From: an archaeon
Lineage (GTDB): Archaea; Aenigmatarchaeota; Aenigmatarchaeia; Aenigmatarchaeales; JACQIB01
DNA: 64,000 bases
Direction of reading: 5' to 3'
Assembly: GCA_035291225.1 (NCBI GenBank)
Contig: DATDSO010000010.1
Coordinates: 82,090 to 146,089 of the forward strand
Shown: positions 1-64,000 of the stretch, piece after piece
Numbering within the stretch: the stretch's first letter is position 1
Layout of the letters: every line of letters begins with the position of its first letter
Translations under genes and position numbers: made by a program
The notes under the pieces: model-generated
Database searches by the model: none
Seen by the model: the letters and a program-made list of their open reading frames with translations, nothing else
What the model was told of the DNA's origin: nothing

Positions 1-108
1 TTTTCTGCCAGCGCCACACAATAACAAAATCTCCCTCGCGAAAATTAGGCTCCATGCTTTGCTCGCGGGTTTTGTAGATAGAGATTGGAAAGCACATTCG
101 CTTCACTT

Positions 109-636
109 TTACAAACTCGGCCAAATCATTTCTTTTTTTGTTGGATACGGCGCAGTTGCTTTAAAAATTTCTAAACCTTTCGTTCTCCAGAAAATTTCTG
201 AAATTTTGTTTACACTTTCCAAAAGCTCTTCAGAAGCGCTCAAATTTATTTCCTGCCTTGCTTTGCTAGCGAGCTTCAAAGTTTTCCAAACCAAATCATT
301 TAGCTCGGGAAATTTCTGCAAATGCTCGGGCTTGAAATAATCTCCCCAAAGAATTCTCACTTCATTTTTCAAAATTTCCGCGTGCTGCTCTTTCACTAAA
401 ATATATCTCTGAATTTTGTTTAGAGCTTCCATTCTTTGCTCAGGAGTCATCTGCGGAACTATTGGAGGCAGCTCTGAAATTAAATTTACCATTCTAATAA
501 TTGTATGCGCCGCCATCTGCGCGCTGTGCGGATCGTAAATTCCGCAGGGAATATCGCAGTGCGCGTGCGCAATTCGCGCTGGAAAAATTTTGTCTATTGC
601 TGAAAAGATTTTGTGTATTGCTGGCATAATAATCAA
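109..636 (-). CDS. sodN: Nickel-containing superoxide dismutase (Ni-SOD) precursor. An N-terminal propeptide precedes the HCDxPCG nickel hook.
   Basis: The mature N-terminus HCDIPCGIYDP matches the Ni-hook HCDLPCGVYDP. Conserved downstream blocks ILWGDYFKPEH...FPEL and IFWRTKG parallel Streptomyces SodN. Confidence 0.85.
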   Translation of the reverse strand: MIIMPAIHKIFSAIDKIFPARIAHAHCDIPCGIYDPHSAQMAAHTIIRMVNLISELPPIVPQMTPEQRMEALNKIQRYILVKEQHAEILKNEVRILWGDYFKPEHLQKFPELNDLVWKTLKLASKARQEINLSASEELLESVNKISEIFWRTKGLEIFKATAPYPTKKEMIWPSL

Positions 637-666
637 ATAAAGTTATAATAGACTTATATAAAAAGC

Positions 667-1272
667 TTATGTTTCTTCAGCCATGCCCAAACTATTTTTC
701 AGGAATCCATCCCATTTTTTGTAGTGCACAAGAATCCCTTCTGGAGAAAGAACATGCCGTGGGCATGCGCTTTCCAAATCATCTTCTCCAATGCGTATCC
801 AAGCACCGCGCGTGTTCCCTTGTACGATTGCGTCCAGAACTTTTTTTCTACTTGCCCTGCCTAATAATTTCTGCCTCCGATCCTCCACAACGCTTATCTG
901 ATCCACATGCTTCTGTCTTAAATTCCATCTTGTTCTTTTATGTTCTTTCTCTCGGACAAATTTTTCCATAGCGCTCCTGTCCACGACATAAATATCCGTC
1001 ACATCACCACCGTTATGCCTGACATAAAAATACTGGAGGGAAAAATTTAGCCTTTCCGCTTCTGCAGAATATTTTCTGAACTGCTCAACAGCTATTATAG
1101 TTCTCTCATGATTTCCGAACGCTTTTACTTCTCCGATAACTCGCTGCGCTTCATCATAAATATCTGGCTGATATCCACCTCTTTTTTCTTTGCGCTCTAA
1201 GCCAAAAATTTCTGAAACCCTGTGCTCGCATTCTACTCCATGATAAACCCTTCTCGAATGTGAAGAAGACAT
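667..1272 (-). CDS. Hypothetical protein, possibly of PD-(D/E)xK nuclease fold.
   Basis: Long ORF with a QPDIYD...IGEVK spacing reminiscent of PD-x(n)-ExK. No other recognisable domain. Confidence 0.4.
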   Translation of the reverse strand: MSSSHSRRVYHGVECEHRVSEIFGLERKEKRGGYQPDIYDEAQRVIGEVKAFGNHERTIIAVEQFRKYSAEAERLNFSLQYFYVRHNGGDVTDIYVVDRSAMEKFVREKEHKRTRWNLRQKHVDQISVVEDRRQKLLGRASRKKVLDAIVQGNTRGAWIRIGEDDLESACPRHVLSPEGILVHYKKWDGFLKNSLGMAEET

Positions 1273-1405
1273 GACTCTTCTGAGAAATTAAAAGTTTTAA
1301 GCTTGCTTTCAAACCGCCAATCCACAAAGCTTATAAACTATAACTCACTTATAATCTTACGGTAGCTTTATTAACCAGTTATGAAAATTATAATCGTGTG
1401 ATAAA

Positions 1406-1762
1406 ATGTTAATGCCCTGCGAAGCAATAATCAAAAGCTTTTTGCCCGCTATAAGAGCGGCAACAGCAAAAAAACTTTCCGACGAGCATGAACTCTCTCA
1501 GGCAACAATCGCAAAAAATCTGGGAATAACACAGGCCGCCGTAAGCAACTATCTCTCGGGAAAATATGCAAAGCACATAAAAGAAATCGAGTCAAATTCA
1601 GAAATACAAAAAACTGCAAACAGGATTGCGCAGATGGTTGCTGTTGAAAGGAAAGAAAAAAAGCATGTTGTCAACACAATTTGCCTGGCGTGCGACAATT
1701 TTGCAGACTTGAGCTGCAAGGCAAACAAAAATTCAGCTGTTGTAAAGGCTTTTTTTAGATGA
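1406..1762 (+). CDS. Small HTH (XRE-like) transcriptional regulator with C-terminal Cys pairs.
   Basis: A helix-turn-helix-like segment SQATIAKNLGITQAAVSNYLSGK is present. A C-terminal CLACDNF....C may bind metal. A BRE/TATA-like AAGCTTATAAACTATAA lies upstream. Confidence 0.55.
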   Translation: MLMPCEAIIKSFLPAIRAATAKKLSDEHELSQATIAKNLGITQAAVSNYLSGKYAKHIKEIESNSEIQKTANRIAQMVAVERKEKKHVVNTICLACDNFADLSCKANKNSAVVKAFFR

Positions 1763-1774
1763 AAAATTATTTTT

Positions 1775-2389
1775 ATGAAAATAAAATCTGGTGAAAAAAT
1801 GCCGCTAACACTAACAAAAGAAACAATAATCAGCGAAGTGATAGAAAAATATCCGGCAGTTGCGGAAGTTTTGTCAGAGGCAGGATTGGGATGCGGTGGC
1901 TGCTCTTCCAGCGAGGGAGAGACAATCGCAGATGGTTTAATGTCTCATGGATTAACAGGCGAGGATGTTGATTCTTTCCTTGAGCAGATAAATACGCAGA
2001 TTGCTGCGCTTGAAAAAGCTGGCACGTTTAATGAACAAAAAGAAGAAAATGAAAAACCGAAACAAATTATAATCACAGACCCTGCAGCGGAAAAAGCAAA
2101 AGAGCTTATGAAAAAGCAAAATTTGAACGGAGAGCATGCTCTTAGAATAAAAGCGACCCCCGGCGGCTGCGCAGGCTTCAGGTATGGAATGGCTTTTGAC
2201 AAGCTTGCGAACGCAAACGGAGATGTTGTGCTGGAAAAATCCGGGCTTAAAATCCTTCTTGACCAGAAAAGCGCAGAGCGCTTGGGCGGGACAACAATTG
2301 ATTTTGTTGAAGATTTGGAAGGCTCGCGGTTCGTTTTCAACAACCCGTCGGCCAAAGCCACCTGCGGCTGCGGAAAATCCTTCAGATGA
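1775..2389 (+). CDS. Fusion protein with an N-terminal DUF1858-like redox domain (CGGC) and a C-terminal A-type Fe-S carrier (IscA/SufA/HesB).
   Basis: The C-terminus ends in the canonical HesB/IscA motif ...ATCGCGKSF. The N-terminus has the GLGCGGC motif typical of hybrid-cluster-associated DUF1858. Confidence 0.7.
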   Translation: MKIKSGEKMPLTLTKETIISEVIEKYPAVAEVLSEAGLGCGGCSSSEGETIADGLMSHGLTGEDVDSFLEQINTQIAALEKAGTFNEQKEENEKPKQIIITDPAAEKAKELMKKQNLNGEHALRIKATPGGCAGFRYGMAFDKLANANGDVVLEKSGLKILLDQKSAERLGGTTIDFVEDLEGSRFVFNNPSAKATCGCGKSFR

Positions 2390-2422
2390 AGCTTTATATA
2401 CCACTTAGGAGTAAATTATAGT

Positions 2423-2692
2423 ATGTCTAACTTCAGAATTGAGCATGACCGGCCCAACTGCATTGCCTGCGGAGCTTGCGCTGCTGTGACTCCGGATTTT
2501 TGGGAAATGAGCCCGGCGGATGGAAAGTCTGATATCAAAGGCTCGGAAAGAATTATGAACGGCGGCTCAGAAATTGTTTTGGAAAAACTTTCAATAGAGG
2601 AAAAAGATTTTCAGATAAACAAGGACGCGGCAGACGCATGCCCGGTTAATGTTATTCACATTTTCAAAGAAAGCGGGGAGAAGATAATTTAG
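2423..2692 (+). CDS. Small single-cluster ferredoxin.
   Basis: CIACGAC...CP cysteine pattern (CxxCxxC...CP). The ORF is about 89 aa. Confidence 0.6.
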   Translation: MSNFRIEHDRPNCIACGACAAVTPDFWEMSPADGKSDIKGSERIMNGGSEIVLEKLSIEEKDFQINKDAADACPVNVIHIFKESGEKII

Positions 2693-2859
2693 AAAAAAAT
2701 TTCATAGGCTCGGCAAATTCGTAAACTCATTTGCCTCGCCGACTAATGTGTGAAAAGAAAAAATCGGACGCGAAAGAATTTTTTGGCAATAGGATTTTGA
2801 CACATCAGTTGCGAGCGAGTTTTGGTTTACCAAAACGAGCGAGCCTTAGAAAAAAAATC

Positions 2860-3624
2860 ATGAGTGATGATATGCCAACCCTTGAAATAAAAAACCTCCA
2901 CGCGTCCGTGGATGGAAAAAAAATATTGAATGGAGTTTCGCTTACTGTTAAGTCTGGAGAAGTGCATGCAATCATGGGCCCGAATGGCTCGGGAAAATCC
3001 ACGCTCTCATTTTTGCTCATGGGCCACCCGAAATACAAAATAGACTCTGGGGAAATTTTGTTTGACGGAAAAAATATTTCCGAGCTGGCCGCGGACAAGC
3101 GCGCAAAGCTTGGAATGTTTTTAGGATTTCAATACCCGAGCGAAATCGCTGGGGTTTCTGTTTTCAATTTTTTGCGGACAACTTATAATTCTTTGCAGAG
3201 CAACGGCCACGCAAAGGAAATTCCTGTTTTAGAATTTGCAAGCCTGATGAATGAAAAAGCAAAAGTTGTCGGGATAGAAGCAGGAATGGTAAAGAGAAAT
3301 CTCAACGAGGGATTTTCCGGCGGAGAGAAAAAGAGAAATGAGATTTTGCAAATGGCTGTTTTGAAGCCTAAGCTTGCGATTCTTGACGAGCCCGACTCTG
3401 GAACTGACATTGATGGCCTGAGAAATATTGCGAACGGAATAAACAAAGTTGTCGCAGAAAACAAAACCGGCGTGCTTTTGATAACCCACTACAACAGGAT
3501 TTTGCAGCACGTGCGCCCGAACTTTGTGCATATTTTTGTTGATGGAAAAATTGTCAAGAGCGGCGGGCCTGAGCTCGCAGAAGAAGTTGAAAAAAGCGGG
3601 TATGATGTTTATAGGAATAATTAA
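2860..3624 (+). CDS. sufC: Fe-S cluster assembly ATPase SufC (ABC ATPase). The ORF-track start at 2731 is an upstream extension.
   Basis: Walker A GPNGSGKST, ABC signature FSGGEKKR and Walker B ILDEPDSG are present. The in-frame ATG at 2860 gives a typical ~254 aa SufC. Confidence 0.9.
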   Translation: MSDDMPTLEIKNLHASVDGKKILNGVSLTVKSGEVHAIMGPNGSGKSTLSFLLMGHPKYKIDSGEILFDGKNISELAADKRAKLGMFLGFQYPSEIAGVSVFNFLRTTYNSLQSNGHAKEIPVLEFASLMNEKAKVVGIEAGMVKRNLNEGFSGGEKKRNEILQMAVLKPKLAILDEPDSGTDIDGLRNIANGINKVVAENKTGVLLITHYNRILQHVRPNFVHIFVDGKIVKSGGPELAEEVEKSGYDVYRNN

Positions 3625-3637
3625 TTGGTGAAAATTT

Positions 3638-4183
3638 ATGCCAACACAAGAATATGCTATCGGAATAGAATCATTTCAAGAGATTTTAGAAGGAATGAAA
3701 ACTAGAGGAGGCACAAATATAGAAATTGCAGTCGGACCTGGCATAGTTAGAGTTTGCGGATATAATTCAGATGAACCTCTTTATTTTATAGATTTCGAAG
3801 GCAATCCGGATATTGCCTCTTTTGAACAAAATATAAAAAAGGCCAAAGATATCGAAGAAATTTTAAAACAACATGGTTACCCTGTTAAAATTGAATATTA
3901 TGGCTCACTGAAAGATGTGAAGAGTTCTGTTTTTAAAGATGGATATTATCGCGATTTTTATGTGAGAAGTGGAAAGTTGGAATCCGGACATGAGCTTCTT
4001 TGGATTGAATTGCATGGAGCAAAATCTTTGGCCAAACACTTGCCAGATGCTTCATCTGAAGAAGAAACGGATAAAATCAAATCTGAAGCAGAGCAAGGAG
4101 TAGACCCGCTTCATTATTTTGATTTTAAACTAGACGAAGTGGCACCTGAAGTTGATGAAACCACAATAGAAAAATGGAAGTGA
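3638..4183 (+). CDS. Hypothetical protein inserted between sufC and sufB.
   Basis: 181-aa ORF with a GGTGA SD-like motif 8 nt upstream and tight spacing. No recognisable motif. Confidence 0.5.
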   Translation: MPTQEYAIGIESFQEILEGMKTRGGTNIEIAVGPGIVRVCGYNSDEPLYFIDFEGNPDIASFEQNIKKAKDIEEILKQHGYPVKIEYYGSLKDVKSSVFKDGYYRDFYVRSGKLESGHELLWIELHGAKSLAKHLPDASSEEETDKIKSEAEQGVDPLHYFDFKLDEVAPEVDETTIEKWK

Positions 4184-4188
4184 TATTT

Positions 4189-5595
4189 ATGCCAGCCCCC
4201 AAATCCAGTTTCCTAGACATTAACCAAAAGAGCTCAGACTTCAAAATGGAAGTGGAATATTCAACAGAGCTGCCGAAAGGCTTGTCAGCAGAAGTTGTGA
4301 AAAAGATTTCAGAAATAAAAGGCGAGCCAGAGTGGATGCTTGCATTAAGATTAAAAGCTTTTGAGCATTTCACAAAAAGAGCAATGCCAACTTGGGGCCC
4401 AGACCTCTCTGCAATGAACTTTGATGAAATTACTTATTACAGAAAGCCTGCCGGAAAAAACGCAAAAGACTGGAAAGATGTTCCGGAAAATATCAAAAAA
4501 ACTTTTGAGCGCCTGGGAATTCCAGAGGCAGAAAGAAATTTTCTCGCGGGCGCGGGCGCGCAGATGGAATCCGAATCAATCTACCACAAAGTCCGCGATG
4601 ACTTGGCAAAGCTTGGAGTTATTTTCTGCGACATGGACACAGCTGTGCGCGAGTATCCAGAAATTGTGAAAAAATATTTCGGAACAGTTGTGCCTTACAA
4701 TGACAACAAATTCGCGAGCCTCAATACAGCAGTATGGTCAGGCGGAAGTTTTGTTTACATTCCAAAAGGAGTTCATGTTGAATTGCCTTTGCAGGCTTAT
4801 TTCAGAATCAATGCCGAAAGAACCGGGCAGTTTGAAAGAACAATGATAATTGTTGAAGATGGCGCGAGCGTGCACTATATTGAAGGTTGTTCCGCCCCAA
4901 GCTATTCTGAAAATTCTTTGCACGCGGCTGTTGTGGAATTAATTGCGCTGCCCGGCTCGCGCGTCCGCTACACAACTTTGCAAAACTGGGCAACAAACAT
5001 TTTTAATTTAGTTACAAAAAGAGCGCACGCCCACGAGGGAGCGTATGTGGAATGGGTTGATGCGAATGTCGGCTCTGCAATAACTATGAAATATCCGTCT
5101 GTGTTTTTAATTGGCGAAGGCTCGCGCGCGGATATTCTTTCAGTTGCATTTGCAAACTCAAACCAAATCCAGGACACGGGCGCGAAAGCAATTCACATTG
5201 GAGCAAACACTTCCTCAACAATTCTTTCAAAGTCTGTTTCAAAAGGCAGCGGCTTCACAAATTTCCGCGGGCTCGTGCAGATTTACAAAGGCGCGCGAAA
5301 TTCAAAGTCACATATGAAGTGCGACGCGCTCATGCTAGATTCGGAATCAAAATCAGACACAATTCCAACTTTGAAAATAGATGAGAAGGAAGTCCAGTGC
5401 GGGCACGAGGCGGTTGTGGGAAAAGTTTCCGAGGACCAGCTTTTCTATTTAATGAGCCGCGGTTTGACTGAGCAGCAGGCAACAACAATGATTGTCTCAG
5501 GATTTTTGCAGGCGTTCACAAAATCTCTGCCGCTTGAATATGCGATTGAATTTAACAGATTGATTGAATTGGAAATGACCGGTTCGGTCGGGTGA
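4189..5595 (+). CDS. sufB: Fe-S cluster assembly protein SufB.
   Basis: Roughly 470 aa SufB/SufD fold with typical C-terminal beta-helix blocks (...GHEAVVGKVSEDQLFYLMSRGL...). It is in an operon with sufC and sufS. Confidence 0.9.
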   Translation: MPAPKSSFLDINQKSSDFKMEVEYSTELPKGLSAEVVKKISEIKGEPEWMLALRLKAFEHFTKRAMPTWGPDLSAMNFDEITYYRKPAGKNAKDWKDVPENIKKTFERLGIPEAERNFLAGAGAQMESESIYHKVRDDLAKLGVIFCDMDTAVREYPEIVKKYFGTVVPYNDNKFASLNTAVWSGGSFVYIPKGVHVELPLQAYFRINAERTGQFERTMIIVEDGASVHYIEGCSAPSYSENSLHAAVVELIALPGSRVRYTTLQNWATNIFNLVTKRAHAHEGAYVEWVDANVGSAITMKYPSVFLIGEGSRADILSVAFANSNQIQDTGAKAIHIGANTSSTILSKSVSKGSGFTNFRGLVQIYKGARNSKSHMKCDALMLDSESKSDTIPTLKIDEKEVQCGHEAVVGKVSEDQLFYLMSRGLTEQQATTMIVSGFLQAFTKSLPLEYAIEFNRLIELEMTGSVG

Positions 5596-6827
5596 TTTTT
5601 CTGAATGAAAAATTCTGGTTGGGAATAAAAAAAGATTTTCCTGTTTTGCAAAGAAAAATAAATGGAAAGAAAATTATTTATTTGGACAACGCAGCCACGA
5701 GTCAAAAGCCGCTCCAAGTTATAGAAGCAATTTCACATTTCTACAAAACCTGCAATGCAAATGTGGGCCGCAGCATTCACACGCTCGCAGAAGAGGCAAC
5801 TGAAAAGTTTGAGGAAGCGCGCGAGAAAGTTGCGCGATTTATTGGAGCTCCTTTCAGCAGAGAAATAATTTTCACGCGCAACGCTACTGAAGCAATAAAT
5901 TTAGTTGCTTATTCTTTTGGGCAAACTCTAAAAGCTGGCGATGAAATAATTTCCACTGTAATGGAGCACCACTCAAATATTGTTCCGTGGCAGTTTCTGA
6001 AAACCCGCGGGGTTAAATTGAAATTTATTGATATTGATGAAAATGGAAATTTGGATTTGCAGCAATTTAAAAAATTGCTGAGCAAAAAAACAAAACTTGT
6101 TTGCCTGACTCATGTTTCAAATGTTCTCGGAACAATAAATCCGGTTGAGGAAATTTGCAAGCTCGCTCATGCAGCAGGCAGCCTTGTGCTTGTGGATGGC
6201 GCGCAGTCTGCCCCGCACATGCCTGTTAATGTGAAAAAACTTGGATGTGATTTTTTTGTTTTCTCTGGGCACAAAATGCTTGGGCCAACTGGGATTGGAG
6301 TTTTGTGGGGGCGAGCAGAAATATTGGAAAAACTTTCTCCATTCTTGGGCGGCGGGGATATGATTCGCGAAGTGAAATTAGAAGAAACAACTTTCAATGA
6401 ACTCCCATGGAAATTTGAGGCAGGCACTCCGAATATTGAAGGAGCGATTGCTCTCGGCGCAGCTATTGATTATTTGGAAAAAATCGGAATGCAAAAAATC
6501 CGCGAGCACGAAATTGAAATTACAAAATATGCTCTGGGAAAACTTTCCGAAATTTCTGGTGTGAAAATTTCTGGACCCACTCACGCAGCCGAGCGCGGCG
6601 GAGTTGTTTCATTTAATCTGAAAGGAGCGCACCCGCATGATGTTGCGCAAATTTTAGATGAGAGTGGAATTGCAATTCGCAGCGGGCACGCATGCTGCCA
6701 ACCTTTAATGAAAAGGCTCGGAATTGCAGCAGTCTGCCGCGCGAGCTTTTACATTTACAATTCCAAGGAAGATGTGGACGCTCTTGTTGCAGGAATAGAA
6801 AAAGTGAAAAAGGTTTTGAGGATTTGA
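5592..6827 (+). CDS. sufS: Cysteine desulfurase SufS (class V aminotransferase). A GTG start is likely.
   Basis: The YLDNAATSQKP motif, PLP-lysine region SGHKMLGPTGIG and catalytic Cys region RSGHACCQP are present. Confidence 0.9.
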   Translation: MIFLNEKFWLGIKKDFPVLQRKINGKKIIYLDNAATSQKPLQVIEAISHFYKTCNANVGRSIHTLAEEATEKFEEAREKVARFIGAPFSREIIFTRNATEAINLVAYSFGQTLKAGDEIISTVMEHHSNIVPWQFLKTRGVKLKFIDIDENGNLDLQQFKKLLSKKTKLVCLTHVSNVLGTINPVEEICKLAHAAGSLVLVDGAQSAPHMPVNVKKLGCDFFVFSGHKMLGPTGIGVLWGRAEILEKLSPFLGGGDMIREVKLEETTFNELPWKFEAGTPNIEGAIALGAAIDYLEKIGMQKIREHEIEITKYALGKLSEISGVKISGPTHAAERGGVVSFNLKGAHPHDVAQILDESGIAIRSGHACCQPLMKRLGIAAVCRASFYIYNSKEDVDALVAGIEKVKKVLRI

Positions 6828-6831
6828 TTTT

Positions 6832-7359
6832 ATGCCAGGAAAAGTTTATCAGATAAATGTTAAGCCGGACACTCCTGGCGAACATGGTTTGCCAAAGAGA
6901 TCTGTTGAGCATGTTGTAGTAACTCGATTAGGTTTAGAAGGAGATTTCTGCAGGCACAGATATGAACATGGCAATGCTCCAGAGAGAGCTCTTTTAATTT
7001 ATCCTTTGGAAGAAATCAGGCTGCTTAAATTAGAAGGATGGCCTATTGAGGCTGGCCATATAGGAGAAAATTTAACAACAGAAGGAATTCCTTATGAACA
7101 ATTTGGCACTCAGCAGCAAGATGGAGGAAAACAAAAATATGTTCTCGTTGATGGAAAGAGATTTAGAATCGGTGAATCTGTTGAAATACAAATAGCAAAA
7201 GTTTGTAATCCCTGCTCTAATTTATCTCTGCTTCCTTATGTTGATAGAAAATTTCCAGAATTTTTCAGAAGAGTTGTTGGAAAAAGAGGTTGGTATGCAA
7301 AAGTTTTGAAAGATGGTGAAATCAAAAGAGGAGATCCAATAGCAGAGGTGGCAGCATGA
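6832..7359 (+). CDS. MOSC domain protein (Moco sulfurase C-terminal-like).
   Basis: About 175 aa beta-barrel MOSC pattern with a conserved Cys near the C-terminus (VCNPCS). It is embedded in the suf operon. Confidence 0.65.
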   Translation: MPGKVYQINVKPDTPGEHGLPKRSVEHVVVTRLGLEGDFCRHRYEHGNAPERALLIYPLEEIRLLKLEGWPIEAGHIGENLTTEGIPYEQFGTQQQDGGKQKYVLVDGKRFRIGESVEIQIAKVCNPCSNLSLLPYVDRKFPEFFRRVVGKRGWYAKVLKDGEIKRGDPIAEVAA

Positions 7360-7736
7360 GCCTTGACATGTACGCAGAACAAATCCTTGACTACTACAAA
7401 AATCCCCGAAATTTTGGGGAAATAAAAAATGCGCAAATTCATGCGCGCGATTTGAATCCTTTGTGCGGGGATGAGATAGAAATTTTTGCGAAAGCAAATG
7501 GTCAAATGATTTCTGAAATAAAATTCAAGGGCGTGGGCTGCGCGATTTCAATGGCAAGCGCCAGCATGCTTACAGAAAAAGCAAAGGGGAAAAATATTTC
7601 TGAAGTTATGAAATTTGGAGAGAAAGAAATCTTGGAAATGCTTGGAATAGAAGTTTCTCCTGCGCGAAAAAAGTGCGCAATGCTCGGGCTTTGGGTTTTG
7701 CAGATGGGCCTGAAAAAGTTTCTAGAGAAAAAATAA
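7356..7736 (+). CDS. sufU: SufU/IscU-like Fe-S scaffold or sulfur-transfer protein.
   Basis: Conserved Cys in NPLCGDEIEI, GVGCAIS and KKCAML, which is the NifU N-terminal domain pattern. Confidence 0.75.
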   Translation: MSLDMYAEQILDYYKNPRNFGEIKNAQIHARDLNPLCGDEIEIFAKANGQMISEIKFKGVGCAISMASASMLTEKAKGKNISEVMKFGEKEILEMLGIEVSPARKKCAMLGLWVLQMGLKKFLEKK

Positions 7737-7924
7737 TTCTAAAAATCAAAAATCACCCAATTAAAGTGGTTTGATATTAATGGGTGATTTAGGTGACAAT
7801 GTTTGGTGTTCCGATATTAGAAAAATAAAATACGAACACCACACATTGTCAGGATATCCAGATACCACAGATATAATTATGGTTGCTTTGCAACCACCTA
7901 TTAAAAATAGGTGGTATCTGTCTA

Positions 7925-8584
7925 TCAGCAATAGCACCCATAAGGCCCGCGGCCGCAGGACACGCAGCTGTTTCCTGAGCATCTCTTGCATCCGCTGCAC
8001 TGGGAATCATTTGTGCAGTCCACATCCACGCATTTTTTGTTTGAGCAAATTTGTTTGTAGCCGCAGGCTGAATTTGAGGTGCATTCGGCTGTTGTGGTTG
8101 TTGCGGGCAATGTAGTTGTTGTGGTTGAAGAAGTGGTAGTTGAAGGAGTTGTTGTAGGAGGCAATGTAGTTGTTGTGGTTGAAGAAGTTGTTGTTGAAGA
8201 ACTTGTTGTTGTGCTGCTGCTTGTCGCAGATGTTGTTGTTCCTTGCGGAATGTTTTGCTTTAATCCCGCAGATTCCTTAACCGCGCAAACAACCTGATAA
8301 GTTTTCGCGTCCATCCAAACTATTAGCTTTGTATCGTTGCCTTCATCATCAATTGTTGTTTTGTAATAGCTGCCGACTTGAAAATTCTCGCAGTCTTTTT
8401 TTATTTCTTCCATCCGCGAAACAATCTCTCCCTGGCTAATTAGGCTTGTGGCAATTTTTGCATTCGGATATTGTGAAAGAAAATTCTGAATAGCCGGACT
8501 TGCTTTCAAATAAAGATCAATTTGGCTGGCTGTGCAGCCTGCCACCAGAACAACTCCCAGAAGCAAAATAGAAATTATTTTCAT
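7925..8584 (-). CDS. Secreted lipoprotein with a Thr/Ser-rich linker and a C-terminal Cys-rich domain.
   Basis: Signal peptide plus lipobox LVAGC. A (T/S)n linker is present. The C-terminus reads CTSNSACGYKQICSNKKCVDVDCTNDSQCSGCKRCSGNSC. Confidence 0.6.
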   Translation of the reverse strand: MKIISILLLGVVLVAGCTASQIDLYLKASPAIQNFLSQYPNAKIATSLISQGEIVSRMEEIKKDCENFQVGSYYKTTIDDEGNDTKLIVWMDAKTYQVVCAVKESAGLKQNIPQGTTTSATSSSTTTSSSTTTSSTTTTTLPPTTTPSTTTSSTTTTTLPATTTTAECTSNSACGYKQICSNKKCVDVDCTNDSQCSGCKRCSGNSCVSCGRGPYGCYC

Positions 8585-8671
8585 AGATTAATAACTATCG
8601 GGCTATTTTTAAATGTTTTGTGGTTGGAGCTAAGAAGCTTTTTTGGATGGGTTGCGATTAAAACATAAAAC

Positions 8672-9007
8672 CTACTCGTATTCTCTCCAAACATTCTCGC
8701 ATTTCGTGCAGCGATAAAATCTTGTCGGTGGCTCATCGCTTGCGCGAGTTTGCTGCATCCACCAGAATGCCTCCACATGTTCACATTTTGGGCAGGCAAT
8801 ATTTGTTTTCGGAAGAACATCAACTTTCGCTTTTTTGTCAACAACAATAATTTTCTCATCCTTCTTTTGCATTGTTGAAGATATTTTAAAGTCACCCCTG
8901 CCGGCAGAAGAAGTTTTTTTCTTTCCGCAGTTCCTGCAAACCAGAGCAGTGCTTTTGCCAGCCTTGTGCGGCATCATCAGCCCGCCGCATTTATCGCAGA
9001 ATTCCAT
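8672..9007 (-). CDS. tfs: Transcription factor S (TFS) / RNAP subunit M-like, the archaeal TFIIS homolog.
   Basis: An N-terminal Zn ribbon CDKCGG...CRNCG and a C-terminal Zn ribbon CPKCEHVEAFWWMQQTRASDEPPTRFYRCTKCENVWREYE with an acidic loop. Confidence 0.85.
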   Translation of the reverse strand: MEFCDKCGGLMMPHKAGKSTALVCRNCGKKKTSSAGRGDFKISSTMQKKDEKIIVVDKKAKVDVLPKTNIACPKCEHVEAFWWMQQTRASDEPPTRFYRCTKCENVWREYE

Positions 9008-9070
9008 GGTTTTAGAGATGGAATTCGGGATTTTTAAAGGTTTATAAAATGGAAAAAATAAAGTTGTGTC

Positions 9071-9451
9071 ATGACACCAATAGAAACAATGGCTCTGCTT
9101 GTAGTTCTGCTTGGCTTGATAAAACTTGCTGTTATTCTGTCAAACCCGCAAAAATGGATGTTTGTTATGCGCGCATTTTACTCGCGGCCAAAATTTACAA
9201 CGGCTTTTTCAGTTGCGCTTATTGCAATTTCCCTTTTTTTCCTTTTAGCTGAACTTACAATTGTCCAGATTTTTGCAACAATGATTTTTTTCATGGGCTT
9301 AATGTTAATGGGATTTTCTGCGTATTCAAAGGAGATGCTTGCATTGTCTCAGAAAATGTTGAAAGATAAAAATTCTCTGAAAAAAGCATGGCTTTCAATT
9401 GTTGTTTGGCTCGCGCTTTCTGTTTGGGTTTTGTATGGGATTTTATTTTGA
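9071..9451 (+). CDS. Small integral membrane protein.
   Basis: Four predicted TM helices. A TATA-like TTTATAAAA lies ~30 nt upstream. Confidence 0.45.
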   Translation: MTPIETMALLVVLLGLIKLAVILSNPQKWMFVMRAFYSRPKFTTAFSVALIAISLFFLLAELTIVQIFATMIFFMGLMLMGFSAYSKEMLALSQKMLKDKNSLKKAWLSIVVWLALSVWVLYGILF

Positions 9452-9489
9452 GCTGGTATTTTTAAGCGGGAAAAATAATTCTTCCTCTG

Positions 9490-10221
9490 TTGATTCCAAT
9501 GGCAACAATCCCAGACTATGTAATGCCCGCGCTTGGCATTGTCACTCCGGCAGCCGCGCTTGCTGCGTGGTTTATCCTGAATAAAAGTTTGCTCTCTGCA
9601 AAAACAAAAATTCCTTTGAATGAAAGAAAGCGCTTCTCTTATTTTTTGCTTGCTGGGCTTTTGGGATGGCTCGCCATTTCTTTTGTTTTCGGCTGGCTGG
9701 AAATTTTCAGGAATTTTTCATTTCTTGTTTTAATTTTCGGCTACGGAATTCCATACCTCGCAAATAAATTTCTCAACAGCTCGCAAATGCTTCAGCTTGC
9801 TGTTGACTCTGCCCCGAACCACTGGCTAATCGGAATCCAGCTTTACAGAGTGCTCGGAATAATTTTCCTAACAATGTACGCAGCAGGATTGCTTCCGGCG
9901 GCGTTTGCAATCCCATCAGGAGTCGGAGATATTATTGTCGGACTTTCCGCTCCTGTTGTCGCTTATCTGCTTTTCAAGAAAACTTCCAACTCAAAAAAAC
10001 TTGCGATTTTCTGGAACTATATTGGAATTCTGGATTTGATAATCGCGCTTACAATGGGCCCAATTACTGCGCCAACTCCGGTTCAGCTCCTCTCTTTTGA
10101 CGCGCCCAACTTGCCTATAATTTCCTATCCGCTTGTTTCAGTGCCGGCGTTTGCTGTCCCATTCTCGCTTATTTTGCATTTGTTTTCTTTGAGAATTTTG
10201 GGAAAGAAATTTAAATTGTAA
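9490..10221 (+). CDS. Integral membrane protein of unknown function.
   Basis: Multiple hydrophobic helices and no soluble domain motif. Confidence 0.5.
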   Translation: MIPMATIPDYVMPALGIVTPAAALAAWFILNKSLLSAKTKIPLNERKRFSYFLLAGLLGWLAISFVFGWLEIFRNFSFLVLIFGYGIPYLANKFLNSSQMLQLAVDSAPNHWLIGIQLYRVLGIIFLTMYAAGLLPAAFAIPSGVGDIIVGLSAPVVAYLLFKKTSNSKKLAIFWNYIGILDLIIALTMGPITAPTPVQLLSFDAPNLPIISYPLVSVPAFAVPFSLILHLFSLRILGKKFKL

Positions 10222-10224
10222 TTT

Positions 10225-10728
10225 TTATGCCAGCCCCAGCAATTCAAACGCCCCAACTTTTACCCAGCCGAGAATTGGAATTTTCAGAATTGCTTTTCCA
10301 TGTATTTGCGATTCTCTCACGCCATGCTCAAAATCCCCCTGAACAGAATTTGCATCGCCTTTTGTTTCAAAAGTTCCATCAGAATTTTCTGAAACAATCC
10401 TGTGAATAATTGGAAATTTATATCCGCCCTTCACTGCGTCAAAAACAATTATGTCGCCGACTTTGTAGCCTTGGATTTTATTTTCTCCGAGGAACATTCC
10501 TGTTACTCCGCTGCTTGGGCTTGAAACAATTATCATATCCCCTTTGTAAAAAGTCGGAACCATGCTGCCGGAGAAAACAGCAACAACAGGAGTGTCTGTG
10601 CTTAATGCAAAACCCAGTCCTGTCATTGCAAGCCAAGCAAAAAAGAAACCGCCCACAATGTAGATTGCAGTTCCCAAATTTGTGTCGCGGATTTTTTTCC
10701 ATTTTGATTTCAGTTCGGACATCTTCAT
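10225..10728 (-). CDS. Signal peptidase I of archaeal/ER type (S26B, Sec11-like).
   Basis: An N-terminal TM anchor, the catalytic Ser box FSGSMVPTF, and a His box IIHRI. Confidence 0.8.
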   Translation of the reverse strand: MKMSELKSKWKKIRDTNLGTAIYIVGGFFFAWLAMTGLGFALSTDTPVVAVFSGSMVPTFYKGDMIIVSSPSSGVTGMFLGENKIQGYKVGDIIVFDAVKGGYKFPIIHRIVSENSDGTFETKGDANSVQGDFEHGVRESQIHGKAILKIPILGWVKVGAFELLGLA

Positions 10729-10767
10729 AATTACCTACCAATAATTAGTATATGTGGTATAAAAAGC

Positions 10768-11634
10768 TTACGAAAGCACAACCCAAACTCCCGCGAGCAT
10801 TATTAACGCTCCAATAATCTTAAGCTTAATTCCCTTTTCTCCAAACAAGGCAAAGCCCGCGAAAGCCATTAAAATTGTTCGCAGCATTTGCACCGGAGTG
10901 AAAATTGTCGGTGACACAAGTTTGACCGCGGCAAAAACCGCCCACAGCGCAATTGCATAAAAAATCCCCAATATCAACGACCAGTTATTGAAAATATTTT
11001 TAAATGGCTTGCCAGATTTTGCATAAACAGCAGAGTAGATTGCAGTCATACCCAGAATTATGTAAAAAGTATATTTAGTTGGACTGAAACTTGCGAGCGC
11101 TAGCTTGTCAACATTTGCGGTCAGCCCGTAGAGGAAAGCCATCGCAAGCATATAGAAAGAAACTTTTGATTTTATGATTCCAGAAAAAGTTTCTGAAAGA
11201 TTGTTTTTCAGATGTACTACAAAAGCTCCTGCTGCCACAAGTGCAGCTCCCACAAAAATTTTCAGCTGAAAAGATTCTCCCAATAGAAATATTGCCAGCG
11301 CCGCCACAAAAACCGGACGCATGTTTTCCAGAGGACCGACAATTGAAAGCTCGCCGCTTTTGAGAGCTTTAACAAAAAATATGAACGCTGCTGCATTGAG
11401 CCCAATTGAAGCAAGCAAATAAAAAAGCGCCGACTGTGATGGAAAAATCTGCGGCTCTGAAATGTATGATGAAATAAAAATTGGAGAGAATAAAATTGTT
11501 GCAGTCAGAAATCCTCCGAGCGCTACTGCAATAGAATCCATTTTCAATTTGTCTGTTGCCCACTTTGCTGCTATCAACCCAATGCTCACTGAAACTATGT
11601 TCAGAATTGTATAAAGAATCCATCGCTCGACCAT
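10768..11634 (-). CDS. EamA/DMT-family transporter.
   Basis: About 10 TM helices arranged as two EamA-like halves. Confidence 0.65.
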   Translation of the reverse strand: MVERWILYTILNIVSVSIGLIAAKWATDKLKMDSIAVALGGFLTATILFSPIFISSYISEPQIFPSQSALFYLLASIGLNAAAFIFFVKALKSGELSIVGPLENMRPVFVAALAIFLLGESFQLKIFVGAALVAAGAFVVHLKNNLSETFSGIIKSKVSFYMLAMAFLYGLTANVDKLALASFSPTKYTFYIILGMTAIYSAVYAKSGKPFKNIFNNWSLILGIFYAIALWAVFAAVKLVSPTIFTPVQMLRTILMAFAGFALFGEKGIKLKIIGALIMLAGVWVVLS

Positions 11635-11665
11635 TTTTTATTTATAGTTAATTAGACTTAAAAAT

Positions 11666-12310
11666 TCACGCCCGCCCCACACTCTCTCCTAAAACCACAC
11701 CAGAAGCAATCAAGTGCGCGCAGCGCAGAGGCTCTGGAACAAAAGCGCGCGTTGTGCAAACTGATAAAATTTCCGCGGCGTCTTTTGGAGAAAGGCCCGC
11801 GCACTGAAAAAAGAATTTTCCTTTTTTCTTTTGTAAAGAAAATTCTGCAGTGTAAACAGTTCCGGCCGCGCGCGCACATTCGAGAATTTTTGTGGGCTTT
11901 TCGGTTTTCGTTGCAGCAGCGAAAAATTTTTCAAAATCAATTTTCTTTCTTGTAACTGCAATTACTGGAAGCTTTGTTTTCTCAAAAATTTTCTGTATAT
12001 TCACAATATTGAAGCCTGCAAAAGTAATTCCATCCAGCATTATCACACGAAGGTCTTTGAACTTGCACTTCTTCACTGAAGAAATAATTTTTTCCTCCGC
12101 GTTCGAGCCGTCGATTTCTATTTCTTCTTTCAAAAGCCCGTCCATGAATTGCCCGCCGCGGAAAACCGCGCCAATTAAAATTGTTTTTCCTTTTTCATGG
12201 AATTCAAACGGCCCGTCATCAAAAGCAAGCACGCGGATTTCAGGCTTGATTTTTTTGAAGGATATCATAGAATAAATTAAATCTTCGTAAATAAAAATTA
12301 AGAGTTTCAA
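11666..12310 (-). CDS. UPF0215/DUF99-family protein. The true start is probably the internal Met (MISFKK...).
   Basis: Conserved archaeal DUF99 blocks: VLAFDDGPF, IGAVFRGG, and a GITFAGFN-like segment. Confidence 0.55.
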   Translation of the reverse strand: MKLLIFIYEDLIYSMISFKKIKPEIRVLAFDDGPFEFHEKGKTILIGAVFRGGQFMDGLLKEEIEIDGSNAEEKIISSVKKCKFKDLRVIMLDGITFAGFNIVNIQKIFEKTKLPVIAVTRKKIDFEKFFAAATKTEKPTKILECARAAGTVYTAEFSLQKKKGKFFFQCAGLSPKDAAEILSVCTTRAFVPEPLRCAHLIASGVVLGESVGRA

Positions 12311-12318
12311 AACAAATT

Positions 12319-12585
12319 TTATTCTTTCAAAGCTCTCTTAAACTCTTTCTCGAGCTCATCGCACTGCTCAGCAACAGCATCTGCCGCGCGCTGCAAAAGC
12401 TTGCGCGGATTTGAGCCGTGCACAATTATTTTTGGCTCTAAAAGAAATGGATGCTCGCGAACAGCAGCAGCCTCCCCTCCTTCTGCCCAGACTTGCTTTG
12501 CAATAACCTGCGAAACTGTCTGCGTGTCCCCGCCGAGCTCAACAGATAATTTTTCCTTTTCGTCTAAAAGAACTTTGATGTTCAT
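12319..12585 (-). CDS. rpoL: DNA-directed RNA polymerase subunit L (Rpb11 homolog).
   Basis: An 88-aa protein with the archaeal RpoL pattern: ...LELKGETHTLGN-like core EHPFLLEPKIIVHGSNP. Confidence 0.65.
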   Translation of the reverse strand: MNIKVLLDEKEKLSVELGGDTQTVSQVIAKQVWAEGGEAAAVREHPFLLEPKIIVHGSNPRKLLQRAADAVAEQCDELEKEFKRALKE

Positions 12586-12660
12586 ATATTTTCAATAGCA
12601 GCAGGGCTTTTTAAAGTTTTACTCTGGCAAGCATTTAAAGTTAAAATTTGAACCTTCTTT

Positions 12661-13245
12661 ATGTTGTCGTCCTATATATCGATGAAAGAATATGCCCTAT
12701 ACAGATTGATATCCTATTTGTTTAGTCCTATGTTTGTGGCAGCGGCTGAAGTTGTTGCTTTCGCTCCATTCTCAAAAAATATCGTGGGTTCTCTGCTGAT
12801 AGGTTTTATTTTTCTTACTCTTTCACCGACTTTGATTATTTATAGAAAGTATAAAAGGGGAGAGGTCGATATTGATATTTCCGATAAGGAAGATAGACCA
12901 AGAATTTTTATTTATTCGATTATAAGCTTTGGTATCTGCACAGCGCTTTTCTGGTTAGTAAAAGATAAGCTGATGTTCACGGTTGCATTATCGTACTTTC
13001 TTGTTACAACAGTTATAATGCTGATGAATTTTTTCTCAAAAATCAGCACACACACAGCCGGCTTGGCGGGGCCTGTAACAGCAATTGTTTTTTATTTCGG
13101 GATTTATTATGCCGGACTTTTTTTGCTTTTGCTTCCCGTTGCATATTCAAGATTTAAATTAGGCAAGCACAATAGATTTCAGCTTTTTTCAGGAGCAATA
13201 ATAGCGAGTGTACTAACTTATTTAATTTTCACAGCGGTGTTTTGA
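12661..13245 (+). CDS. Polytopic membrane protein, possibly PAP2-like.
   Basis: Five to six TM helices. The SHTAG / SRFKLGKH segments resemble PAP2 phosphatase motifs. Confidence 0.45.
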   Translation: MLSSYISMKEYALYRLISYLFSPMFVAAAEVVAFAPFSKNIVGSLLIGFIFLTLSPTLIIYRKYKRGEVDIDISDKEDRPRIFIYSIISFGICTALFWLVKDKLMFTVALSYFLVTTVIMLMNFFSKISTHTAGLAGPVTAIVFYFGIYYAGLFLLLLPVAYSRFKLGKHNRFQLFSGAIIASVLTYLIFTAVF

Positions 13246-13643
13246 TGCTTTGTTCAATATGCTACAAAAAAGAAGGAGAGTGGCAATGCCAAGTCTGCAA
13301 GAGGATTGTCTGCGCAGATGATGCAAGACCGACAGGCAATGGGGTTTTTTGCGTGCAGCATGCTCCACAATCTTTCCAAAATAAACAGCAATCTCCCGCA
13401 ATAGAAGAAAGTGAGAGCTTGAAATCCATCAAGTCGGCATTCTTCACGGTTCTGTTCCTCACGTTGGGCATGGCTGTCATTGGATTTGTCGGCCAGCAGT
13501 TTGTGCAGACAACAGAATTACCTGAAAATGTGCAGGATGCCATAAAGTCTTTAACTTCTGTAGGCATAACAGTTATCTCTTTGATGGGAGTTGTAACTCT
13601 GATACTTGGGGTGGCGTACTTTGCCATGAGAAAGCGAAAATGA
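13242..13643 (+). CDS. Zinc-ribbon (B-box-like) protein with a C-terminal membrane anchor.
   Basis: CSICYKKEGEWQCQVCKRIVCADD...CVQH Cys/His cluster followed by two TM helices. There is a 4-nt overlap with the upstream gene. Confidence 0.45.
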   Translation: MMLCSICYKKEGEWQCQVCKRIVCADDARPTGNGVFCVQHAPQSFQNKQQSPAIEESESLKSIKSAFFTVLFLTLGMAVIGFVGQQFVQTTELPENVQDAIKSLTSVGITVISLMGVVTLILGVAYFAMRKRK

Positions 13644-13676
13644 AAAGCTTATAAGTCTGAGTGTATAATATTTTTT

Positions 13677-15077
13677 GTGATTTCAATGAGAGGTTTCGCT
13701 CTGGCTATTTTGCTTTTGGCCTTCTTCACCGCGCCTGCGCTTGGAGCTGAAGAAAATCTGGAAAATATAACAATTTCCGCAACAAATCCTTCAGAAGTTC
13801 TGGCGGGCGATTCAACTTTTTTTGAAGTGACTGTCACTAATAACTTTTTGGAAACGGATTGGTTTAGCATTTCAGTTTATCCTTCAGATTGGACAACAAT
13901 AGAAAATGGAATCTCTTCATTTATGCTTGGGAATGGCGGGAGCAAAACTTTAAAAATTTTCGTCAGTCCTCCAGTTGACGTTCGAGCGGCAAAATATGTT
14001 TACACAATAAATATTCAGAAAAGCTCCGGAGAGAAAGCCTTGAAAGATGTTGTTGTCGGAGTCCAGCAAAGATATGTTTCTGCTCTAATTTCTGATTTGA
14101 GATTAAGCTGCACCGAATGTGCGGGGCAATTAACAACAACAGCAAGAGTCAAGAATGTCGGCAACACACCAATAGCAAACGGGATTTTAGCCTTCTCTGT
14201 TGGTAATTTCAAAAAAGCTGTGGTAATAGATAATCTTAATCAGGGAGAGGAAAAAGAGTTTTCTGCCACATTTTTGCCGGTAACATGGGAGCCACATGAG
14301 TATGAAGTTTTTGTGCAGCTAGCAGCAGGAGCGAGCAGCGATTCTAAAACCGCGAGATTTTCAGTCCCGCCGATTACAAATTTCATCACAGACAAAAGCG
14401 AGCGAGATACTTTTTGGGGAAAGCGTGTGACAGCTACAGTTAGAAATGTTGGGAATGTAAAAGGGCCAGCGACAATTTCATCTGGCTCTGATTTCAGTCC
14501 GTTTATCGCTCTCTATCCAGATACAGCCGGCGCATCAATAACAGGAAATGCTGTAAGCTGGTATGCTGAACTCAAGCCAGGTGAATCAAAGACAGTTTCT
14601 TACAGCCAAGTTTTCTGGCCGACACCATTTATTGTTTTGTTTTTGATTTTTGCCGCGCTTTATGGCCATTCAATCGCAACAGCACTTGAAATAAATAAAT
14701 TCGCTCTGGGAACAGGAAAAGAGTTTGGAGTTTCCATAAAAATCAAAAACAAGGGAACTCGTGCAGATGGGGTTGTCGTGCGCGATGTGCTGCCTCATGG
14801 ATTTGATTTGGTTCCGATTTTTGAAACAGTCAAGCCCATAATCAGAAAAATTTCTGATGGGACTGAGTTGATTTGGAGGCTCGGCTCGGTCGGGAAGGGA
14901 GAAGAAAGGGTTTTGCATTACAGGGCAAAAAGCGGAGGCCATGGTGGAGCCATTCCACCTGCGGTTTTGCGTGGCGCTAGAGGCAGAAGCATTGTCTTGA
15001 GAAAATCAAACTATGTTGTTCTTCCAAAAGCCGCCAATGCAGAGCCAACAAAAGTCAAAGTAAGAGTCGTAGAGTGA
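13677..15077 (+). CDS. Secreted surface protein with CARDB/DUF11-like beta-sandwich repeats and a TM anchor.
   Basis: N-terminal signal peptide. Repeated ...TV(T)NVGN... blocks (KNVGNTPIANG, RNVGNVKGPA, IKNKGTRADG). An internal hydrophobic helix PTPFIVLFLIFAALYG. Confidence 0.6.
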   Translation: MISMRGFALAILLLAFFTAPALGAEENLENITISATNPSEVLAGDSTFFEVTVTNNFLETDWFSISVYPSDWTTIENGISSFMLGNGGSKTLKIFVSPPVDVRAAKYVYTINIQKSSGEKALKDVVVGVQQRYVSALISDLRLSCTECAGQLTTTARVKNVGNTPIANGILAFSVGNFKKAVVIDNLNQGEEKEFSATFLPVTWEPHEYEVFVQLAAGASSDSKTARFSVPPITNFITDKSERDTFWGKRVTATVRNVGNVKGPATISSGSDFSPFIALYPDTAGASITGNAVSWYAELKPGESKTVSYSQVFWPTPFIVLFLIFAALYGHSIATALEINKFALGTGKEFGVSIKIKNKGTRADGVVVRDVLPHGFDLVPIFETVKPIIRKISDGTELIWRLGSVGKGEERVLHYRAKSGGHGGAIPPAVLRGARGRSIVLRKSNYVVLPKAANAEPTKVKVRVVE

Positions 15078-15087
15078 GTTCTTAAAA

Positions 15088-15275
15088 GATATTTTTGGTC
15101 CCGCGGGGGAGATTTGAATTTGGGAATAAAAATTTATTTTTTTATTTCTCCCAGCCTCACGATTTCTTTTTTATTTCGAAACGCTGACTAAAAAATTCTT
15201 GCTTGTGCGCAAAAATCTACAGTCGTGCGCTCCACCATCTCTCCGCGCGCAAACTTTTATGTGCGCGATTGAGCT
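15088..15275 (-). tRNA. tRNA-Tyr(GTA) with three putative introns (D-loop, canonical 37/38, T-arm).
   Basis: On the minus strand, acceptor CCCGCGG pairs with CCGCGGG followed by A-CCA (C1:G72, an archaeal Tyr identity). Anticodon stem CACGA/TCGTG with loop CTGTAG..A. T-loop TTCAAAT. D-stem GCTC...GAGC. Total length is 188 nt, so about 110 nt of insertions are inferred. Confidence 0.5.
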
Positions 15276-15309
15276 ACCGCGGGTTGAAAATTATTTAGTC
15301 TGCTTAGCA

Positions 15310-15325
15310 TTAAAAAGCTTTTTAA
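15310..15325. promoter_or_regulatory. Perfectly palindromic BRE/TATA element TTAAAAAGCTTTTTAA, a candidate bidirectional promoter for 5S rRNA (+) and tRNA-Tyr (-).
   Basis: The 16-nt perfect palindrome is centred ~30 nt upstream of the 5S 5' end and ~33 nt upstream of the tRNA-Tyr 5' end on the opposite strand. Confidence 0.5.
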
Positions 15326-15347
15326 ACTTTCCTTTGCTTACAAATAA

Positions 15348-15464
15348 TGGTCGCGGCCAAGGCGGAGCGGCAAGACCTGTTCCCATTCCGAACACAGTAG
15401 TGAATCGTTCCAGCGATTTTGATTGTACTGCCGAAAAGGCGGGAAGTCAAAGACGCTGCGGCCA
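15348..15464 (+). rRNA. rrf: 5S ribosomal RNA.
   Basis: Loop C CCCAUUCCGAACACAGUAGUGAA matches the universal 5S CCGAAC...AGUGAA pattern. A downstream GAUUGUACUG...GGCGGGAA is present. A terminal helix TGGTCGCGGC pairs with GCTGCGGCCA. The ORF 15199-15483 over it is spurious. Confidence 0.8.
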
Positions 15465-15755
15465 CACTTTTAATTTTCTTTAAGAAGTTTGTAAAAGAAA
15501 TTTTTTCATGGCATTTGTATATTTTGATGTGGAGAGAGATCTGGTTGTAGTAGCCAAAAATAGAGGTCTTTACGGAATAGATTTAGGAGAACTTCCGTAT
15601 AGAATGAGAGCGGTTGAAACAGAAGAATATTCTTTTAAAGATTTTAGATTGCTTTTAGTAAGGGAACAGATTTCATGTTTAAGATTTTTGAGATTGGTTC
15701 ATTCCCCACCCAAATTATCAAACATTTAAATATTGTTTCTGCAAACTTGCTTTAT

Positions 15756-15862
15756 GCCCGAGTAGTATAGTGGCCTAGTATGCGAGCTTGTCATGAAATT
15801 TTTTAAAGAAAAATTTCAACAGAAAGCTTGTGACACGAGTTCAAATCTCGTCTCGGGCGCCA
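15756..15862 (+). tRNA. tRNA-Asp(GTC) with a canonical ~31-nt intron after position 37/38.
   Basis: Acceptor GCCCGAG/CTCGGGC plus G-CCA. Anticodon stem CGAGC/GCTTG with loop TTGTCA(T). T-arm ACGAG-TTCAAAT-CTCGT. A TATA-like TTTAAATA lies 28 nt upstream. Confidence 0.75.
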
Positions 15863-15874
15863 ACAAAAAATCAT

Positions 15875-16044
15875 GGGCCTATAACTCAGTCTGTGAGCGC
15901 CCGCGCTCAATCCGGCAAGGGCTTCACCTGAAATGGCAGAGTACAAGCCTTTTATCAATTTTGATAAAAGAATTGAGATGCGAAAATTTCGCATCCGTGA
16001 AAGAAAGCTTGGAGTCGTGGGTTCGAATCCCACTAGGCCCGCCA
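15875..16044 (+). tRNA. tRNA-Lys(TTT) with two putative introns (D-loop and canonical 37/38).
   Basis: Acceptor GGGCCTA/TAGGCCC plus G-CCA. T-arm GTGGG-TTCGAAT-CCCAC. Anticodon stem CAAGC/GCTTG with loop CTTTTA. The D-arm ACTC-AGTCTG[insert]GCA-GAGT is interrupted by ~41 nt. Total length is 170 nt. Confidence 0.55.
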
Positions 16045-16062
16045 AAATTGAAATTTTCAAAA

Positions 16063-16077
16063 AAAAGCAAAGCTTTT
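16063..16077 (+). promoter_or_regulatory. Second copy of the AAAGCTTTTTAA BRE/TATA motif, ~130 nt upstream of rpoH.
   Basis: The sequence CAAAGCTTTTTAAAGG is nearly identical to the 5S promoter core. It is followed by a ~100-nt region with a 9-bp stem hairpin (TTCAAAGGT...ACCTTTGAA). Confidence 0.35.
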
Positions 16078-16205
16078 TAAAGGTTGGTTAATGGTAAACT
16101 ATTGAAGCATCTACATTTTTAACTCCCTAGATAGAGTGCTCTAACAGAATTCAAAGGTCAGATGTCGCGTAGCGCATCGCTTGCACCTTTGAAACTGGTG
16201 ATACC

Positions 16206-16466
16206 TTGACAGAGAAAGAAAAAACTTTTGATATTCTGACTCATAATTTAGTGCCACAGCACACCATTCTTTCAGAAAATGAAAAGTTGGCGTTGTTTGA
16301 AAAGTATAAAATTGCATCGCAACAGCTTCCGAAAATTCTATCCAGCGACGTTGTAGTGAAAGCAGTTGGAGCGAAGCATGGAGATGTTCTGAAAATTTTG
16401 AGAAAAAGCATAACAGCCGGCCAGACGGTCTATTACAGGCTTGTTGTAAAACATGAGGTCGAATAA
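16206..16466 (+). CDS. rpoH: DNA-directed RNA polymerase subunit H (Rpb5 homolog). A TTG start is likely.
   Basis: The motifs [24 protein letters not shown]...LPKI and [23 protein letters not shown] match the RpoH family. It sits immediately upstream of rpoB, as in archaeal RNAP operons. Confidence 0.8.
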
Positions 16467-16468
16467 AT

Positions 16469-19400
16469 ATGAATAATATTCCGAGCCTCCAAAATGCAAC
16501 TCTGATACACGCATTCGCGAAAGAGCTTGGCTTTGTTCGTTTTCAAATAGAAAGCTTCAATAATTTTATCGAAAGAAAAATCCAAAAAGTTTTTGATGAA
16601 ATCGGGAAGATTGAGCCGGAAGTTCCTGAAGTGGGGGAGCTTGTGATAAAATTCGGAAAAGCTTCTGTCGGCGAGCCATACGTCAGAGAAGCTGATGGAA
16701 CGCGAAGAACTTGGCAAAATGCCCAGTATTCTCCTGTGGAAGCAAGAGTAAGAGACCTCACTTATGCCGCGCCTGTTTATGTTGAAATGACTCCTATTGT
16801 TAACAAAGTTGAGCAGGAGCCTGTGCCAGTCCAGGTCGGAGATATTCCTGTTATGATAAAATCTGACATTGATCCAACCTCAAAACTTTCTAGGGAGGAG
16901 CTAGAAGCAATCGGCGAGGACCCACAAGATCCGGGGGGGTATTTTATAATTAACGGAACTGAAAGAGCTTTGATTTTAACAGAAGAAATTTCACCTAACA
17001 GAATAATTGTCGAAAAACAAAAAGTTGGAAATTTCACAGAAGCTCTTAGAATAAATTCGGAGCGCGGCGGCTATACACAACGCCATCTAATTGAAAGGAA
17101 AAATGATAGTTCAATTGTGATTTCTTTTGCAAACATACGCCGACTTCCTATAGTTGTTCTCTTAAAATCTCTTGGGCATGAAAGCGACAAGGAAATAATA
17201 GATTTGTTTAAAGGTTATGACCAGAGAATCGCACAAGAATTTTATGGAAATCTTTACGAAAGCGAAGTCAAATCTCATAAAGAAGCTCTCAATTATATCG
17301 CCACACATATGAAAATCGCAGAGGAACAATATAAAAGTGAGCGCGTTGAAAATATAATTGATAAATATCTGTTGCCGCATTTGGGCCAAGATTCGAAAGC
17401 AAGAAAGGTAAAAGCGAAATATCTTGCAATTGCAATAGAAAAAATAATTTCTTTAAGCACTGGAAAAACTGAAGAAGATGATATCGACCACTATGCAAAC
17501 AAGCGCGTGCGCATGGCTGGCGATATGCTTGAAACTTTATTCCGCTCGATTTTAGTCGGAAGATGGGGACTCATTACAAGAATAAAATACAATTATCAGA
17601 AAATGGCAAAGCGTGGCAAGCTTCCTCCTGTTCAAACAATTGTTGAAGCAAACGTGGTTAGTAACCAGATAAATTCTGCGATGGCAACTGGAACTTGGAC
17701 CGGCGGAAGAACTGGAGTTTCTCAAAAACTCGACCGCGCGAATTTCATCAAATCAATTTCTCATATGCGCATGGTCCTTTCTCCTCTCACAGCAACTCAG
17801 GAGCATTTCAAGGCAAGGGAACTTCATCCAACATTCTGGGGAAGATTTTGCCCAGCAGAAACTCCGGAAGGTCCTACCATTGGATTGAGAAAAAATTTAT
17901 CTTTGATGGCGCAGATTACAACAGGTATTTTGGAACAAGAGAAAGAGAAGTTCCTGAAATTTCTGAAGCTGAGGGAAGAGCCGCAAGAAGGTGACGCAAA
18001 AGTTATAATTAACGGGACTCCTGCAGGTTTCACCAACCCAGAGGTTGTTTCAGAAATCAGGAAACGCAGGCGGGCGGACATTCTTCCAAAAGAAATCAAC
18101 ACATCGTTTTATAGAGATACAAATGAAATAAAAATTGCCACAGATTCTGGCCGAGTCCGCAGGCCGCTGATTGTTCTGGAAAATGGCTCTCCGAAACTTA
18201 CTGAAGATGATATAAAAAAGATTGCTGCAGGCGAACTCACTTGGGTAGAAACCGTCAAGTCTGGGGCTATAGAATTTTTAGATGCGGAGGAGGAAGATGA
18301 GATGCTTGTAGCACTTTATGAAAAAGATATTACCCCGAAGCATACGCATTTGGAAATTTTACCGACGGCAATTTTAGGCTTGTCGGCCAGCTTACTTCCA
18401 TTCTCTCAACACAACAGAGGGGATAGAGTAAATTTCGGCGCAAAAATGATAGGGCAAGCAGTAGGCATATATTCTCCGAACTATTTTATGAGAACTGAAG
18501 CAAAATCAAATCTATTAATTTATCCACAGACGCCACTTGTTGAGACTGCCATGACTTCTGCTTCGGGGCTGCTCGAGCATCCGGCAGGCCAGAACATTGT
18601 CATCGCAGTTGCAACTTATCATGGATATAATATCAACGATGCAATTGTTTTTAACAAAGCCTCAGTTGAGCGTGGGCTCTTTCGTTCATTTTTCTACAGA
18701 GTTTATGGGACCGAACAACGCAGATATTGGGGAGGTCAGGAAGATAAAATTTGTGTTCCAGACAAAGATGTGCGTGGTTACCGCTCCGAGGAGGACTACA
18801 ACAGATTGAATGAAGATGGGATTATTGCTCCGGAAACTCCTGTTTTAGATGGAGATGTGTTGGTTGGAAAAATTTCTCCGATGAGATTCCTTTCTTCAAC
18901 TGAACTTATGGGCGGAATAGCAAACATGCGTGAAAGCTCGGTTACGATGGGTTTCGAACGCGGGGTTGTCGATAGGGTTTTTGTAACAGAAACTTTGAAT
19001 GGAACAAAACTTATCAAAGCAGTGGTGCGCGATCTGAGAGTTCCGGAAGTTGGAGACAAATTTGCTTCGCGCCACGGGCAAAAATCTGTTATCGGAATGA
19101 TAGCAAAAGAGGAAGATCTTCCATTTTCAGCGTCGGGCTATACTCCTGATTTGATTTTTAATCCTCATGGAATTCCATCACGTCAAACTATAGGACAGCT
19201 GCTGGAAATTTTAGCCGGCAAGTCCACGGCTTTCGATGGAAAAAAAATAGATGCAACAGCTTTCGGTAGTTTGACGGAGAAAGAAATTCGCAATCTTATG
19301 GCAAATTATGGCTTCAGGAGCGACGGAAAGGAAGTTTTCTACAATGGGATTACAGGGGAAAAAATGGAATTTGAAATTTTTGTCGGGCTTACTTACTATC

Positions 19401-19774
19401 AAAAATTAGACCATATGGTTGCAAATAAAATACAGGCGCGTTCGCGCGGTCCGGTAACTTTGCTAACGCGCCAGCCGACTGAAGGAAAAGCAAAAGAAGG
19501 TGGAATAAGATTTGGAGAAATGGAAAAGGACTGTTTGATTGCGCACGGTGCTGTTCTGACTCTCAAAGAAAGATTTGATTCTGATAAAGTCAGTGTTCCT
19601 ATTTGCAGGAAATGTGGAGTGACTGCTGCATGGGACAAACAAAAAGATCAACACGTCTGCCCGCTTTGCAGGGACACTGATGTTGCGATAGTTGATATGA
19701 GTTACGCTTTCAAACTTTTGCTTGATGAATTAAAAGCGCTGCTAATTTACCCAAAAGTTGTGGTGGTTGGTTAA
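16469..19774 (+). CDS. rpoB: DNA-directed RNA polymerase subunit B (unsplit).
   Basis: 1101 aa with universal Rpb2 blocks (GEMERD-like GEMEKD, the C-terminal Zn ribbon CRKCG...CPLC). Confidence 0.97.
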   Translation: MNNIPSLQNATLIHAFAKELGFVRFQIESFNNFIERKIQKVFDEIGKIEPEVPEVGELVIKFGKASVGEPYVREADGTRRTWQNAQYSPVEARVRDLTYAAPVYVEMTPIVNKVEQEPVPVQVGDIPVMIKSDIDPTSKLSREELEAIGEDPQDPGGYFIINGTERALILTEEISPNRIIVEKQKVGNFTEALRINSERGGYTQRHLIERKNDSSIVISFANIRRLPIVVLLKSLGHESDKEIIDLFKGYDQRIAQEFYGNLYESEVKSHKEALNYIATHMKIAEEQYKSERVENIIDKYLLPHLGQDSKARKVKAKYLAIAIEKIISLSTGKTEEDDIDHYANKRVRMAGDMLETLFRSILVGRWGLITRIKYNYQKMAKRGKLPPVQTIVEANVVSNQINSAMATGTWTGGRTGVSQKLDRANFIKSISHMRMVLSPLTATQEHFKARELHPTFWGRFCPAETPEGPTIGLRKNLSLMAQITTGILEQEKEKFLKFLKLREEPQEGDAKVIINGTPAGFTNPEVVSEIRKRRRADILPKEINTSFYRDTNEIKIATDSGRVRRPLIVLENGSPKLTEDDIKKIAAGELTWVETVKSGAIEFLDAEEEDEMLVALYEKDITPKHTHLEILPTAILGLSASLLPFSQHNRGDRVNFGAKMIGQAVGIYSPNYFMRTEAKSNLLIYPQTPLVETAMTSASGLLEHPAGQNIVIAVATYHGYNINDAIVFNKASVERGLFRSFFYRVYGTEQRRYWGGQEDKICVPDKDVRGYRSEEDYNRLNEDGIIAPETPVLDGDVLVGKISPMRFLSSTELMGGIANMRESSVTMGFERGVVDRVFVTETLNGTKLIKAVVRDLRVPEVGDKFASRHGQKSVIGMIAKEEDLPFSASGYTPDLIFNPHGIPSRQTIGQLLEILAGKSTAFDGKKIDATAFGSLTEKEIRNLMANYGFRSDGKEVFYNGITGEKMEFEIFVGLTYYQKLDHMVANKIQARSRGPVTLLTRQPTEGKAKEGGIRFGEMEKDCLIAHGAVLTLKERFDSDKVSVPICRKCGVTAAWDKQKDQHVCPLCRDTDVAIVDMSYAFKLLLDELKALLIYPKVVVVG

Positions 19775-19776
19775 TT

Positions 19777-22236
19777 ATGACTTACATAAAAGAGATTGAT
19801 TTTTCATTGATATCCCCGGCGATGCTAAAGAAAATCGCGGCCACAGAAATAACAAAGGCTGACATCTATGATAACGACGGATTTCCGATAGACGGTGGCG
19901 CAATGGATCCGAAACTCGGCATCGTTGATCCCGGAATGCGCTGCCGCAGCTGCGGACTAAATGTCGGACAGTGCGTGGGGCACTTCGGCTATATTGATTT
20001 GGTTCGGCCGATTTATCACGTCCTTTATGTAAAACTTATTTACAAAATTTTAAAAAATATTTGTTTAGCCTGCTCACGCTTAGCCTCTGGAACAAAATGC
20101 GCAAGCTGCGGGACGGAACAGAAAAAAATCCGGTTTGAAAAACCTTATACTTTCTATGAAGATGATAAACAGCTCAGCGGACTGCAAGTGAGAGAGCGCT
20201 TCGAAAAGATTTCTGATGATGATGCTCTTACGCTAGGAATTAAAGGCGGGAGACCGGAATGGCTTATTCTGACTTTGTTCCCTGTCCCTCCTGTAATTTC
20301 TCGTCCTTCAATAACTTTAGAAACAGGAGAGCGCAGCGAAGACGATTTGACCCACAAGCTTGTTGATATAATCAGAATCAATCAGAGGCTCAGGGAAAAT
20401 TTGGGAATCGGCGCGCCAGATTTTATTATTGATGACTTATGGGAACTTTTGCAGTACCATACCGCAACTTTCTTTGATAATGAACTTGCTGGCCTGCCTG
20501 CGGCGCGCCACCGCTCCGGCAGACCTTTGAAAACTTTGGCAGATAGATTAAAAAGCAAGGAGGGTAGATTCCGCCAAAATTTAGCAGGTAAGCGTGTTAA
20601 TTATTCTGCGAGAACTGTTATCTCTCCTGACACTCATTTGAGTATCGACGAAGTTGGCGTGCCACTTCAAGTTGCCCAAGAGCTTACAATTCCGGTTTAT
20701 GTGCGCGAACATAATATTGAAGAAATAAAAAAACTTTTGGCTATTGCTCCAATATGGCCAAGCGCAAACTATATAGTGCGCCCAGATGGAAAGAGGAAAA
20801 AAATTACAATTGAAAATCGTGAAGAGGTTATAAAGGAAATTTCACCGGGCTATATTGTTGAGCGCCATTTGCGAGATGGAGATGTTGTTCTTTTCAACAG
20901 GCAACCGTCTCTACATAGAATGAGCATAATGGCTCATCGTGTGCGTGTGCAGCCATGGAGAACTTTCACTTTGAATATTCCAGTTTGCCCGCCTTACAAC
21001 GCCGACTTCGATGGCGATGAAATGAATGTCCACGTTCCGCAGACAGATGAAGCGCGGGCGGAAGCAGAACTTTTGATGGGCGTGCAGAAGCATATCCGTT
21101 CTCCGAGATTTGGGGGTCCGATAATCGGATGCGAGCAGGACCATATTTCCGGATGCTACTTACTGACGAAATCTGAAACAGAAATCCCATCAGAGACAGC
21201 ATTCCAGCTACTCGCAGAAATTGGCATTGATCCTCAAATTCCAAAAAAGAAAAATATTACAGGCAAGGAAATTTTTTCAGGAATACTTCCGAAAGGGTTG
21301 AACATTGAATTCCGCGCAAAGGTCTGCAGCTGCGACAAAGGCTTCAAAGGCACATGCCCGAATGACGGCCATGTCGTTATCAAGAATGGCAAACTTGAAT
21401 CTGGGGTGATAGACAAAAACGCAATCGGACGCGAAGCAGGAAAATTGATTGATGTCATCGAGCGCTTATACGGAAGCGAGGAAGCGAAGAATTTCATAAA
21501 TAGGGTTTCTCTTCTAGGAATAAAATGGCTGGAGAAGGTTGGATTTACAATCGGCTTGGATGATGGCGAACTTACAGACGATGTCAGAAAAAAAATCAAC
21601 GAAGCCATAATGAAAGGGTATGAGGAAGCAGAACAACTTATAAAACTTTACCGAGGGGGGAAAGTTGAGCTGATGCCGGGAAGAGATATGAAAGAAAGTT
21701 TTGAGATTCAGATAAGAAATATTCTGTCTAATACTAGCGATGCTGTAGGAAAAATCGTTAAAAACAATTTGAAAGAAAGTCCAATTGTTATTATGGGTAA
21801 GACTGGAGCAAGAGGGAGTATAAACCACATTTCTCAACTTACTGGTGTTGTTGGTCAAGAGCACGCTCTTGGAGAAAGAATTATGAGAGGCTACCATGGC
21901 CGCACGCTATCTCACTTTTTGGTTGGGGATCTCGGACCGGCTGCACACGGTTTTGTGGCAAGTTCTTTCAAAATCGGTCTGAATCCATTTGAATTCTTTT
22001 TCGATGTTCTCTCTGGTAGAGAAGGTCTTATGGACAAATCTTTGAGAACTCGCCACAGCGGATATCTGGAGCGCAGGCTTATCGGAGCTTTGCAGGACTT
22101 GAAAATTGAATATGACGGCACTGTTCGCGATAACAGAAAAATTATAATTCAATTCTGTCCTGGAGAAGATGGAATAGATCCATCCAGATCTGACTGGGGA
22201 AAGATTGATATAAAAAGAATTGCTGCTGCTATTTAG
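19777..22236 (+). CDS. rpoA1: DNA-directed RNA polymerase subunit A' (N-terminal two-thirds of Rpb1).
   Basis: Zn ribbons CRSCG...C are present. The NADFDGDEMNVHVPQ catalytic motif is present. It ends where A'' begins. Confidence 0.97.
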   Translation: MTYIKEIDFSLISPAMLKKIAATEITKADIYDNDGFPIDGGAMDPKLGIVDPGMRCRSCGLNVGQCVGHFGYIDLVRPIYHVLYVKLIYKILKNICLACSRLASGTKCASCGTEQKKIRFEKPYTFYEDDKQLSGLQVRERFEKISDDDALTLGIKGGRPEWLILTLFPVPPVISRPSITLETGERSEDDLTHKLVDIIRINQRLRENLGIGAPDFIIDDLWELLQYHTATFFDNELAGLPAARHRSGRPLKTLADRLKSKEGRFRQNLAGKRVNYSARTVISPDTHLSIDEVGVPLQVAQELTIPVYVREHNIEEIKKLLAIAPIWPSANYIVRPDGKRKKITIENREEVIKEISPGYIVERHLRDGDVVLFNRQPSLHRMSIMAHRVRVQPWRTFTLNIPVCPPYNADFDGDEMNVHVPQTDEARAEAELLMGVQKHIRSPRFGGPIIGCEQDHISGCYLLTKSETEIPSETAFQLLAEIGIDPQIPKKKNITGKEIFSGILPKGLNIEFRAKVCSCDKGFKGTCPNDGHVVIKNGKLESGVIDKNAIGREAGKLIDVIERLYGSEEAKNFINRVSLLGIKWLEKVGFTIGLDDGELTDDVRKKINEAIMKGYEEAEQLIKLYRGGKVELMPGRDMKESFEIQIRNILSNTSDAVGKIVKNNLKESPIVIMGKTGARGSINHISQLTGVVGQEHALGERIMRGYHGRTLSHFLVGDLGPAAHGFVASSFKIGLNPFEFFFDVLSGREGLMDKSLRTRHSGYLERRLIGALQDLKIEYDGTVRDNRKIIIQFCPGEDGIDPSRSDWGKIDIKRIAAAI

Positions 22237-22245
22237 GTGATAAGT

Positions 22246-23388
22246 ATGACAACTCTAAAAGAACTTGAAGAAACATTTCCTGAAAAAGTAATGGGTGAAC
22301 TGAAAGAAAATTTGAAAGGGATGGGCGAGAAAGAAAAGGAATTATTAATAAAAAAGTTTTTGGAAGTTTACTCGCGCAGCAAATTCGAGCCCGGCGAAGC
22401 AACAGGAATTATTGCAGCTCAAAGCATTTCCGAGCCTGCGACACAAATGACAATGCGAACATACCACGCGGCCGGCGCTGCAGCTGTGCAGGTTACTTTA
22501 GGCTTGCCTCGATTGGTGGAAATTTTTGATGCGAGAAAAGCTCCGACAACTCCTGCGATGATAATTCATCTACAAAAATCTTACAACACGCGCGAGAAGG
22601 CAGCAAAGATTGCTTCGGAAATCCGCGAAGTTCTTCTAAGTGACATATCATCTTCTGCTTCGATTGATTTGCTTAACCAGCAAATAGAAATTAATTTAGA
22701 TTCGAAGCAAATACGTGATGCGGGTGTGCGCGAATCTTCGATTGTGGATTCCCTTCGCGAACAGCTGAAGGGTGGGCCGGGTCTGCAGCATAGGGGAGAA
22801 AGAATTTATATAAAACCAAAATCTGAACTGACAGTAAAGGAAATGCAAAAGCTTCGTGGAAAGATTTTGGATGTGCACGTGAAAGGGCTAAAAGGAGTTA
22901 CGCACGCTGTTGTGAATCAAAAAGATAATGAATGGATTATTGCAACTTTGGGTAGCAACCTCGCAAAAGTTTTGGAAGTGGATGGAATCGATGCTGTCAG
23001 AACAACAACAAACAACATCCATGAGGTTGAAAGGGTTCTTGGAATAGAAGCTGCGCGCACAACAATTATCAATGAGGCTCTTAACACCTTGAAAGAGCAG
23101 GGTTTGGATGTCGATGCTAGGCATGTCATGCTGACTGCCGATGTTATGACAGTTGATGGAACAATAAAAGCAATTGGAAGATACGGAGTTGCCGGTTCAA
23201 AAGGCTCTGTTTTGGCGAGGGCTAACTTTGAGGAAACCATAAAGCACTTGACAAGAGCTGCTGCAACTTCAGAAGTTGATCACTTGGAGAGCATTGTAGA
23301 AAATGTGATGATAAACCAAGTTGTGCCTGTTGGCACTGGAATGTTTGATCTGACTTTCAAAATGCCGAGCAGGAAAAAGTCTGAGTAA
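22246..23388 (+). CDS. rpoA2: DNA-directed RNA polymerase subunit A'' (C-terminal third of Rpb1).
   Basis: Trigger-loop and bridge-region homology (GEPATQMTMRTYHAAG). A GGTGA SD lies 6 nt upstream of the ATG at 22246. Confidence 0.95.
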   Translation: MTTLKELEETFPEKVMGELKENLKGMGEKEKELLIKKFLEVYSRSKFEPGEATGIIAAQSISEPATQMTMRTYHAAGAAAVQVTLGLPRLVEIFDARKAPTTPAMIIHLQKSYNTREKAAKIASEIREVLLSDISSSASIDLLNQQIEINLDSKQIRDAGVRESSIVDSLREQLKGGPGLQHRGERIYIKPKSELTVKEMQKLRGKILDVHVKGLKGVTHAVVNQKDNEWIIATLGSNLAKVLEVDGIDAVRTTTNNIHEVERVLGIEAARTTIINEALNTLKEQGLDVDARHVMLTADVMTVDGTIKAIGRYGVAGSKGSVLARANFEETIKHLTRAAATSEVDHLESIVENVMINQVVPVGTGMFDLTFKMPSRKKSE

Positions 23389-23411
23389 AGCTATTTATGT
23401 GAGTTCTGCTA

Positions 23412-23687
23412 TTGATTATTATGCCTCTTGAGATTGATTTGAAAGCCGCGCTGGGAAAAAATCTGGTGAGCTTGGGAGCGCGCGTTTCAGAAAAGTTAGC
23501 AAGAAAAGGAGAAGCAAATTTTATTGTTGCAGCAAGCAACTGCCCTGAGGAAATTTTGAATGATTTGAGAAAAACTTCAGTAAAGGTAGAAACTTTTTCC
23601 GGAACAGGCAAGCAACTGGGGATTTTTTGCGGGAAACCTTTTCCGGTTGCGGCACTTGCTGTTAAGGTTGAGAAAAAAAAGAAATAA
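23412..23687 (+). CDS. rpl30e: Ribosomal protein L30e.
   Basis: About 90 aa. The segment KGEANFIVAASNCPEEILNDL is typical of L30e. Its position after rpoA'' is conserved in archaea. Confidence 0.8.
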   Translation: MIIMPLEIDLKAALGKNLVSLGARVSEKLARKGEANFIVAASNCPEEILNDLRKTSVKVETFSGTGKQLGIFCGKPFPVAALAVKVEKKKK

Positions 23688-23704
23688 AAAATTTGTGATA
23701 AAAA

Positions 23705-24106
23705 ATGACTGGTAGAGAATTCGACAATGACACAATACTTTTGATAAATGCGTTTGAAAATATAACGGGCACAGAAGTCAGGGATTGCGTGAATAGCGAG
23801 CTGCTTTATTTTCTTGTTGCTCCCGGAAAGGCCGCGATTGCAATTGGCAAAGGCGGGGAGCATGTGCAGACTGCCGAGAAAATGCTGAAGAAGCAGATAA
23901 AAGTTCTGGAGTGGCACGAGGACGCGCGCGAGTTTGTGAAAAACCTTATACCCCAAGCCGATAAAATACAAATCAATGGCGAGGCCGCGGTTGTGCAGGT
24001 TGGAAAAAACAAGGGTGCTGTCATTGGCAGGGGTGGAGAAAATATCAAAGTTCTGAATGAATTTTTGCAGAGAAACTCACAAATAAAAGAGATTAAGGTT
24101 ATCTGA
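23705..24106 (+). CDS. nusA: Archaeal NusA-like transcription termination/antitermination protein (KH domains).
   Basis: Two KH-like GxxG motifs (IGKGGEHV, IGRGGENI). Its position after rpl30e is conserved. Confidence 0.8.
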   Translation: MTGREFDNDTILLINAFENITGTEVRDCVNSELLYFLVAPGKAAIAIGKGGEHVQTAEKMLKKQIKVLEWHEDAREFVKNLIPQADKIQINGEAAVVQVGKNKGAVIGRGGENIKVLNEFLQRNSQIKEIKVI

Positions 24107-24111
24107 TCTTT

Positions 24112-25278
24112 CTAAACCCCGACAGCATTAACGATGCCGGGCCCAACAAACAAAAACACAACAGCCAAAATTAAAATCCCAGAAACCGAGCGCACAATTT
24201 TTTCTGCACCTGCGCCAAAATATTTTTCCGCCACTGCGCGAAACATCAGCCCGCCATCCAGCGGATAAATCGGCAGAATATTGAAGATTCCCACAGCAAA
24301 AGCAAAGAGCCAAATCATTTGGAACAGCGCGCCCACGCTTCTCAAGTTTTCAGAGCCTGTTTTGAAAACTTCCGGCGCCTCAAAGAAAACTCCAACTCTC
24401 GGCTTCCCATTTTCAAAATTTGGCTTTACATAAAAAGTTTCTCCATCAGCTTTGAAAGCTATTGCATTTCCTTCTTTTATTTTTCCAACTTCTTCGGTAA
24501 AGAAAGCGCCGCCTGTCTGAGCATATTCCAGATAAGTTGGCACGATTTGCTTGCCATTCACTTCTGTGATTGTCATGTTAGCTTTCAATCCTGCCAGATT
24601 GGCCGGGCTTCCTTCTGTTACATTCAGAATTTTCATTTCTATTGAAGAATTTGTAACAGCAGGCCAAATCAGAAATGCAGAAAGCAAAAAGAAAATTATT
24701 GCTGTAAGGAAATTTGCAAACGAGCCTGCGGCAAAAATTCTCAGCTTCTCTTTTAAAGGCGCACGGTTTACCTGCTTGTCTTCGGGTTCAACAAAAGCTC
24801 CAGGGAAAATCGTGAACAATAAAAGCCCGACGGATTTCAATTTAATTTTCTGCGCGCGCGCAATCACACCGTGCATAAACTCATGCGGAATTAAAATTGC
24901 GCCTATTGTCAAAAACCAAAACCAGAATGGGATGTAAATTATTCCACCATCAACCGAGCCTTCCTTTGCTAATGTTGGAAAAACTAATTGGGCAGCAGGT
25001 TGCTTTATTTCTCCTGAAAGAATTTTGTAGTCCTGCTCAAGAACAGATAAAATTCCGAAAACCATTGCTAGTCCGCAAAGGAAAATCGCAAAAGTTCCGG
25101 CAGCTTTCCAAAATTCTGGCGAGAGCTGGGCGACTTTGTCAATTGTGTTCCTGAATCTTTTCGTGCGCCACAGATAAAGCAGGTAGTATTTTATTTCAAT
25201 ATTTTTTCTATGGGTGTAAATATGAATTCCGAGAAACAAAACAAAAACTAAAATTGAGAGCGTGTAAAAATCAACCAT
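24112..25278 (-). CDS. Site-2 protease family (M50) intramembrane metalloprotease with a PDZ domain.
   Basis: HExxH as HEFMHG in a TM helix. The second motif is NILPIYPLDGG. A PDZ-like segment NVTEGSPANLAGLKANMTITEVNGKQI is present. Confidence 0.8.
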   Translation of the reverse strand: MVDFYTLSILVFVLFLGIHIYTHRKNIEIKYYLLYLWRTKRFRNTIDKVAQLSPEFWKAAGTFAIFLCGLAMVFGILSVLEQDYKILSGEIKQPAAQLVFPTLAKEGSVDGGIIYIPFWFWFLTIGAILIPHEFMHGVIARAQKIKLKSVGLLLFTIFPGAFVEPEDKQVNRAPLKEKLRIFAAGSFANFLTAIIFFLLSAFLIWPAVTNSSIEMKILNVTEGSPANLAGLKANMTITEVNGKQIVPTYLEYAQTGGAFFTEEVGKIKEGNAIAFKADGETFYVKPNFENGKPRVGVFFEAPEVFKTGSENLRSVGALFQMIWLFAFAVGIFNILPIYPLDGGLMFRAVAEKYFGAGAEKIVRSVSGILILAVVFLFVGPGIVNAVGV

Positions 25279-25308
25279 GCGGAATTTTTCTTCTGGAGAT
25301 TTATAAGC

Positions 25309-25728
25309 TTATGAAATTTTTAAAACTGTTAAACTTTTCGTGCTTTCCACTCCTTCTATTGCACGGATTTTTTCTATTATACCATTAAAACTTTCCGCGC
25401 TGTCTGTTGAAACTTCAACAACAACATCTGTTTCCCCTGCGGTCTCGAAAACTTTTTTCACTCCAGAAATTTCAAGAAATTTTTTTACAACTTTTTCTGT
25501 TTGCACGCGCGGCAAAGTATTTACAAGAACAACTGCCGCAAAGCCTGCGCGCGTTGAGAGCTCAACTGTGAAGCGCTTGATTACTCCGGCTTTTTTTAAT
25601 TTTTCTATTCTCTGCCTGACTGTTCCTTCGGAAACTTTAAATTTTTTTCCCAGCTCTGCGTTTGTCTGCCATGCATCCCGCTCAAGCTCGCGCAGGATTT
25701 TTTGGCTTAGGTTTAGTTTTTCTTCCAT
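25309..25728 (-). CDS. Lrp/AsnC-family transcriptional regulator.
   Basis: N-terminal HTH (NAELGKKFKVSEGTVRQRIEKL) plus a C-terminal RAM domain. Confidence 0.85.
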   Translation of the reverse strand: MEEKLNLSQKILRELERDAWQTNAELGKKFKVSEGTVRQRIEKLKKAGVIKRFTVELSTRAGFAAVVLVNTLPRVQTEKVVKKFLEISGVKKVFETAGETDVVVEVSTDSAESFNGIIEKIRAIEGVESTKSLTVLKIS

Positions 25729-25865
25729 AGAATATCACGATTTTCGTATATTTATTAGCTTTTTCTATTTATAAGGTTTATTTCTAGTTGATATTATACA
25801 GAATAATTACTGAAAGCGAAAGTTTAAATAGGTTCAGTTGCAGATGAATTTTAGGTGATTAAAAT

Positions 25866-26057
25866 ATGAAAAATAATGGCGGACGAGTTGATATAAGTCC
25901 TGATGGAGATCGTGTTATAATAAGAAGACAAGGAAGCCTTCCGAGCACATATTGGAGAGAAAACAGAGGATTTTATTTGAAAGAATCTCATGTTGAAGGT
26001 GGCATGCATACAGGACTTTACGTTCCGATGTGGAACCCGAGCAATGGCGGCTGTTAG
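25866..26057 (+). CDS. Small hypothetical protein (63 aa), first of a cluster of small ORFs.
   Basis: GGTGA SD 8 nt upstream. Gly/Arg/Asp-rich. No known motif. Confidence 0.3.
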   Translation: MKNNGGRVDISPDGDRVIIRRQGSLPSTYWRENRGFYLKESHVEGGMHTGLYVPMWNPSNGGC

Positions 26058-26210
26058 ATGAATCCCATGATACCTGTTGTTGATGAAGATTATTTTGAGT
26101 GATTGAATGGCAAGCGAAAGAAGAACCACAAGCTTGGAAGAGAGTTGGCTGAATGCAGTTATGATAACTTTGCCAGAGGAAGATTGTAATAATTAATTTG
26201 GTGAAAAAAT

Positions 26211-26408
26211 ATGGCAGAACATGATGACAGAGGACCGGATCCAGGACCGCAGGAGCCAATAGGCATAAGCAACAGAAGGCCTGCTCCCAGAGTTTATGGA
26301 GGCGCCATGGTGTATGACGTGTTAGAGGATCTATTTCGGAGAGATGAACCAAGAGTTTATTTCGCGCGAGTTGGCCGCCAAGATTTGTGGCTCCTGAAAG
26401 TTAGGTGA
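26211..26408 (+). CDS. Small hypothetical protein (65 aa) of the MA-start family.
   Basis: GGTGA SD 8 nt upstream. The 5' end ATGGCAGAAC... is shared with neighbouring small ORFs. Confidence 0.35.
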   Translation: MAEHDDRGPDPGPQEPIGISNRRPAPRVYGGAMVYDVLEDLFRRDEPRVYFARVGRQDLWLLKVR

Positions 26409-26464
26409 AAAATATGATGCCAGAAATTGATGAAGATATTGGAGATTTTTGAGGGGATTTTTTT

Positions 26465-26623
26465 ATGGCAGGAAGAACGCCGATTGTAGAAGCAGAAGAA
26501 GGCTTTGATGGAAACGATGGAGATCCTCATGCGCCTGTTGGGCTTCCTGCATATGGAAGTTCAGGCGGGATAGGAGACTACTCTGCTGGCAACGGAGGAA
26601 CTGATGTGTACAACGAGATTTGA
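26465..26623 (+). CDS. Small hypothetical protein (52 aa, Gly/Asp-rich) that is not in the ORF track.
   Basis: ATGGCAGGAAGAAC start with a GAGGGG SD-like motif upstream. It translates to MAGRTPIVEAEEGFDGNDGDPHAPVGLPAYGSSGGIGDYSAGNGGTDVYNEI. Confidence 0.3.
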   Translation: MAGRTPIVEAEEGFDGNDGDPHAPVGLPAYGSSGGIGDYSAGNGGTDVYNEI

Positions 26624-26626
26624 AAA

Positions 26627-27184
26627 ATGATTTTTATGGCCAGAAGAAATTTTGATATAATTGATGCCGATCCCGGCAGAATAACTGCATTAACAGGAAG
26701 CGTGTTTCCATACGATTCTGTAAGAGTAGGTGGCAGAAATTATATTCGCTCCGATTTCTCCCGGGAAGAAGATGGGACATGGACTGGTGTTTATAGAGAC
26801 GCCGAATTGGGCGGAGTTGATCCATGGGATGTATGGAATGATGTGTTCACCGCCAATGGCGGCAGTGTTCCTATTTTTCAACATTCTATTGGAGGAAATG
26901 TCCCACCAACAGAATTTGTCAGATTCAGAAGGCCAGAAACTCCTTCTATCCCTTTAGCATATTCTCAGCCACCTCAGAAACAAGAAAGTTATGAATCCCA
27001 AATGAAAAGAATGACTATAGATGTGTTGCCTGAACCGGATATGGTCAGATACGGCGCAGCAACTAGCGCTGGAAGATATGTTCCTGCTTATTTCCCCGGA
27101 ATGGATACGCGCACACCAGAAGGACTTGGATTTCCAGGGAGATTAGTTTTAGCAAGTTCTTTGCCAGGCGGGAAGAAAAAATAA
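26627..27184 (+). CDS. Hypothetical protein (185 aa) of the MA-start small-ORF family.
   Basis: Begins ...ATGGCCAGAAGAAAT. It is Gly/Pro/Asp-rich with no known domain. Confidence 0.4.
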   Translation: MIFMARRNFDIIDADPGRITALTGSVFPYDSVRVGGRNYIRSDFSREEDGTWTGVYRDAELGGVDPWDVWNDVFTANGGSVPIFQHSIGGNVPPTEFVRFRRPETPSIPLAYSQPPQKQESYESQMKRMTIDVLPEPDMVRYGAATSAGRYVPAYFPGMDTRTPEGLGFPGRLVLASSLPGGKKK

Positions 27185-27241
27185 TTCTGCATTGGAATTT
27201 TTTTCGGTTTTTATTTTTAGATTTTTCTAAAAAATTTAAAG

Positions 27242-28394
27242 GTGATAAAAATGATACCACGAATAAACACAACTCAACTTACAAGGGAGCTGATAGGGAT
27301 AAGCTCTGTCAGCGGAAGCGAGACAGCGATAGCGGAATTTATCCTAGAATATTTAGAAGGCCACGGATTTGCTCCCAGATTAGTTGCTGGAAGATTTTCC
27401 GAAAGAGATTGGATTAATGTTGTTTGCGAATCTGGCGCAAGGAATTCCAAAAGAATTGCTTTGAACGCGCATATTGATACTGTTCCTGCTGGCGACGGCT
27501 GGGAAACAAATCCTCTTGAAGCAGTTGAAAGAGGTGGGAAAATATACGGTCGTGGCGCAGCTGACATGAAAGCAGGCTTAGCAGCGCAACTAAACGCTTT
27601 CGTAGAGCTCGGCGATACGTATGATTTGATTTTAACAGCAGTTTCAGATGAGGAAGGAATATCGCGCGGCACAAATGCTCTTGCTGACCAAGGAATTTAC
27701 AATGGCTGCTCTGCTGCGATTTTTTCAGAGCCAAACACTTCAGTCAGAAATGAAAGCGATTATGAAATTAGAATAGGCGGCAGGGGGAGATATGTTTTTG
27801 AAGTTCATGTGAGGACAGCAGGCGGGCATGGGGCAAAGGAAAAGAGAGCAAATGCAATACTGGAGGCTTCAAGATTCCTGAATGAAGTCCATGAATTTGA
27901 AACTGATGAGCATCCTATAATGGGAAGGGCCAGATACAATATAGAATCAATTGGCGGCGGCGCTGGGGGATTCCTCTCAACTCCAAATCATTGTGTTGTT
28001 CAGATCAGCAGGTTCGCTCTTATTGGAGAAAATCTTGAAAGCTGCAAAAAAAGAGCTGGAGGGAATTGTAAGAGAAAGAGTTAGAGATGCGGATGTAAGT
28101 GTTGCTGTTCAGCAAAGAGAAACTCCATTCTGCCAGCCATATCTGAATGATGCAAACAACAGAATTGTGCAGTGCGCCCAGTCTGCTTACAGGAATATTG
28201 GAATTGATCCGCGGCTGACAGCTCCGTCTGTTTATGATATTTCAGTAGTTGGCGGGAGACTTGGAATTCCATCAATAAACATTGGTCCAATCGGTGGAGA
28301 TATACATGCTGCGAATGAATTTGTTTATGCGAGCTCTGTTGGAAATTTCGAAAGGGTTTTGAGAGGAACAATAAGGAGATACCAAGGTGATTGA
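27242..28394 (+). pseudogene. M20-family metallopeptidase (ArgE/DapE-like) interrupted by a +1 frameshift around 27990-28050.
   Basis: The N-terminal part (27242-28084) carries M20 motifs HIDTVP, GRGAADMKAG and DEEG. The C-terminal part continues in a different frame (27951-28394) with ...GPIGGDIHAANEFV. The two ORFs overlap by ~130 nt. Confidence 0.55.
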
Positions 28395-28574
28395 TATACT
28401 CAACCCAAATAACACCATCAGGAGCAGACGGAAACACGATCGGAAGGCTTGTGAATTTTCTATCAGAACTATCGAGAGATTTTCTAATTCACCTGCTGGT
28501 CCTGATAATTTTTCAAAGTCTGAAGTAGGATAAATTTTTCTCAACTTTATAAAATCTCTTTCAGAAGTAGTAGC

Positions 28575-30206
28575 ATGGAAAAAAGTTTATTCTGGGCAGA
28601 CCAGCTCGCGGATGAAGTCGAAGCTCGGGCGAAAAAAGAAAAACTTCCAGCAGTAGTGCGCTGCGGGCAAACACCAAGCGGTGGCAAGCATATTGGAAAC
28701 CTGAACGATGTTGTGCGCGCATATTTTGTTTACAAATCCCTTTTAGAGCGCGGAGTTGAAGCAAAATTTATCCATTCAAGTGATGACCGTGATCCACTGA
28801 AAGACGTTCCTAAAAGAATTGCAGACTTGGAGGGAAACTGGCACGACTCCGCGAAATTCCCAGAGCTGAAAAATTTTCTTGGAAAACCATTGTGCAGAAT
28901 TCCTGACCCGTTCAAATGCTGCAGCTCTTGGTCAGAGCACTTCACAAAAGTCTGGGAAATTGGCTTGAACGCAATTGGAATGAAACCGAAAATTGTTTCC
29001 AATGATGAATACTACAAAGCTGGAAAGTTTGAGCCTTACATAAAAAAATTTTTTGAAAAAATAAAAGCTGCTGGAAAAATCGCAGCGAAATTCCAGCAGA
29101 CAAAATCCGAGGACTACATTCCATTTGACGCAATCTGCCCAAAATGCGGAACGCTCACTAACATTTCTTCCTTTGATTTGAAAACGAAAAAAGTTTTTTT
29201 CACTTGCGGGGGCAAAGCAATAAAGAAAAAAACAGCCGAGGGCTGCGGGTTTGAAGGCTCTGTCCCATGGTCAGAGGGAAAATTGCAGTGGAGGTTTGAA
29301 TGGCCTGCTCAGTGGGCAATTGAGAAAACAACTTTTGAGCCAATGGGAAAAGACCACTGGGAAGGCTCTTGGAAAAGCGGGGAAGTTATCGCGCGCGAAA
29401 TTTTTGAAATTGAGCCGCCGATTCCGTATGTTTATGAATTTTTTCTTGTTGACGGGCAGAAAATGTCCGCGAGCGTTGGGAATGTTATAATAGTTCAGGA
29501 TATTTTGAAAGTCATTGAGCCGGAAATTTTTATTTACTTTTACACAAAAAGGCCAGGAAAGCAAAGGGATTTTTCAATGAAAGAAATTTTCAGGCTTGCT
29601 GATGAGTTTGAGAATGTTGAGAAAAGATATTTTGAGCACGAGAAGATGGAAGATGAACACGAAAAAGCAAATATTGAGCGCTCCTATTTCATGAGCATGG
29701 AAAAAATTCCGAAAAGTTTGCCAGTAAGAATTCCATTTACTTTCGCCAGCATGGTTAGCCAGATTGTTCCAAGCGAAAAAATGCTTGAGAAAGCGCTCGT
29801 GCTTTTGAAATCAACCGGGCATGTTTCTGGAAAAATTTCCGAGGCTGATAAAAAAATAATTTTGCAGAGGCTGGAGCGCGCGAAATTCTGGGCTGAGAAT
29901 TATGCGCCGCCGGAATACAAAATAAAATTGCTGGACGCGCCGGCGGTAGAAATAATTTCAAAATTGAGCACAGGGCAAAAGCTTGCCCTGCATGATTTGG
30001 AAAAGGATTTGCTGAAAAAAACTTTCAAAGAAAAAGAATTGTATGGCCGAGCGATGGAAATTGCAAAAGCCCGCGGGCTTGATGCAAAAGAATTTTTCTC
30101 TGCCGCTTACTTGGTTCTTTTGGGAAGAGAGCAGGGCCCGAGGCTCGCGCAGTTTATTTTGGCTGTTGGGCAGGAAGAGGTTGCGAAGAGGATTGAGAAA
30201 CTTTAG
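28575..30206 (+). CDS. lysK: Class I lysyl-tRNA synthetase.
   Basis: HIGN (HIGH motif) and KMSAS (KMSKS motif) are present. The Zn-binding CPKCG...C is present. Size 543 aa. Confidence 0.9.
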   Translation: MEKSLFWADQLADEVEARAKKEKLPAVVRCGQTPSGGKHIGNLNDVVRAYFVYKSLLERGVEAKFIHSSDDRDPLKDVPKRIADLEGNWHDSAKFPELKNFLGKPLCRIPDPFKCCSSWSEHFTKVWEIGLNAIGMKPKIVSNDEYYKAGKFEPYIKKFFEKIKAAGKIAAKFQQTKSEDYIPFDAICPKCGTLTNISSFDLKTKKVFFTCGGKAIKKKTAEGCGFEGSVPWSEGKLQWRFEWPAQWAIEKTTFEPMGKDHWEGSWKSGEVIAREIFEIEPPIPYVYEFFLVDGQKMSASVGNVIIVQDILKVIEPEIFIYFYTKRPGKQRDFSMKEIFRLADEFENVEKRYFEHEKMEDEHEKANIERSYFMSMEKIPKSLPVRIPFTFASMVSQIVPSEKMLEKALVLLKSTGHVSGKISEADKKIILQRLERAKFWAENYAPPEYKIKLLDAPAVEIISKLSTGQKLALHDLEKDLLKKTFKEKELYGRAMEIAKARGLDAKEFFSAAYLVLLGREQGPRLAQFILAVGQEEVAKRIEKL

Positions 30207-30210
30207 AATT

Positions 30211-30564
30211 TTATTCAACCAAAATTTCATCTTCTTCAGACCAAGGCGGATTGCAAGCAACCAATATCTCCGCGTCTTCTTTGCTGGTTTTCCATGCCTT
30301 ATGATTTGTATTTGGAAAAATCATTATCATCTGACCGTTTTTCAGATGTTCAATTTTCTGGTCAATCTCCACATCTATTGAGCCTTTTAACACATAATAA
30401 ACTTCTGTAAGTTTTCTGTGATAATGTTTTTTTGTAGAATCTTTTATTGTGATATGAACAAAATCCATTCCCAAAAAATCTTTAGAATCTGTCAGCTTTC
30501 TCATTACACCACATGAAATTTTCTTTGGTTCCGCGGCTTTGATATCTCTTGTTATATGTGGCAT
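30211..30564 (-). CDS. Cupin-domain protein.
   Basis: Two-His cupin motif HYHRK...YYVLKG and the segment GQMIMIFPNTNHKAWK. Confidence 0.55.
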   Translation of the reverse strand: MPHITRDIKAAEPKKISCGVMRKLTDSKDFLGMDFVHITIKDSTKKHYHRKLTEVYYVLKGSIDVEIDQKIEHLKNGQMIMIFPNTNHKAWKTSKEDAEILVACNPPWSEEDEILVE

Positions 30565-30566
30565 AA

Positions 30567-31301
30567 CTACTTCCCAAACCTTCTCTCCCTCTTCTGAAAA
30601 TCCTCAATCGCTGCAAAAAAATCTTCCTTTGTCAATTCAGGCCATGCTTTTTCAAGAAAAGCAAATTCGCTGTAAGCAGACTGCCACAAAAGAAAATTGG
30701 AAATTCTGCGCTCGCCGCCAGTTCGTATAATCAAATCAGGATATGGCTGGCCGTTTGTGTAAAGAGTGTGGCGGACTAAATCCTCTGTAATAATTTTCGG
30801 ATCAATTAATCCCTCGGAAACCTGCTTCGCAATTTTTACCACAGCATCAGTAATCTCTTCCTGACCGCCGTAGGCAATTGCAAAATTCAAAAAGAATTTG
30901 CTGTAATTTTTTGTTGCTTCTTCGGCTGCGCGAATTGCTTTCTGGACTTTTTCAGGAAGCATCCAGATGCGGCCGATGACTTTTATATTTATTTCATTTT
31001 CAATCATATCTTTATTTTCTCCGCGTGCAATTTCCAGAAAATTTCTTTCCATTAGATCCATAATAAAATCAAACTCCTCTTTCGGGCGGCCGAAATTCTG
31101 TATCGAAAAAGAATAGAAAGTCGCGCGCTTTATCCCAAGCTCTTTGCACCACTCGCAGAACTCGCGGACTTTTTTCGCGCCCCACTCATGTCCTTTCCAC
31201 GGCTGGAGCATTAATCTCTTTGCGAAGCGGCGGTTGCCATCCATTATAATTCCAATATGCTCGGGAATTTTTCCTGCGGATAAATCTGTCATAAAGCTCA
31301 T
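30567..31301 (-). CDS. uppS: Cis-prenyltransferase (undecaprenyl/dehydrodolichyl diphosphate synthase).
   Basis: The motif HIGIIMDGNRRFAK and a C-terminal RTGGERRISNFLLWQ. Confidence 0.85.
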   Translation of the reverse strand: MSFMTDLSAGKIPEHIGIIMDGNRRFAKRLMLQPWKGHEWGAKKVREFCEWCKELGIKRATFYSFSIQNFGRPKEEFDFIMDLMERNFLEIARGENKDMIENEINIKVIGRIWMLPEKVQKAIRAAEEATKNYSKFFLNFAIAYGGQEEITDAVVKIAKQVSEGLIDPKIITEDLVRHTLYTNGQPYPDLIIRTGGERRISNFLLWQSAYSEFAFLEKAWPELTKEDFFAAIEDFQKRERRFGK

Positions 31302-31337
31302 GCAGGCTTCGAAATCAATATTTAAAAAGTTTCCATA

Positions 31338-33434
31338 TCAGGCGTTCGTTTCTTGTTCCTCTTCTTCAGAATCTTGTTCTTCGTACACCTCGCTTACGCT
31401 GCCGAGTATTGTTCCGAATACATCTGTTGGATCTTTAATTGTTTTTATCTGCCCACCGCTTTCCTCAATCAGTTGAGTGAGTGCATTTTTTGCAGGATAT
31501 TTAACTATATGCAAAAGCGCAAGTTTGTTTCCGCGAGAAGTTGCTGTGCGTATAAACTCATTTGTTTCCTCGCTGATTTGGGAATTAAGTTCATCGATTT
31601 CGGCATCGGTTATCAAAACAGTAAAAACTGGATCTTTGTTTTTCTTGAGGATTTGTGTCATTGTTCCAGAAGGCAGAATTGTTCCTCCATTGGCTTCCTC
31701 TTTTGCCAAAAACACATTTTCGGCGCGCATGTAATTGGTTGTCCATTCTGTGTGCAGTTCTTCTGGGTATGGATCTGCATACGTTGCGCTGAAGTCAAGA
31801 GCGGCAACTCTTGCTCCGTGCTTTCCAGCTAAATCAAGAGCAGCAAAGGCTCCGACATTAGCTGACTCGTATTTTTTATCAAAAGCCATACTTCCAGAAG
31901 AGTCTCTGATGATAAGCAGATCAGGCCTTGCTACATAAACTTTGTGGCCTTTTCTAACCATCCTTGTTCTTTCTTTTAGCGTTGTTCTTCCCGGAATCAT
32001 TTCTGGAGAAATTGAAAGGGATTTCTGCACATCCAACTCTTCAACAGAGTCCCCGATATTCCACTTGCCAAAATATGTTCTTCTCGGTCTCCCTCTTCCT
32101 TTCTGAGTGGGCTTAACTTCCATCAAGTTTGCCGCTTTAACCCTGTACCAATATCTTTTTAATTCTCCCTCTTGAATGCCGGCTGCGCTCATAACTACTT
32201 TAAAATTTTCATAATTATTTTCATTTCTGCTGAAAGCTTCGGAAGCGTAAGCAGCCTGCTCTTCCTCGCTCATTTGCGGCGTGGTGCCTACCATGGCTCT
32301 TATATCAATCGGCAAACCTGCTTTGTTGGGGTATTCTTTTTTATCAGAGCATTTGCAGCCCGCGCCCTCTCCTTCTTTTTTCTCCTCTTGTTTTGATTTT
32401 CTTTGCGGCCTTCCTTGACCTCTGCCTTCAACAGGAATTGAAGGCGGCGCATATCTCCTTCCTTCCTGATCTTTAGATTTTTCATCTCCTTTTAACTTCT
32501 TTAAAATTCTTTTAATTATTTCACCTCTTCCGAAACCCGGCTCTTTCTCTTCTTGCTCTTTTCCTGGGCTTCCTCCCTGACCGCCGCTACCATCAACAGG
32601 CAGCCCCATATTTCCTTTCATACTTTGGTCTTGTTTCATTTGCTGGTTTTGTAATCTTTGCTGCTCTCTTAAAGCATCTTTTCTCATCACAGGCCCAATA
32701 ACTTTAGAGAACTCGCCGATCTTATCGTACCAGAGGCCCGAATCCCTATAATCTTTTCCAAGAACTTCTGCAACTCTTTCCGCTGCTTCTACTTCATGCC
32801 TGCTTAATCCTAAAGCTTCAACACCAAGATCAGTGTTCCACATTGATTCGTATGCTTTGTGAAATATTTTTACTGACTGGGATGCTTCCCCTTCCAATTT
32901 TTTATCCACGAGATTTTTAACATATTTCATGAATTCCCTTCGCCACCATTCCACAGTCTGGGAATTTGTTTTCTTTCCATAGCCATCTCTTCTCCAAGTG
33001 TCAATTACTATATCTCCGAATAGATTTACAATATTGTTTGCGTAATCAGGGACATGATCTCGTGGTATATTTTCTCCTGCCAATGATTTTGAAACAGCAT
33101 CAACCATTGCTGCCCTAGTTCTAATATCAAATGGAAAAATCTTGTAGTGAGTAATTTCATGCTCTGCACACTGCTGAAAATAATCTTCCTTCTCCCTTTC
33201 TGTCAAGCTGTCAGGTATTGCTGCTGCATTTAAATGCGGCCTCGCGCCTTCGTGCCATTCCAAACAAAAGGGGGACGGATCAGCAGGATCATAAATTATT
33301 TCAGGATCCGGAAGCTCGTTGCATGCTCTCATATTCCAACAGGCTCTATTGTAAACGCCTCCCCATCTTTGAAGATCAGCAGGGCTTTGAGGCTTTGCCT
33401 CTCTATCGCTTGCATCGGAGTTGTGTTCTGTCAT
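31338..33434 (-). CDS. Large vWA (MIDAS) domain protein, the MoxR partner. It has an N-terminal domain with HExxH, a low-complexity linker and an acidic tail.
   Basis: The C-terminal vWA carries the MIDAS motif DSSGSM and a downstream TDAEID. The N-terminus carries AEHEITHY. A Gln/Gly/Lys/Glu-rich linker is present. The C-terminal tail reads EEQDSEEEEQETNA. Confidence 0.75.
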   Translation of the reverse strand: MTEHNSDASDREAKPQSPADLQRWGGVYNRACWNMRACNELPDPEIIYDPADPSPFCLEWHEGARPHLNAAAIPDSLTEREKEDYFQQCAEHEITHYKIFPFDIRTRAAMVDAVSKSLAGENIPRDHVPDYANNIVNLFGDIVIDTWRRDGYGKKTNSQTVEWWRREFMKYVKNLVDKKLEGEASQSVKIFHKAYESMWNTDLGVEALGLSRHEVEAAERVAEVLGKDYRDSGLWYDKIGEFSKVIGPVMRKDALREQQRLQNQQMKQDQSMKGNMGLPVDGSGGQGGSPGKEQEEKEPGFGRGEIIKRILKKLKGDEKSKDQEGRRYAPPSIPVEGRGQGRPQRKSKQEEKKEGEGAGCKCSDKKEYPNKAGLPIDIRAMVGTTPQMSEEEQAAYASEAFSRNENNYENFKVVMSAAGIQEGELKRYWYRVKAANLMEVKPTQKGRGRPRRTYFGKWNIGDSVEELDVQKSLSISPEMIPGRTTLKERTRMVRKGHKVYVARPDLLIIRDSSGSMAFDKKYESANVGAFAALDLAGKHGARVAALDFSATYADPYPEELHTEWTTNYMRAENVFLAKEEANGGTILPSGTMTQILKKNKDPVFTVLITDAEIDELNSQISEETNEFIRTATSRGNKLALLHIVKYPAKNALTQLIEESGGQIKTIKDPTDVFGTILGSVSEVYEEQDSEEEEQETNA

Positions 33435-33448
33435 TATCTCACCATAAA

Positions 33449-34228
33449 TTAAGGTTTGGTTCCTTTGTAGGTAGCAAAAACTTCATGAAATTTTTTCAAA
33501 ATTGACACAACGGTTTTAATCCCATATTTTTGTGCTGTTTTTCCAATAGAATCAAGCGGCGGAAGCTGCCTTAGCAAATGATTACCCCATTGATTATATT
33601 CCAATTCAGTGGGCGCTTCTATTTTTTTGTCTTCCAACGCATCCACTAAAACAGCCGTCATAATGGGGCGCATATCTTTGGGCATAAGCAGCGCAATCAT
33701 GTAAGGGTGGGCCACTTTTGCTCGCTTTTGTTTGACATCGGTATCTTCATTATAATTCTGCCCCGGCACATTTACATCAGTAACTTTACTCCCTTCTAAA
33801 AAATATTCCGGGAACAAAATTTTTAGATTTTCCAAATCAACAACTTCTCCAACATCTGCCACATCTGTTTCCAGCAAATATGGATTTATTCTTTTTAACA
33901 ATGAATGCCAAACAGGTCTTTTTAGCTCTACTTTCGAATTAAATCTGTTAACTCGCCTTTCTCCCGTATCAAAGTTCGGAACTAATGTTATGCAGTGCGG
34001 TCCAGCATATCTGATAAACAAATTGTCATGTCCATAAATTTTGCATAAATATTCTCCAAGAACTTTTTCCATTTGCTCAATCAATTGCGGCGGAGTTCCA
34101 TCGCCAGAAGGCGGGGCTTTCTCCGCATCCTTTAGGCTCCCGTCTCTTGGAGACACTGGCTGAGAGCCATGCCTTCTCTCAAGTGCTTCCTTTATTGATG
34201 GGCTGGATGGTTCTGCCATAAAAATCAA
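33449..34228 (-). CDS. Hypothetical protein, paralog B of a tandem pair in the MoxR-vWA operon.
   Basis: Shares the N-terminal PSSPSIKEALERRHGSQPVSPRDGS and colinear blocks (NPYLLETDVADV.., AHPYMIAL) with the upstream gene. Confidence 0.6.
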   Translation of the reverse strand: MIFMAEPSSPSIKEALERRHGSQPVSPRDGSLKDAEKAPPSGDGTPPQLIEQMEKVLGEYLCKIYGHDNLFIRYAGPHCITLVPNFDTGERRVNRFNSKVELKRPVWHSLLKRINPYLLETDVADVGEVVDLENLKILFPEYFLEGSKVTDVNVPGQNYNEDTDVKQKRAKVAHPYMIALLMPKDMRPIMTAVLVDALEDKKIEAPTELEYNQWGNHLLRQLPPLDSIGKTAQKYGIKTVVSILKKFHEVFATYKGTKP

Positions 34229-35037
34229 TTTCTGCCTCTGTAAAGATTTGCAACATCAACAACTGCTTTTATTATGGGCTTCAAATCTTTCACTCCGTAT
34301 TCTTCTGCTACTTTAGCAAAACATTCTAAAGGCGGAACAGAGCCCCAAAGACAGCTTGCAACTCTCCCCATTTTAACCTCCGTTGGAACAATAACCATTT
34401 TATTTTTTATTGCGAGGGTTATCACAGCTGTTACATATGGCCTGACATCAGGCACTACAGATAACGCAAGCATATATGGATTTGCCAGTTTAGCTCGTCT
34501 GATATTTTCAGCTTCATTATTATAATCATTATCAACGAATGTCTCTCTAAAAGTTTCCAAAGCAGGAATTTCAGGTAACATATCCTTCAAAGCTTCCAAG
34601 CTAACAGCTTCTTCAACCTGAGCCAGATCTGTTTCCAGAAGATATGGAGATTTTTTTCTCAAAATAGAACGCCACATCTGCCTGCTCACACTGTCAGCTA
34701 ATCTTGGCTTAAAGCTACTTAAATTAGAATTTTGAAATACTGGCTCAACGAAAAGCAAGTAAGGCCCCATCCCTTTTAATGAAAAATGGTCATTTTCATA
34801 AATTTTATGAAGGCAGTCTCCCAACACCACTTCCATTTCTTCGAGAAGTTCTATCGGTATTTCACCTGTATGCGCAGAAAATTTTTTTCCGGCCTTTTCG
34901 CTTTCACTGCTATCTGAACCGCTCCCGTCTCTTGGGGATACTGGCTGAGAGCCATGCCTGCGTTCAAGAGCCTCTTTAATTGATGGGCTTGATGGAGGAC
35001 TTGGAGGTCCGCTTTCCATTTTATCACCTCTGTCCAC
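34225..35037 (-). CDS. Hypothetical protein, paralog A of the tandem pair. The true start may be the internal MESGPPS.
   Basis: The same N-terminal 23-aa motif and colinear blocks (SPYLLETDLAQV.., ANPYMLAL). It overlaps the stop of the MoxR gene. Confidence 0.6.
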   Translation of the reverse strand: MDRGDKMESGPPSPPSSPSIKEALERRHGSQPVSPRDGSGSDSSESEKAGKKFSAHTGEIPIELLEEMEVVLGDCLHKIYENDHFSLKGMGPYLLFVEPVFQNSNLSSFKPRLADSVSRQMWRSILRKKSPYLLETDLAQVEEAVSLEALKDMLPEIPALETFRETFVDNDYNNEAENIRRAKLANPYMLALSVVPDVRPYVTAVITLAIKNKMVIVPTEVKMGRVASCLWGSVPPLECFAKVAEEYGVKDLKPIIKAVVDVANLYRGRN

Positions 35038-36502
35038 TGCCGGGGTTTCTAAGTCTCTCGCGTATTAACGCCCTAAGTTGGTTTTGCGCACCCAGAGGCA
35101 AAGAACGGTATTCAGGTCTTCTCAAGTCTAACATCATTGTTGCAAGCTCTTGCGGATTTTTCATGCCGCCGATGCGGCCAACATTGTCTCTGTAAAGAGC
35201 ACTGTCCATTCCTTCAACAAAAGGAACCATATCTAATTTCACAATCAAGTCATCAAACTGTTGAAGCTTTTGGACATCTGAAGAATTTCCTTTGCCTTCC
35301 AGCAGAGTAAGGTAAATTTTTTCTGCTTCCAGTCTCTGATCCAACTTTCTCATGGAAATTTTCCAAGCGTCTCCAACCATTTCCATGAGGTTTCCATTAT
35401 AAGGGTCTTTCATCAAAATTTGATCATTGGGTTTTATTCTATGATATAAAGCATACGGGGCCATAGCTCCAGCAACCTCTACTGAAACCGAAGGCTGATC
35501 CAAAAGCCATGCAACTCTTTTTGCAACTTTGCTCCATCTTTCATGAGTTCTTGTGGAAATGTGGGCATCGGTCATCTGGCATGGATTTTTTATTCCAACC
35601 GCAGAAACTTTTATGTCAGTAGCATAGTGGCATTTGTTGCACAAACCTTCGGATGGTTTTCCCCTTCCTTTAGCTTTATCACCGTCGGCTTTTATGCAAA
35701 GCGATAATTCTTTTTCAAAGTAAGTCATCTGCAACATGGCATCCGAGTCAATCGGAATTTTATCTGCTTCTTTTGTTGCTTCTGTCAAATCTTCAAATGT
35801 CGTAATTTGCTCTAATCCTCTGCCATGAAGAGAAACATCTTTTCTGCCTGCAATCTCAGCCAAGTCTGCCATAGAAGCTGGCTCAACAGGGCAAGATAAA
35901 ACGAAACGGTCGTACATAGCTGGGTCAACTTCAAATGTTCCTTCTCCAAAAGGATTTATGGTTCCAAAAACTCTTTGATCGGGAACAACGAAAGCCGCGT
36001 CTGCATATTTCCAAACGCCCTCTTCTATACCTGCGAAAAACATATTCATAACTTCCGGAGAGGCTCTGTTGAACTCATCTGCCACCTTCCACCTTCCAAG
36101 CGTCCATTTTCTGGGCACAGGAACTTCTTGAGGATTATTTCTGTCCAATAATTTTGCCATGTCTGGGCGAGCGACTATTTTTTCTTCTGTTTGCTCTGGG
36201 TGAAGCCTAAGAACATTAGTTTCAATTTCTGATTCAGGTATGCCTGCAAGCATTACACCCAATGCTTTTGCTAGAGAAGTTTTTCCGTCTCCATGTCCAC
36301 CCACATATAGAATTGTGCCACCCGGTGTTATTGCTGTTGCGATTCCTAAAAATGCCGCCGCCTCATAAGATTCTCTCTGTTTTACACCACCCCGATCCAC
36401 GACAACACGAAAAGGATCGGAGCTATTCAGATAAATAAGCCTGTCTCCCAATGTGTAATAGGCGCTCATTAATTTATCTCTAAGCTTCTCTGGATTAGCC
36501 AT
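35024..36502 (-). CDS. MoxR-family AAA+ ATPase with an extended Cys-containing C-terminal region.
   Basis: Walker A GGHGDGKT. The MoxR-specific Walker B region VADEFNRASPEV. Sensor-1 region FGTINPFGEGTFEVDPAMYDRF. A promoter-like AAGCTTTATATA lies ~35 nt upstream on the minus strand. Confidence 0.8.
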   Translation of the reverse strand: MANPEKLRDKLMSAYYTLGDRLIYLNSSDPFRVVVDRGGVKQRESYEAAAFLGIATAITPGGTILYVGGHGDGKTSLAKALGVMLAGIPESEIETNVLRLHPEQTEEKIVARPDMAKLLDRNNPQEVPVPRKWTLGRWKVADEFNRASPEVMNMFFAGIEEGVWKYADAAFVVPDQRVFGTINPFGEGTFEVDPAMYDRFVLSCPVEPASMADLAEIAGRKDVSLHGRGLEQITTFEDLTEATKEADKIPIDSDAMLQMTYFEKELSLCIKADGDKAKGRGKPSEGLCNKCHYATDIKVSAVGIKNPCQMTDAHISTRTHERWSKVAKRVAWLLDQPSVSVEVAGAMAPYALYHRIKPNDQILMKDPYNGNLMEMVGDAWKISMRKLDQRLEAEKIYLTLLEGKGNSSDVQKLQQFDDLIVKLDMVPFVEGMDSALYRDNVGRIGGMKNPQELATMMLDLRRPEYRSLPLGAQNQLRALIRERLRNPGSGQR

Positions 36503-36564
36503 AAAACCACATACTCCTTAATAGAATATACCACCTATTAGTATATAAAGCTTGTGGTAAGCTG

Positions 36565-37158
36565 TTAATAAAAAAGCAAATCCGCTGTTGCAGCAGAAAC
36601 AACTGCAGGCATTGTTATCACAGCCACTTGCTTGAAAGCATCTATCCCAGCGCCTGTTCCAAGTATTGAGACAAAAATAAATGAAGTCAGAAAAGAAATT
36701 ATGTAAACCTCAACTGCGCGCAAAGCTGAGGCTCTGAAAATTTGTGTTGAGACAAACTTTCTCCTGCGCGAAAAATAAATCAGGAGAAATCCCAAAAAGA
36801 ACCCGAGAAAAATCACAGACAACATATTCAATAAATTGAGCCTAGCTGAAATATCCCAAACTTCCTGTGTTACAGTAAAGAACATCGCACCGAAAGCTGC
36901 GCCCACAAAATCCTGCGCAACAAGAATTGTCGGCTTTCCGTGGAGGAATCCAAATTCCTTTTCCTTCCTTTCTTTATACTTCAAATCTTCCAGAGCTTCA
37001 ATATCTTCTGTGATTTCCTGTGCGACTTTTTCCAGGCGCTCCTCAGCAATTTCAAGCTTGTCAGCCTCGCTCATTTTCCTTAGTTTTTTCTTTATTGTTC
37101 TGCTTTTTTCAGCAGCCGCTATCCGGCCGCGCATTTTCAAGGGAAAACCTTTTGCCAT
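36565..37158 (-). CDS. Membrane protein with an N-terminal coiled-coil and four C-terminal TM helices.
   Basis: A charged coiled-coil region (EADKLEIAEERLEKVAQEITEDIEALEDLKYKERKE) followed by hydrophobic helices. It lies 62 nt upstream of the MoxR gene on the same strand. Confidence 0.5.
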   Translation of the reverse strand: MAKGFPLKMRGRIAAAEKSRTIKKKLRKMSEADKLEIAEERLEKVAQEITEDIEALEDLKYKERKEKEFGFLHGKPTILVAQDFVGAAFGAMFFTVTQEVWDISARLNLLNMLSVIFLGFFLGFLLIYFSRRRKFVSTQIFRASALRAVEVYIISFLTSFIFVSILGTGAGIDAFKQVAVITMPAVVSAATADLLFY

Positions 37159-37241
37159 GAAACGCTTTCTATTGTGGAATTTAAGAAGTTTTTTTCGCTT
37201 CCGCGCAGCAGCTTTTTATACCTTGGGAAATTAGTTTCTGA

Positions 37242-38507
37242 ATGGATTCGGGGAAAAATTTTGAGGTAAAGGATTTGGGCTTGGCTGAGCAAGGCTTGAG
37301 AAATATTGAGCTTGCTGAAATGCACATGGGATCGCTTTTGAAAATCCGCGAAAGATTCTCAAAAGAAAAACCTCTTTCTGGAATCAGAATCGGGCTTGCG
37401 CTGCATATTACAAAAGAAACTGCTGTTCTCTTGAAAACTTTGAAAGCCGGCGGAGCTGAAATTGCAATTACAAGCTGCAACCCGCTTTCGACGCAAGATG
37501 ATGTTGCTGCAGCTTTAGCGAAAGAAGGATTTGCGGTCTGGGGCTACAAGGGAGAGGGCACTGAAGATTATTACAGATTTATTGAGAATGTTATAAAATT
37601 TCGGCCGCAGATTACAATTGATGACGGGATGGATTTGGTTTCGGAAATTCACAAAAAGCACGCAGAGCTCATACCAACAATTATCGGCGGCTGCGAGGAA
37701 ACAACAACCGGAGTTATTAGACTGAAAGCAATGAAAAAAGACAATGCCCTGAAGTATCCGATAATTGCAGTCAACGATAATAAAACAAAACATTTGCTGG
37801 ACAATTATTACGGAACTGGCCAGAGCACGCTTGACGGAATTATCCGCGCGTCAAATATTTTGTTCGCGGGAAAAACAGTTGTTGTCGCAGGATACGGGAG
37901 CTGCGGAAAAGGAGTTGCGCTTCGCGCGCGTGGTCTCGGGGCAAATGTGATTGTAACTGAAGTAAATTATTTCCGCGGGCTGCAGGCTGTTTATGATGGG
38001 TTCAGGGTTTTGAAAATGGAAGAGGCTGCCGGTCTTGGAGATATTTTCATTACATTAACTGGAAACACTTCTGTAATTCGCGCTGAACATTTTGAAAAAA
38101 TGAAGGACGGGGCTTTGCTTGCGAACTCCGGGCATTTTGATGTTGAGATTGATAAAAATGATTTGGAAAAAATTTCTGTTTCAAAAAAGCAAGTGCGGCC
38201 TTCGCTTGAGGAATATAAATTAAAAAATGGAAAAAGAATTTTTCTTGCGGGCGAGGGCAGGCTTGTGAATCTTGCTGCTGCTGAGGGCCATCCCTCTGAA
38301 GTCATGGCAACTTCTTTCTGCGGGCAGGCGCTTGCTGTTGAATATCTTGTGAAAAACAAAGGGCGGCTGCCGGCTGATGTGATTGTTCTGCCGGAGGAGA
38401 TTGATGATTTTATTGCGCGGCTCCAGTTGGATTCTATTGGAATAAAAATTGATGAGCTGACTGAGCAGCAGAAAAAATATTTGGGAAGCTGGAAGGAAGG
38501 GACTTAG
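37242..38507 (+). CDS. ahcY: S-adenosyl-L-homocysteine hydrolase.
   Basis: A NAD-binding GYGSCGKG motif. Conserved blocks DDGMDL and HFDVEID. Size 421 aa. Confidence 0.9.
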   Translation: MDSGKNFEVKDLGLAEQGLRNIELAEMHMGSLLKIRERFSKEKPLSGIRIGLALHITKETAVLLKTLKAGGAEIAITSCNPLSTQDDVAAALAKEGFAVWGYKGEGTEDYYRFIENVIKFRPQITIDDGMDLVSEIHKKHAELIPTIIGGCEETTTGVIRLKAMKKDNALKYPIIAVNDNKTKHLLDNYYGTGQSTLDGIIRASNILFAGKTVVVAGYGSCGKGVALRARGLGANVIVTEVNYFRGLQAVYDGFRVLKMEEAAGLGDIFITLTGNTSVIRAEHFEKMKDGALLANSGHFDVEIDKNDLEKISVSKKQVRPSLEEYKLKNGKRIFLAGEGRLVNLAAAEGHPSEVMATSFCGQALAVEYLVKNKGRLPADVIVLPEEIDDFIARLQLDSIGIKIDELTEQQKKYLGSWKEGT

Positions 38508-38992
38508 AAAATATTATTTACAATTTTGTCTATGTGTATGACGGGCTTTCCGTTATAATGGCATTCGTAAAAAAGTTTGCTGTCTGAAGTTATAAAAGAA
38601 ATTTGTGGATTGACTTCATTCAGCAAAATTATAGATACATCTGCTACATCAAATCTTAAAATTTCATCTCTCTTTAATATCAAATCCTTTTCAATATATT
38701 GCTCAGTAACGCCGCTCAGCAAAGCAAAATGTTTTTTCATAAATTCAGAAAACATATTTTCTCCTAAAAGTTTCTTCAAGAAGTGGAAAGTTTCTGTCAG
38801 TATTTGCGGCGTTACCATAACCTGCTTTCCTATTAGAAAGCTATAGAGGTAATCAAAATTACTTTTTGTATACTTTCTTTTATCTCCAATTTTACTTATG
38901 CGACCTGCGTCAAAAATGCCTATCAGAAATAATAAAAGAGGTTCTGTATCTACTATTACAGATTCATTTGACTCGTTTGACACTAGAAACAT
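38504..38992 (-). CDS. PIN-domain protein (putative VapC-like nuclease).
   Basis: An N-terminal VIVDTEPLL acidic motif and a C-terminal ITSDSKLF, which match the PIN pattern. Confidence 0.5.
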   Translation of the reverse strand: MFLVSNESNESVIVDTEPLLLFLIGIFDAGRISKIGDKRKYTKSNFDYLYSFLIGKQVMVTPQILTETFHFLKKLLGENMFSEFMKKHFALLSGVTEQYIEKDLILKRDEILRFDVADVSIILLNEVNPQISFITSDSKLFYECHYNGKPVIHIDKIVNNIF

Positions 38993-39203
38993 CCCCAGTA
39001 ACTTTGTCGATTTCTATCTCATAGGAGGCCAAAACAGAAATAAAAGCATTGGGATAAAATTCGCATTTAACTATCCAAAGTTTTCGGTCGCTATCAATAA
39101 CAACTTCATTTAGATTGAATCCGAAAAGTGTCATTCCCCTTATTTTTTCAAGATAGTTCTTTGCTATTAGAACAGCTTCTTGAGAATTTTTAACTTCAGT
39201 CAT
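38964..39203 (-). CDS. Small hypothetical protein overlapping the PIN gene start, possibly its cognate partner.
   Basis: A 79-aa ORF with a 29-nt overlap with the downstream PIN ORF on the same strand. Confidence 0.3.
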   Translation of the reverse strand: MTEVKNSQEAVLIAKNYLEKIRGMTLFGFNLNEVVIDSDRKLWIVKCEFYPNAFISVLASYEIEIDKVTGDVSSVKRVK

Positions 39204-39269
39204 ACAACCACCACAACTAAGCTATTGGTATGGAACCATATTTATAAAGCTTGAATCCAAAAAGAAAAT

Positions 39270-39749
39270 ATGAAAACTTTTTCAATTTTATTGGTGACGA
39301 TTATTTTAGTAGCTGGGTGCACAGCCAAATCGGGAGAAATAAATTCTCCACACAACACAGAAAAAGAGTCTTCGTCTTCAACTTCTATGGCATTGACTTC
39401 AGAATCGGTAGATGGGGTGTCTTCCACAACTACAACATCTGTAGTTTCAAAGTGCCCTGATTTTTCTGCATTACCTCACGGCTTTGATGAACAGGTTGGA
39501 AGTGTTGTTGTGAATACTCCAAAGAATCAAGAATTCAATGGGTATAAAGTAAAGGGAACATATTCTTCGCCGATAGCTGGCTCTTTTGTGCCATGCAAAA
39601 AGGGAAGTCGAGTTGGAGAAAATTCTAACTACTACTATTGCCGAGATATGATAGTGAACAAAGTAGATGCGAGTGGTAATATCTTAGATGCTAAAAAGAT
39701 GACGGTTGTTTTGGACGCAGACAATGCTTATGTAACAACGTTATGCTAA
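39270..39749 (+). CDS. Secreted lipoprotein with a Ser/Thr-rich linker.
   Basis: Signal peptide MKTFSILLVTIILVAGCTAKSGE, a lipobox nearly identical to that of 7925-8584. An S/T tract is present. Confidence 0.55.
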   Translation: MKTFSILLVTIILVAGCTAKSGEINSPHNTEKESSSSTSMALTSESVDGVSSTTTTSVVSKCPDFSALPHGFDEQVGSVVVNTPKNQEFNGYKVKGTYSSPIAGSFVPCKKGSRVGENSNYYYCRDMIVNKVDASGNILDAKKMTVVLDADNAYVTTLC

Positions 39750-40352
39750 TTTACTCAAAAGTCTGTTAGGTCTTTCTGAAATTAGCTTTTTTAGAGTCTC
39801 TCTTTTTCTAAATTCTAAGCTATCGGTGTGATTAACTGAAAGCTTTATTTTATGTATTGATTGATGTTCATAATCTCGCCAATGTTAGCAATTTGAATAT
39901 GGATTCCTCCTCAGCTTTCTTGGTAGTAATTACTGATATTTCGAACTCCACCGATTTATTTATATAAAAACCTTTTCCAATCCCTTTTCGATTTGCTCTA
40001 AAGAATCTTTTAAAAATTCTTCTATGTCATTTACCATTTGAATCTTGTCATACTAGCTTCTCATAGTTTATATTGAAAAACATTTCAACAACTTATGAGA
40101 AATTTTGGTGCGGGAGGAGAGAATTTCTTTATATCCAAAAGCAATTTTCCTTTTTGGATAAGCCCTAGCCTTTTTCGAGAAAAAGGCTTGGGTTTGAACT
40201 CTCGTATGGACTAACCAACTAGGCCCTCAACCTAGCACGCTTGCTCAGCGCATCTGCAGATTATCTTATTTTTCTGCATCTGCTCTTCGCTTTTGACCAG
40301 GCTACGCGACTCCCGCGTGCAATTTAATAAAGGTTTGATATTATTAAATCTT

Positions 40353-40904
40353 ATGAAATCGGTCCATATCACCTACTTTGTCCACGGAACAAGTGTAGAC
40401 AATCAAAAAAATATTTCATCAGGCTGGCACAACACTGAGCTTTCGGAATTGGGCATAAAGCAATCAGTAGAGCTAAAGGAAAAAATCAAAGATAAAAAAT
40501 TTGATGTTGTTTTCTGCTCTGATTTGAAAAGGGCTGCGGATTCTGCAAAATTAACATTCGGAAATTCTGTCAAGATTATTCTGGATAGCAGATTAAGAGA
40601 ATGTAGTTATGGAAAGTTCAACGCCGGGCCTTCAGAAGTTGTTGAGCCTCTGCAAGAAAATCATATCACAAAAAGATTTCCCGGCGGGGAAAGCTATGAG
40701 GATGTTAAGAAAAGAATGGGCGATTTTCTGAATTTTCTGAAGAAAAACTATTGCGGAAAAGAAGTTGCCATTGTTGCGCACAAAGCCCCGCAGCTGGCGT
40801 TGGACGTTTTGCTTAAGGGAAAAACTTGGAAGATAGCTTTCAAGGAAGATTGGAGAAAAAAGAAAGCTTGGCAACCGGGCTGGGAATATGAAGTGAAATG
40901 TTGA
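40353..40904 (+). CDS. Histidine-phosphatase superfamily (PGAM-like) protein. The ORF-track start at 40293 is an extension.
   Basis: An N-terminal ITYFVHGTS segment (RHG-like motif) and a later VAHKAP (His) segment. Confidence 0.5.
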   Translation: MKSVHITYFVHGTSVDNQKNISSGWHNTELSELGIKQSVELKEKIKDKKFDVVFCSDLKRAADSAKLTFGNSVKIILDSRLRECSYGKFNAGPSEVVEPLQENHITKRFPGGESYEDVKKRMGDFLNFLKKNYCGKEVAIVAHKAPQLALDVLLKGKTWKIAFKEDWRKKKAWQPGWEYEVKC

Positions 40905-40910
40905 TTTTCT

Positions 40911-42308
40911 ATGCAACCCCAGCTTCAAATCAAGAAAAAACACGTCCGCACAATCAGCGGAGTTGCTCCATTAACAGTTGTGGTTAAACCATGGACTTGC
41001 CCGGGAAAATGCACTTATTGCCCTGAGGCAACTGATGGGACTCCTAAGAGCTATACGGAAAAAAGCGCGCCTGTTATTCGCGGCCGCGAATGCGGCTGGG
41101 ATGCAAAAAAACAAACTGAGGCGCGGCTAAAAATTTTTAATTTAATGGGCCACCCGACTGAAAAAGTTGAAGTGCTTTTGCTCGGCGGGACTTTTCCAGC
41201 TTATCCGCAAAATTATCAGGAGGAATTTGTGAAAGGAATTTTTGACGGGCTGAATGGATTTGCTTCTGAAAATTTACAGCAGGCAAAACTTGCGAATGAA
41301 ACTGCCCAGCACAGATGCGTGGGGCTTTGCATTGAAACTCGGCCAGACTGGTGCGGAAAGGAAATTATAAATAATTTTTTGGACTATGGCTGCACGCGCG
41401 TTGAGCTTGGAGTGCAGGCTTTAGACGAAAAAATAAATTTGCGCACCCAACGCGGGCACGGAATTGCTGAAGTCGCTGGAGCTACAAAAATTTTGAAAGA
41501 TTCTGCCTACAAAGTTTTCTATCATTGGATGGTTGGGCTGCCGGGCTCTACACCTGAAAAAGATTTGGAAATGTTCAAAGAGCTTTGGAAAAATCCAAGC
41601 TTTCGGCCGGACGGATTGAAAATTTATCCAACTCTTGTAATCAAAGAGACAAAATTGGAAAAAGAATTTTTGGCAGGGGAATTTGTTCCGTATACAAACG
41701 AGCAGATTGTTGAAGTTGTTTCAAATCTGAAAACTCTTGTGCCGCGCTACTGCAGGCTCGCGAGAATCATGCGCGCGATTCCCGAGGAGTATATTGTTGG
41801 CGGCTCAAAAAATTCCCATCTGCGGGATGAAATAAAAAATTACATGAGCGCGCGTGGTATGAAGTGCGAATGCCTGCGTTGTCGCGAGGCCGGATTCTTT
41901 TCAAAAGCCGGCGGGGCAGTGGATCTTGAAAATATAAAGTTGAACAGAATTGATTATGAAGCGAACGGTGGGAAAGAAATTTTTTTGGCAATTGATGAAA
42001 TGAAAAATGATCTTATGCTCGCGCTCCTGAGATTGAGAATTCCGAGCGCGCCGTTCAGAAAAGAAATCTCCGCTGGCACTGCGCTTATCAGGGAAATCCA
42101 TACTTTTGGCCAGCAGATTCCAATTGGAACAGAAGGAAATATTCAGCACGCGGGATTCGGGAAAATGCTTTTGGCAGAAGCAGAAAAAATTGCGCTGGAA
42201 GAATTTTCATGCAAAAAAATTCTCGCAATTGCTGGCGTGGGCGCGCGGGAATATTTTCGGAAGTTTGGATATGGGAATGATGGGGCGTATGTGAGCAAAA
42301 ACTTATGA
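40911..42308 (+). CDS. elp3: Elp3 homolog (radical SAM plus GNAT; tRNA wobble-uridine modification).
   Basis: Radical-SAM CPGKCTYCP motif. A C-terminal GNAT motif QHAGFGKMLL. Size 465 aa. Confidence 0.85.
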   Translation: MQPQLQIKKKHVRTISGVAPLTVVVKPWTCPGKCTYCPEATDGTPKSYTEKSAPVIRGRECGWDAKKQTEARLKIFNLMGHPTEKVEVLLLGGTFPAYPQNYQEEFVKGIFDGLNGFASENLQQAKLANETAQHRCVGLCIETRPDWCGKEIINNFLDYGCTRVELGVQALDEKINLRTQRGHGIAEVAGATKILKDSAYKVFYHWMVGLPGSTPEKDLEMFKELWKNPSFRPDGLKIYPTLVIKETKLEKEFLAGEFVPYTNEQIVEVVSNLKTLVPRYCRLARIMRAIPEEYIVGGSKNSHLRDEIKNYMSARGMKCECLRCREAGFFSKAGGAVDLENIKLNRIDYEANGGKEIFLAIDEMKNDLMLALLRLRIPSAPFRKEISAGTALIREIHTFGQQIPIGTEGNIQHAGFGKMLLAEAEKIALEEFSCKKILAIAGVGAREYFRKFGYGNDGAYVSKNL

Positions 42309-42310
42309 AA

Positions 42311-43054
42311 TTAAATAGGCAAAAATCTTGCAAGCAGCAAAATCAAAACTAACCCCGCGATTATAGAAAATAAGACAGAGGTTCTCTGCTCTTTGTGCTG
42401 AAGCTCTGGAATCAAATCTGCTGCCGCTACAAAAATAAAAGTTCCTGCGGCAAAGCCCAAGCCAACTGGTATAAGCCAGTCTGCCACTCCGAGAAATAGA
42501 AGCCCTGCAATAATTCCGATTGGTGTGTCAAGAGCTGTGAGCAGAATTGACGCGGAAACTTTTTTTCTGGAAAATCCCGCACCCAAAGAAACAGAAGCTG
42601 CGACAAAAGAATCCGGAATCTGGTGGAGCGCAACTGCAAGCCCGACAATTATTCCAAGCTCTGTGCTTGCCGAAAATCCAAGGGGTATTACAAATCCATC
42701 TATCAAACCATGCACAACCATTCCGCCCATTGCTAAAGTTCCAAATGGCTGAATATGTTTTGAGCCTGCTTTGTGCCCGCCGACATGATTTCCTTTTATC
42801 AAAATATGCTCAATAATAAGTAGAGAAACAAAACCAAGAGCAATTCCAATTCCCGCTGAGGAAATATTTATTTTGTAGGCCTCGGGAATAATGTCAAAAA
42901 TTGAAATTCCCAGCAAAATTCCTGCGGATGCGCCGAGCATCAAGTGCAAATCGCGCTCGCTGATTTTTTTTTTCATGTATGGAAGGAAGAGCATCACTAA
43001 AGGAACAATTCCTGTTATCAGTATCCACGGCAATAGCTCTAATAAATTTACCAT
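42311..43054 (-). CDS. ZIP-family metal (Zn/Fe) permease.
   Basis: Eight TM helices. The HQIPDSF/HxxxD motif and an His-rich loop HVGGHKAGSKH. Confidence 0.8.
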   Translation of the reverse strand: MVNLLELLPWILITGIVPLVMLFLPYMKKKISERDLHLMLGASAGILLGISIFDIIPEAYKINISSAGIGIALGFVSLLIIEHILIKGNHVGGHKAGSKHIQPFGTLAMGGMVVHGLIDGFVIPLGFSASTELGIIVGLAVALHQIPDSFVAASVSLGAGFSRKKVSASILLTALDTPIGIIAGLLFLGVADWLIPVGLGFAAGTFIFVAAADLIPELQHKEQRTSVLFSIIAGLVLILLLARFLPI

Positions 43055-43107
43055 GCGACAGAATGTTTTTATCCATTTATAAATTTCTTTTCCAAAAGTT
43101 TATTTGC

Positions 43108-43294
43108 GGGCCCGTAGTCTAGTTTGGTAGGATACCAGCTTGGGGATTCCTAAGCTAAAGAGAAGCCGAAATGCTGGCGACCTGTGTTCAAACGGCCTTT
43201 TCTTTCATGGAAAGAAAAGAACCGAGGAAAAGAAAGATATAATCCAAAAAGGCATATCACCTTCAGTCATATGAAAATCACAGCGGGCCCACCA
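43108..43294 (+). tRNA. tRNA-Pro(GGG) with two putative introns (canonical 37/38 and within the T-arm).
   Basis: Acceptor GGGCCCG/CGGGCCC plus A-CCA. Anticodon stem CCAGC/GCTGG with loop TTGGGG. T-stem CTGTG-TTCAAAC...[~85 nt]...CACAG. A TATA-like ATTTATAAA lies 33 nt upstream. Confidence 0.55.
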
Positions 43295-43332
43295 TTTGAA
43301 AACTTTATAAATAACCTCAATATTGTTTTTTT

Positions 43333-44304
43333 ATGAAAGATTCGAAATCGGTTTTTTTGATTGGATTGATTTTTATTCTGTTTGTTAGCGGATGTGCGGC
43401 AAAGCTTCCTGCGGGTACAACAACTACAGCAGCTCCCGCAAATGTTACCACAACAACTCTACCCCCAACAACCACAACAATTCCCGGCCCTGAAAAAATT
43501 GCAGATGGGGTCTCAGCGTTTTTGATTTCCAACAGCACTATTTACTATCTTTCTGAAACAGAAGCAAAACTCTATAAGTATGCAAAAGGCTCTCAGCCGA
43601 CTGAACTTGCCTCTGGTATTGGAATAAAAACAAGAAATATTCTGGATGACGGTGATTACCTCTACTTCACTCATGAGGTGGGCGGCGCAGCAAAATTCAG
43701 CAGAGTTCCGAAAGCGGGCGGCCAGCTGGAAGAGAAATTTTCATGCTCTCCGGGAAATCTCGCAAATTTATTCTCGGATGATACATACATCTATGTTCTA
43801 CCAACAACAGGCACGTTTTGCCGACTCTTGAAAACAACGTTCGCCTCAGATGGAAATTTCAGGCTGGGTGTTGCCGGAGCAGGTGAGAATTTAGTTTATG
43901 ATTCAAAAAATGTTTTCTTTCCAGATACTCAGTGGATAAAGAAAGTCCCGCGGATAGGGAAAATCGAAGTGGGCGTTCTGGTAAGCGAAGTTGTGAAATC
44001 TAACTTACTTTTGGATGGAACAAGTATTTACTGGATAAATAAAAACAATGAGCTCTACAAAGTCGGTACAGATGGAAAGGGGAAAGTCCTTATTGCACAG
44101 AAAATCGATTCTAAATATATAGCCCAAGATACAGCATCAATTTACTTTATAGAAAACTCCGATAACTCAATAAAGAAAATAGTAAAAGCCGGCGGTGCTC
44201 CAGTTACATTGGGAAAACTTTCTGGTCCCGCATCAAAAATTGAAGTCGATACTGAAAATATTTATTGGTTGCAAGAAGGAAGCTTGATGAAAAAAAGGAA
44301 ATGA
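43333..44304 (+). CDS. Secreted lipoprotein with a Thr-rich linker and beta-propeller-like repeats.
   Basis: Signal peptide plus FVSGC lipobox. The tract TTTAAPANVTTTTLPPTTTT. Repeats of the form (S/D)xxIY(Y/F/W)(L/I): TIYYL, YLYFT, YIYVL, SIYWI, SIYFI, NIYWL. Confidence 0.6.
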   Translation: MKDSKSVFLIGLIFILFVSGCAAKLPAGTTTTAAPANVTTTTLPPTTTTIPGPEKIADGVSAFLISNSTIYYLSETEAKLYKYAKGSQPTELASGIGIKTRNILDDGDYLYFTHEVGGAAKFSRVPKAGGQLEEKFSCSPGNLANLFSDDTYIYVLPTTGTFCRLLKTTFASDGNFRLGVAGAGENLVYDSKNVFFPDTQWIKKVPRIGKIEVGVLVSEVVKSNLLLDGTSIYWINKNNELYKVGTDGKGKVLIAQKIDSKYIAQDTASIYFIENSDNSIKKIVKAGGAPVTLGKLSGPASKIEVDTENIYWLQEGSLMKKRK

Positions 44305-44306
44305 AG

Positions 44307-45350
44307 TCATTGAACAACAATTGGAATTCCCTCAAACTTTTTCTCTGACTCAGAAAAAATTTCTTCAGAAATTTTCATTTTTGAAAAATTTTGTTTTGTA
44401 TAAAGTGGCGGCGCGGGAATTTTCTGATTTACCAAAAGCCCAACGCGCGCGTCCTCCTGCGAATCTGCAAATTTATAATCTGGCAAAAATTTTTCAAGCT
44501 CTTTGCAAAAGTCCAAAACTTCTGAAAATGTTGGCATGCGAGTTGTAGGCATCCGCTCGCGCGACTGCCCAATTGCAGACCAACCTTTCACTTCAATAAA
44601 ATGCGGCTTTGCTTTTGATATAAGCTCTGCATATTTTTCTGGAGCTTCCATGTTCAAGTTTTTTACCATTGTGAGCCTGATAACTTTTCTTGTTTCAAGT
44701 CTCGGTAAAATAGAAATCGTGCGCAAAATATTTTTCCACATTATTTTTCCTTGTGTTGGGTGCTGAGTTTTTACGAACATTTCCTCGTTGTTCGCAGAAA
44801 GGGAAACATAAAGTTGTGTCGGCAGCGGATTCATTGTTTCCAATCTTTCAGGATATGTTCCGTTTGTAACAAGAAAAGTTGTCATGCCGTGTGCATGGAA
44901 TTCTTCAATCATGTGCTGCAAATAAGGATAAGTTGTCGGCTCGCCATCCAAACTTATTGCAACATGAGCTGGCTCCATTGCTTCTTTCAAATGTTTTTTT
45001 GAATGCTCAACGCCACCGAGCCCTGTTAAAAGTTTTTTCTGCGCTTCGATTGCCTCCTTTACTAAATCTTTCGGGCTGTCCACTAAATTTTCTTCAGAAT
45101 CTTTGAAATAGCGAAAATCGCGCCAGCAATAACTGCAGCGCAAATTGCAGGTTGTCATTGTTGGAGTAAACTGCACGCAGCGGTGCGAGCGGATACCATA
45201 AAATTTTTGCTTGTAGCAGGTTTTCTCCCCGCCGGTTTTTACAGAAGCTTTTGTGTAGTGGCAGAGCTTTACTGCCGAGTGCTTGTTTTTCCCAATGATT
45301 TTGTAGTTTGCTTTTTGCAGCCTTGCTAATTGTTCGGGTGTGAGTGGCAT
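44307..45350 (-). CDS. taw1: tRNA 4-demethylwyosine synthase (Taw1/TYW1, radical SAM).
   Basis: Radical-SAM CNLRCSYCW motif. The upstream Cys cluster CVQFTPTMTTC. The characteristic segment HVAISLDGEPTTYPYL. Confidence 0.8.
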   Translation of the reverse strand: MPLTPEQLARLQKANYKIIGKNKHSAVKLCHYTKASVKTGGEKTCYKQKFYGIRSHRCVQFTPTMTTCNLRCSYCWRDFRYFKDSEENLVDSPKDLVKEAIEAQKKLLTGLGGVEHSKKHLKEAMEPAHVAISLDGEPTTYPYLQHMIEEFHAHGMTTFLVTNGTYPERLETMNPLPTQLYVSLSANNEEMFVKTQHPTQGKIMWKNILRTISILPRLETRKVIRLTMVKNLNMEAPEKYAELISKAKPHFIEVKGWSAIGQSRERMPTTRMPTFSEVLDFCKELEKFLPDYKFADSQEDARVGLLVNQKIPAPPLYTKQNFSKMKISEEIFSESEKKFEGIPIVVQ

Positions 45351-45469
45351 ATAATTCAGTTATAATTTTAGAATTCGAAAGTTTATAAAACCTTTATGAA
45401 AATTCCTCACGGAAGTTTTACAAAATTTGTAAAGAATAATATATAAATCCCCTCGAGAGTAATTTTCAC

Positions 45470-48400
45470 ATGGGTTGTAATAAATTATTATTAGCTCTTG
45501 CTGTATTTTCTATTTTAATAATTTCTGTAGCAGCAACTCCAGCGCTTGCCGCAGATCCTGTAACAGATTTTTTTAATTGGCTTTTTGGAGTAACCGGAGC
45601 GCAGACAGGAAATGAAACTCCGGCATCTTCAAGCAGCACAACATCAAGTTCAACCACAACAACTACATCAATACCCAGCTGCGAGGGACCAATACCTTCT
45701 TCAGGATGTACATGTCCCAGTCCGGGCGGACCCGTTTATTATAGCGGCTTTTGTTGTAGCAATACTTATCAGGCCTCTACAGCTTGCGGAACAACTTCAA
45801 CTTATACTACAGCAACTTCCTCCTCTTCATGCCCATCTTCTGTCCTTTCTGTTTTAGGAGAAGGATGCCACTTCATGTACACCGGAAGTGATGGAAGATC
45901 TATTTATTGCAACAGCGGAATGACGCGCTCAATGAAAGAGAGCGACACAGCAGCGAAAGACGGATGCACGTCTGACACAACCACAACAACTTATTCCGGA
46001 ACAACAACCTCCTCTCTTCCTTCCACAAGCACCCCATGCACAATTGGCTCTGCGATAACTTCTCTCTGCAACTGCGGCGGGTATTCTTATAATTCTGGAT
46101 ATTGCTGTTCTTCAACATCGGGTTCAGGAAGCGGATATTTCCAGAGCAATGCCTGCGGGACAACCACAACTTATTACACTTCAACAACTTACTCTTCAAC
46201 ATGCCCTTCCACTGTTCTTTCTGTTTTAGGAACAGGATGCCATCAGATGTATACAGGAAACGATGGTAAAACAATTTACTGCGATAGTGGAATGACGCGC
46301 TCAATGAAAGAAGGAGACACCGCCTCAAAAAGTGGATGCACATCTGAATCAAATGTTTGTAGTTCCTCAAATCCGTGGTATTGCTATGATCAAACTTCTT
46401 GCACAGGAGTCTCTGCAAACTGGTGCAAGAGCAGCAGCACAAGTGGCGGATATTGCTCAACCTCAACATGCCCAACTTGTTCAAAGGACAGCGCATGGAA
46501 TTGTTATGACCAGAGCGGCTGCACAGGAGCTGGCGGAAATTGGTGCCAATCAGGAGGTTCAAGTTATGGATATTGTCAAAATTCTGCATGCCCAACCTGC
46601 AGTTCTTCGAGTCCATGGAATTGTTATGATGAAACTTCTTGCAAAGGAGCAACAGGAAATTGGTGCAAGAGTTCTGCCTCCTCGGGAGGAACTGCTACAT
46701 ACAGCTCTGGCTGGTGTTCTTCAAGTTCATGCCCAACCTGCGCCTCAACTTCAAAATATAATTGTTATACAGAAACAGACTGTAAAGGAGCAACAGGAAT
46801 CTGGTGCGGTTCTCAATCAGGTTCAGGAGGATATTGCGGTGAAGCGGTTTGCCCAACTTATACTTGTTCAAAGAGCGAGCCATGGAACTGTAAAGACCAA
46901 ACAACTTGTTCTGGCGCAGGAGCGAGCTGGTGCTCCGGCTCCGGAGGATATGGATATTGTTCAAGCTCATGCCCAACCTGCGACAAAACTAATCCGTGGA
47001 ATTGTTATACAAAAGAAGCGTGTACTGGCGTGAGTGCGCAATGGTGTTCGGGCTCGGGTGGTTATGGATATTGTTCCAGTTCAACATGTCCAACATGTAG
47101 CTCAACAACAAAATATAATTGTTACGATGAAACTTCCTGTAAAGGCGCAACGGGAAGCTGGTGCATTTCCCAATATGGAGGAAGCGGTTGGTGTCAAGAT
47201 TATTCATGTCCAACTTATACTTGTTCAAAATCAGAACCTTGGAATTGTAGAGATGAAACAACCTGTAAAGGTGCAGGAGCAAGCTGGTGCGGCAGTTGGT
47301 GTCAAACTAGCTCTTGCCCGACTTGTTCAAAATCTCAGATATGGAACTGCAACACAAAAGAAACTTGTACAGGAACAGGAGCAAACTGGTGCACAAGTCA
47401 AAATATAGCTTATGCTACGGCAGCGGGTGGAGCAGCAGCATCATCGCCACCGTCGTCTGGTTGGTGTCAAGAATCTTCCTGCCCAACTTACGCTTGTTCG
47501 AAAACAGAACCTTGGTATTGTTATGACCAGAATTCTTGCTCAGGAGCAGGAGCGAGTTGGTGCACTGGTTATGGCGGAGCAGGAGGTTATTGCCAAAGCG
47601 GATCCTGCCCAACTTATACATGCTCTTCTTCAAATCCATGGAATTGTTTCAAAGAAGAAGAATGCAAAGGAGCAGGAGCGCGGTGGTGTGTGACAACATC
47701 ATATGGAACTACCTTAAATGGGTGGTGCTCAAATTCCTGCCCAACTTGCAGCTCAACACAAAAGTATAATTGTTTTGATAAAACTTCCTGCGCGGGCAGC
47801 GATGGATACTGGTGCGGTACAGAATCAACAGGATGGTGCGCTGACCAAAAATGCGCCACTTGCAGTACAACCCAGCCATGGAACTGTTATGATAAAGAAA
47901 CATGCACAGGGGCAAGCGGAAGTTGGTGCACAAATCAATACAGCACTTATGGATCAACCGCAGTTGTTTCATCCGGCTGGTGCCAATCTAATGATTGCCC
48001 AACATGTTCAAAATCCCAGCCATGGAATTGTTTTATTGAAACAGACTGCAAAACAAACGGAGGCAACTGGTGCGGCACGTGGTGTCAAGACAGCTCATAC
48101 CAATGCCCATCAACAAAGGGCTACAATGTAGAGGAGAAAAAAGAAAATTTCATAAAACCTGAAAATTGCAAAGAGCAAAAAGATTCTAATACAGGTTACA
48201 CTAATTATGTTTGTGAAAAGAAGACTGAAGAAAAATGTCCAGAGCTTTCGGTAGATGTAAAAGAGAAATGCGAATCAAATAGTGGAAAGCTTACGATAAA
48301 GAAAGATAGGCGTGGCTGCGAATTTACAGACTGCAGATTCAAAGAAGAGTTTAATCCAGACAAGAAATTTATTTTAAAGAAATTTGACCGCTGCCCAACA

Positions 48401-49423
48401 GATGCTGAATTAAATGAATATCAAAGTTCCTGCGAAAAATCTGGCGGCACACTGAAAACAAGCTTGGAAGGCGGTTGTAAAATAGGATTTTGTTTGAACG
48501 CTGATGAGAATGAATGTGAAAGAGAAATAAATCCAAAGTTTGAGAAAGAGATCGAAGAGAAATGCAAGAAAGAGGGACTTGTGGTTGTGAAAGACTTTGA
48601 TCCGCGCGGCTGCACGGTTTTGCACTGCGGCGAACAAGACTTCTGCAAGAAAGTCCCGAAGAATGCTTATAGTGAGTGCGAGAACCAAGGCGGTGAGCTT
48701 GTTGTTAAAACAGATGAAAGAGGGTGCGCGACTTTCTCTGAATGTGTAAGGCCTGGAGATGAAAAAGTTTATTTGGAGGAGCATGAGAAAATAACTGAAA
48801 TTCCGGATGAAACAGAATTGCTTTCCCTTGCTTTGAAGCTCGAGGAATTAAAAGTTTCGTTTGATAAGATGTCAACTCAGGCAAAGGATCTGGCTAATTA
48901 TTATAAATCAACAGGAAGTTCAGAAGCTAAGAAGTTAACAAGAGTCGCAGATATGTTTGCTGCTGCTACTGGAAAAATAGATGAAATAAAAACAGCATTG
49001 AGAAACAAACTAACAACAATAACGCCGGCTGATTTAGAGGAGATAAAGCTTGAGATAAGGACAATCAGGAAAGTGACTTTGAAGGACATTTTGTATGTTA
49101 TGCTTAGCACAAAAGATGATGTGAAAGATATCGTTGATGAAAAGGAAAAAGATTGCGGCATAGATGGGCTCTGCTTTGACAAGAGCTTCAGAATATGCCA
49201 AAAAGCAATAATGAGATCTGACCAAGAGGGAACGTTTGTAAGAATAACTGGAGAAAGCGATGGAAAGTGCTTGATGGAAGCTGAAGCAAAAGTCGCTGGA
49301 ATCGCAGTTTCAATGAAATGCGAAGTGCCGAACTATGCTCTTGGATTTAAGAACCCAGAAACAGATGTACTTCCATACTGCACGGGCGGTTTAGTTGATG
49401 CTATAAAAACGGGAAAGGTTTAG
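45470..49423 (+). CDS. Giant secreted Cys-rich tandem-repeat protein (putative surface/adhesin protein).
   Basis: N-terminal signal peptide. S/T-rich tracts. More than 20 tandem ~40-aa modules of the form CPTC-x(3-5)-WNCY-x(3)-C-x-GA-x-G-x-WC. Four C-terminal C..C..GC..C modules in a Lys/Glu-rich region. Confidence 0.75.
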   Translation: MGCNKLLLALAVFSILIISVAATPALAADPVTDFFNWLFGVTGAQTGNETPASSSSTTSSSTTTTTSIPSCEGPIPSSGCTCPSPGGPVYYSGFCCSNTYQASTACGTTSTYTTATSSSSCPSSVLSVLGEGCHFMYTGSDGRSIYCNSGMTRSMKESDTAAKDGCTSDTTTTTYSGTTTSSLPSTSTPCTIGSAITSLCNCGGYSYNSGYCCSSTSGSGSGYFQSNACGTTTTYYTSTTYSSTCPSTVLSVLGTGCHQMYTGNDGKTIYCDSGMTRSMKEGDTASKSGCTSESNVCSSSNPWYCYDQTSCTGVSANWCKSSSTSGGYCSTSTCPTCSKDSAWNCYDQSGCTGAGGNWCQSGGSSYGYCQNSACPTCSSSSPWNCYDETSCKGATGNWCKSSASSGGTATYSSGWCSSSSCPTCASTSKYNCYTETDCKGATGIWCGSQSGSGGYCGEAVCPTYTCSKSEPWNCKDQTTCSGAGASWCSGSGGYGYCSSSCPTCDKTNPWNCYTKEACTGVSAQWCSGSGGYGYCSSSTCPTCSSTTKYNCYDETSCKGATGSWCISQYGGSGWCQDYSCPTYTCSKSEPWNCRDETTCKGAGASWCGSWCQTSSCPTCSKSQIWNCNTKETCTGTGANWCTSQNIAYATAAGGAAASSPPSSGWCQESSCPTYACSKTEPWYCYDQNSCSGAGASWCTGYGGAGGYCQSGSCPTYTCSSSNPWNCFKEEECKGAGARWCVTTSYGTTLNGWCSNSCPTCSSTQKYNCFDKTSCAGSDGYWCGTESTGWCADQKCATCSTTQPWNCYDKETCTGASGSWCTNQYSTYGSTAVVSSGWCQSNDCPTCSKSQPWNCFIETDCKTNGGNWCGTWCQDSSYQCPSTKGYNVEEKKENFIKPENCKEQKDSNTGYTNYVCEKKTEEKCPELSVDVKEKCESNSGKLTIKKDRRGCEFTDCRFKEEFNPDKKFILKKFDRCPTDAELNEYQSSCEKSGGTLKTSLEGGCKIGFCLNADENECEREINPKFEKEIEEKCKKEGLVVVKDFDPRGCTVLHCGEQDFCKKVPKNAYSECENQGGELVVKTDERGCATFSECVRPGDEKVYLEEHEKITEIPDETELLSLALKLEELKVSFDKMSTQAKDLANYYKSTGSSEAKKLTRVADMFAAATGKIDEIKTALRNKLTTITPADLEEIKLEIRTIRKVTLKDILYVMLSTKDDVKDIVDEKEKDCGIDGLCFDKSFRICQKAIMRSDQEGTFVRITGESDGKCLMEAEAKVAGIAVSMKCEVPNYALGFKNPETDVLPYCTGGLVDAIKTGKV
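46340..48110 (+). repeat. Coding tandem repeat array (about 22 six-cysteine modules, ~115-130 bp each) inside the giant gene.
   Basis: Recurring nucleotide words (tcatgcccaacctg, ccatggaattgttat, ggtgcaagag) at ~120-bp spacing. Opposite-strand ORFs over this region are repeat-induced artefacts. Confidence 0.7.
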
Positions 49424-49432
49424 GTGAGATAA

Positions 49433-49714
49433 ATGTTTGATTCAATAATTGCGGCAAGGAGAAAGGATTCGGGAAAAGATAGCGGCAGTTCGGATTTTAT
49501 TTCAAAAAACAAGACAGCACTAGCTCTTGTTTTGATATTGGTTGTTGTTGCGGTCTTTGTCGCGCAACCAAAGGGAGTTGTGCAGGGCCCGAGCACTCCA
49601 ATCGAATCGAAAATTTCAACTCAATCAGAAGCTGGAGAAACTATTTCAGACTTGAGCTCTTCTGCAGCAGCTGTTAGCTCTTTCTTGAAAGACATCGATA
49701 ATAGCATTGGTTGA
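49433..49714 (+). CDS. Small membrane-anchored hypothetical protein.
   Basis: GGTGAGATAA SD immediately upstream. One TM helix (ALALVLILVVVAVFV). Confidence 0.35.
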   Translation: MFDSIIAARRKDSGKDSGSSDFISKNKTALALVLILVVVAVFVAQPKGVVQGPSTPIESKISTQSEAGETISDLSSSAAAVSSFLKDIDNSIG

Positions 49715-49762
49715 ACCTCTGTCCCGAAAAACTTTATAAACCTTAAATGAAAAGAGTTTTCT

Positions 49763-50149
49763 ATGTTCTCGCAATTCAGAAGCCAGCGAAAGAAAACCGG
49801 CGGGCTCTACAACGAAATTAGGAAAAAGAAAAAAAGAGATTTGGGCAGCGATTTTATTCCGATTCACTTGAAGGAAAAGGAAAAAGTAAAATCTGTGAGA
49901 ATGACTGGCGGGGATTTGAAATTGAGAATGCTTGCCGCGAGCAAAGCAAATGTCCTTGACCCAGCGAGCGGAAAATCAAAAGTTGTGAAAATTGTAACAG
50001 TAAAAGAAAATTCTGCGAACCCGCACTTTGTGAGGATGAATGTCATCACGCGCGGGGCTGTTGTTGAAACAGAATTGGGCTTGGCAAAAATCACAAGCAG
50101 GCCCGGGCAGCATGGGGTTGTTAATGCTGTGCTTGTTGAGAAGAAGTAA
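49763..50149 (+). CDS. rps8e: Ribosomal protein S8e.
   Basis: RKKTGG and TGGxxKxRxL motifs are present. The C-terminus ITSRPGQHGVVNAVLVE matches archaeal S8e. Confidence 0.8.
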   Translation: MFSQFRSQRKKTGGLYNEIRKKKKRDLGSDFIPIHLKEKEKVKSVRMTGGDLKLRMLAASKANVLDPASGKSKVVKIVTVKENSANPHFVRMNVITRGAVVETELGLAKITSRPGQHGVVNAVLVEKK

Positions 50150-50198
50150 AATATGTTCTGTAAGATTCTTTGAAATTGAAATATGTTTTTAAATATTT

Positions 50199-51077
50199 TC
50201 AGTATGCAACTTTTATGCCCAAACCTTCTATAAGAGAAGCGCAGCTTTTTCTGACTGTTACTTCTGATACTCGTGCTCTCCAAGCAACTTCCCTCTGGGT
50301 TCTCCTTTCATTTGAAAGTATTGATGCTGCGTAAATCGCACCGGAGGCGACACCGCGCGGATCTTGCCTCGAGTTATATATTCCTTTTTCTTTCGCGTCA
50401 TCCAGAAATTTCCTCGCCTTTGCTGCAACTTCACCACTAAGCTTAAGCTCGGAGCAAAAGCCCGGAACATAATCCTTAGGTTCGAATCCCTTATTTTTGA
50501 GATGAAGTTTCCTTACTAGAACTTCTGATGTTCTCTCTGTAAGATCATAGTTACAACCAGATGCATGAGCGACATCTTCGGACATTATCGGAATTCTATT
50601 CTCGGTAGCAGAAGCAAAAACATAGCCACCGACCAAATCCATGTCTTCGGTTCCTTGAAAAAATCCGTCTTTTCTGTATTCTTCAAAAAGTTTTCTCGCG
50701 CCCGCTCTTTTGTAAAGTTGCAAAGCATAATCAGCGACTCGCTTCGGAAGCCCGAGCCTAGCGCAGGTTCCTTTTATAGCGCCCACAGCATCTTCATTAA
50801 GATTCATTGATTGGAATGAGACTGCTGTATGAACACTTCCAAGCCTTGTCCAATTTTCCCGTTCGCCTGCTTTTCTTGTTAAACCTTCAGTTTGAGATTC
50901 TATCCCCTCTATAACAGAACCCAAGAATGGCGTTAGCTCGCGCACGGGCGGAACGTATATACCATCACTTTCATCATTAACTAGACCGCAATCCACGCAA
51001 ACAAATTCTTCTTTTTCATCAACCTTGACTTCTTCGCTTCCGCACCCAGAACATTCATGAATCATTGTTTCCGCCAC
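50199..51077 (-). CDS. tfb: Transcription initiation factor TFB (TFIIB homolog).
   Basis: N-terminal Zn ribbon CSGCGS...CVDCG, a B-finger, and two cyclin-like repeats. A C-terminal HTH SEVTVRKSC is present. Confidence 0.9.
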   Translation of the reverse strand: MAETMIHECSGCGSEEVKVDEKEEFVCVDCGLVNDESDGIYVPPVRELTPFLGSVIEGIESQTEGLTRKAGERENWTRLGSVHTAVSFQSMNLNEDAVGAIKGTCARLGLPKRVADYALQLYKRAGARKLFEEYRKDGFFQGTEDMDLVGGYVFASATENRIPIMSEDVAHASGCNYDLTERTSEVLVRKLHLKNKGFEPKDYVPGFCSELKLSGEVAAKARKFLDDAKEKGIYNSRQDPRGVASGAIYAASILSNERRTQREVAWRARVSEVTVRKSCASLIEGLGIKVAY

Positions 51078-51213
51078 ATTTGCATTGGTAGCATAGATTT
51101 ATAAAGTTATTACCACTGGGCAGAAGGAGGTTTATAGAGGTGTTTTCATCGTGTTGGTGCCGATAACAGAATTTCTAAAAAATATTGTTGCGCTCGCTAG
51201 CAGAAATAAATTA

Positions 51214-51609
51214 TTAAAAATATTTTCTCTTTTTTCTATCAAATCTTGGGGAGGATATTGCAAGCAAAGTTAAACCTTTCATGTTTTTGTATTTGGTTCC
51301 ATGGGGCAGAAAAACCAAATCGCCTTTCTTTATTGTAAATTCTTTTCCCTCAATAATGCATTTTCCTTCGCCTTCCAAAACAAAGTAGGCAACATCGCTT
51401 TCCTTGTCAACACCAAGCTTTATGTCGTTCCCGACTTTTCTGACTATTGCAATGCTGAACTTCGGAAATTCTCGTGTGTTCAAAATGTCTGTTACTTTTG
51501 TATCGCCGAAATCATTCTCTTTCAAATCTTCTGCTCTGATAATTTTTGGTTCCATAAAAATTCTAGAAGAATTTTTGTGGCGCGAAAAGCTTTGCTTTTT
51601 TGCTGTCAT
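51214..51609 (-). CDS. Cupin-domain protein.
   Basis: Conserved cupin beta-barrel motifs (G(x)5F(x)2G...LPHGTKY). Confidence 0.55.
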   Translation of the reverse strand: MTAKKQSFSRHKNSSRIFMEPKIIRAEDLKENDFGDTKVTDILNTREFPKFSIAIVRKVGNDIKLGVDKESDVAYFVLEGEGKCIIEGKEFTIKKGDLVFLPHGTKYKNMKGLTLLAISSPRFDRKKRKYF

Positions 51610-52517
51610 AATATCACTTTCATCCCATCCTTCCCAACAATCGAATTCTTAAAAACTTTTTTTGCAGCAGCCAGAGTTTCTTTCGTATCTTTGTATCTGC
51701 GACTTAAATGCACGAGCGCAAGTTTTTTCACAGAATATTCTTTTGCGAGCGCAGCCACATCAGCAACAGCAGAGTGCGCTCTTCCTTCAACTGCTTCTAT
51801 AAAAGTTCCGTCATGAATTAACAAATCCGCGCCTGCGGCTGCGCGGAAAAATTCCTCTGTTGGCAGGCAGTCGCCAGAATAGGCAAATTTTCTGCCGAGA
51901 GAAATTTTTGAAATTTCGCTCAGGTTTATTGTTTTGTTTTTTATTTTCAATGAGCCTTTTAGTTTGAGCTCGCTCAACTGTGGTCCAATCTCCAAGCCAA
52001 ATTTCTTCGCCAGCTTTATGTCAATTTTCACATGAGGCTTTTCCGAAAAAACAAATCCGCAGGCAGGCACGCTGTGCTTTACTGGAGTGGAAAAAATTTC
52101 ATATTCAGAATTTTCAAAAAGTTTTTGTTTTTGTTCTATATCGCAGTCAATTGCGCGGATTTCAAAGCCAATTCCATAATAGCTCAGCTCCACAATTCCA
52201 TCAATAAATCGCGAGGCCTCTGGAGCGTAAATTTCTAATGGATTTTTTCTATCTAGGAGGTGCATTGTTTCAATCAACGGAAGCAAACCCGCAAAGTGGT
52301 CAGCGTGCCAGTGGGAAATGAAAATTTTTGAGATTTTCAGAGGAGAAATATTTTGCTTTTGCAAACCTAACTGGGCGGATTCACCGCAGTCAAACAGAAA
52401 AACATCCGCGCCCCTGCGCAAAACATAAGCAGCCTGCATTCTTTTCTCTGATGGAATTGAAGAGCCTGTTCCGAGAAAAAAGATTTCAAGTGGGAGGGGC
52501 ATGCAAATTGTGGGCAA
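51606..52517 (-). CDS. rnz: Ribonuclease Z (tRNA 3' endonuclease, metallo-beta-lactamase fold).
   Basis: The HWHADH motif and an FLGTGSSIP N-terminus. Size 303 aa. Confidence 0.85.
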   Translation of the reverse strand: MPTICMPLPLEIFFLGTGSSIPSEKRMQAAYVLRRGADVFLFDCGESAQLGLQKQNISPLKISKIFISHWHADHFAGLLPLIETMHLLDRKNPLEIYAPEASRFIDGIVELSYYGIGFEIRAIDCDIEQKQKLFENSEYEIFSTPVKHSVPACGFVFSEKPHVKIDIKLAKKFGLEIGPQLSELKLKGSLKIKNKTINLSEISKISLGRKFAYSGDCLPTEEFFRAAAGADLLIHDGTFIEAVEGRAHSAVADVAALAKEYSVKKLALVHLSRRYKDTKETLAAAKKVFKNSIVGKDGMKVIL

Positions 52518-52696
52518 CCGATAGATTTAAATATATGTGATAAGAAAATAAATTATGTCCATGGTGCCAGAATGGCCGGATAGACCAAATGTTTTTGTTG
52601 ATGAAGTTGATGAAGAAGGTGTGCCTTATGGATGGAGAGCCATGCACGCTCTTTCAGGTTCAAATCCTGACTATGAGTAGGTTTCTAAAATTTTTA

Positions 52697-54070
52697 TTAA
52701 AAATATTTTCTCAGAAAAATCCTGAAATCTTTTGTTGCTAAAATTGAAAGTGCTCGCTCGCCACAAATTAATTTTGCTTTTCTCATCGGGCCAGCGAGCT
52801 TGCTAGGAACTCCTGCAAGCAAAAGCTCTTTCTCGCTCGCAGACAAAAAGTTTTTCAGGAAACTTTCTGCTGTTGTAAATTCGCGCTCGGTTTCAACAAA
52901 CCAGTTTTCTCCCTCTATAGAAACTTTCTTGCCGGCATAGTGCTTCAAAAAGCCCTCAGATGGCTTGTGCGCGTAAATTGAAGGTCCTGCATGCTTTGTT
53001 GTTTTTGAAATTTCCCAGCTATCGAATTCCAGAATCACAACGCAGAATTTTTCGTCAAAGTAGCTGTCTGCTTTTAGAAGCCTAAAGCCTGCTTTCTGTA
53101 AACTCTGCTCAAATATTTTCAAAAGTTTTTTCAGCTGTGTCCAAATTATATCTCCATGAGTGCGCGGGCGCCCGAATTTTATTGCGCAGAAATAGGAGCC
53201 GCGCAATTTGATTTGCTTTTTTATTTCTGCTGAGCTTAGAGGCTTTTGCTGCGCTGGAAAGAAAAATTTGTCTGCTGGTTTGGAAAGGAAAGTGCGAGCG
53301 GCGAAAACAAATTTGTAAAAGCTTTCTGCAGAAACTGCTGCTGCAACGTTTCTATTTTTGTCAACTGGATCGATTACAATTAATGGAGAAGAGAATTTTT
53401 TGAAAAGCTCTGCGTGGGGGGGATTTGGATTTTTCAAGTCAATGGAAGTTCCAGCTGTCTGGTTGCCTGCAGCTTCTAAAACTTTTTGGAAGTTTCCATA
53501 TTTTAGAATTAACAATTCTGAAAGATAGCCAGAGAATCCGCTCGTGCGCAAGTCGGCTCCATAGCAGCCTGCTGCTGCCAAGAATTTTTTTAACAAGCGC
53601 ACTTGGTCTTTTTGTTCCGCGGAAATATTTTCCAGAACAAATTTCACATGATGCGGAGTGCGGTCAACTGCGGATTTTATTTTTTCTGGGAGGGCATCAT
53701 AGCATGGCACAATGTCCAAGTCAAAAGTTTCCCTACCGTGTTTTACAAGTGCGTGAACATACGGATGCTCTGCATATTCAAGCTCAAATTTTGATTTCAG
53801 AACAGAAGCGATTTTTTTTGCGAGCCCCAAGCCTTTTTCCTCAAATTCCTTCCTCTCCAAATTTTCTGGAAAAAGCAAAAACAAATCCAGCTCATTTTTG
53901 TCAGCGAGCCAAGTTCCTTTTGCGACAGAGCCGCAAATCATCGGTCTGCCTCCGAGATGTTTCGCTGTTTCAAGGAGTTTTTTCTCGAGAGCAAAAACCA
54001 TTTTTTCCTTTGCAGGAGATGGCCTGATTCTTTTCAGAACTCCAGTGAGAACGTTAGAGCTATTTTCCAT
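52697..54070 (-). CDS. cca: Archaeal class I CCA-adding enzyme (tRNA nucleotidyltransferase).
   Basis: The motif GSVAKGTWLADKNELDLFLLF (the GS...DxD nucleotidyltransferase signature). Size 457 aa. Confidence 0.85.
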   Translation of the reverse strand: MENSSNVLTGVLKRIRPSPAKEKMVFALEKKLLETAKHLGGRPMICGSVAKGTWLADKNELDLFLLFPENLERKEFEEKGLGLAKKIASVLKSKFELEYAEHPYVHALVKHGRETFDLDIVPCYDALPEKIKSAVDRTPHHVKFVLENISAEQKDQVRLLKKFLAAAGCYGADLRTSGFSGYLSELLILKYGNFQKVLEAAGNQTAGTSIDLKNPNPPHAELFKKFSSPLIVIDPVDKNRNVAAAVSAESFYKFVFAARTFLSKPADKFFFPAQQKPLSSAEIKKQIKLRGSYFCAIKFGRPRTHGDIIWTQLKKLLKIFEQSLQKAGFRLLKADSYFDEKFCVVILEFDSWEISKTTKHAGPSIYAHKPSEGFLKHYAGKKVSIEGENWFVETEREFTTAESFLKNFLSASEKELLLAGVPSKLAGPMRKAKLICGERALSILATKDFRIFLRKYF

Positions 54071-54129
54071 AAAGCTTATTGGGCTGTGCTTTTAAAAACT
54101 TTATAAACCGGCTATACAAAAAGTAATGT

Positions 54130-54780
54130 ATGACGGCAATTGAAGATGCTGTATCGTCGTTTGCGGGGAGTTTGACACAGCAGATACCTGTTATTCTAAC
54201 GCAGATTATAGCTGCAACCATAACTGTTCTGCTCGGGCTTGTAATAGGTAAAGTGATAGGGAGGGTTGCCAGAGAAATAGTTATACGATCAAGAATCGAT
54301 GAATGGATTTCTTCTGAAGATCATGTAAAGTTCAGAATTTCATCTATTCTTGATTTGGTCGTTCGGTGGACAATTTATTTCGTTTTCCTTAAGCAGGCCG
54401 CGATTTTCCTTGGGGTGGCTGCAATAACAGAATTCATCAACAACATGATAAATGTCATACCTAGCCTGCTTGAAGGATCTCTTATAATCATAATAGGCTA
54501 CGCTATAGCAGTCTACTTGAAAGACAAAATAATAAGTTCGAAAACTGTCTACAGCGATTTAACCGGAAAAATCATTTTCTTCTTTGTTGTTTACATTTCT
54601 ATTGCTCTTGCTTTGCCATTTGTCGGAATAAATCCAACACTTATCAACAATATACTTCTCGTCATAGCTGGTTCTGTTGGTTTGGGCTTGGCGATAGCCT
54701 TAGGCTGGGGACTGAAAGATGTTGTGAGAGACGTAGCGCATCAGTATGTGAAAAAATTTATTAGAAGCCGGAAGAGGTAA
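54130..54780 (+). CDS. Membrane protein with repeated conserved TM-helix modules (mechanosensitive-channel-associated type).
   Basis: Several TM helices with an internal repeat. A basic C-terminus. Confidence 0.45.
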   Translation: MTAIEDAVSSFAGSLTQQIPVILTQIIAATITVLLGLVIGKVIGRVAREIVIRSRIDEWISSEDHVKFRISSILDLVVRWTIYFVFLKQAAIFLGVAAITEFINNMINVIPSLLEGSLIIIIGYAIAVYLKDKIISSKTVYSDLTGKIIFFFVVYISIALALPFVGINPTLINNILLVIAGSVGLGLAIALGWGLKDVVRDVAHQYVKKFIRSRKR

Positions 54781-54786
54781 TTTAGA

Positions 54787-55230
54787 ATGTTTGTAAAAGA
54801 AGTTATGAAGACTGATGTGAAGAAAACAAGAGCTGATAGTAATGTAAAGGAAGCGGCGGAAATTATGAGCGATAACCACATAGGCTCTCTTATTGTTGTC
54901 GGCGGCGCGGGGGACGTGAAGGGGATTGTGACAGAAAGAGATATTCTAAAAAAAGTCGTTTCAAGAGGCTTCCGTTCCACGGATATTACAATTGAAAAAA
55001 TCATGACTCCTGTAGATGAGATGATTTCGGTTGATCCGAATTCAACTCTCGAAGAGGCCGCTGACCTCATGACACAAAATCATGTGAAAAGATTGCCTGT
55101 TGTTGAGGAAGGTCGGCTTGTTGGAATAATAACAGCCACCGATTTAATTGCGCAGGAAAAACTTCTTGTGGAAAAAGTCGCTGCTTTGCTCGCACTAAAA
55201 AGAGGAACTCAAATTTCAGTTGGTGGTTAG
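54787..55230 (+). CDS. CBS-pair domain protein.
   Basis: Two CBS motifs (..IGSLIVV.., ..VKRLPVVEEGRLVGIIT..). Confidence 0.7.
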   Translation: MFVKEVMKTDVKKTRADSNVKEAAEIMSDNHIGSLIVVGGAGDVKGIVTERDILKKVVSRGFRSTDITIEKIMTPVDEMISVDPNSTLEEAADLMTQNHVKRLPVVEEGRLVGIITATDLIAQEKLLVEKVAALLALKRGTQISVGG

Positions 55231-55662
55231 GTGCTTGTAAACGAATTGATGAAAGACAAAGTTGCGACAGCACGGATTTCAGATAATCTGGAAAAGGCTT
55301 TGGAACTAATGAAAAAAAATAAAGTCAGCTCGCTCGTTGTTCTAAAAAAGAAAAATGTTTGCGGGATAATAACGTATATAGATATTGCGAAATCTGCAAC
55401 GAGCTTGGGGGGTCTGAGAAAGATAAAAGTGAAATCAGCAATGCCGAAAAAACTTTTCTCTATAGGGCCGAGGGAAAATATTATGAAAGCTACGGAGCTC
55501 ATGAAGAAAGAAGGCATTAGAAGGCTTCCTGTTATAGAAGAGGGGGAGCTAAAGGGGATTATTACATCAGCCGATTTAATGGAGCATCAGAATGAAATTT
55601 TTTTCCGGGCCCAGAGAATTCTTTCTCTGAGATCAAATCTTAGAGACCGGTTCAGTTTCTAA
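55231..55662 (+). CDS. CBS-pair domain protein (tandem paralog).
   Basis: Two CBS motifs (..VSSLVVL.., ..IRRLPVIEEGELKGIIT..). Its start abuts the previous stop. Confidence 0.7.
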   Translation: MLVNELMKDKVATARISDNLEKALELMKKNKVSSLVVLKKKNVCGIITYIDIAKSATSLGGLRKIKVKSAMPKKLFSIGPRENIMKATELMKKEGIRRLPVIEEGELKGIITSADLMEHQNEIFFRAQRILSLRSNLRDRFSF

Positions 55663-55728
55663 TTTTTCTTTGAATTATTCTCGCGAAATTAGTTTACTAT
55701 TCTTTAGTTAGAAAGCTTTATATACTAT

Positions 55729-56136
55729 GTGGTGGTAAATTATAGTATGCTTGGAAGGATGTTGGTGTTAATTTTAATCAGCGGAATTAGCTTCATCTTT
55801 TTTCATGAGTTGGGGCACTACGTTGCAGCCGAAGCACTTGGATTGAAGCCAAATTTTGTGTTTGCGCATGTACCTGACAATATGTTCATGGGATTTTCTG
55901 TGGGGGTTTCCCACTTACAATCTAGTAGCGCGATGGAAGGGTTTGTAATATTGGGAGCCACAATACTTCCTTTAATTTTGCTATTTATTTTTATTGCAGC
56001 ATCAAAAGTTTTTGAAATTGAAGATCTTATGTTTGTGGCGAAAATATACTTTATTTTGATTGCTGTAAATCTTGTTCCAATTCCCGGCATAGATGCCTTG
56101 GACGCAAATAAACTAATTCTTAGAATGCTTGGCTAA
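55729..56136 (+). CDS. Minimal M50-like (site-2 protease-like) membrane metalloprotease homolog.
   Basis: HELGH in the first TM helix. An NLVPIPGIDALD segment resembling NxxPxxxxDG. Only 135 aa. Confidence 0.4.
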   Translation: MVVNYSMLGRMLVLILISGISFIFFHELGHYVAAEALGLKPNFVFAHVPDNMFMGFSVGVSHLQSSSAMEGFVILGATILPLILLFIFIAASKVFEIEDLMFVAKIYFILIAVNLVPIPGIDALDANKLILRMLG

Positions 56137-56522
56137 CGTGTTGAAACAATCATTTTCTTTCCCATTATAATCCAATACTGCACTTCGCCGCCCTGAGTTA
56201 TTTTTCCTTTTAATTCTTCGGGCACCTGAGAATCGAACGTCTCGTAATTTTCCAAATCCATAACTTGGGCTGTTTCTCCTGTGATTGCAACTACCTGGCC
56301 GTTTCTCTTGTCAATAATTGGGACTTCCAATTCTGTGTCAGCTGGCTTCACAACCGAGCGCTTTCTGTTGTCAAATAACCCAACAGCCTCGAGCCTGACT
56401 TTCGCCGCACCATGCTTCCCACTTGCGGAAATCGTGACATCAACAACCCTGCATGGCTCACCGTCCAGAATGCAAAATTTTCCTTCTTTCAGATTTTTAA
56501 TTGCGGATTTTGTTTCAGTCAT
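56133..56522 (-). CDS. eif5a: Translation initiation factor 5A (aIF5A, hypusine-containing).
   Basis: The hypusination loop SASGKHGAAK (STSKTGKHGHAK-like). Size 129 aa. Confidence 0.85.
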   Translation of the reverse strand: MTETKSAIKNLKEGKFCILDGEPCRVVDVTISASGKHGAAKVRLEAVGLFDNRKRSVVKPADTELEVPIIDKRNGQVVAITGETAQVMDLENYETFDSQVPEELKGKITQGGEVQYWIIMGKKMIVSTR

Positions 56523-56555
56523 TCCAATTCTTTCAGGAGAGGATTTATAAAGTTT

Positions 56556-57020
56556 TTATTGTATAGGCACGCTGAAATCTTTTGTGAGAATATTGTTGCT
56601 CTCATCGGATTCAGAAATTCTTTCCACAGGGTCAACTCTTATAGTAAGCGTGTACTCGCCGTCAGAAAGTCCATAATATTTCAGCAAAATCTGCGAGCTG
56701 CTGGATCCGATATTTCCCTTGTTCACCTGCTCCTCGGGATAAATTAATTTTCCGGTTGCTTTCTCTTTTACCTCCGCGCCAACAATAACATTTTCAGCTG
56801 CGGCTTTTCCTTTGTTGAATATTGTTGCGCTCACGGAAATCTGCCCTGCCAATTTAGAAAAACTAACGCTGTCAGAAATATACAAATCCGGCAGAGCAGA
56901 GCCTGCTTGTGTTGTTGTCGCAGTTGCCGCTGCCGTGGAAGTTGTTGCAGCAGAAGTTTGCGAGCCCACGCATGCGGAGATGAAAATTATTGAAACCAGC
57001 GCGAACAGCAATTTTTTCAT
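56556..57020 (-). CDS. Secreted lipoprotein with a CARDB-like beta-sandwich domain.
   Basis: Signal peptide plus ISAC lipobox. An Ala/Thr linker. A NKGKAAAENV block. Confidence 0.5.
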   Translation of the reverse strand: MKKLLFALVSIIFISACVGSQTSAATTSTAAATATTTQAGSALPDLYISDSVSFSKLAGQISVSATIFNKGKAAAENVIVGAEVKEKATGKLIYPEEQVNKGNIGSSSSQILLKYYGLSDGEYTLTIRVDPVERISESDESNNILTKDFSVPIQ

Positions 57021-57050
57021 AAATTAAATATGCATTACCAATTTATAAAA

Positions 57051-57590
57051 CTAAACCCGCGCGAGCAAATCAGATTTCGTAACAACACCGGAAATTTTTC
57101 CATTTTTTGCAACAAGAACAATTGGATAAAATTTCAACAGGTTAGAAACAACTTCAGCCCCAGCCTCCAGCGAAACAATCGGCGGCGGCTCTTTCATGAT
57201 TTCGAAAATTTTATTTTTGCTTTCATCCAGCAGAGCATCCAAAATTTCCGATTCACCCACAAGCCCGACAATTTTCTTCCCGCGCAAGACTGGCATTTGA
57301 GAAATCCCGTGGCTGCGCATTTTTTTTGCAACTGCATGGATTTTTTCTGCCGGCCCGCAGAAAATTAATTTTCTGCTCATGAACTCGGAAACGCGCGCTT
57401 CCTTCTTTTTTGAAAAATTTTCCAGCGCAGAAAATATTTTTTTCACAGAAGAATAGCTCGGGTCAATTGCTCCAGATTCAAGCTTTGCAATCATGGACTG
57501 GGAAACCCCTGCTATTTGCGCGAGCTGCTGCTGCGTAATCCCAAGCCTGCGCCGGATTTTTCCAACGTCATTGATTTCATGCGGAACCAT
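57051..57590 (-). CDS. HTH (XRE-type) plus CBS-pair transcriptional regulator.
   Basis: N-terminal HTH ([25 protein letters not shown]). The C-terminal CBS pair motifs IVGLV..DLL and MPVLRGKK. Confidence 0.7.
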
Positions 57591-57686
57591 AATTACAATG
57601 AAAGCCCAGACTTTATAAATATTCTTAAAAGAATAAAGCTTTCAGTAAGGCTTATAAGCCTTGGAGCAAAAGAAATAAAAGTTATT

Positions 57687-58844
57687 ATGACTGAAAAATT
57701 TCTGTTCACATCAGAATCTGTAACAGAAGGCCACCCAGACAAAATCTGCGACCAAATTTCAGACTCTGTTTTGGACGCGCTGTTCAAGCAGGACCCATTC
57801 TCGCGCGTGGCAGTTGAAACTTTAACAACAACCGGTTTGATTGTAGTCGCGGGTGAAGTCACAACAAAGGGCTACATTGATGTTCAGGGAGTTGTCAGAA
57901 ATACAATAAGGCAAGTTGGATACGACAAACCAGAATATGGATTTGACGCAGATAGCTGCTCCGTGCTTGTTGCTTTACACGAGCAGAGCCCGGACATTTC
58001 TCAAGGCGTGACAGCAACAGAAGCGCGCGAGCAGGGAGCAGGCGACCAAGGATTGATGTTTGGATTTGCGTGCAACGAAACCCCAGAGCTAATGCCTCTT
58101 CCAATTATTCTCGCACACCGCCTCACAGAAAAACTTTCATCTTCAAGAAGAAGCGGGGAATTAGAATGGGCGCGGCCAGATGGAAAATCACAGGTTACAG
58201 TTGAATACGAAGATGGAAAACCAAAAAGAGTTACAGCTGTTGTGATTGCAATTCAGCACTCGCCTGATGTTTCCTATGAAAAATTGCGGGACGATGTTAT
58301 TGAAAAAGTTATCAAGCCAGTCTGCGGAAAATATTTGGATTCTGAAACCCAGTTCCACATAAACGCAACCGGAAAATTCGTGATAGGCGGCCCGCCCGGC
58401 GATTCGGGAGTTACTGGAAGAAAAATTATAATGGATACTTACGGTGGAATGGGAAGACATGGTGGCGGGGCTTTCTCTGGAAAGGACCCGACAAAAGTAG
58501 ATAGGAGCGCAGCATACATGGCGCGCTATGTTGCGAAAAATATTGTTGCCGCTGGCTTGGCTGACAAATGCGAAATACAAGTTGCGTATGCAATCGGAGT
58601 TGCCCAGCCAGTTTCAATTAATGTAAACACTTTCGGCACAGGAAAAATTTCCGATGAAAAAATAATTGAGCTTGTTAAAAAGCATTTTGATTTCCGGCCG
58701 GCGGCAATTATCAGCCACCTGAATCTGCGCAGGCCGATTTACAGAAAAACCGCGGCGTTCGGGCACTTCGGAAGAAATGATCCTGATTTCACTTGGGAGA
58801 GAACTGACATGGCGGGGATTTTGAGAAGGGAAGCAGGGTTGTAA
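57687..58844 (+). CDS. metK: S-adenosylmethionine synthetase, bacterial/eukaryotic MetK type. The ORF-track start at 57516 is an extension.
   Basis: [18 protein letters not shown] is the canonical MetK N-terminus. The motif [19 protein letters not shown] is present. An in-frame ATG at 57687 gives ~385 aa. Confidence 0.9.
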
Positions 58845-58911
58845 TATCTACTAAGATTTAAGCTATGAAAATATTTTTAAGCATGGCTTGTCCAAAGTTC
58901 TTGTGAATTAA

Positions 58912-59805
58912 ATGAGTTGGATTCTATTTACTTTAGCCTCTTATTTCCTGACTGCTGTCTCTGATGTTACAGATAAGGTTGTGCGAGATAAATTTGTTAG
59001 GAACAGCTATTCTCTTGCAATACTGACCGGTTTTCTAAACTTGGTTATGGCGGCACTGCTAGTTCTAATAAAACCTATTGCGCTGCCAGCAACAGCCGAC
59101 ATTATTTTTTTGCTGTTGAGTGGAATCATTAATGTCGCAGCCGTTACATTTTATTTTGAAGCCATGGCCAGCAACGAAGCTTCAAGAGTTGTGCCTCTGT
59201 TCCAATTTATAGCTCCATTTACTTTTATGCTTTCATTTATTTTTCTGGGTGAAAGGCTGACATCACCCCAGTTCATCGGATTTATCTTGCTCGTGTTAGG
59301 AGGATTTTTAATTTCAATAAAGAAGATACGTGACGTGTTTTCTATTGATAAAGGATTTTGGCTTATGATGTTGTCATGCATTTTGTATTCAATATCTTTT
59401 GTTATAATAAAGAATTCCCTTCTCACCCTCGACTTCTATAGTGCCCAACCATTCATTAGCGTAGGCTACTTTATAGGCGCCATACTTGCAATACCGATTT
59501 TTCTCTTTTTAAGAAAAATGAAAATTTCAGATCTACATTTCAGCAGGCCGGCCATAACTCTTCACGGACTTAATCAAATAATTTATGTCAGCGCGCGTGT
59601 GCTGCTGAATTTATCATTCTCTTTAGCAGCCGTTTCCTTAGTTACTTCTATACAGGGTTTTGTCGGGGTTTTTGTTTTGATTTTGACAACTGCAATTTCA
59701 ATATTTTTCCCAAAAATTTTAAAAGAAGATATTAGCAAGTCCGCGCTCGGACTGAAGATAGTCGCGATCGTGCTTATGTTTATTGGGGTTTGGATAATTA
59801 AGTGA
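58912..59805 (+). CDS. EamA/DMT-family transporter.
   Basis: Ten TM helices in two EamA halves. Confidence 0.6.
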   Translation: MSWILFTLASYFLTAVSDVTDKVVRDKFVRNSYSLAILTGFLNLVMAALLVLIKPIALPATADIIFLLLSGIINVAAVTFYFEAMASNEASRVVPLFQFIAPFTFMLSFIFLGERLTSPQFIGFILLVLGGFLISIKKIRDVFSIDKGFWLMMLSCILYSISFVIIKNSLLTLDFYSAQPFISVGYFIGAILAIPIFLFLRKMKISDLHFSRPAITLHGLNQIIYVSARVLLNLSFSLAAVSLVTSIQGFVGVFVLILTTAISIFFPKILKEDISKSALGLKIVAIVLMFIGVWIIK

Positions 59806-59809
59806 TCTC

Positions 59810-60427
59810 ATGAAACCTAATCTCATCATCTTCGACCTCGATGGTACGCTGATAGATACACTGGATGCTTACTTTGAATTTTTCAACAATCTTCTGGAAA
59901 AATGGAAAATCCCCCAAGTCACAAAAGAATTCTACCAGAAAAACCTTTTCTGGAAAAATATTTCTGTTGAAATTGCAGAAATCGCAGGCGTGGATAAAGT
60001 TGAGGAAGGCATGAAAATCTACAAGGAAGAATTCAAAGATTACTATGGAAAAATAAAGCTCATGAAAAATTCAAAGGAAACTCTGGATGAATTAAAAAAA
60101 ACTTTTCCTCTGGCTCTGCTTACAAGCACCGTAAGTTATGGAGCAAAAGGAATTTTGAAGCAGTTTGGCATGGAAGATTATTTTCAAATGGCGGTTTTCT
60201 TTGACGATTTGAAAAAGCCCAAGCCAGATCCAGAAGGCCTTTTGAAAATCATGGAAAAATTTTCTGCAAAGCCCGAGGAAACTATTTATGTGGGCGACAG
60301 CCCTTCTGATATGAAAGCTGCTGAAGCCGCAGGCTGCAAATTTATCGGCTACGGGCCTACTGAGAAATTCTCAAACCACAAAAGCATTCAGGATTTGTAT
60401 GAGCTGTGCGAGCTTGTGAAAAAATAA
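59810..60427 (+). CDS. HAD-superfamily hydrolase (subfamily IA).
   Basis: Motif I LIIFDLDGTLIDT. Motif II ..LTS... Motif IV GDSPSD. Confidence 0.75.
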   Translation: MKPNLIIFDLDGTLIDTLDAYFEFFNNLLEKWKIPQVTKEFYQKNLFWKNISVEIAEIAGVDKVEEGMKIYKEEFKDYYGKIKLMKNSKETLDELKKTFPLALLTSTVSYGAKGILKQFGMEDYFQMAVFFDDLKKPKPDPEGLLKIMEKFSAKPEETIYVGDSPSDMKAAEAAGCKFIGYGPTEKFSNHKSIQDLYELCELVKK

Positions 60428-60486
60428 TTTTATAACCCTGTTTAAAAAATCAAAAATAGACATCGAATTATGATTTGTTACTTCCA

Positions 60487-61017
60487 TTAAGAACATGCGC
60501 CCCACAAACCCCTTAAATTTTCTTTTGCTTCTATCTCTGCCTGTTTGAATTGTGATTGATATTTGTAGGGTGTTTTGTAAGTGTATTCTCTCGCAAATCC
60601 TTCGGAAATCAGAAGCTGATTAAAGTTTGTTCCATTCTCAAGAAAAACATATCTCAATAACCTTTTATATTTATCTCTATTGTCTTGTGTTGGGTCTGCT
60701 TCCAGCTTGATTATTGCCCCCCCCCCCAGAATTTCTTTCGCAAAATTGCTGGCTTCCAAACCAAAACACTCCAAGGGTTTTGAAGGGTGAACTGTTTCCG
60801 GCGTGTCAATTCCAATCAAACGAACTTTCTCTATCGTGCCGTTATAATCTACCCAAATCGTATCTCCATCAACGACTTTCACAACATCATAAAATTGTGT
60901 GTCGTAAGGTTGAGCACCTTGAATTGTTGTGGATGGCATTTGATAATCTGTGTCGGATGTGCAACCAGCTATTAGAACTGACAAAAGTAGAAAGAAGAAT
61001 AGAGTTTGTTTTTGCAT
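60487..61017 (-). CDS. Secreted thermonuclease (SNase-like) lipoprotein.
   Basis: LIAGC lipobox. SNase motifs VKVVDGDT, RLIGIDTPE, and ...GLWG. Confidence 0.8.
   Translation of the reverse strand: MQKQTLFFFLLLSVLIAGCTSDTDYQMPSTTIQGAQPYDTQFYDVVKVVDGDTIWVDYNGTIEKVRLIGIDTPETVHPSKPLECFGLEASNFAKEILGGGAIIKLEADPTQDNRDKYKRLLRYVFLENGTNFNQLLISEGFAREYTYKTPYKYQSQFKQAEIEAKENLRGLWGACS
60717..60727. repeat. Homopolymeric C11 (G11 on the coding strand) tract inside the nuclease gene.
   Basis: Eleven consecutive C at 60717-60727 in a ~38% GC genome. They encode GGG(A) in the minus-strand frame. Confidence 0.8.
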
Positions 61018-61130
61018 AAAACAAATTAGAAAGCATAATATTTAATAACACGAACATTCTATCCAATTCCGACTTTTTGGGCAAAGCCCCACCTAACTAT
61101 AGTTTTTAAATAGCAAATTAAACAATATTT

Positions 61131-64000
61131 ATGAGAAACCTCATAATTGCAATAATTTTCTCCTTTGTAATTTTCTCAGCTGCAGCTCTCGCCCACGAAG
61201 GCGACCTGAAAGATGAAATGGACAGCATAACAAATTATGCACAGGATTACGAAGCAGGAAAAATTTCTTTCCTTCAGCTAAAAGTTTTAACTGAAAGTAT
61301 AGGAGAAAAAATTCGGCGCTCGGTCAGCGAGGGTTTTATAAAAGTAAAGCCCGAAGAAGCAGACCATGAATTCGAAGGCTTGAGCACAGAAGCAATTGAA
61401 AAGCTTTTGGGCCCCTCAACAGAAAAAACTTCCCATGTCTGGATTGTTAATGAGGAAAAAGAAGCTGGCTTTGACAAAGAGCTCCCTGGATGGCGCAAAA
61501 GTGTTTTCAATGGAAACAAAATAAAAATCACAGTAAACGCGTGGCCGCAGATTTTCAGGAGCGCGGAAGGGGACAAAATTTTCTACTGGCTTGGATTTGA
61601 TTTCTTTTTCAAAAAACAATTTGAGCTCGATCCTGCCGGACTTGCTGATGGAGTTAAGCAGCAGGTTGAGAGCTATTACTACACAGGGCAGGGAGCAGAA
61701 ATAATTGCAAGAAATCTTGCGACAACTGAAAAAATTTTGCAGGATTATTTGGAGCAGAATTCCGAAAACTGCGAATCTGCGGTGAAATCCATTGTTGATG
61801 GAGAGCGCTCGGAGAAAATGAACAGGCAAACGCGCGGCAGCCTTTTCTCAGGAAAAAATGTAAAAGTTAAAATTGACTCGGGCGCCTGCGTTGACTGCAA
61901 GGACTGGGCGGATTTTCACATAAACGGCTGGGTTGAGGCTTTTGACAGAAGTTATAATATTCGCGAATCCGAGCCAATTGAATTTTTCAAGGAAACTTAC
62001 AGGCAGAAAAGTCTGGAAGAGCTTTACTCAACGCTTGAAAAACTTTTTTCCGGAATGAAGCAGTCTGCGCAAACTTATGACAACATAAAACATCCGCAGT
62101 TTTCAGATGAGTTTGCAGAATTCCGCGGAGAGCTTGATGTTGTTTCTCAGGTGATAAACGAAAAAGTCAATGATTGGCAGCTTTCAAAAGAGGAACGAGC
62201 CAGAATGGTTAAAGAGCGCGATGAAAGAGTTGAAGAAATATTTGAAAAGTTTTTAACAGAAAAAACTTCTGAAATTGTGAAGCAGGTTGAATTCAGGAAA
62301 AAACTTTTGACTTTTAATGAAACAAAAATTGGCACGCACTGCGAGAGCAGGTACAATGACTGCGGGCCTGGAGGGATGTGCTCGGACGCAAAATGCGTTG
62401 CGCGCCCAGAGGAAAGAAGAGGTCCGCCAGAAGGCGGAGGAAGAATTTGCCCGCAAGTCTGCATTCCGATGTGGGAGATGAGGGATAACAAATGCGAATT
62501 CAACCAATGCGGTTCAGGCTGCGGAGCTGACAATCAAAATTCTTTTAACACGGAAGCAGAATGCAGAGCAAGAATTGTCGGTCAAACTTCTTCAACGCTT
62601 CCACAAGAAACAACTTCTTCCACTTTAACAAACACAACAGCCCAGCAAACAACTTCCACTTCTCAAACAACTGCAACAACTTCTCAAGCCACGACTACAA
62701 CAGCTGCAAGCACAACTACAACTTCTCAGGCAACCACCACAACAGCAGGACCGACAGGCGGCTTTCTTGCGCGCGGCAGATTTATCACAGGCTATCAAAT
62801 TGCTTCAGAGGATGAAAATTCCTGCTTGAAAAAAGGCTGCAGGCAGAACCAATTTTGCAACACAGAAAAAGGCTGGTGTGAATGCAACCAAGGCTCTTCT
62901 GACTGCGATGGCGATTGGAGAAACGGATGCGAGTCCAACAAGCAGTGCCAGCCATGCATCCCAGGAACCGAGTGCAGTCCGGCAAGATGCGAACCTGACC
63001 ACATGAGCGGAATAGAAACATTTACATGCGCACAGGATGAGGCGCGCCAAGAAGAAGTTGCTGGTTTTGAAATGAATGCAAACTGCCAGTTCAGCCAGAA
63101 AGAAGGGGCGCACGGCTGGGCAGGCTTCAATGGTTGGGGAGAAAAATTCGACAGAGTCAACCAGCTGAAAAATTCCCAGCAGAGCAACACAGACTGGTGC
63201 TCGCGCGAACTCTCCTCTCTGCTGAAAGAAAGAAGGGAAATTGAGAAATCTTTTTCTTCCGGATTTTTGGATTGGTTTATGAAAGATTATGTCGCGGGAA
63301 ATGCAGAGGACTTTGAAATTTTCGGCCGCTCTTTTGGAAGCTTGTATTGGAGCATTGTTGAGAATAATAAAAGAACAGCAGAATCTTTGAGTTGCTTGGG
63401 AAGAACTAACTGGCCTGATGTTGAGCCGATAACAGCAAGGCTTGAAACAGAATTCGGCGGAGTTTACATTTATGAAAAACTTTTAGAGACAGACCACTTC
63501 GGAGAAAAAATGCGCGTGTTAAGCCCGTATATGGTTATGAATATTTTCCCGCCAAAAGAAGTTTTCAAAGAATTTTTCATACGCGGTTTGAAAGAAGGAA
63601 AGCTCGGGCCTGAAGGCGAGCAGGAAAATGGGCCGAGCCCTGCTGAAATTGCGCAGATAAAAAAAGAGCCGCAGGCCTATGGAATAATCCAGAGAATTTC
63701 AAATAATTTCGGCGGCGAGGCAAATATAATTTTCTCAATTAATGACAAGGGAGTTGAAGAAGCGAAAATGCTTATGCAGGTGAATCCGGATATTATTATG
63801 CAAATGAAGCCTGCTTTAGATTACAAGGGAGAAGTTGATGCAACGCTCAATATAGATTTTGATTATTTCTACAACATGATCAGCTCAATGGAAAAAGGAA
63901 AATCTGTTCACACTGAAAGGCCTCCATGGGACCAGCAGCCTGATGTTAGAGAAGCAGTAGGCGGCGCAGCTGAGGGAATAAAGTTTTTCACAGGAATTGT
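61131..64000 (+). CDS. Large secreted protein with a central Cys-rich (EGF-like) segment and a Thr-rich linker. It is partial and runs off the window end.
   Basis: Signal peptide MRNLIIAIIFSFVIFSAAALA. An open frame with no stop to position 64000, which is probably why it is absent from the ORF track. The tract TSSTLTNTTAQQTTSTSQTTATTSQATTTTAASTTTTSQATTTT. Cys clusters CNQGSSDCDGDWRNGCESNKQCQPC. Confidence 0.55.
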   Translation, partial: MRNLIIAIIFSFVIFSAAALAHEGDLKDEMDSITNYAQDYEAGKISFLQLKVLTESIGEKIRRSVSEGFIKVKPEEADHEFEGLSTEAIEKLLGPSTEKTSHVWIVNEEKEAGFDKELPGWRKSVFNGNKIKITVNAWPQIFRSAEGDKIFYWLGFDFFFKKQFELDPAGLADGVKQQVESYYYTGQGAEIIARNLATTEKILQDYLEQNSENCESAVKSIVDGERSEKMNRQTRGSLFSGKNVKVKIDSGACVDCKDWADFHINGWVEAFDRSYNIRESEPIEFFKETYRQKSLEELYSTLEKLFSGMKQSAQTYDNIKHPQFSDEFAEFRGELDVVSQVINEKVNDWQLSKEERARMVKERDERVEEIFEKFLTEKTSEIVKQVEFRKKLLTFNETKIGTHCESRYNDCGPGGMCSDAKCVARPEERRGPPEGGGRICPQVCIPMWEMRDNKCEFNQCGSGCGADNQNSFNTEAECRARIVGQTSSTLPQETTSSTLTNTTAQQTTSTSQTTATTSQATTTTAASTTTTSQATTTTAGPTGGFLARGRFITGYQIASEDENSCLKKGCRQNQFCNTEKGWCECNQGSSDCDGDWRNGCESNKQCQPCIPGTECSPARCEPDHMSGIETFTCAQDEARQEEVAGFEMNANCQFSQKEGAHGWAGFNGWGEKFDRVNQLKNSQQSNTDWCSRELSSLLKERREIEKSFSSGFLDWFMKDYVAGNAEDFEIFGRSFGSLYWSIVENNKRTAESLSCLGRTNWPDVEPITARLETEFGGVYIYEKLLETDHFGEKMRVLSPYMVMNIFPPKEVFKEFFIRGLKEGKLGPEGEQENGPSPAEIAQIKKEPQAYGIIQRISNNFGGEANIIFSINDKGVEEAKMLMQVNPDIIMQMKPALDYKGEVDATLNIDFDYFYNMISSMEKGKSVHTERPPWDQQPDVREAVGGAAEGIKFFTGI

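Follow-up and report, generated by a model that had tools for sequence, protein, structure and literature searches.

Two small genes that lie in tandem in the 64-kb stretch of archaeal DNA analyzed here (hereafter the window) open with the same peptide, whereas the remainder of the two genes has diverged widely. They are flanked by a gene encoding a MoxR-like AAA+ ATPase and by another encoding a protein with a von Willebrand factor A (vWA) domain. A first-pass annotation of this DNA had proposed that the shared 5' end reflects gene conversion, or else selection on the nucleotide sequence or on the peptide, and that the peptide might be an S/P-rich phosphorylation or recognition motif handed to the MoxR/vWA machinery. 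We asked which of these explanations accounts for the shared segment and what the peptide may do. The features of the region are the following, all encoded by the minus strand:

36565..37158, minus strand, membrane protein resembling DUF2391 (Pfam DUF2391, 24.5 bits), upstream of and adjacent to the ATPase gene
35024..36502, minus strand, MoxR-like AAA+ ATPase of 492 aa (Pfam AAA_5, 31.8 bits against a cut-off of 22)
34225-35019, minus strand, paralog A, 264 aa, with its ATG at 35019, in tandem with paralog B
34921-34995, minus strand, shared block in paralog A (residues 9-33)
34951..34980, minus strand, core tag IKEALERRHG in paralog A, aligned with the family-wide N-terminal motif; the first eight residues, IKEALERR, are the predicted helix
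33449-34219, minus strand, paralog B, 256 aa, with its ATG at 34219, laid out as paralog A
34136-34210, minus strand, shared block in paralog B (residues 4-28)
34166..34195, minus strand, core tag IKEALERRHG in paralog B, aligned with the same family-wide motif
31338..33434, minus strand, HExxH-vWA protein of 698 aa
33147..33161, minus strand, HEITH, a zincin-like HExxH motif located by alignment of homologues
31890..31904, minus strand, DSSGS (residues 511-515), the DxSxS element of a MIDAS

The order of the genes is thus AAA+ ATPase, A, B, HExxH-vWA protein. The DUF2391-like gene is missing at the equivalent position in related loci L030, L008, L020 and L021, and since its adjacency to the system is not conserved in other genomes, the membrane protein is probably not a member.

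The block common to A and B, PSSPSIKEALERRHGSQPVSPRDGS, is identical at all 25 residues. Its two DNA copies agree at 65 of 75 positions (86.7%), and the 10 differences, which fall in 9 codons, are all synonymous; BLASTN independently recovered the same 75-bp match (86.67%, E about 1e-21). In the remainder of the genes, protein identity is 36-37.5%, in line with the 35-40% estimated before, DNA identity is about 53%, and the longest other run of identical residues is 7. Amino-acid identity differs strongly between the block and the rest of the genes (Fisher p = 7e-11). The pairwise alignment therefore bears out the earlier observation that the 5' segment is far more conserved than the remainder of both genes, and the coordinates assigned to it then (34130-34205 and 34920-34990) were a few bases off. 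The block is real, but it spans 25 residues instead of the 23 first described, and a DNA identity of 86.7%, although high, falls short of almost identical. In a six-frame translation of the whole window, the peptide was confined to A and B. A lone SSPSI at positions 321-335 lies out of frame within a superoxide-dismutase-like gene, and we consider it a chance occurrence. The strain variants of this locus (L001-L004, L032 and L033) are 99.8-100% identical, so that there is zero polymorphism within the tag.

Searches of Pfam, NCBIfam and PADLOC gave zero matches for A and B. An AlphaFold2 model of paralog A (pLDDT 85.9, pTM 0.78) predicts, from the N to the C terminus, an N-terminal extension, the tag helix (residues 14-21), a disordered linker (22-55) and a confident alpha/beta globular domain (56-264). 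The fold of this domain was not recognized; Foldseek searches against PDB and BFVD returned nothing at E < 0.3.

Word-indexed homologue searches, with either A alone or a 35-sequence profile, returned almost nothing besides the genome's own proteins. An exhaustive profile search of representatives, at E values up to 0.001, yielded 39 proteins, comprising 36 distant homologues, A, B and one fragment. This family has an N-terminal motif with consensus M-P-I-D-D-A-L-E-K-I-E, to which the core IKEALERRHG aligns; the motif is present in about 30 of the 35 distant homologues aligned, at residue 3 in 24 of them. Across the family, the motif takes the form of an amphipathic, acidic helix, with hydrophobic residues at tag positions 1, 5 and 8 and with D-D at positions 2-3 in most genomes, replaced by K-E or A-Q in this clade. 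Mean pairwise identity across the family is 44% in the tag, 13.5% in the linker and 25% in the globular domain. Most lineages begin directly with M-P-I-D-D; the flanks PSSPS and QPVSPRDGS, identical in A and B, are specific to the lineage of this genome.

Related loci were gathered by means of the AAA+ alignment, and their hosts appear to be small-genome archaea of the DPANN type, a group whose members are often symbionts. In these archaeal operons, the same motif opens between 1 and 15 small proteins: 7 in L008, 15 in L020, 6 in L021, 4 in L012 and 5 in the sister genome L030. The five proteins of L030, which are non-homologous to A and B, carry IAQALEKRHGKP; they retain I-A-Q-A-L-E-K-R-H-G-K-P, flanked by stretches rich in G, N, Q and E and devoid of SP sites. 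Wherever the contig extends far enough, genes for the AAA_5 ATPase and the HExxH-vWA protein adjoin the tagged genes. Forty-nine tagged proteins were clustered into families by BLAST after removal of their first 35 residues, and the families were then compared by hhalign. This gave 6 families and 3 singletons, all pairs of families having an hhalign probability below 2%. At least six protein families, mutually without detectable homology, hence carry the motif. No significant Pfam match was obtained for the other tagged families, TPR-like repeats in one L008 protein excepted. The tag varies by lineage and is uniform inside each genome, with an identity of 0.57 within genomes versus 0.32 between them (permutation p = 2e-4). 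Two lineages depart strongly from this motif: in L013, the shared N terminus is a Ser-rich stretch ending in CPYA, and in L007 it is MAGV[KR]VIEGATPDQD. Between sister genomes, the sets of tagged genes grow, turn over and give way to others quickly. Viral contigs were also scanned with the AAA+ alignment; within the limits of the search patterns, no relative was found, and there is thus no sign of a viral origin.

The shared peptide itself is under purifying selection, because the two copies differ by 0 non-synonymous and 10 synonymous changes and because the core motif is common to distant homologues; this part of the earlier interpretation is supported. Selection on the nucleotide sequence fared worse. 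That the 75 nt act as an RNA or DNA element (for instance a fold, a site bound by a small RNA or an element of translational control common to both genes) is in our view extremely improbable: the second half of the block, identical at 37 of 39 DNA positions, would suit such an element, but the block and its surroundings fold no more stably than shuffled controls (z = -0.02, -0.77, +0.85 and +0.44), no Rfam family matches the block (in the window, the scan found one 5S rRNA and one tRNA, both away from it), the tags of other genomes are saturated at synonymous sites, and the core, which is the part conserved across genomes, has the most synonymous change.

Synonymous change is uneven across the block, and selection on the peptide alone leaves this pattern unexplained. 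Six of the 8 core codons differ, against 3 of the 17 flanking codons (Fisher p = 0.01), and synonymous change in the core is as saturated as in the rest of the gene. The flanks keep 14 of 17 codons, where codon usage predicts a fraction of 0.31 (p = 1.6e-5), and this also exceeds the codon identity at identical residues elsewhere in the genes (37/77; p = 0.014). Given the divergence of the core codons, gene conversion is unneeded for the core; judging from codon identity, recent conversion of the segments flanking it is possible. It is unlikely that the whole block arose as a side effect of gene conversion between the tandem paralogs, or of their partial re-duplication, and needs no function of its own. 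Such an origin fits the sharp edges of the block, its 87% DNA identity amid genes otherwise 53% identical and the conserved codons of the flanks, but ten substitutions have accumulated and every one of them is synonymous, and the core motif is also kept in distant homologues and in families without detectable homology, where conversion cannot act. At identical residues, codon identity among the tags of L030, L008, L020 and L021 is at chance level, while in L012 it is above chance (0.82 versus 0.57); chance-level identity in four of the five other genomes favours peptide selection over ongoing gene conversion. Conversion may therefore account for the flanks, but it leaves the retention of the peptide unexplained. 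Tandem paralogs can thus share an identical 5' end because of a modular recognition motif instead of gene conversion.

The recurrence of the synteny across many genomes links the peptide to the MoxR-like AAA+ and vWA genes, as had been anticipated. The ATPase has a Walker A motif (GGHGDGKT, residues 68-75), a Walker B motif (WKVADE, 138-143) and, in an alignment with homologues of other operons, four invariant cysteines (269, 288, 291 and 308). Its AAA_5 score is above the curated threshold, its homologues match AAA_3 and AAA_5 more strongly than the window protein does, and by profile and Walker motifs it is a MoxR-class AAA+ ATPase. The other core protein has an HExxH domain in its N-terminal part and a vWA domain in its C-terminal part, joined by a Q-, G- and K-rich linker of low complexity. 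Its MIDAS set is complete (DSSGS 511-515, GGT 583-585 and TD 609-610) and invariant across 9 homologues; the positions invariant in the alignment are H92, E93, H96, D511-S515, G584, T585 and D610, and likewise N137, D141 and D145 downstream of the HExxH motif. Pfam VWA_2 matches 4 of the 9 homologues (best E 4.6e-6), the window protein itself having no Pfam match, and a profile gives weak matches to vWA-domain chains in PDB. From these sequence features, the C-terminal region is classed as a vWA domain with a MIDAS. Neither Pfam nor PDB sequences gave a match covering the N-terminal HExxH domain, and an AlphaFold2 model of the protein, built from a 2-sequence alignment, was unusable (pLDDT 34). 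In Promethearchaeota (Asgard archaea), pairs of AAA+ and HExxH-vWA genes have no adjoining tagged genes, so the pair can work without tagged proteins.

We lean towards the view that the shared block serves as a recognition module, an N-terminal tag that docks partner proteins onto the AAA+/HExxH-vWA module. The tag would be a short amphipathic helix, I-x-x-A-L-E-x-x, joined to the globular domain by a disordered linker of 20-45 residues, and it would dock every tagged protein on one common putative receptor within the module; with a single receptor, tag and receptor would be expected to co-evolve in each lineage. The machine might then remodel, assemble or proteolytically process the tagged proteins, or employ them as interchangeable adaptors, and the lineage-specific flanks PSSPS and QPVSPRDGS may have been homogenized more recently. 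No acidic position of the tag is invariant across lineages, which weakens a simple model in which the MIDAS binds a carboxylate, and no positions of the AAA+ or vWA protein were found to co-vary with the tag. The divergent N termini of L013 and L007 and the tag-less pairs of Promethearchaeota also count against this view. More tentatively, and with somewhat less than even confidence, we propose that DPANN-type archaea possess an undescribed machine, in which the AAA+ ATPase and the HExxH-vWA protein would read a lineage-specific helical tag on an expandable, fast-turnover set of 1-15 proteins from at least six families, and would then assemble them, activate them by cleavage or deliver them. 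Such a machine would represent a new means of sorting or activating proteins, possibly used in host or virus interactions. A literature search found no description of the tag or of this type of operon.

Other functions of the tag have to be weighed against docking. The helices might bind one another, bundling the small proteins into one hetero-oligomer for which the AAA+/vWA pair would be only an assembly chaperone. Up to 15 tagged proteins per operon and the uniformity of the tag within a genome are compatible with this idea, and the effector-associated domains of bacterial MoxR-vWA systems do work by like-with-like contacts (PMC7159879). Nevertheless, we find it rather unlikely: operons with a single tagged protein (L026, L027 and L037-L040) retain the same kind of motif (W-E-D-V-L-K), which speaks for a receptor distinct from the tag, 8-10 helical residues are not enough to form a stable coiled coil, and the core components carry no copy of the tag. 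Alternatively, the tag could be a targeting, encapsulation or secretion signal that sends cargo or effectors to a compartment, to the envelope or to a host cell. The rapid expansion and replacement of tagged sets between sister genomes resembles an effector repertoire, and the apparent hosts are small-genome archaea, many of whose relatives live as symbionts. The layout of helix, disordered linker and diverse cargo in one locus is also that of microcompartment encapsulation peptides (PMC12339742, PMC4594438). Such a signal is quite unlikely, however, as the Pfam lists of the loci contain no conserved shell, pore or membrane-translocon gene, the tag lacks the hydrophobic stretch typical of Sec or Tat signals, and the DUF2391-like membrane protein upstream is not kept elsewhere. 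Regulation of the hand-over to the machine by phosphorylation of the S/P-rich flanks (at SP and SPR) is very improbable; S-P-S and S-P-R do occur in the block, and the paralogs do not differ at a single residue of either flank, but S/P content is unconserved. The sister genome keeps the core with G/N/Q/E-rich flanks and H-G-K-P after it, most lineages open at once with M-P-I-D-D, and no locus contains an operon-linked kinase in its Pfam list. The phospho-motif envisaged in the first-pass annotation is thus no conserved feature, and the S/P flanks are at most a genome-specific addition.

Docking by a short tag has counterparts in other AAA+ systems. Cofactors of p97/Cdc48 use VIM, VBM and SHP motifs, and MIM motifs bind the MIT domain of Vps4; there too, many unrelated proteins carry one short linear motif for the same ATPase. 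However, p97/Cdc48 and Vps4 are members of the classical AAA clade, with dedicated receptor domains at their N termini, and no comparable receptor domain was identified in the MoxR-like protein studied here. The known MoxR/vWA chaperone pairs CbbQ-CbbO, NorQ-NorD, RavA-ViaA, BchI-BchD and the eukaryotic Rea1/Midasin likewise place an ATPase of the AAA_5/AAA_3 type beside a vWA protein with a complete MIDAS. In the case of Rea1/Midasin, two different clients, Rsa4 and Ytm1, share one N-terminal recognition module, a UBL domain. In known pairs, the vWA partner is a substrate adaptor that holds the client (PMC9976466, PMC4660213). The present system differs from them in that its vWA protein has in addition a low-complexity linker and, at the N terminus, a conserved HExxH domain, its ATPase is about 490 aa long with a Cys4 insertion, and its presumed clients are 1-15 operon-encoded proteins of unrecognized fold, which share a helical tag of ~10 residues, not a folded domain, without an evident invariant acidic ligand for the MIDAS.

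The VMAP-MoxR-vWA ternary conflict systems described by Kaur, Burroughs, Iyer and Aravind in 2020 (PMC7159879) also combine a MoxR and vWA core with a fast-evolving third component, and they show short adaptor modules common to proteins of neighbouring genes and a rapid turnover of accessory genes. These systems are bacterial and have the strict order VMAP-MoxR-vWA, with large multidomain VMAP proteins, vWA proteins that bear C-terminal effector domains, and effector-associated domains that are folded and also occur on a core component (PMC7159879). Here, in contrast, the AAA+ gene is followed by the tagged genes and then by the HExxH-vWA gene, unless the vWA gene comes first; the tag is missing from the core proteins; and a search of Pfam, with its VMAP families, gives no match for the small proteins. 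Encapsulation peptides of microcompartments likewise consist of a terminal amphipathic helix and a poorly conserved disordered linker, present on unrelated cargo and several per locus (PMC12339742, PMC4594438), and paralog A, with its modelled helix at 14-21 and disorder at 22-55, has this layout. The partner genes here are instead those of an AAA+ ATPase and a HExxH-vWA protein, the hosts are archaea and the loci are devoid of shell proteins, no BMC-H or BMC-P domain being present in the Pfam lists of the genes that lie up to 8-10 kb to either side of the operon (L001-L004, L008 and L030).

MoxR-vWA pairs are widespread, and their clients, and how these are recognized, are mostly obscure. The genome studied here appears to mark its clients or adaptors by means of a short tag, co-varying within each lineage. 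This provides a testable handle and could reveal how a MoxR/vWA machine picks its partners. At least six archaeal protein families now without annotation also acquire a common context through the tag. In these very small genomes, moreover, the gene set changes fast, as one would expect of functions in interactions with hosts or viruses.

The tandem paralogs A and B lie in a four-gene run together with a MoxR-like AAA+ ATPase and a large HExxH-vWA protein:

35024-36502, minus strand: AAA+ ATPase (492 aa), first gene of the run
34225-35019, minus strand: paralog A (264 aa)
34921-34995, minus strand: shared block, copy A, PSSPSIKEALERRHGSQPVSPRDGS (A residues 9-33)
33449-34219, minus strand: paralog B (256 aa)
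34136-34210, minus strand: shared block, copy B, PSSPSIKEALERRHGSQPVSPRDGS (B residues 4-28)
31338-33434, minus strand: HExxH-vWA protein (698 aa), last gene of the run

Pairwise alignment of the two genes confirmed the shared 5' block reported in the first-pass annotation. All 25 residues of PSSPSIKEALERRHGSQPVSPRDGS are identical and the DNA matches at 65 of 75 positions (87%), a 75-bp match that was also retrieved independently by BLASTN, versus 36-37.5% protein identity and ~53% DNA identity outside the block, where the longest other identical run is 7 residues. The segment is therefore much more conserved than the remainder of the genes, although its DNA is less than "almost identical". 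A and B are the sole carriers in the window, since six-frame translation of the 64 kb revealed no further copy of the block peptide or of its core motif; related motifs were found on proteins of other genomes. The sequence SSPSI at 321-335 is not a third copy, being out of frame within another gene.

Four metagenome contigs, the longest of 874 kb, carry the window operon at 100% identity. The ANAN16 scaffold (L033) lacks 160 bp of paralog B directly after the tag (about 33966-34125) but is otherwise 99.8-99.9% identical. The deletion is bordered by an imperfect 9-bp repeat (GGGAGAAAG / CGGAGAAAG), and the resulting frameshift leaves ORFs of 43 and 137 aa. Either it is real and part of the population can do without B, or it is an error of assembly. 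Elsewhere in the window, Rfam identified a stand-alone 5S rRNA (15349-15464). A tRNA match of 104 nt (15756-15859) follows 290 bp downstream of it; ARAGORN did not call this one, which is probably an intron-containing archaeal tRNA. The minus-strand ORF 109-636 contains HCDIPCGIYDP, which we take to be the nickel-hook motif of Ni-superoxide dismutase, an enzyme not commonly expected in an archaeon with a small genome.

A and B have no match in Pfam, NCBIfam or PADLOC, and word-indexed homologue searches retrieved only proteins of the window genome itself. An exhaustive profile search over 1.84 billion representatives (E up to 0.001) yielded 39 proteins, comprising A, B, a 43-residue fragment of B and distant homologues of 210-310 aa, except for one 133-residue fragment. 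Nearly all distant homologues start with M-[PT]-I-[DE]-[DE]-A-L-x-K-[IL]-E, and in a 35-sequence alignment the S-IKEALERRHG of the window aligns with this motif, which is present in about 30 of the 35 sequences and at residue 3 in 24. Mean pairwise identity across the family is 44% for this tag, 13.5% for the adjacent linker and 25% for the globular domain. The AlphaFold2 model based on this alignment is confident (pLDDT 85.9, pTM 0.78) and predicts a helix over residues 14-21 (IKEALERR), followed by a disordered stretch (22-55) and an alpha/beta domain (56-264). Foldseek gave no match at E < 0.3 in PDB or BFVD.

Wherever the contig reaches far enough, the tagged proteins are accompanied by the same two partner genes, which bears out the proposed link between the peptide and the MoxR/vWA genes.

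Tagged operons at related loci in other contigs: gene order and N-terminal motif
L008: HExxH-vWA (709 aa), 4 genes, AAA_5, 3 genes; 7/7 small proteins open with MPIDDAL
L020 (Woesearchaeota): vWA, 10 tagged genes, AAA+, 5 tagged genes; MPID[DQEK]x[LI]
L021: vWA, 3 tagged genes, AAA+, 3 tagged genes; M[TS]IEDSLxKI
L012: 4 paralogs; M-x-x-L-D-x-K-L-K-x-I
L023-L025 (Aenigmatarchaeota-type): M[SG]I[AD][DE]E[IM][KR]KARE
L026, L027, L037-L040: AAA+, 1 tagged gene, vWA; N-terminus W-[ED]-[EDT]-[IV]-[LIV]-[KS]
L030 (sister genome): RHH, AAA+, 3 small genes, HExxH-vWA, 2 small genes; 5/5 small proteins with [GN]-I-A-[GQ]-A-L-E-x-x-[HFQ]-[GR]-K at residues 13-25, e.g. MNIAQALEKRHGKLP

L030 has the operon most closely related to that of the window, with 58-61% identity between the vWA proteins; none of its five small proteins came up among the relatives of A and B. 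The largest expansion seen is a 15-kb array (L020 72-15115, Candidatus Woesearchaeota RIFCSPLOWO2_02_FULL_30_14), in which all 15 tagged genes, belonging to at least five families, start with MPID; L034 and L035 contain this same array.

Two lineages depart from this pattern. At L013 (236-1793), a shared Ser-rich stretch ending in CPYA replaces the usual motif on two proteins of different families, and at L007 (4370-7189) the replacement is MAGV[KR]VIEGATPDQD, shared by two genes that lie on either side of a different P-loop protein of 616 aa. In two lineages (L030 3819-3959, L011 499-639) a small ribbon-helix-helix gene (RHH_1/ParD-like) directly precedes the AAA+ gene and may be a dedicated regulator; the window has no such gene. 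Contig L025 (CAZSPA010000041.1), labelled uncultured Saccharibacteria bacterium, is probably misbinned, because its operon is of the archaeal type and bears a tag like that of Aenigmatarchaeota (MGIADEMKKAREAD).

The tag is common to families without detectable mutual homology. After removal of the first 35 residues, 49 tagged proteins fell into six BLAST families (22, 8, 5, 4, 4 and 3 members) and three singletons; hhalign gave probabilities below 2% for every pair of families, and Pfam detected no domain except in one TPR-like protein. The tag is uniform per genome and different between lineages, with an identity of 0.57 within genomes versus 0.32 between them (permutation p = 2e-4).

The first-pass annotation had proposed gene conversion, or selection on the nucleotide or the peptide itself. 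All 10 nucleotide differences in the block are synonymous, which shows purifying selection on the peptide. Selection at the RNA level is disfavoured: neither copy, with or without flanks, folded more stably than shuffled sequences (z = -0.02, -0.77, +0.85, +0.44), and Rfam gave no match at the block. Gene conversion could fit one part of the block. In the flanks (PSSPS and HGSQPVSPRDGS), which are genome-specific, differences are limited to 3 of 17 codons, against an expected identical fraction of 0.31 (p = 1.6e-5), whereas 6 of 8 differ in the core (IKEALERR), matching saturation (0.41 identical expected by chance). These contrasts involve small numbers (core versus flanks, p = 0.01, Fisher; flanks versus gene remainder, p = 0.014). 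The flanks, unlike the core between them, appear to have undergone more recent homogenisation or to be under constraint as DNA; a short recent conversion or N-terminal swap could account for the flanks, but not for the saturated core.

Elsewhere, identical tag residues share their codons about as often as chance predicts in four of the five other genomes (L030, 0.41 versus 0.35; L008, 0.50 versus 0.45; L020, 0.57 versus 0.55; L021, 0.60 versus 0.52), L012 being above that level (0.82 versus 0.57). This indicates that these tags are kept by peptide selection and not by ongoing gene conversion. The suggestion of an S/P-rich phospho-motif is unsupported, because S/P content varies even between the window genome and L030. 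The tag is a module at the N-terminus, a helical motif of ~10 residues joined to a flexible linker, under peptide-level selection and specific to operons with the AAA+/vWA pair.

The window ATPase matches AAA_5 above threshold and contains Walker A and Walker B motifs. Four cysteines (C269, C288, C291 and C308), invariant in all aligned homologues, form a zinc-ribbon-like insertion (residues 269-308). To our knowledge such a Cys4 insertion is unusual among MoxR ATPases, and this, with its conservation, makes it a candidate receptor element. Invariant in the 698-aa protein family are HExxH (H92, E93, H96), N137/D141/D145 and a full MIDAS set (DSSGS 511-515, GGT, TD); a low-complexity linker separates the HExxH and vWA domains. 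Pfam VWA_2 matches four of nine family members, the N-terminal (HExxH) domain has no match in Pfam or PDB sequence searches, and the predicted structure is unusable at a pLDDT of 34. Asgard archaea (Promethearchaeota/Promethearchaeia MAGs, L015-L019) encode a homologous pair, an AAA+ (575 aa) and a HExxH-vWA protein (about 575 aa), without tagged neighbours, the two genes being 6 kb apart in L016. A scan of viral contigs with the AAA+ alignment revealed no relative, within the reach of its search patterns.

We lean slightly towards a reading in which the tag docks the small proteins on the AAA+/HExxH-vWA module, which then acts on or employs them. Every small protein would dock at one common site, with which the tag would co-evolve, and the module would then remodel, assemble or cleave the tagged proteins, or employ them as exchangeable adaptors. 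Alternatively, the tags might bundle purely with each other; operons with a single tagged gene keep the same type of motif, which counts against this.

In known MoxR/vWA pairs the client adaptor is the vWA protein (PMC9976466, PMC4660213). Encapsulation peptides of microcompartments have a layout like that of the tagged proteins (PMC12339742), and in concept the tag is close to the adaptor modules that bacterial MoxR-vWA conflict systems use (PMC7159879). However, VMAP systems differ in gene order and third component, and no shell genes appear among the Pfam domains of genes flanking the operon (up to 8-10 kb each side) in L001-L004, L008 and L030, so the window system is a member of neither. 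As far as literature searches show, no such tag system has been described; its function and its receptor are inferences at this stage. The block shared by A and B is therefore a local instance of a wider, apparently undescribed tag system that extends beyond one gene pair.

Follow-up and report, generated by a model that had tools for sequence, protein, structure and literature searches.

A Large Secreted Cysteine-Rich Repeat Protein of an Aenigmatarchaeota Archaeon With a Conserved C-Terminal Base and a Small Membrane-Protein Partner Gene

The window (the whole stretch of 64,000 nt that was analyzed, from an Aenigmatarchaeota MAG) encodes a secreted protein of 1317 aa, HLE07858.1, in which 14 tandem six-cysteine modules precede a conserved C-terminal base, followed directly by the gene of a small membrane protein. 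Judged from profile and structure searches, the six-Cys module is a previously undescribed domain family of ∼40 residues, and the finding as a whole is a new domain family inside a known kind of protein. With moderate confidence, the protein is interpreted as a membrane-tethered extracellular stalk-like surface protein or adhesin.

The Gene, Its Reading Frame and Its Locus

The secreted, Cys-rich repeat protein of 1317 aa described in the earlier note was confirmed: the ORF was intact (ATG start, 3954 nt), 129 Cys made up 9.8% of the residues, and a Sec-type signal peptide was recognized at the N-terminus (MGCNKLLLALAVFSILIISVAATPALA/ADP). According to the hydropathy analysis, the signal peptide was the sole hydrophobic stretch of the protein, and no hydrophobic window was found outside aa 1–31. 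The A/T element upstream of the gene, aataatatataaat, is a putative promoter of a short-leader transcript. The closest named RpoB matches (Ca. Aenigmatarchaeota, 65–69% identity) agreed with the small-genome archaeon of the earlier note and pointed to a DPANN lineage, and proteins of the locus also occurred on public contigs of up to 873,710 bp. The gene lies near that of ribosomal protein S8e, and the conservation of this neighborhood in the window and at three related loci (L005, L017, and L018) suggests a vertically inherited rather than a mobile gene. The features of the locus are listed in Table 1.

Table 1. Features of the HLE07858.1 locus (positions in the window)
Feature	Position	Strand	Evidence
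TATA-box-like A/T element aataatatataaat, putative promoter	45436..45449	+	∼25 nt 5′ of ATG; read from sequence
HLE07858.1 gene, 1317-aa secreted Cys-rich protein ("hypothetical protein")	45470..49423	+	ORF list; exact public match
Sec-type signal peptide, aa 1–27, A-L-A/A cleavage-like site	45470..45550	+	Hydropathy; n/h/c-region pattern
Duplicated distal unit 1, aa 61–170	45650..45979	+	Local alignment to distal unit 2
Duplicated distal unit 2, aa 176–294	45995..46351	+	Alignment; DNA repeat family D7
Array of 14 tandem six-Cys modules, aa 297–879	46358..48106	+	HMM, Cys phasing, AF2 triple-module model
Base start: beta-hairpin C900–C915 and four 4-Cys modules	48167..48745	+	Invariant Cys, AF2, HMM
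Three long helices, aa ∼1114–1212, helical bundle in base	48809..49105	+	AF2; kept in all homologs
C-terminal alpha/beta domain, aa ∼1227–1313, six invariant Cys	49148..49408	+	AF2 pLDDT ∼85–93; alignment A1
Shine-Dalgarno-like AGGTGA, overlapping the stop codon, 5 nt 5′ of partner ATG	49422..49427	+	Read from sequence
Partner gene HLE07859.1, 93-aa single-pass membrane protein	49433..49714	+	Hydropathy; alignment A5 of 7 orthologs

The long ORF might be taken for an annotation or assembly artifact, the true genes being shorter ORFs of 233, 124, 93, 137, and 309 aa, given that in at least six other public assemblies the callers gave wrong-frame ORFs across the array and, besides these, only the 309-aa C-terminal product. 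The DNA in those assemblies, however, matches the window, so that none of them interrupts the 3954-nt ORF, and the NCBI record HLE07858.1 is itself the 1317-aa product. Moreover, the long frame is kept as protein, with invariant Cys, in more than 20 homologs. The artifact reading was thus refuted by the homologs, the conservation of the base and the identical DNA elsewhere, and deserves next to no credence. Because in most public assemblies standard callers break the gene up into ORFs in the wrong frame, the gene family is probably under-counted in DPANN surveys.

The Distal Units and the Array of Six-Cys Modules

The two duplicated N-terminal units reported previously were recovered as units of ∼110 aa with 66% identity over 107 aligned residues, and with 77% identity over 179 nt at the DNA level. 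In the first unit, a "GxC-x-C..Y-SG(F/Y)CC" sub-module was followed by a "CPSSVLSVLGxGCH.MYTG.DG..IYC.SGMTRSMKE" sub-module. No Pfam match was obtained for the duplicated unit, and the Pfam search revealed no recognizable adhesive or lectin domain at the tip.

The module HMM detected 14 domains in the protein (41–59 bits each, far beyond chance), so that the tandem array of the earlier note stood, while its count ("more than 20", "about 22") did not. The consensus was C-S-x3-(P)W-N-C-Y-x4-C-x-G-A-G-G-x-W-C-x(3-28)-G-(Y/W)-C-x(3-6)-C-P-T, the length ∼36–55 aa, and the natural phasing C-x7-C-x5-C-x7-C-x(3-28)-C-x(3-6)-C(P). Under this phasing, the array from C297 to C879 contained exactly 84 (14 × 6) Cys, and the apparent anomaly of a first module lacking CPTC disappeared. 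The aromatic positions of the module (W, Y, W, and Y/W) would form a mini-core. When a fragment of three modules was modeled with AF2, as had been proposed, a short helix and one beta-hairpin per module were predicted three times over (pLDDT 82.4), and the two-hairpin fold of EGF was not seen.

The novelty of the module, as first suggested, was borne out by searches of Pfam, NCBIfam, PDB sequences and Foldseek. The full-length protein, its sub-regions and 38 triple-module fragments matched no Pfam family even at E ≤ 10; the module had no NCBIfam match, and the PDB profile search gave 0 matches at E ≤ 10. Foldseek against PDB likewise gave 0 matches at E ≤ 10; it is insensitive to very small disulfide-rich domains, which tempers the verdict of "no known fold". 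Among 1.84 billion representative proteins, only 93 carry the module.

The modules were held in the earlier note to be conserved at the DNA level and the locus to be recombination-prone. The mean pairwise DNA identity of the modules was only 56.5% (maximum 73%), the longest exact direct repeat was 20 nt, and nothing was found by Tandem Repeats Finder on the locus. The 4.5-kb region was 100% identical in five other assemblies and had one mismatch in a sixth. Neither claim was upheld; at the DNA level, the repeats are of old date and have drifted apart. The array was also largely colinear with that of the 62%-identical ortholog P0001: when modules 5–14 were compared with its modules 6–15, 8 paired best with the colinear positional ortholog.

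Three disulfides per module are inferred, with covariation support for one of the three. Cys5 and the next CP-Cys were lost jointly in 13 of 13 variant modules of the homologs, as expected for a disulfide pair, and this covariation backs one probable disulfide per module, between the fourth and sixth Cys of the unit.

The Conserved Base and the Downstream Partner Gene

The conserved C-terminal base and the conserved downstream partner gene were both absent from the earlier note. The base comprises the C-terminal ∼420 aa and aligned as one block in every homolog (E 1e-30 to 1e-207), with ∼24 invariant Cys and 25–71% identity across more than 20 homologs. It begins with the C900–C915 hairpin and four 4-Cys modules (aa 923–955, 975–1008, 1016–1053, and 1059–1092; four HMM domains), each predicted by AF2 as one helix plus a beta-hairpin, and all of these Cys were invariant in 10 homologs. 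The four 4-Cys modules in a Lys/Glu-rich tail had been noticed before, and their composition agreed (16.5% Glu and 13.5% Lys in aa 923–1092), whereas the spacing given as GC-x(3)-C proved to be GC-x(4-5)-C. The helical region expected after them was predicted as three helices (residues 236–270, 274–301, and 308–334 of the 439-aa AF2 model, pLDDT 82–92). The C-terminal alpha/beta domain, with invariant C351, C357, C365, C389, C406, and C426 (alignment A1 numbering), matched no PDB fold at E ≤ 1e-3, and the 4-Cys modules had no PDB profile match.

The partner protein has a basic N-terminus, a TM helix (aa ∼21–52, the span of hydrophobic 19-aa windows) and a conserved C-terminal segment of ∼35 aa, ..IS(T)..eAGe.Is.lSs....V.sfL.DID.s(I/L)G (alignment A5). 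Its orthologs are 55–98 aa long, and some have a lipobox-like ..(S/T/A)GC instead of the TM helix; either arrangement places the conserved C-terminal segment outside the cell. The AGGTGA element and the gap of 9 nt between the two genes indicate translational coupling in a bicistronic operon; no TATA-like element occurs in this gap, and one reappears before the S8e gene. In 12 of the 13 loci examined (among them the window, L002, L004, L005, L006, L007, and L009), the partner was the next gene after the large one, while the related locus L003 has no partner downstream. Forty partner homologs were found, and in a reverse test starting from them the base was encoded in the ORF directly upstream at 5 of 5 further loci (E 1e-17 to 1e-134). 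Given that the genes adjoin, the base is inferred to dock onto HLE07859.1-type partners.

A total of 13 homologs of the 1317-aa protein were obtained at E ≤ 1e-3, the best with 62% identity across 95% of the query. Their number of six-Cys modules varied from 6 to 22. At four loci (L016–L019), the base was present without six-Cys modules and carried other Cys-rich arrays, and genuine Kazal domains lay between array and base in 4–5 of 19 family members. What characterizes the new DPANN family is the base with its invariant Cys and the small TM or lipobox partner encoded directly downstream. The base defines the family, and the outward part is interchangeable in evolution while the base is retained.

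Comparison With Known Systems

EGF-like (including integrin I-EGF) and PSI domains share with the module ∼40-residue six-Cys units placed head-to-tail in rods on secreted or surface proteins, and its Gly-rich turn and "WC" recall the PSI "CgWC". Their Cys spacing, however, differs from the x7/x5/x7 of the module, which gave no profile match to EGF, PSI or TSP models even at E ≤ 10. EGF domains have the disulfides C1–C3, C2–C4, and C5–C6 in an all-beta fold of two hairpins, whereas a short helix and one hairpin are predicted here, and the fourth Cys would, from the covariation, pair with the sixth and not with the second. The EGF-like superfamily was rejected on the missing Pfam match (E ≤ 10), the disulfide pattern and the predicted fold. 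PSI (PF01437; core C-x(5-6)-C-x2-C-x(6-8)-C-x-W-C) was rejected on the absence of a Pfam match and the module spacing C-x7-C-x5-C-x7-C. Hevein-like chitin-binding domains (CBM18) are at most a lead: they resemble the module as Gly/Cys-rich units of 30–43 aa with conserved aromatics and a "G-(W/Y)-C" motif; they have eight Cys, whereas the module has six and no "CC" doublet, and hevein (PF00187) did not match it at E ≤ 10. The aromatics of the module are more plausibly a mini-core than counterparts in a hevein-like role.

The 4-Cys modules of the base are, like Kazal and DUF333 domains, small Cys modules of a helix plus a hairpin with a "C-x3-GG-...-GC" signature, but have four Cys and not the six of Kazal. 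No Kazal family (PF00050/PF07648) was found in the window protein. DUF333 (PF03891) was rejected at a best score of 17.9 bits (E 0.004, one tail module; gathering threshold 25 bits); 2 of 68 tail modules matched it at E ≤ 1, below the gathering score, and 66 did not match.

In overall logic, the protein resembles bacterial fibrillar adhesins, in which a stalk of tandem repeats joins a distal adhesive region to a cell anchor; a signal peptide, stalk repeats whose number varies among homologs, and separate distal units are present here, together with a conserved end that would lie next to the cell. The stalk folds of those adhesins are Ig-like, G5 or Big, whereas a new disulfide-rich mini-domain is used in this archaeon, and the 1317-aa protein has no LPXTG, PGF-CTERM, TM anchor or recognizable adhesive domain. 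Archaeosortase/PGF-CTERM anchoring was rejected, as the C-terminus reads ...CTGGLVDAIKTGKV, no hydrophobic window exists beyond aa 1–31, and NCBIfam gave no PGF-CTERM match. Unlike fibrillar adhesins, the protein would be anchored via a separate small membrane protein. SlaA/SlaB of the Sulfolobales likewise pair a large secreted protein with an adjacent gene for a membrane-anchored partner and have a helical region near the membrane-proximal end; the likeness concerns the gene arrangement and the helical region. SlaA/SlaB form a lattice, whereas the 1317-aa protein is predicted to be rod-like, and SlaB has ∼400 aa against 55–98 aa for the partner here.

Possible Roles of the Protein

In the favored model, the Sec signal peptide would export the large protein, which itself lacks a membrane anchor, and the base (the four helix–hairpin 4-Cys modules, the three-helix bundle and the Cys-stabilized alpha/beta domain) would dock onto the membrane- or lipid-tethered partner encoded 9 nt downstream, which would thereby keep the large protein on the outside of the cell. 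Pointing away from the cell, the N-terminal two-thirds would consist of the 14 mini-domains, each with its three presumed disulfides and aromatic mini-core, in a rod of tens of nanometers that presents the two duplicated Cys-rich units at its tip. Toward a host cell, a partner cell or a substrate, this outward part may act as a contact or adhesion determinant, a role suited by its interchangeability (6–22 modules or other Cys-rich arrays). A cell-surface contact structure, akin to the candidate attachment protein of the earlier note, is plausible on sequence grounds.

An S-layer or envelope lattice protein, with the small downstream protein as its membrane stalk like SlaB for SlaA, is an unlikely alternative. 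In its favor are the co-transcribed genes for a large secreted protein and a membrane-anchored one, the conserved S8e neighborhood with its hint of vertical inheritance, and a variable outer and conserved inner part as in many S-layer proteins. However, archaeal S-layer families (MSTP/DUF1608-like, S_layer_N/C) gave no Pfam or NCBIfam match and were rejected, and beads of 40 aa strung in a line make a rod and not a tile. The partner is far smaller than SlaB, and ∼20–40 family members stand against more than 100 RpoB clusters in the phylum, a comparison blurred by fragmented gene calls. In a survey (preprint 10.1101/2024.05.28.596244), the S-layers of Aenigmatarchaeota were predicted to consist of MSTP-like proteins of the beta-sandwich type, and the AF2 models here contain no beta-sandwich. 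The S-layer slot in this phylum is thus probably taken by a different family, and the suggestion of a "surface-layer protein" in the earlier note is weakened. Alternatively, the protein might not be attached to the cell but released as a multivalent binder or inhibitor (e.g., a protease-inhibitor or toxin-like array), which would fit the true Kazal domains of some relatives, the inhibitor-like size of the small helix-plus-hairpin disulfide modules and the missing anchor. This reading is nevertheless quite improbable: Kazal domains are absent from the window protein, and its 4-Cys modules do not pass the Kazal and DUF333 profiles. A membrane-tethered partner that is strictly conserved speaks for a protein kept at the cell, and a long helical bundle with a base domain is atypical of inhibitors.

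Another question is whether the Cys bind metal instead of forming disulfides, in a protein that would sequester metal, act in redox reactions or contact minerals outside the cell, as might suit anoxic habitats. The habitat of DPANN archaea is likely anoxic, and Aenigmatarchaeota mostly inhabit anoxic groundwater or sediment; extracellular disulfides are thus not guaranteed, and the Cys could serve another role. Besides the Cys content itself, a C-P-T-C (CxxC) motif recurs in the protein, and metal binding has often been proposed for small archaeal Cys-rich "dark" domains (PMC13607799). The paired Cys losses, however, fit disulfides and not four-ligand sites, every unit contains six Cys, an even number, and conserved His, Asp or Glu ligands are missing from the module consensus. 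In addition, the other four invariant Cys are spaced x7/x5/x(11-36), unlike zinc knuckles, and AF2 folds the module confidently without metal, so that metal binding is very doubtful.

Beyond the stalk-like surface protein, a bolder reading, to which limited credence is given, is that the base and the lipo/TM partner constitute a DPANN-specific display system for interchangeable disulfide-rich arrays, whose exposed array and tip would recognize the host envelope as a host-range factor, in logic like the receptor-binding fibers of phages. One N-glycosylation sequon was observed against ∼14 expected, a depletion that is lineage-specific and that, on this reading, would reflect the need to keep the binding surface bare.

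To our knowledge, the attachment of DPANN archaea to their hosts and the recognition of these hosts are largely unknown, and most candidate proteins are unannotated. The module adds a rare disulfide-rich domain family of ∼40 residues without counterpart in Pfam, PDB or Foldseek, and there is evidence that the exposed part is swapped among lineages with the base retained. The conserved pairing of the gene for the large secreted protein with that for a small putative tether in the membrane offers a specific hypothesis of how such a protein may be anchored.

Organization of the large gene and its annotation

The large gene forms an intact open reading frame whose product of 1317 amino acid residues contains 129 cysteines; it is deposited as HLE07858.1 ("MAG TPA: hypothetical protein VI933_04560 [archaeon]"). 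The N-terminal MGCNKLLLALAVFSILIISVAATPALA/ADP is a classical Sec signal, A-x-A site included, and the sole hydrophobic stretch of the protein. A Ser/Thr-rich linker separates it from two duplicated units, which are followed by the six-cysteine array and the tail.

Coordinates of the large protein, its partner and other features of the window
Feature	Position	Description
Large gene	45470..49423 (+)	1317 aa
Duplicated units 1 and 2	aa 61-170, 176-294	66% identity over 107 aligned residues; DNA 77% over 179 nt
Six-Cys array	C297..C879	84 Cys = 14 x 6
Beta-hairpin in tail	C900-C915	precedes the four 4-Cys modules
Four 4-Cys tail modules	aa 923-1092	C-x(10-15)-C-x15-C-x(4-5)-C; surroundings Glu/Lys-rich
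Helical region, then final Cys-containing domain		C-terminal to the 4-Cys modules
Partner ORF, 93 aa	49433-49714	9 nt after the large-gene stop
RNA polymerase B	16469-19774 (+)	separate gene
RNA polymerase A'	19777-22236 (+)	separate gene, 2 nt from B
Overlapping ORF pair	33449-34228 (-), 34225-35037 (-)	near-identical peptide in common
Lipobox-like ORFs	43333-44304 (+), 7925-8584 (-), 39270-39749 (+), 56556-57020 (-), 60487-61017 (-)	lipobox-like signal peptides

The view that the long reading frame is an artefact was refuted. At least six other assemblies with identical DNA (loci L010-L015) carry wrong-frame ORFs (233, 124, 93 and 137 aa) and a 309-aa C-terminal fragment in its place; the wrong-frame calls cover window positions 46332-48131 (+) in an alternative frame. 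The codon make-up of the array keeps long alternative frames open, and its GC content is 0.46 versus about 0.40. At a further locus, L016, a 3.3-kb "gene-free" gap was left at the equivalent place. The family is probably under-annotated in DPANN MAGs.

The six-cysteine module

When the array was cut at CP(T/S)C, 14 units with a mean pairwise amino acid identity of 52% were obtained, and the module HMM detected exactly 14 domains in the window (41-59 bits each), with none elsewhere in the 64 kb. The tandem six-cysteine periodicity described in the earlier note was thus borne out, whereas its count of about 22 modules was reduced to 14. A more natural phasing of the unit is C-x7-C-x5-C-x7-C-x(3-28)-C-x(3-6)-C-P; on re-phasing, the "incomplete first module" vanishes because C879, in "...YQCPST", closes the last unit. 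A three-module fragment was modelled with AlphaFold2 (38-row alignment; mean pLDDT 82.4), and each module was predicted to form a short helix at about Y-x4-C, with the cysteines of "WC" and "G(Y/W)C" on the beta-hairpin that comes next.

The earlier note had called the module apparently novel, and the database searches agreed. With Pfam-A at E<=10, no family was found for the whole protein, five sub-regions or 38 triple-module fragments; NCBIfam returned only noise for the window protein, and phmmer with the same protein found nothing among the PDB sequences. A 73-sequence module profile matched 0 PDB chains at E<=10, and Foldseek with the triple-module model gave 0 PDB matches at E<=10 and nothing significant in BFVD. 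Since Foldseek is poor on very small domains, its blank result falls short of proving a new fold. A literature search on cysteine-rich surface proteins of DPANN and Aenigmatarchaeota found no description of the family.

Among 1.84 billion representative proteins, the module profile had 93 matches at E<=1e-3, of which 42 remained at E<=1e-10; they included the DPANN family and a handful of proteins (P0026, P0031, P0039) that combine a simpler 4-Cys version with a long coiled-coil tail. Ten of these matches were tested, and none had Pfam coverage. In P0032-P0037 the match was confined to the C-x7-C-x5-C...W core. These are metagenomic proteins of ~1000 aa with Pro-rich linkers and 7-10 copies of the core C-x7-C-x5-C-x(4-7)-W, with other Cys-rich regions on either side; the two members tested, P0032 and P0033, had no Pfam match. 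By sequence style they are "eukaryote-like", and the core motif may predate the DPANN family and extend beyond it.

All six cysteines were present in 71 of the 132 module instances of the family. Every variant without the "WC" cysteine (13/13) also lacked the following "CP" cysteine, modules with the "WC" cysteine usually retained three cysteines lying between the fourth core one and the following unit, and the remaining four cysteines per module were nearly invariant. Paired loss is what a disulfide would be expected to produce, and from it we infer that the 4th and 6th cysteines of the re-phased unit are bonded to each other, which would differ from the EGF pattern (C1-C3, C2-C4, C5-C6). Large hydrophobic residues in the module are limited to the conserved W, Y, W and Y/W, which most plausibly form the core of this 38-residue domain, not a ligand site.

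The window protein contains 1 N-X-S/T sequon against 13.9 +/- 3.0 expected (none of 500 shuffles reached so low a count). In nine close homologues there are 0-2, and the distant same-module members P0006, P0008, P0009, P0016 and P0018 have 8-30; the window ORFs overall are not depleted (67 vs 75.6). With the motif positions fixed, the depletion was significant in the array only (0 vs 8.1), partly because a conserved residue follows "WNC".

Stability of the array

The repeats had been described as conserved at the DNA level and the locus as recombination-prone; the first statement did not hold and the second was not supported. Codon-aligned modules averaged 56.5% DNA identity (maximum 73%), and Tandem Repeats Finder reported no tandem repeat over 45300-49600; the repeats are therefore too diverged for DNA-level tools. 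DNA repeat families were 60-85% identical, and the longest exact direct repeat within the array was 20 nt. The 4.5-kb region was recovered from six further public assemblies, which come from Logan runs and ENA analyses and span at least five different sample accessions, five at 100% identity and one with a single mismatch, with no indel. The closest homologue, P0001, shares 62% identity and has 15 modules; window modules 5, 6, 8, 9, 10, 12, 13 and 14 matched best its modules 6, 7, 9, 10, 11, 13, 14 and 15, respectively, and the identity of these colinear pairs was mostly equal to or above that of the best within-protein paralogue. The array is old and positionally stable, and neither concerted evolution nor copy-number flux was apparent at the time-scale compared (the six assemblies and P0001).

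The conserved base and the partner gene

The homology search retrieved 13 proteins, and the C-terminal ~420 residues, the base, were common to nine homologues as a single block (E 1e-30 to 1e-207), with ~24 Cys and several Gly/Leu invariant in a 10-sequence alignment. In the AlphaFold2 model of the base (pLDDT 72.8 overall, 82-93 over the last 200 residues), four modules of helix plus hairpin are followed by three long helices spanning aa ~1114-1212 and, over aa ~1227-1313, by an alpha/beta domain. Foldseek with the whole 439-aa model against the PDB gave helical-bundle noise and no match at E<=1e-3, and a profile of the 4-Cys modules found nothing in the PDB. A weak likeness of these modules to DUF333 was followed up, and membership was rejected (one match at E 0.004; 17.9 bits vs a threshold of 25; 2/68 family modules matching). 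Pfam detected only accessory domains in 19 family members, namely Kazal in 4-5, Big_1 in 1 and CarboxypepD_reg in 1; the Kazal lead, restricted to some homologues, was dropped.

The partner directly downstream combines a basic N-terminus with a single TM helix and a conserved stretch of ~35 C-terminal residues ending ...L.DID..(L/I)G; in several orthologues a lipobox-like ..(S/T/A)GC replaces the plain TM helix. AGGTGA overlaps the large-gene stop ahead of the partner, and a TATA-like element is absent between both genes. A contig scan with an alignment of 5 closer base sequences gave nine loci in GTDB species representatives, which were MAGs of Aenigmatarchaeota, Woesearchaeota and "uncultured archaeon", seven of them with a full-length large gene and downstream DNA, and a partner-type small ORF lay directly downstream in 6/7; no other neighbour was conserved across the loci examined. 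In an independent test, a search with the partner alignment yielded 40 homologues, and at 5/5 previously unseen partner loci the base was present in the adjacent upstream ORF (E 1e-17 to 1e-134). Six-Cys modules were absent from these five loci, the N-terminal parts being other small Cys-rich modules. The conserved unit is therefore the base plus the partner, and the six-Cys array is one among several interchangeable outward-facing arrays.

The family members at loci L016-L019 (e.g., L018 3050-5986, L019 1107-3857), which share the base and the partner gene but lack six-Cys modules, have modules such as "CPxxPxPPxC..Y....YD..GC..GY.C" and "CG(N/D)..C..GE....C..DC"; at the C-terminus they are extended by a long region rich in Gly, Pro and Gln, with "...C.GCLNN.VCDPGEC..C.DC(I/L)R" at its end.

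Host and surrounding genes

The archaeal neighbours include a TYW1/Taw1 radical-SAM enzyme, ribosomal protein S8e, TFIIB and RNA polymerase subunits. The closest named relatives of RpoB belong to Candidatus Aenigmatarchaeota (65-69% identity), and identical proteins were found on contigs of up to 873,710 bp, which fits a DPANN archaeon with a small genome. Many Aenigmatarchaeota relatives in the databases have a single product of 1910-1916 aa with both B and A' Pfam domains, either a true fusion or a read-through gene call. The overlapping ORF pair shares the near-identical peptide "PSSPSIKEALERRHGSQPVSPRDGS", which points to a local gene duplication inside the uncharacterised minus-strand block 31338-37158. 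ARAGORN found no tRNA gene over the whole window (1-64000).

Several window ORFs bear lipobox-like signal peptides (...(V/I/S)(A/S)GC(T/A/V)...), and a 323-aa lipobox-like protein two genes upstream of the large gene gave a weak LRP1-like beta-propeller match. Together with the lipobox of the partner orthologues, they suggest heavy lipoprotein-type anchoring in this archaeon.

Proposed architecture and function

The large protein is predicted to be secreted and has no anchor of its own, and the conserved segment of the partner would be extracellular and membrane-tethered. We infer docking of the base onto the partner, with the module array as a semi-rigid stalk that displays the duplicated units at its tip. 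Comparably sized EGF-like domains span 2-3 nm each; at this length per unit, the stalk would measure about 30-40 nm, enough to reach past an S-layer. Module number ranges from 6 to 22 across the family, and this range, with the wholesale exchange of distal parts, would suit a role in contact or adhesion that is subject to diversifying pressure.

Three other roles were weighed and are disfavoured. The logic of the cassette resembles the SlaA/SlaB gene pair, but the window protein shows neither an S-layer family nor a beta-sandwich, and a survey preprint (10.1101/2024.05.28.596244) assigned MSTP-like S-layers to Aenigmatarchaeota; the surface-layer part of the original proposal is weakened. The conserved tether argues against a soluble inhibitor, a role to which the Kazal domains of some homologues had pointed. 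Metal binding, for which the abundance of cysteines, their CxxC motif and an anoxic habitat would speak, is countered by the loss of cysteines in pairs and by the lack of other ligands.

The domain family and the two-gene cassette are new, and the category of secreted repeat-stalk surface proteins is familiar. The finding overturns nothing, and contact is a candidate role. For work on DPANN archaea it offers a candidate structure for host contact, exposes a blind spot of annotation and provides a clean target for structural study.
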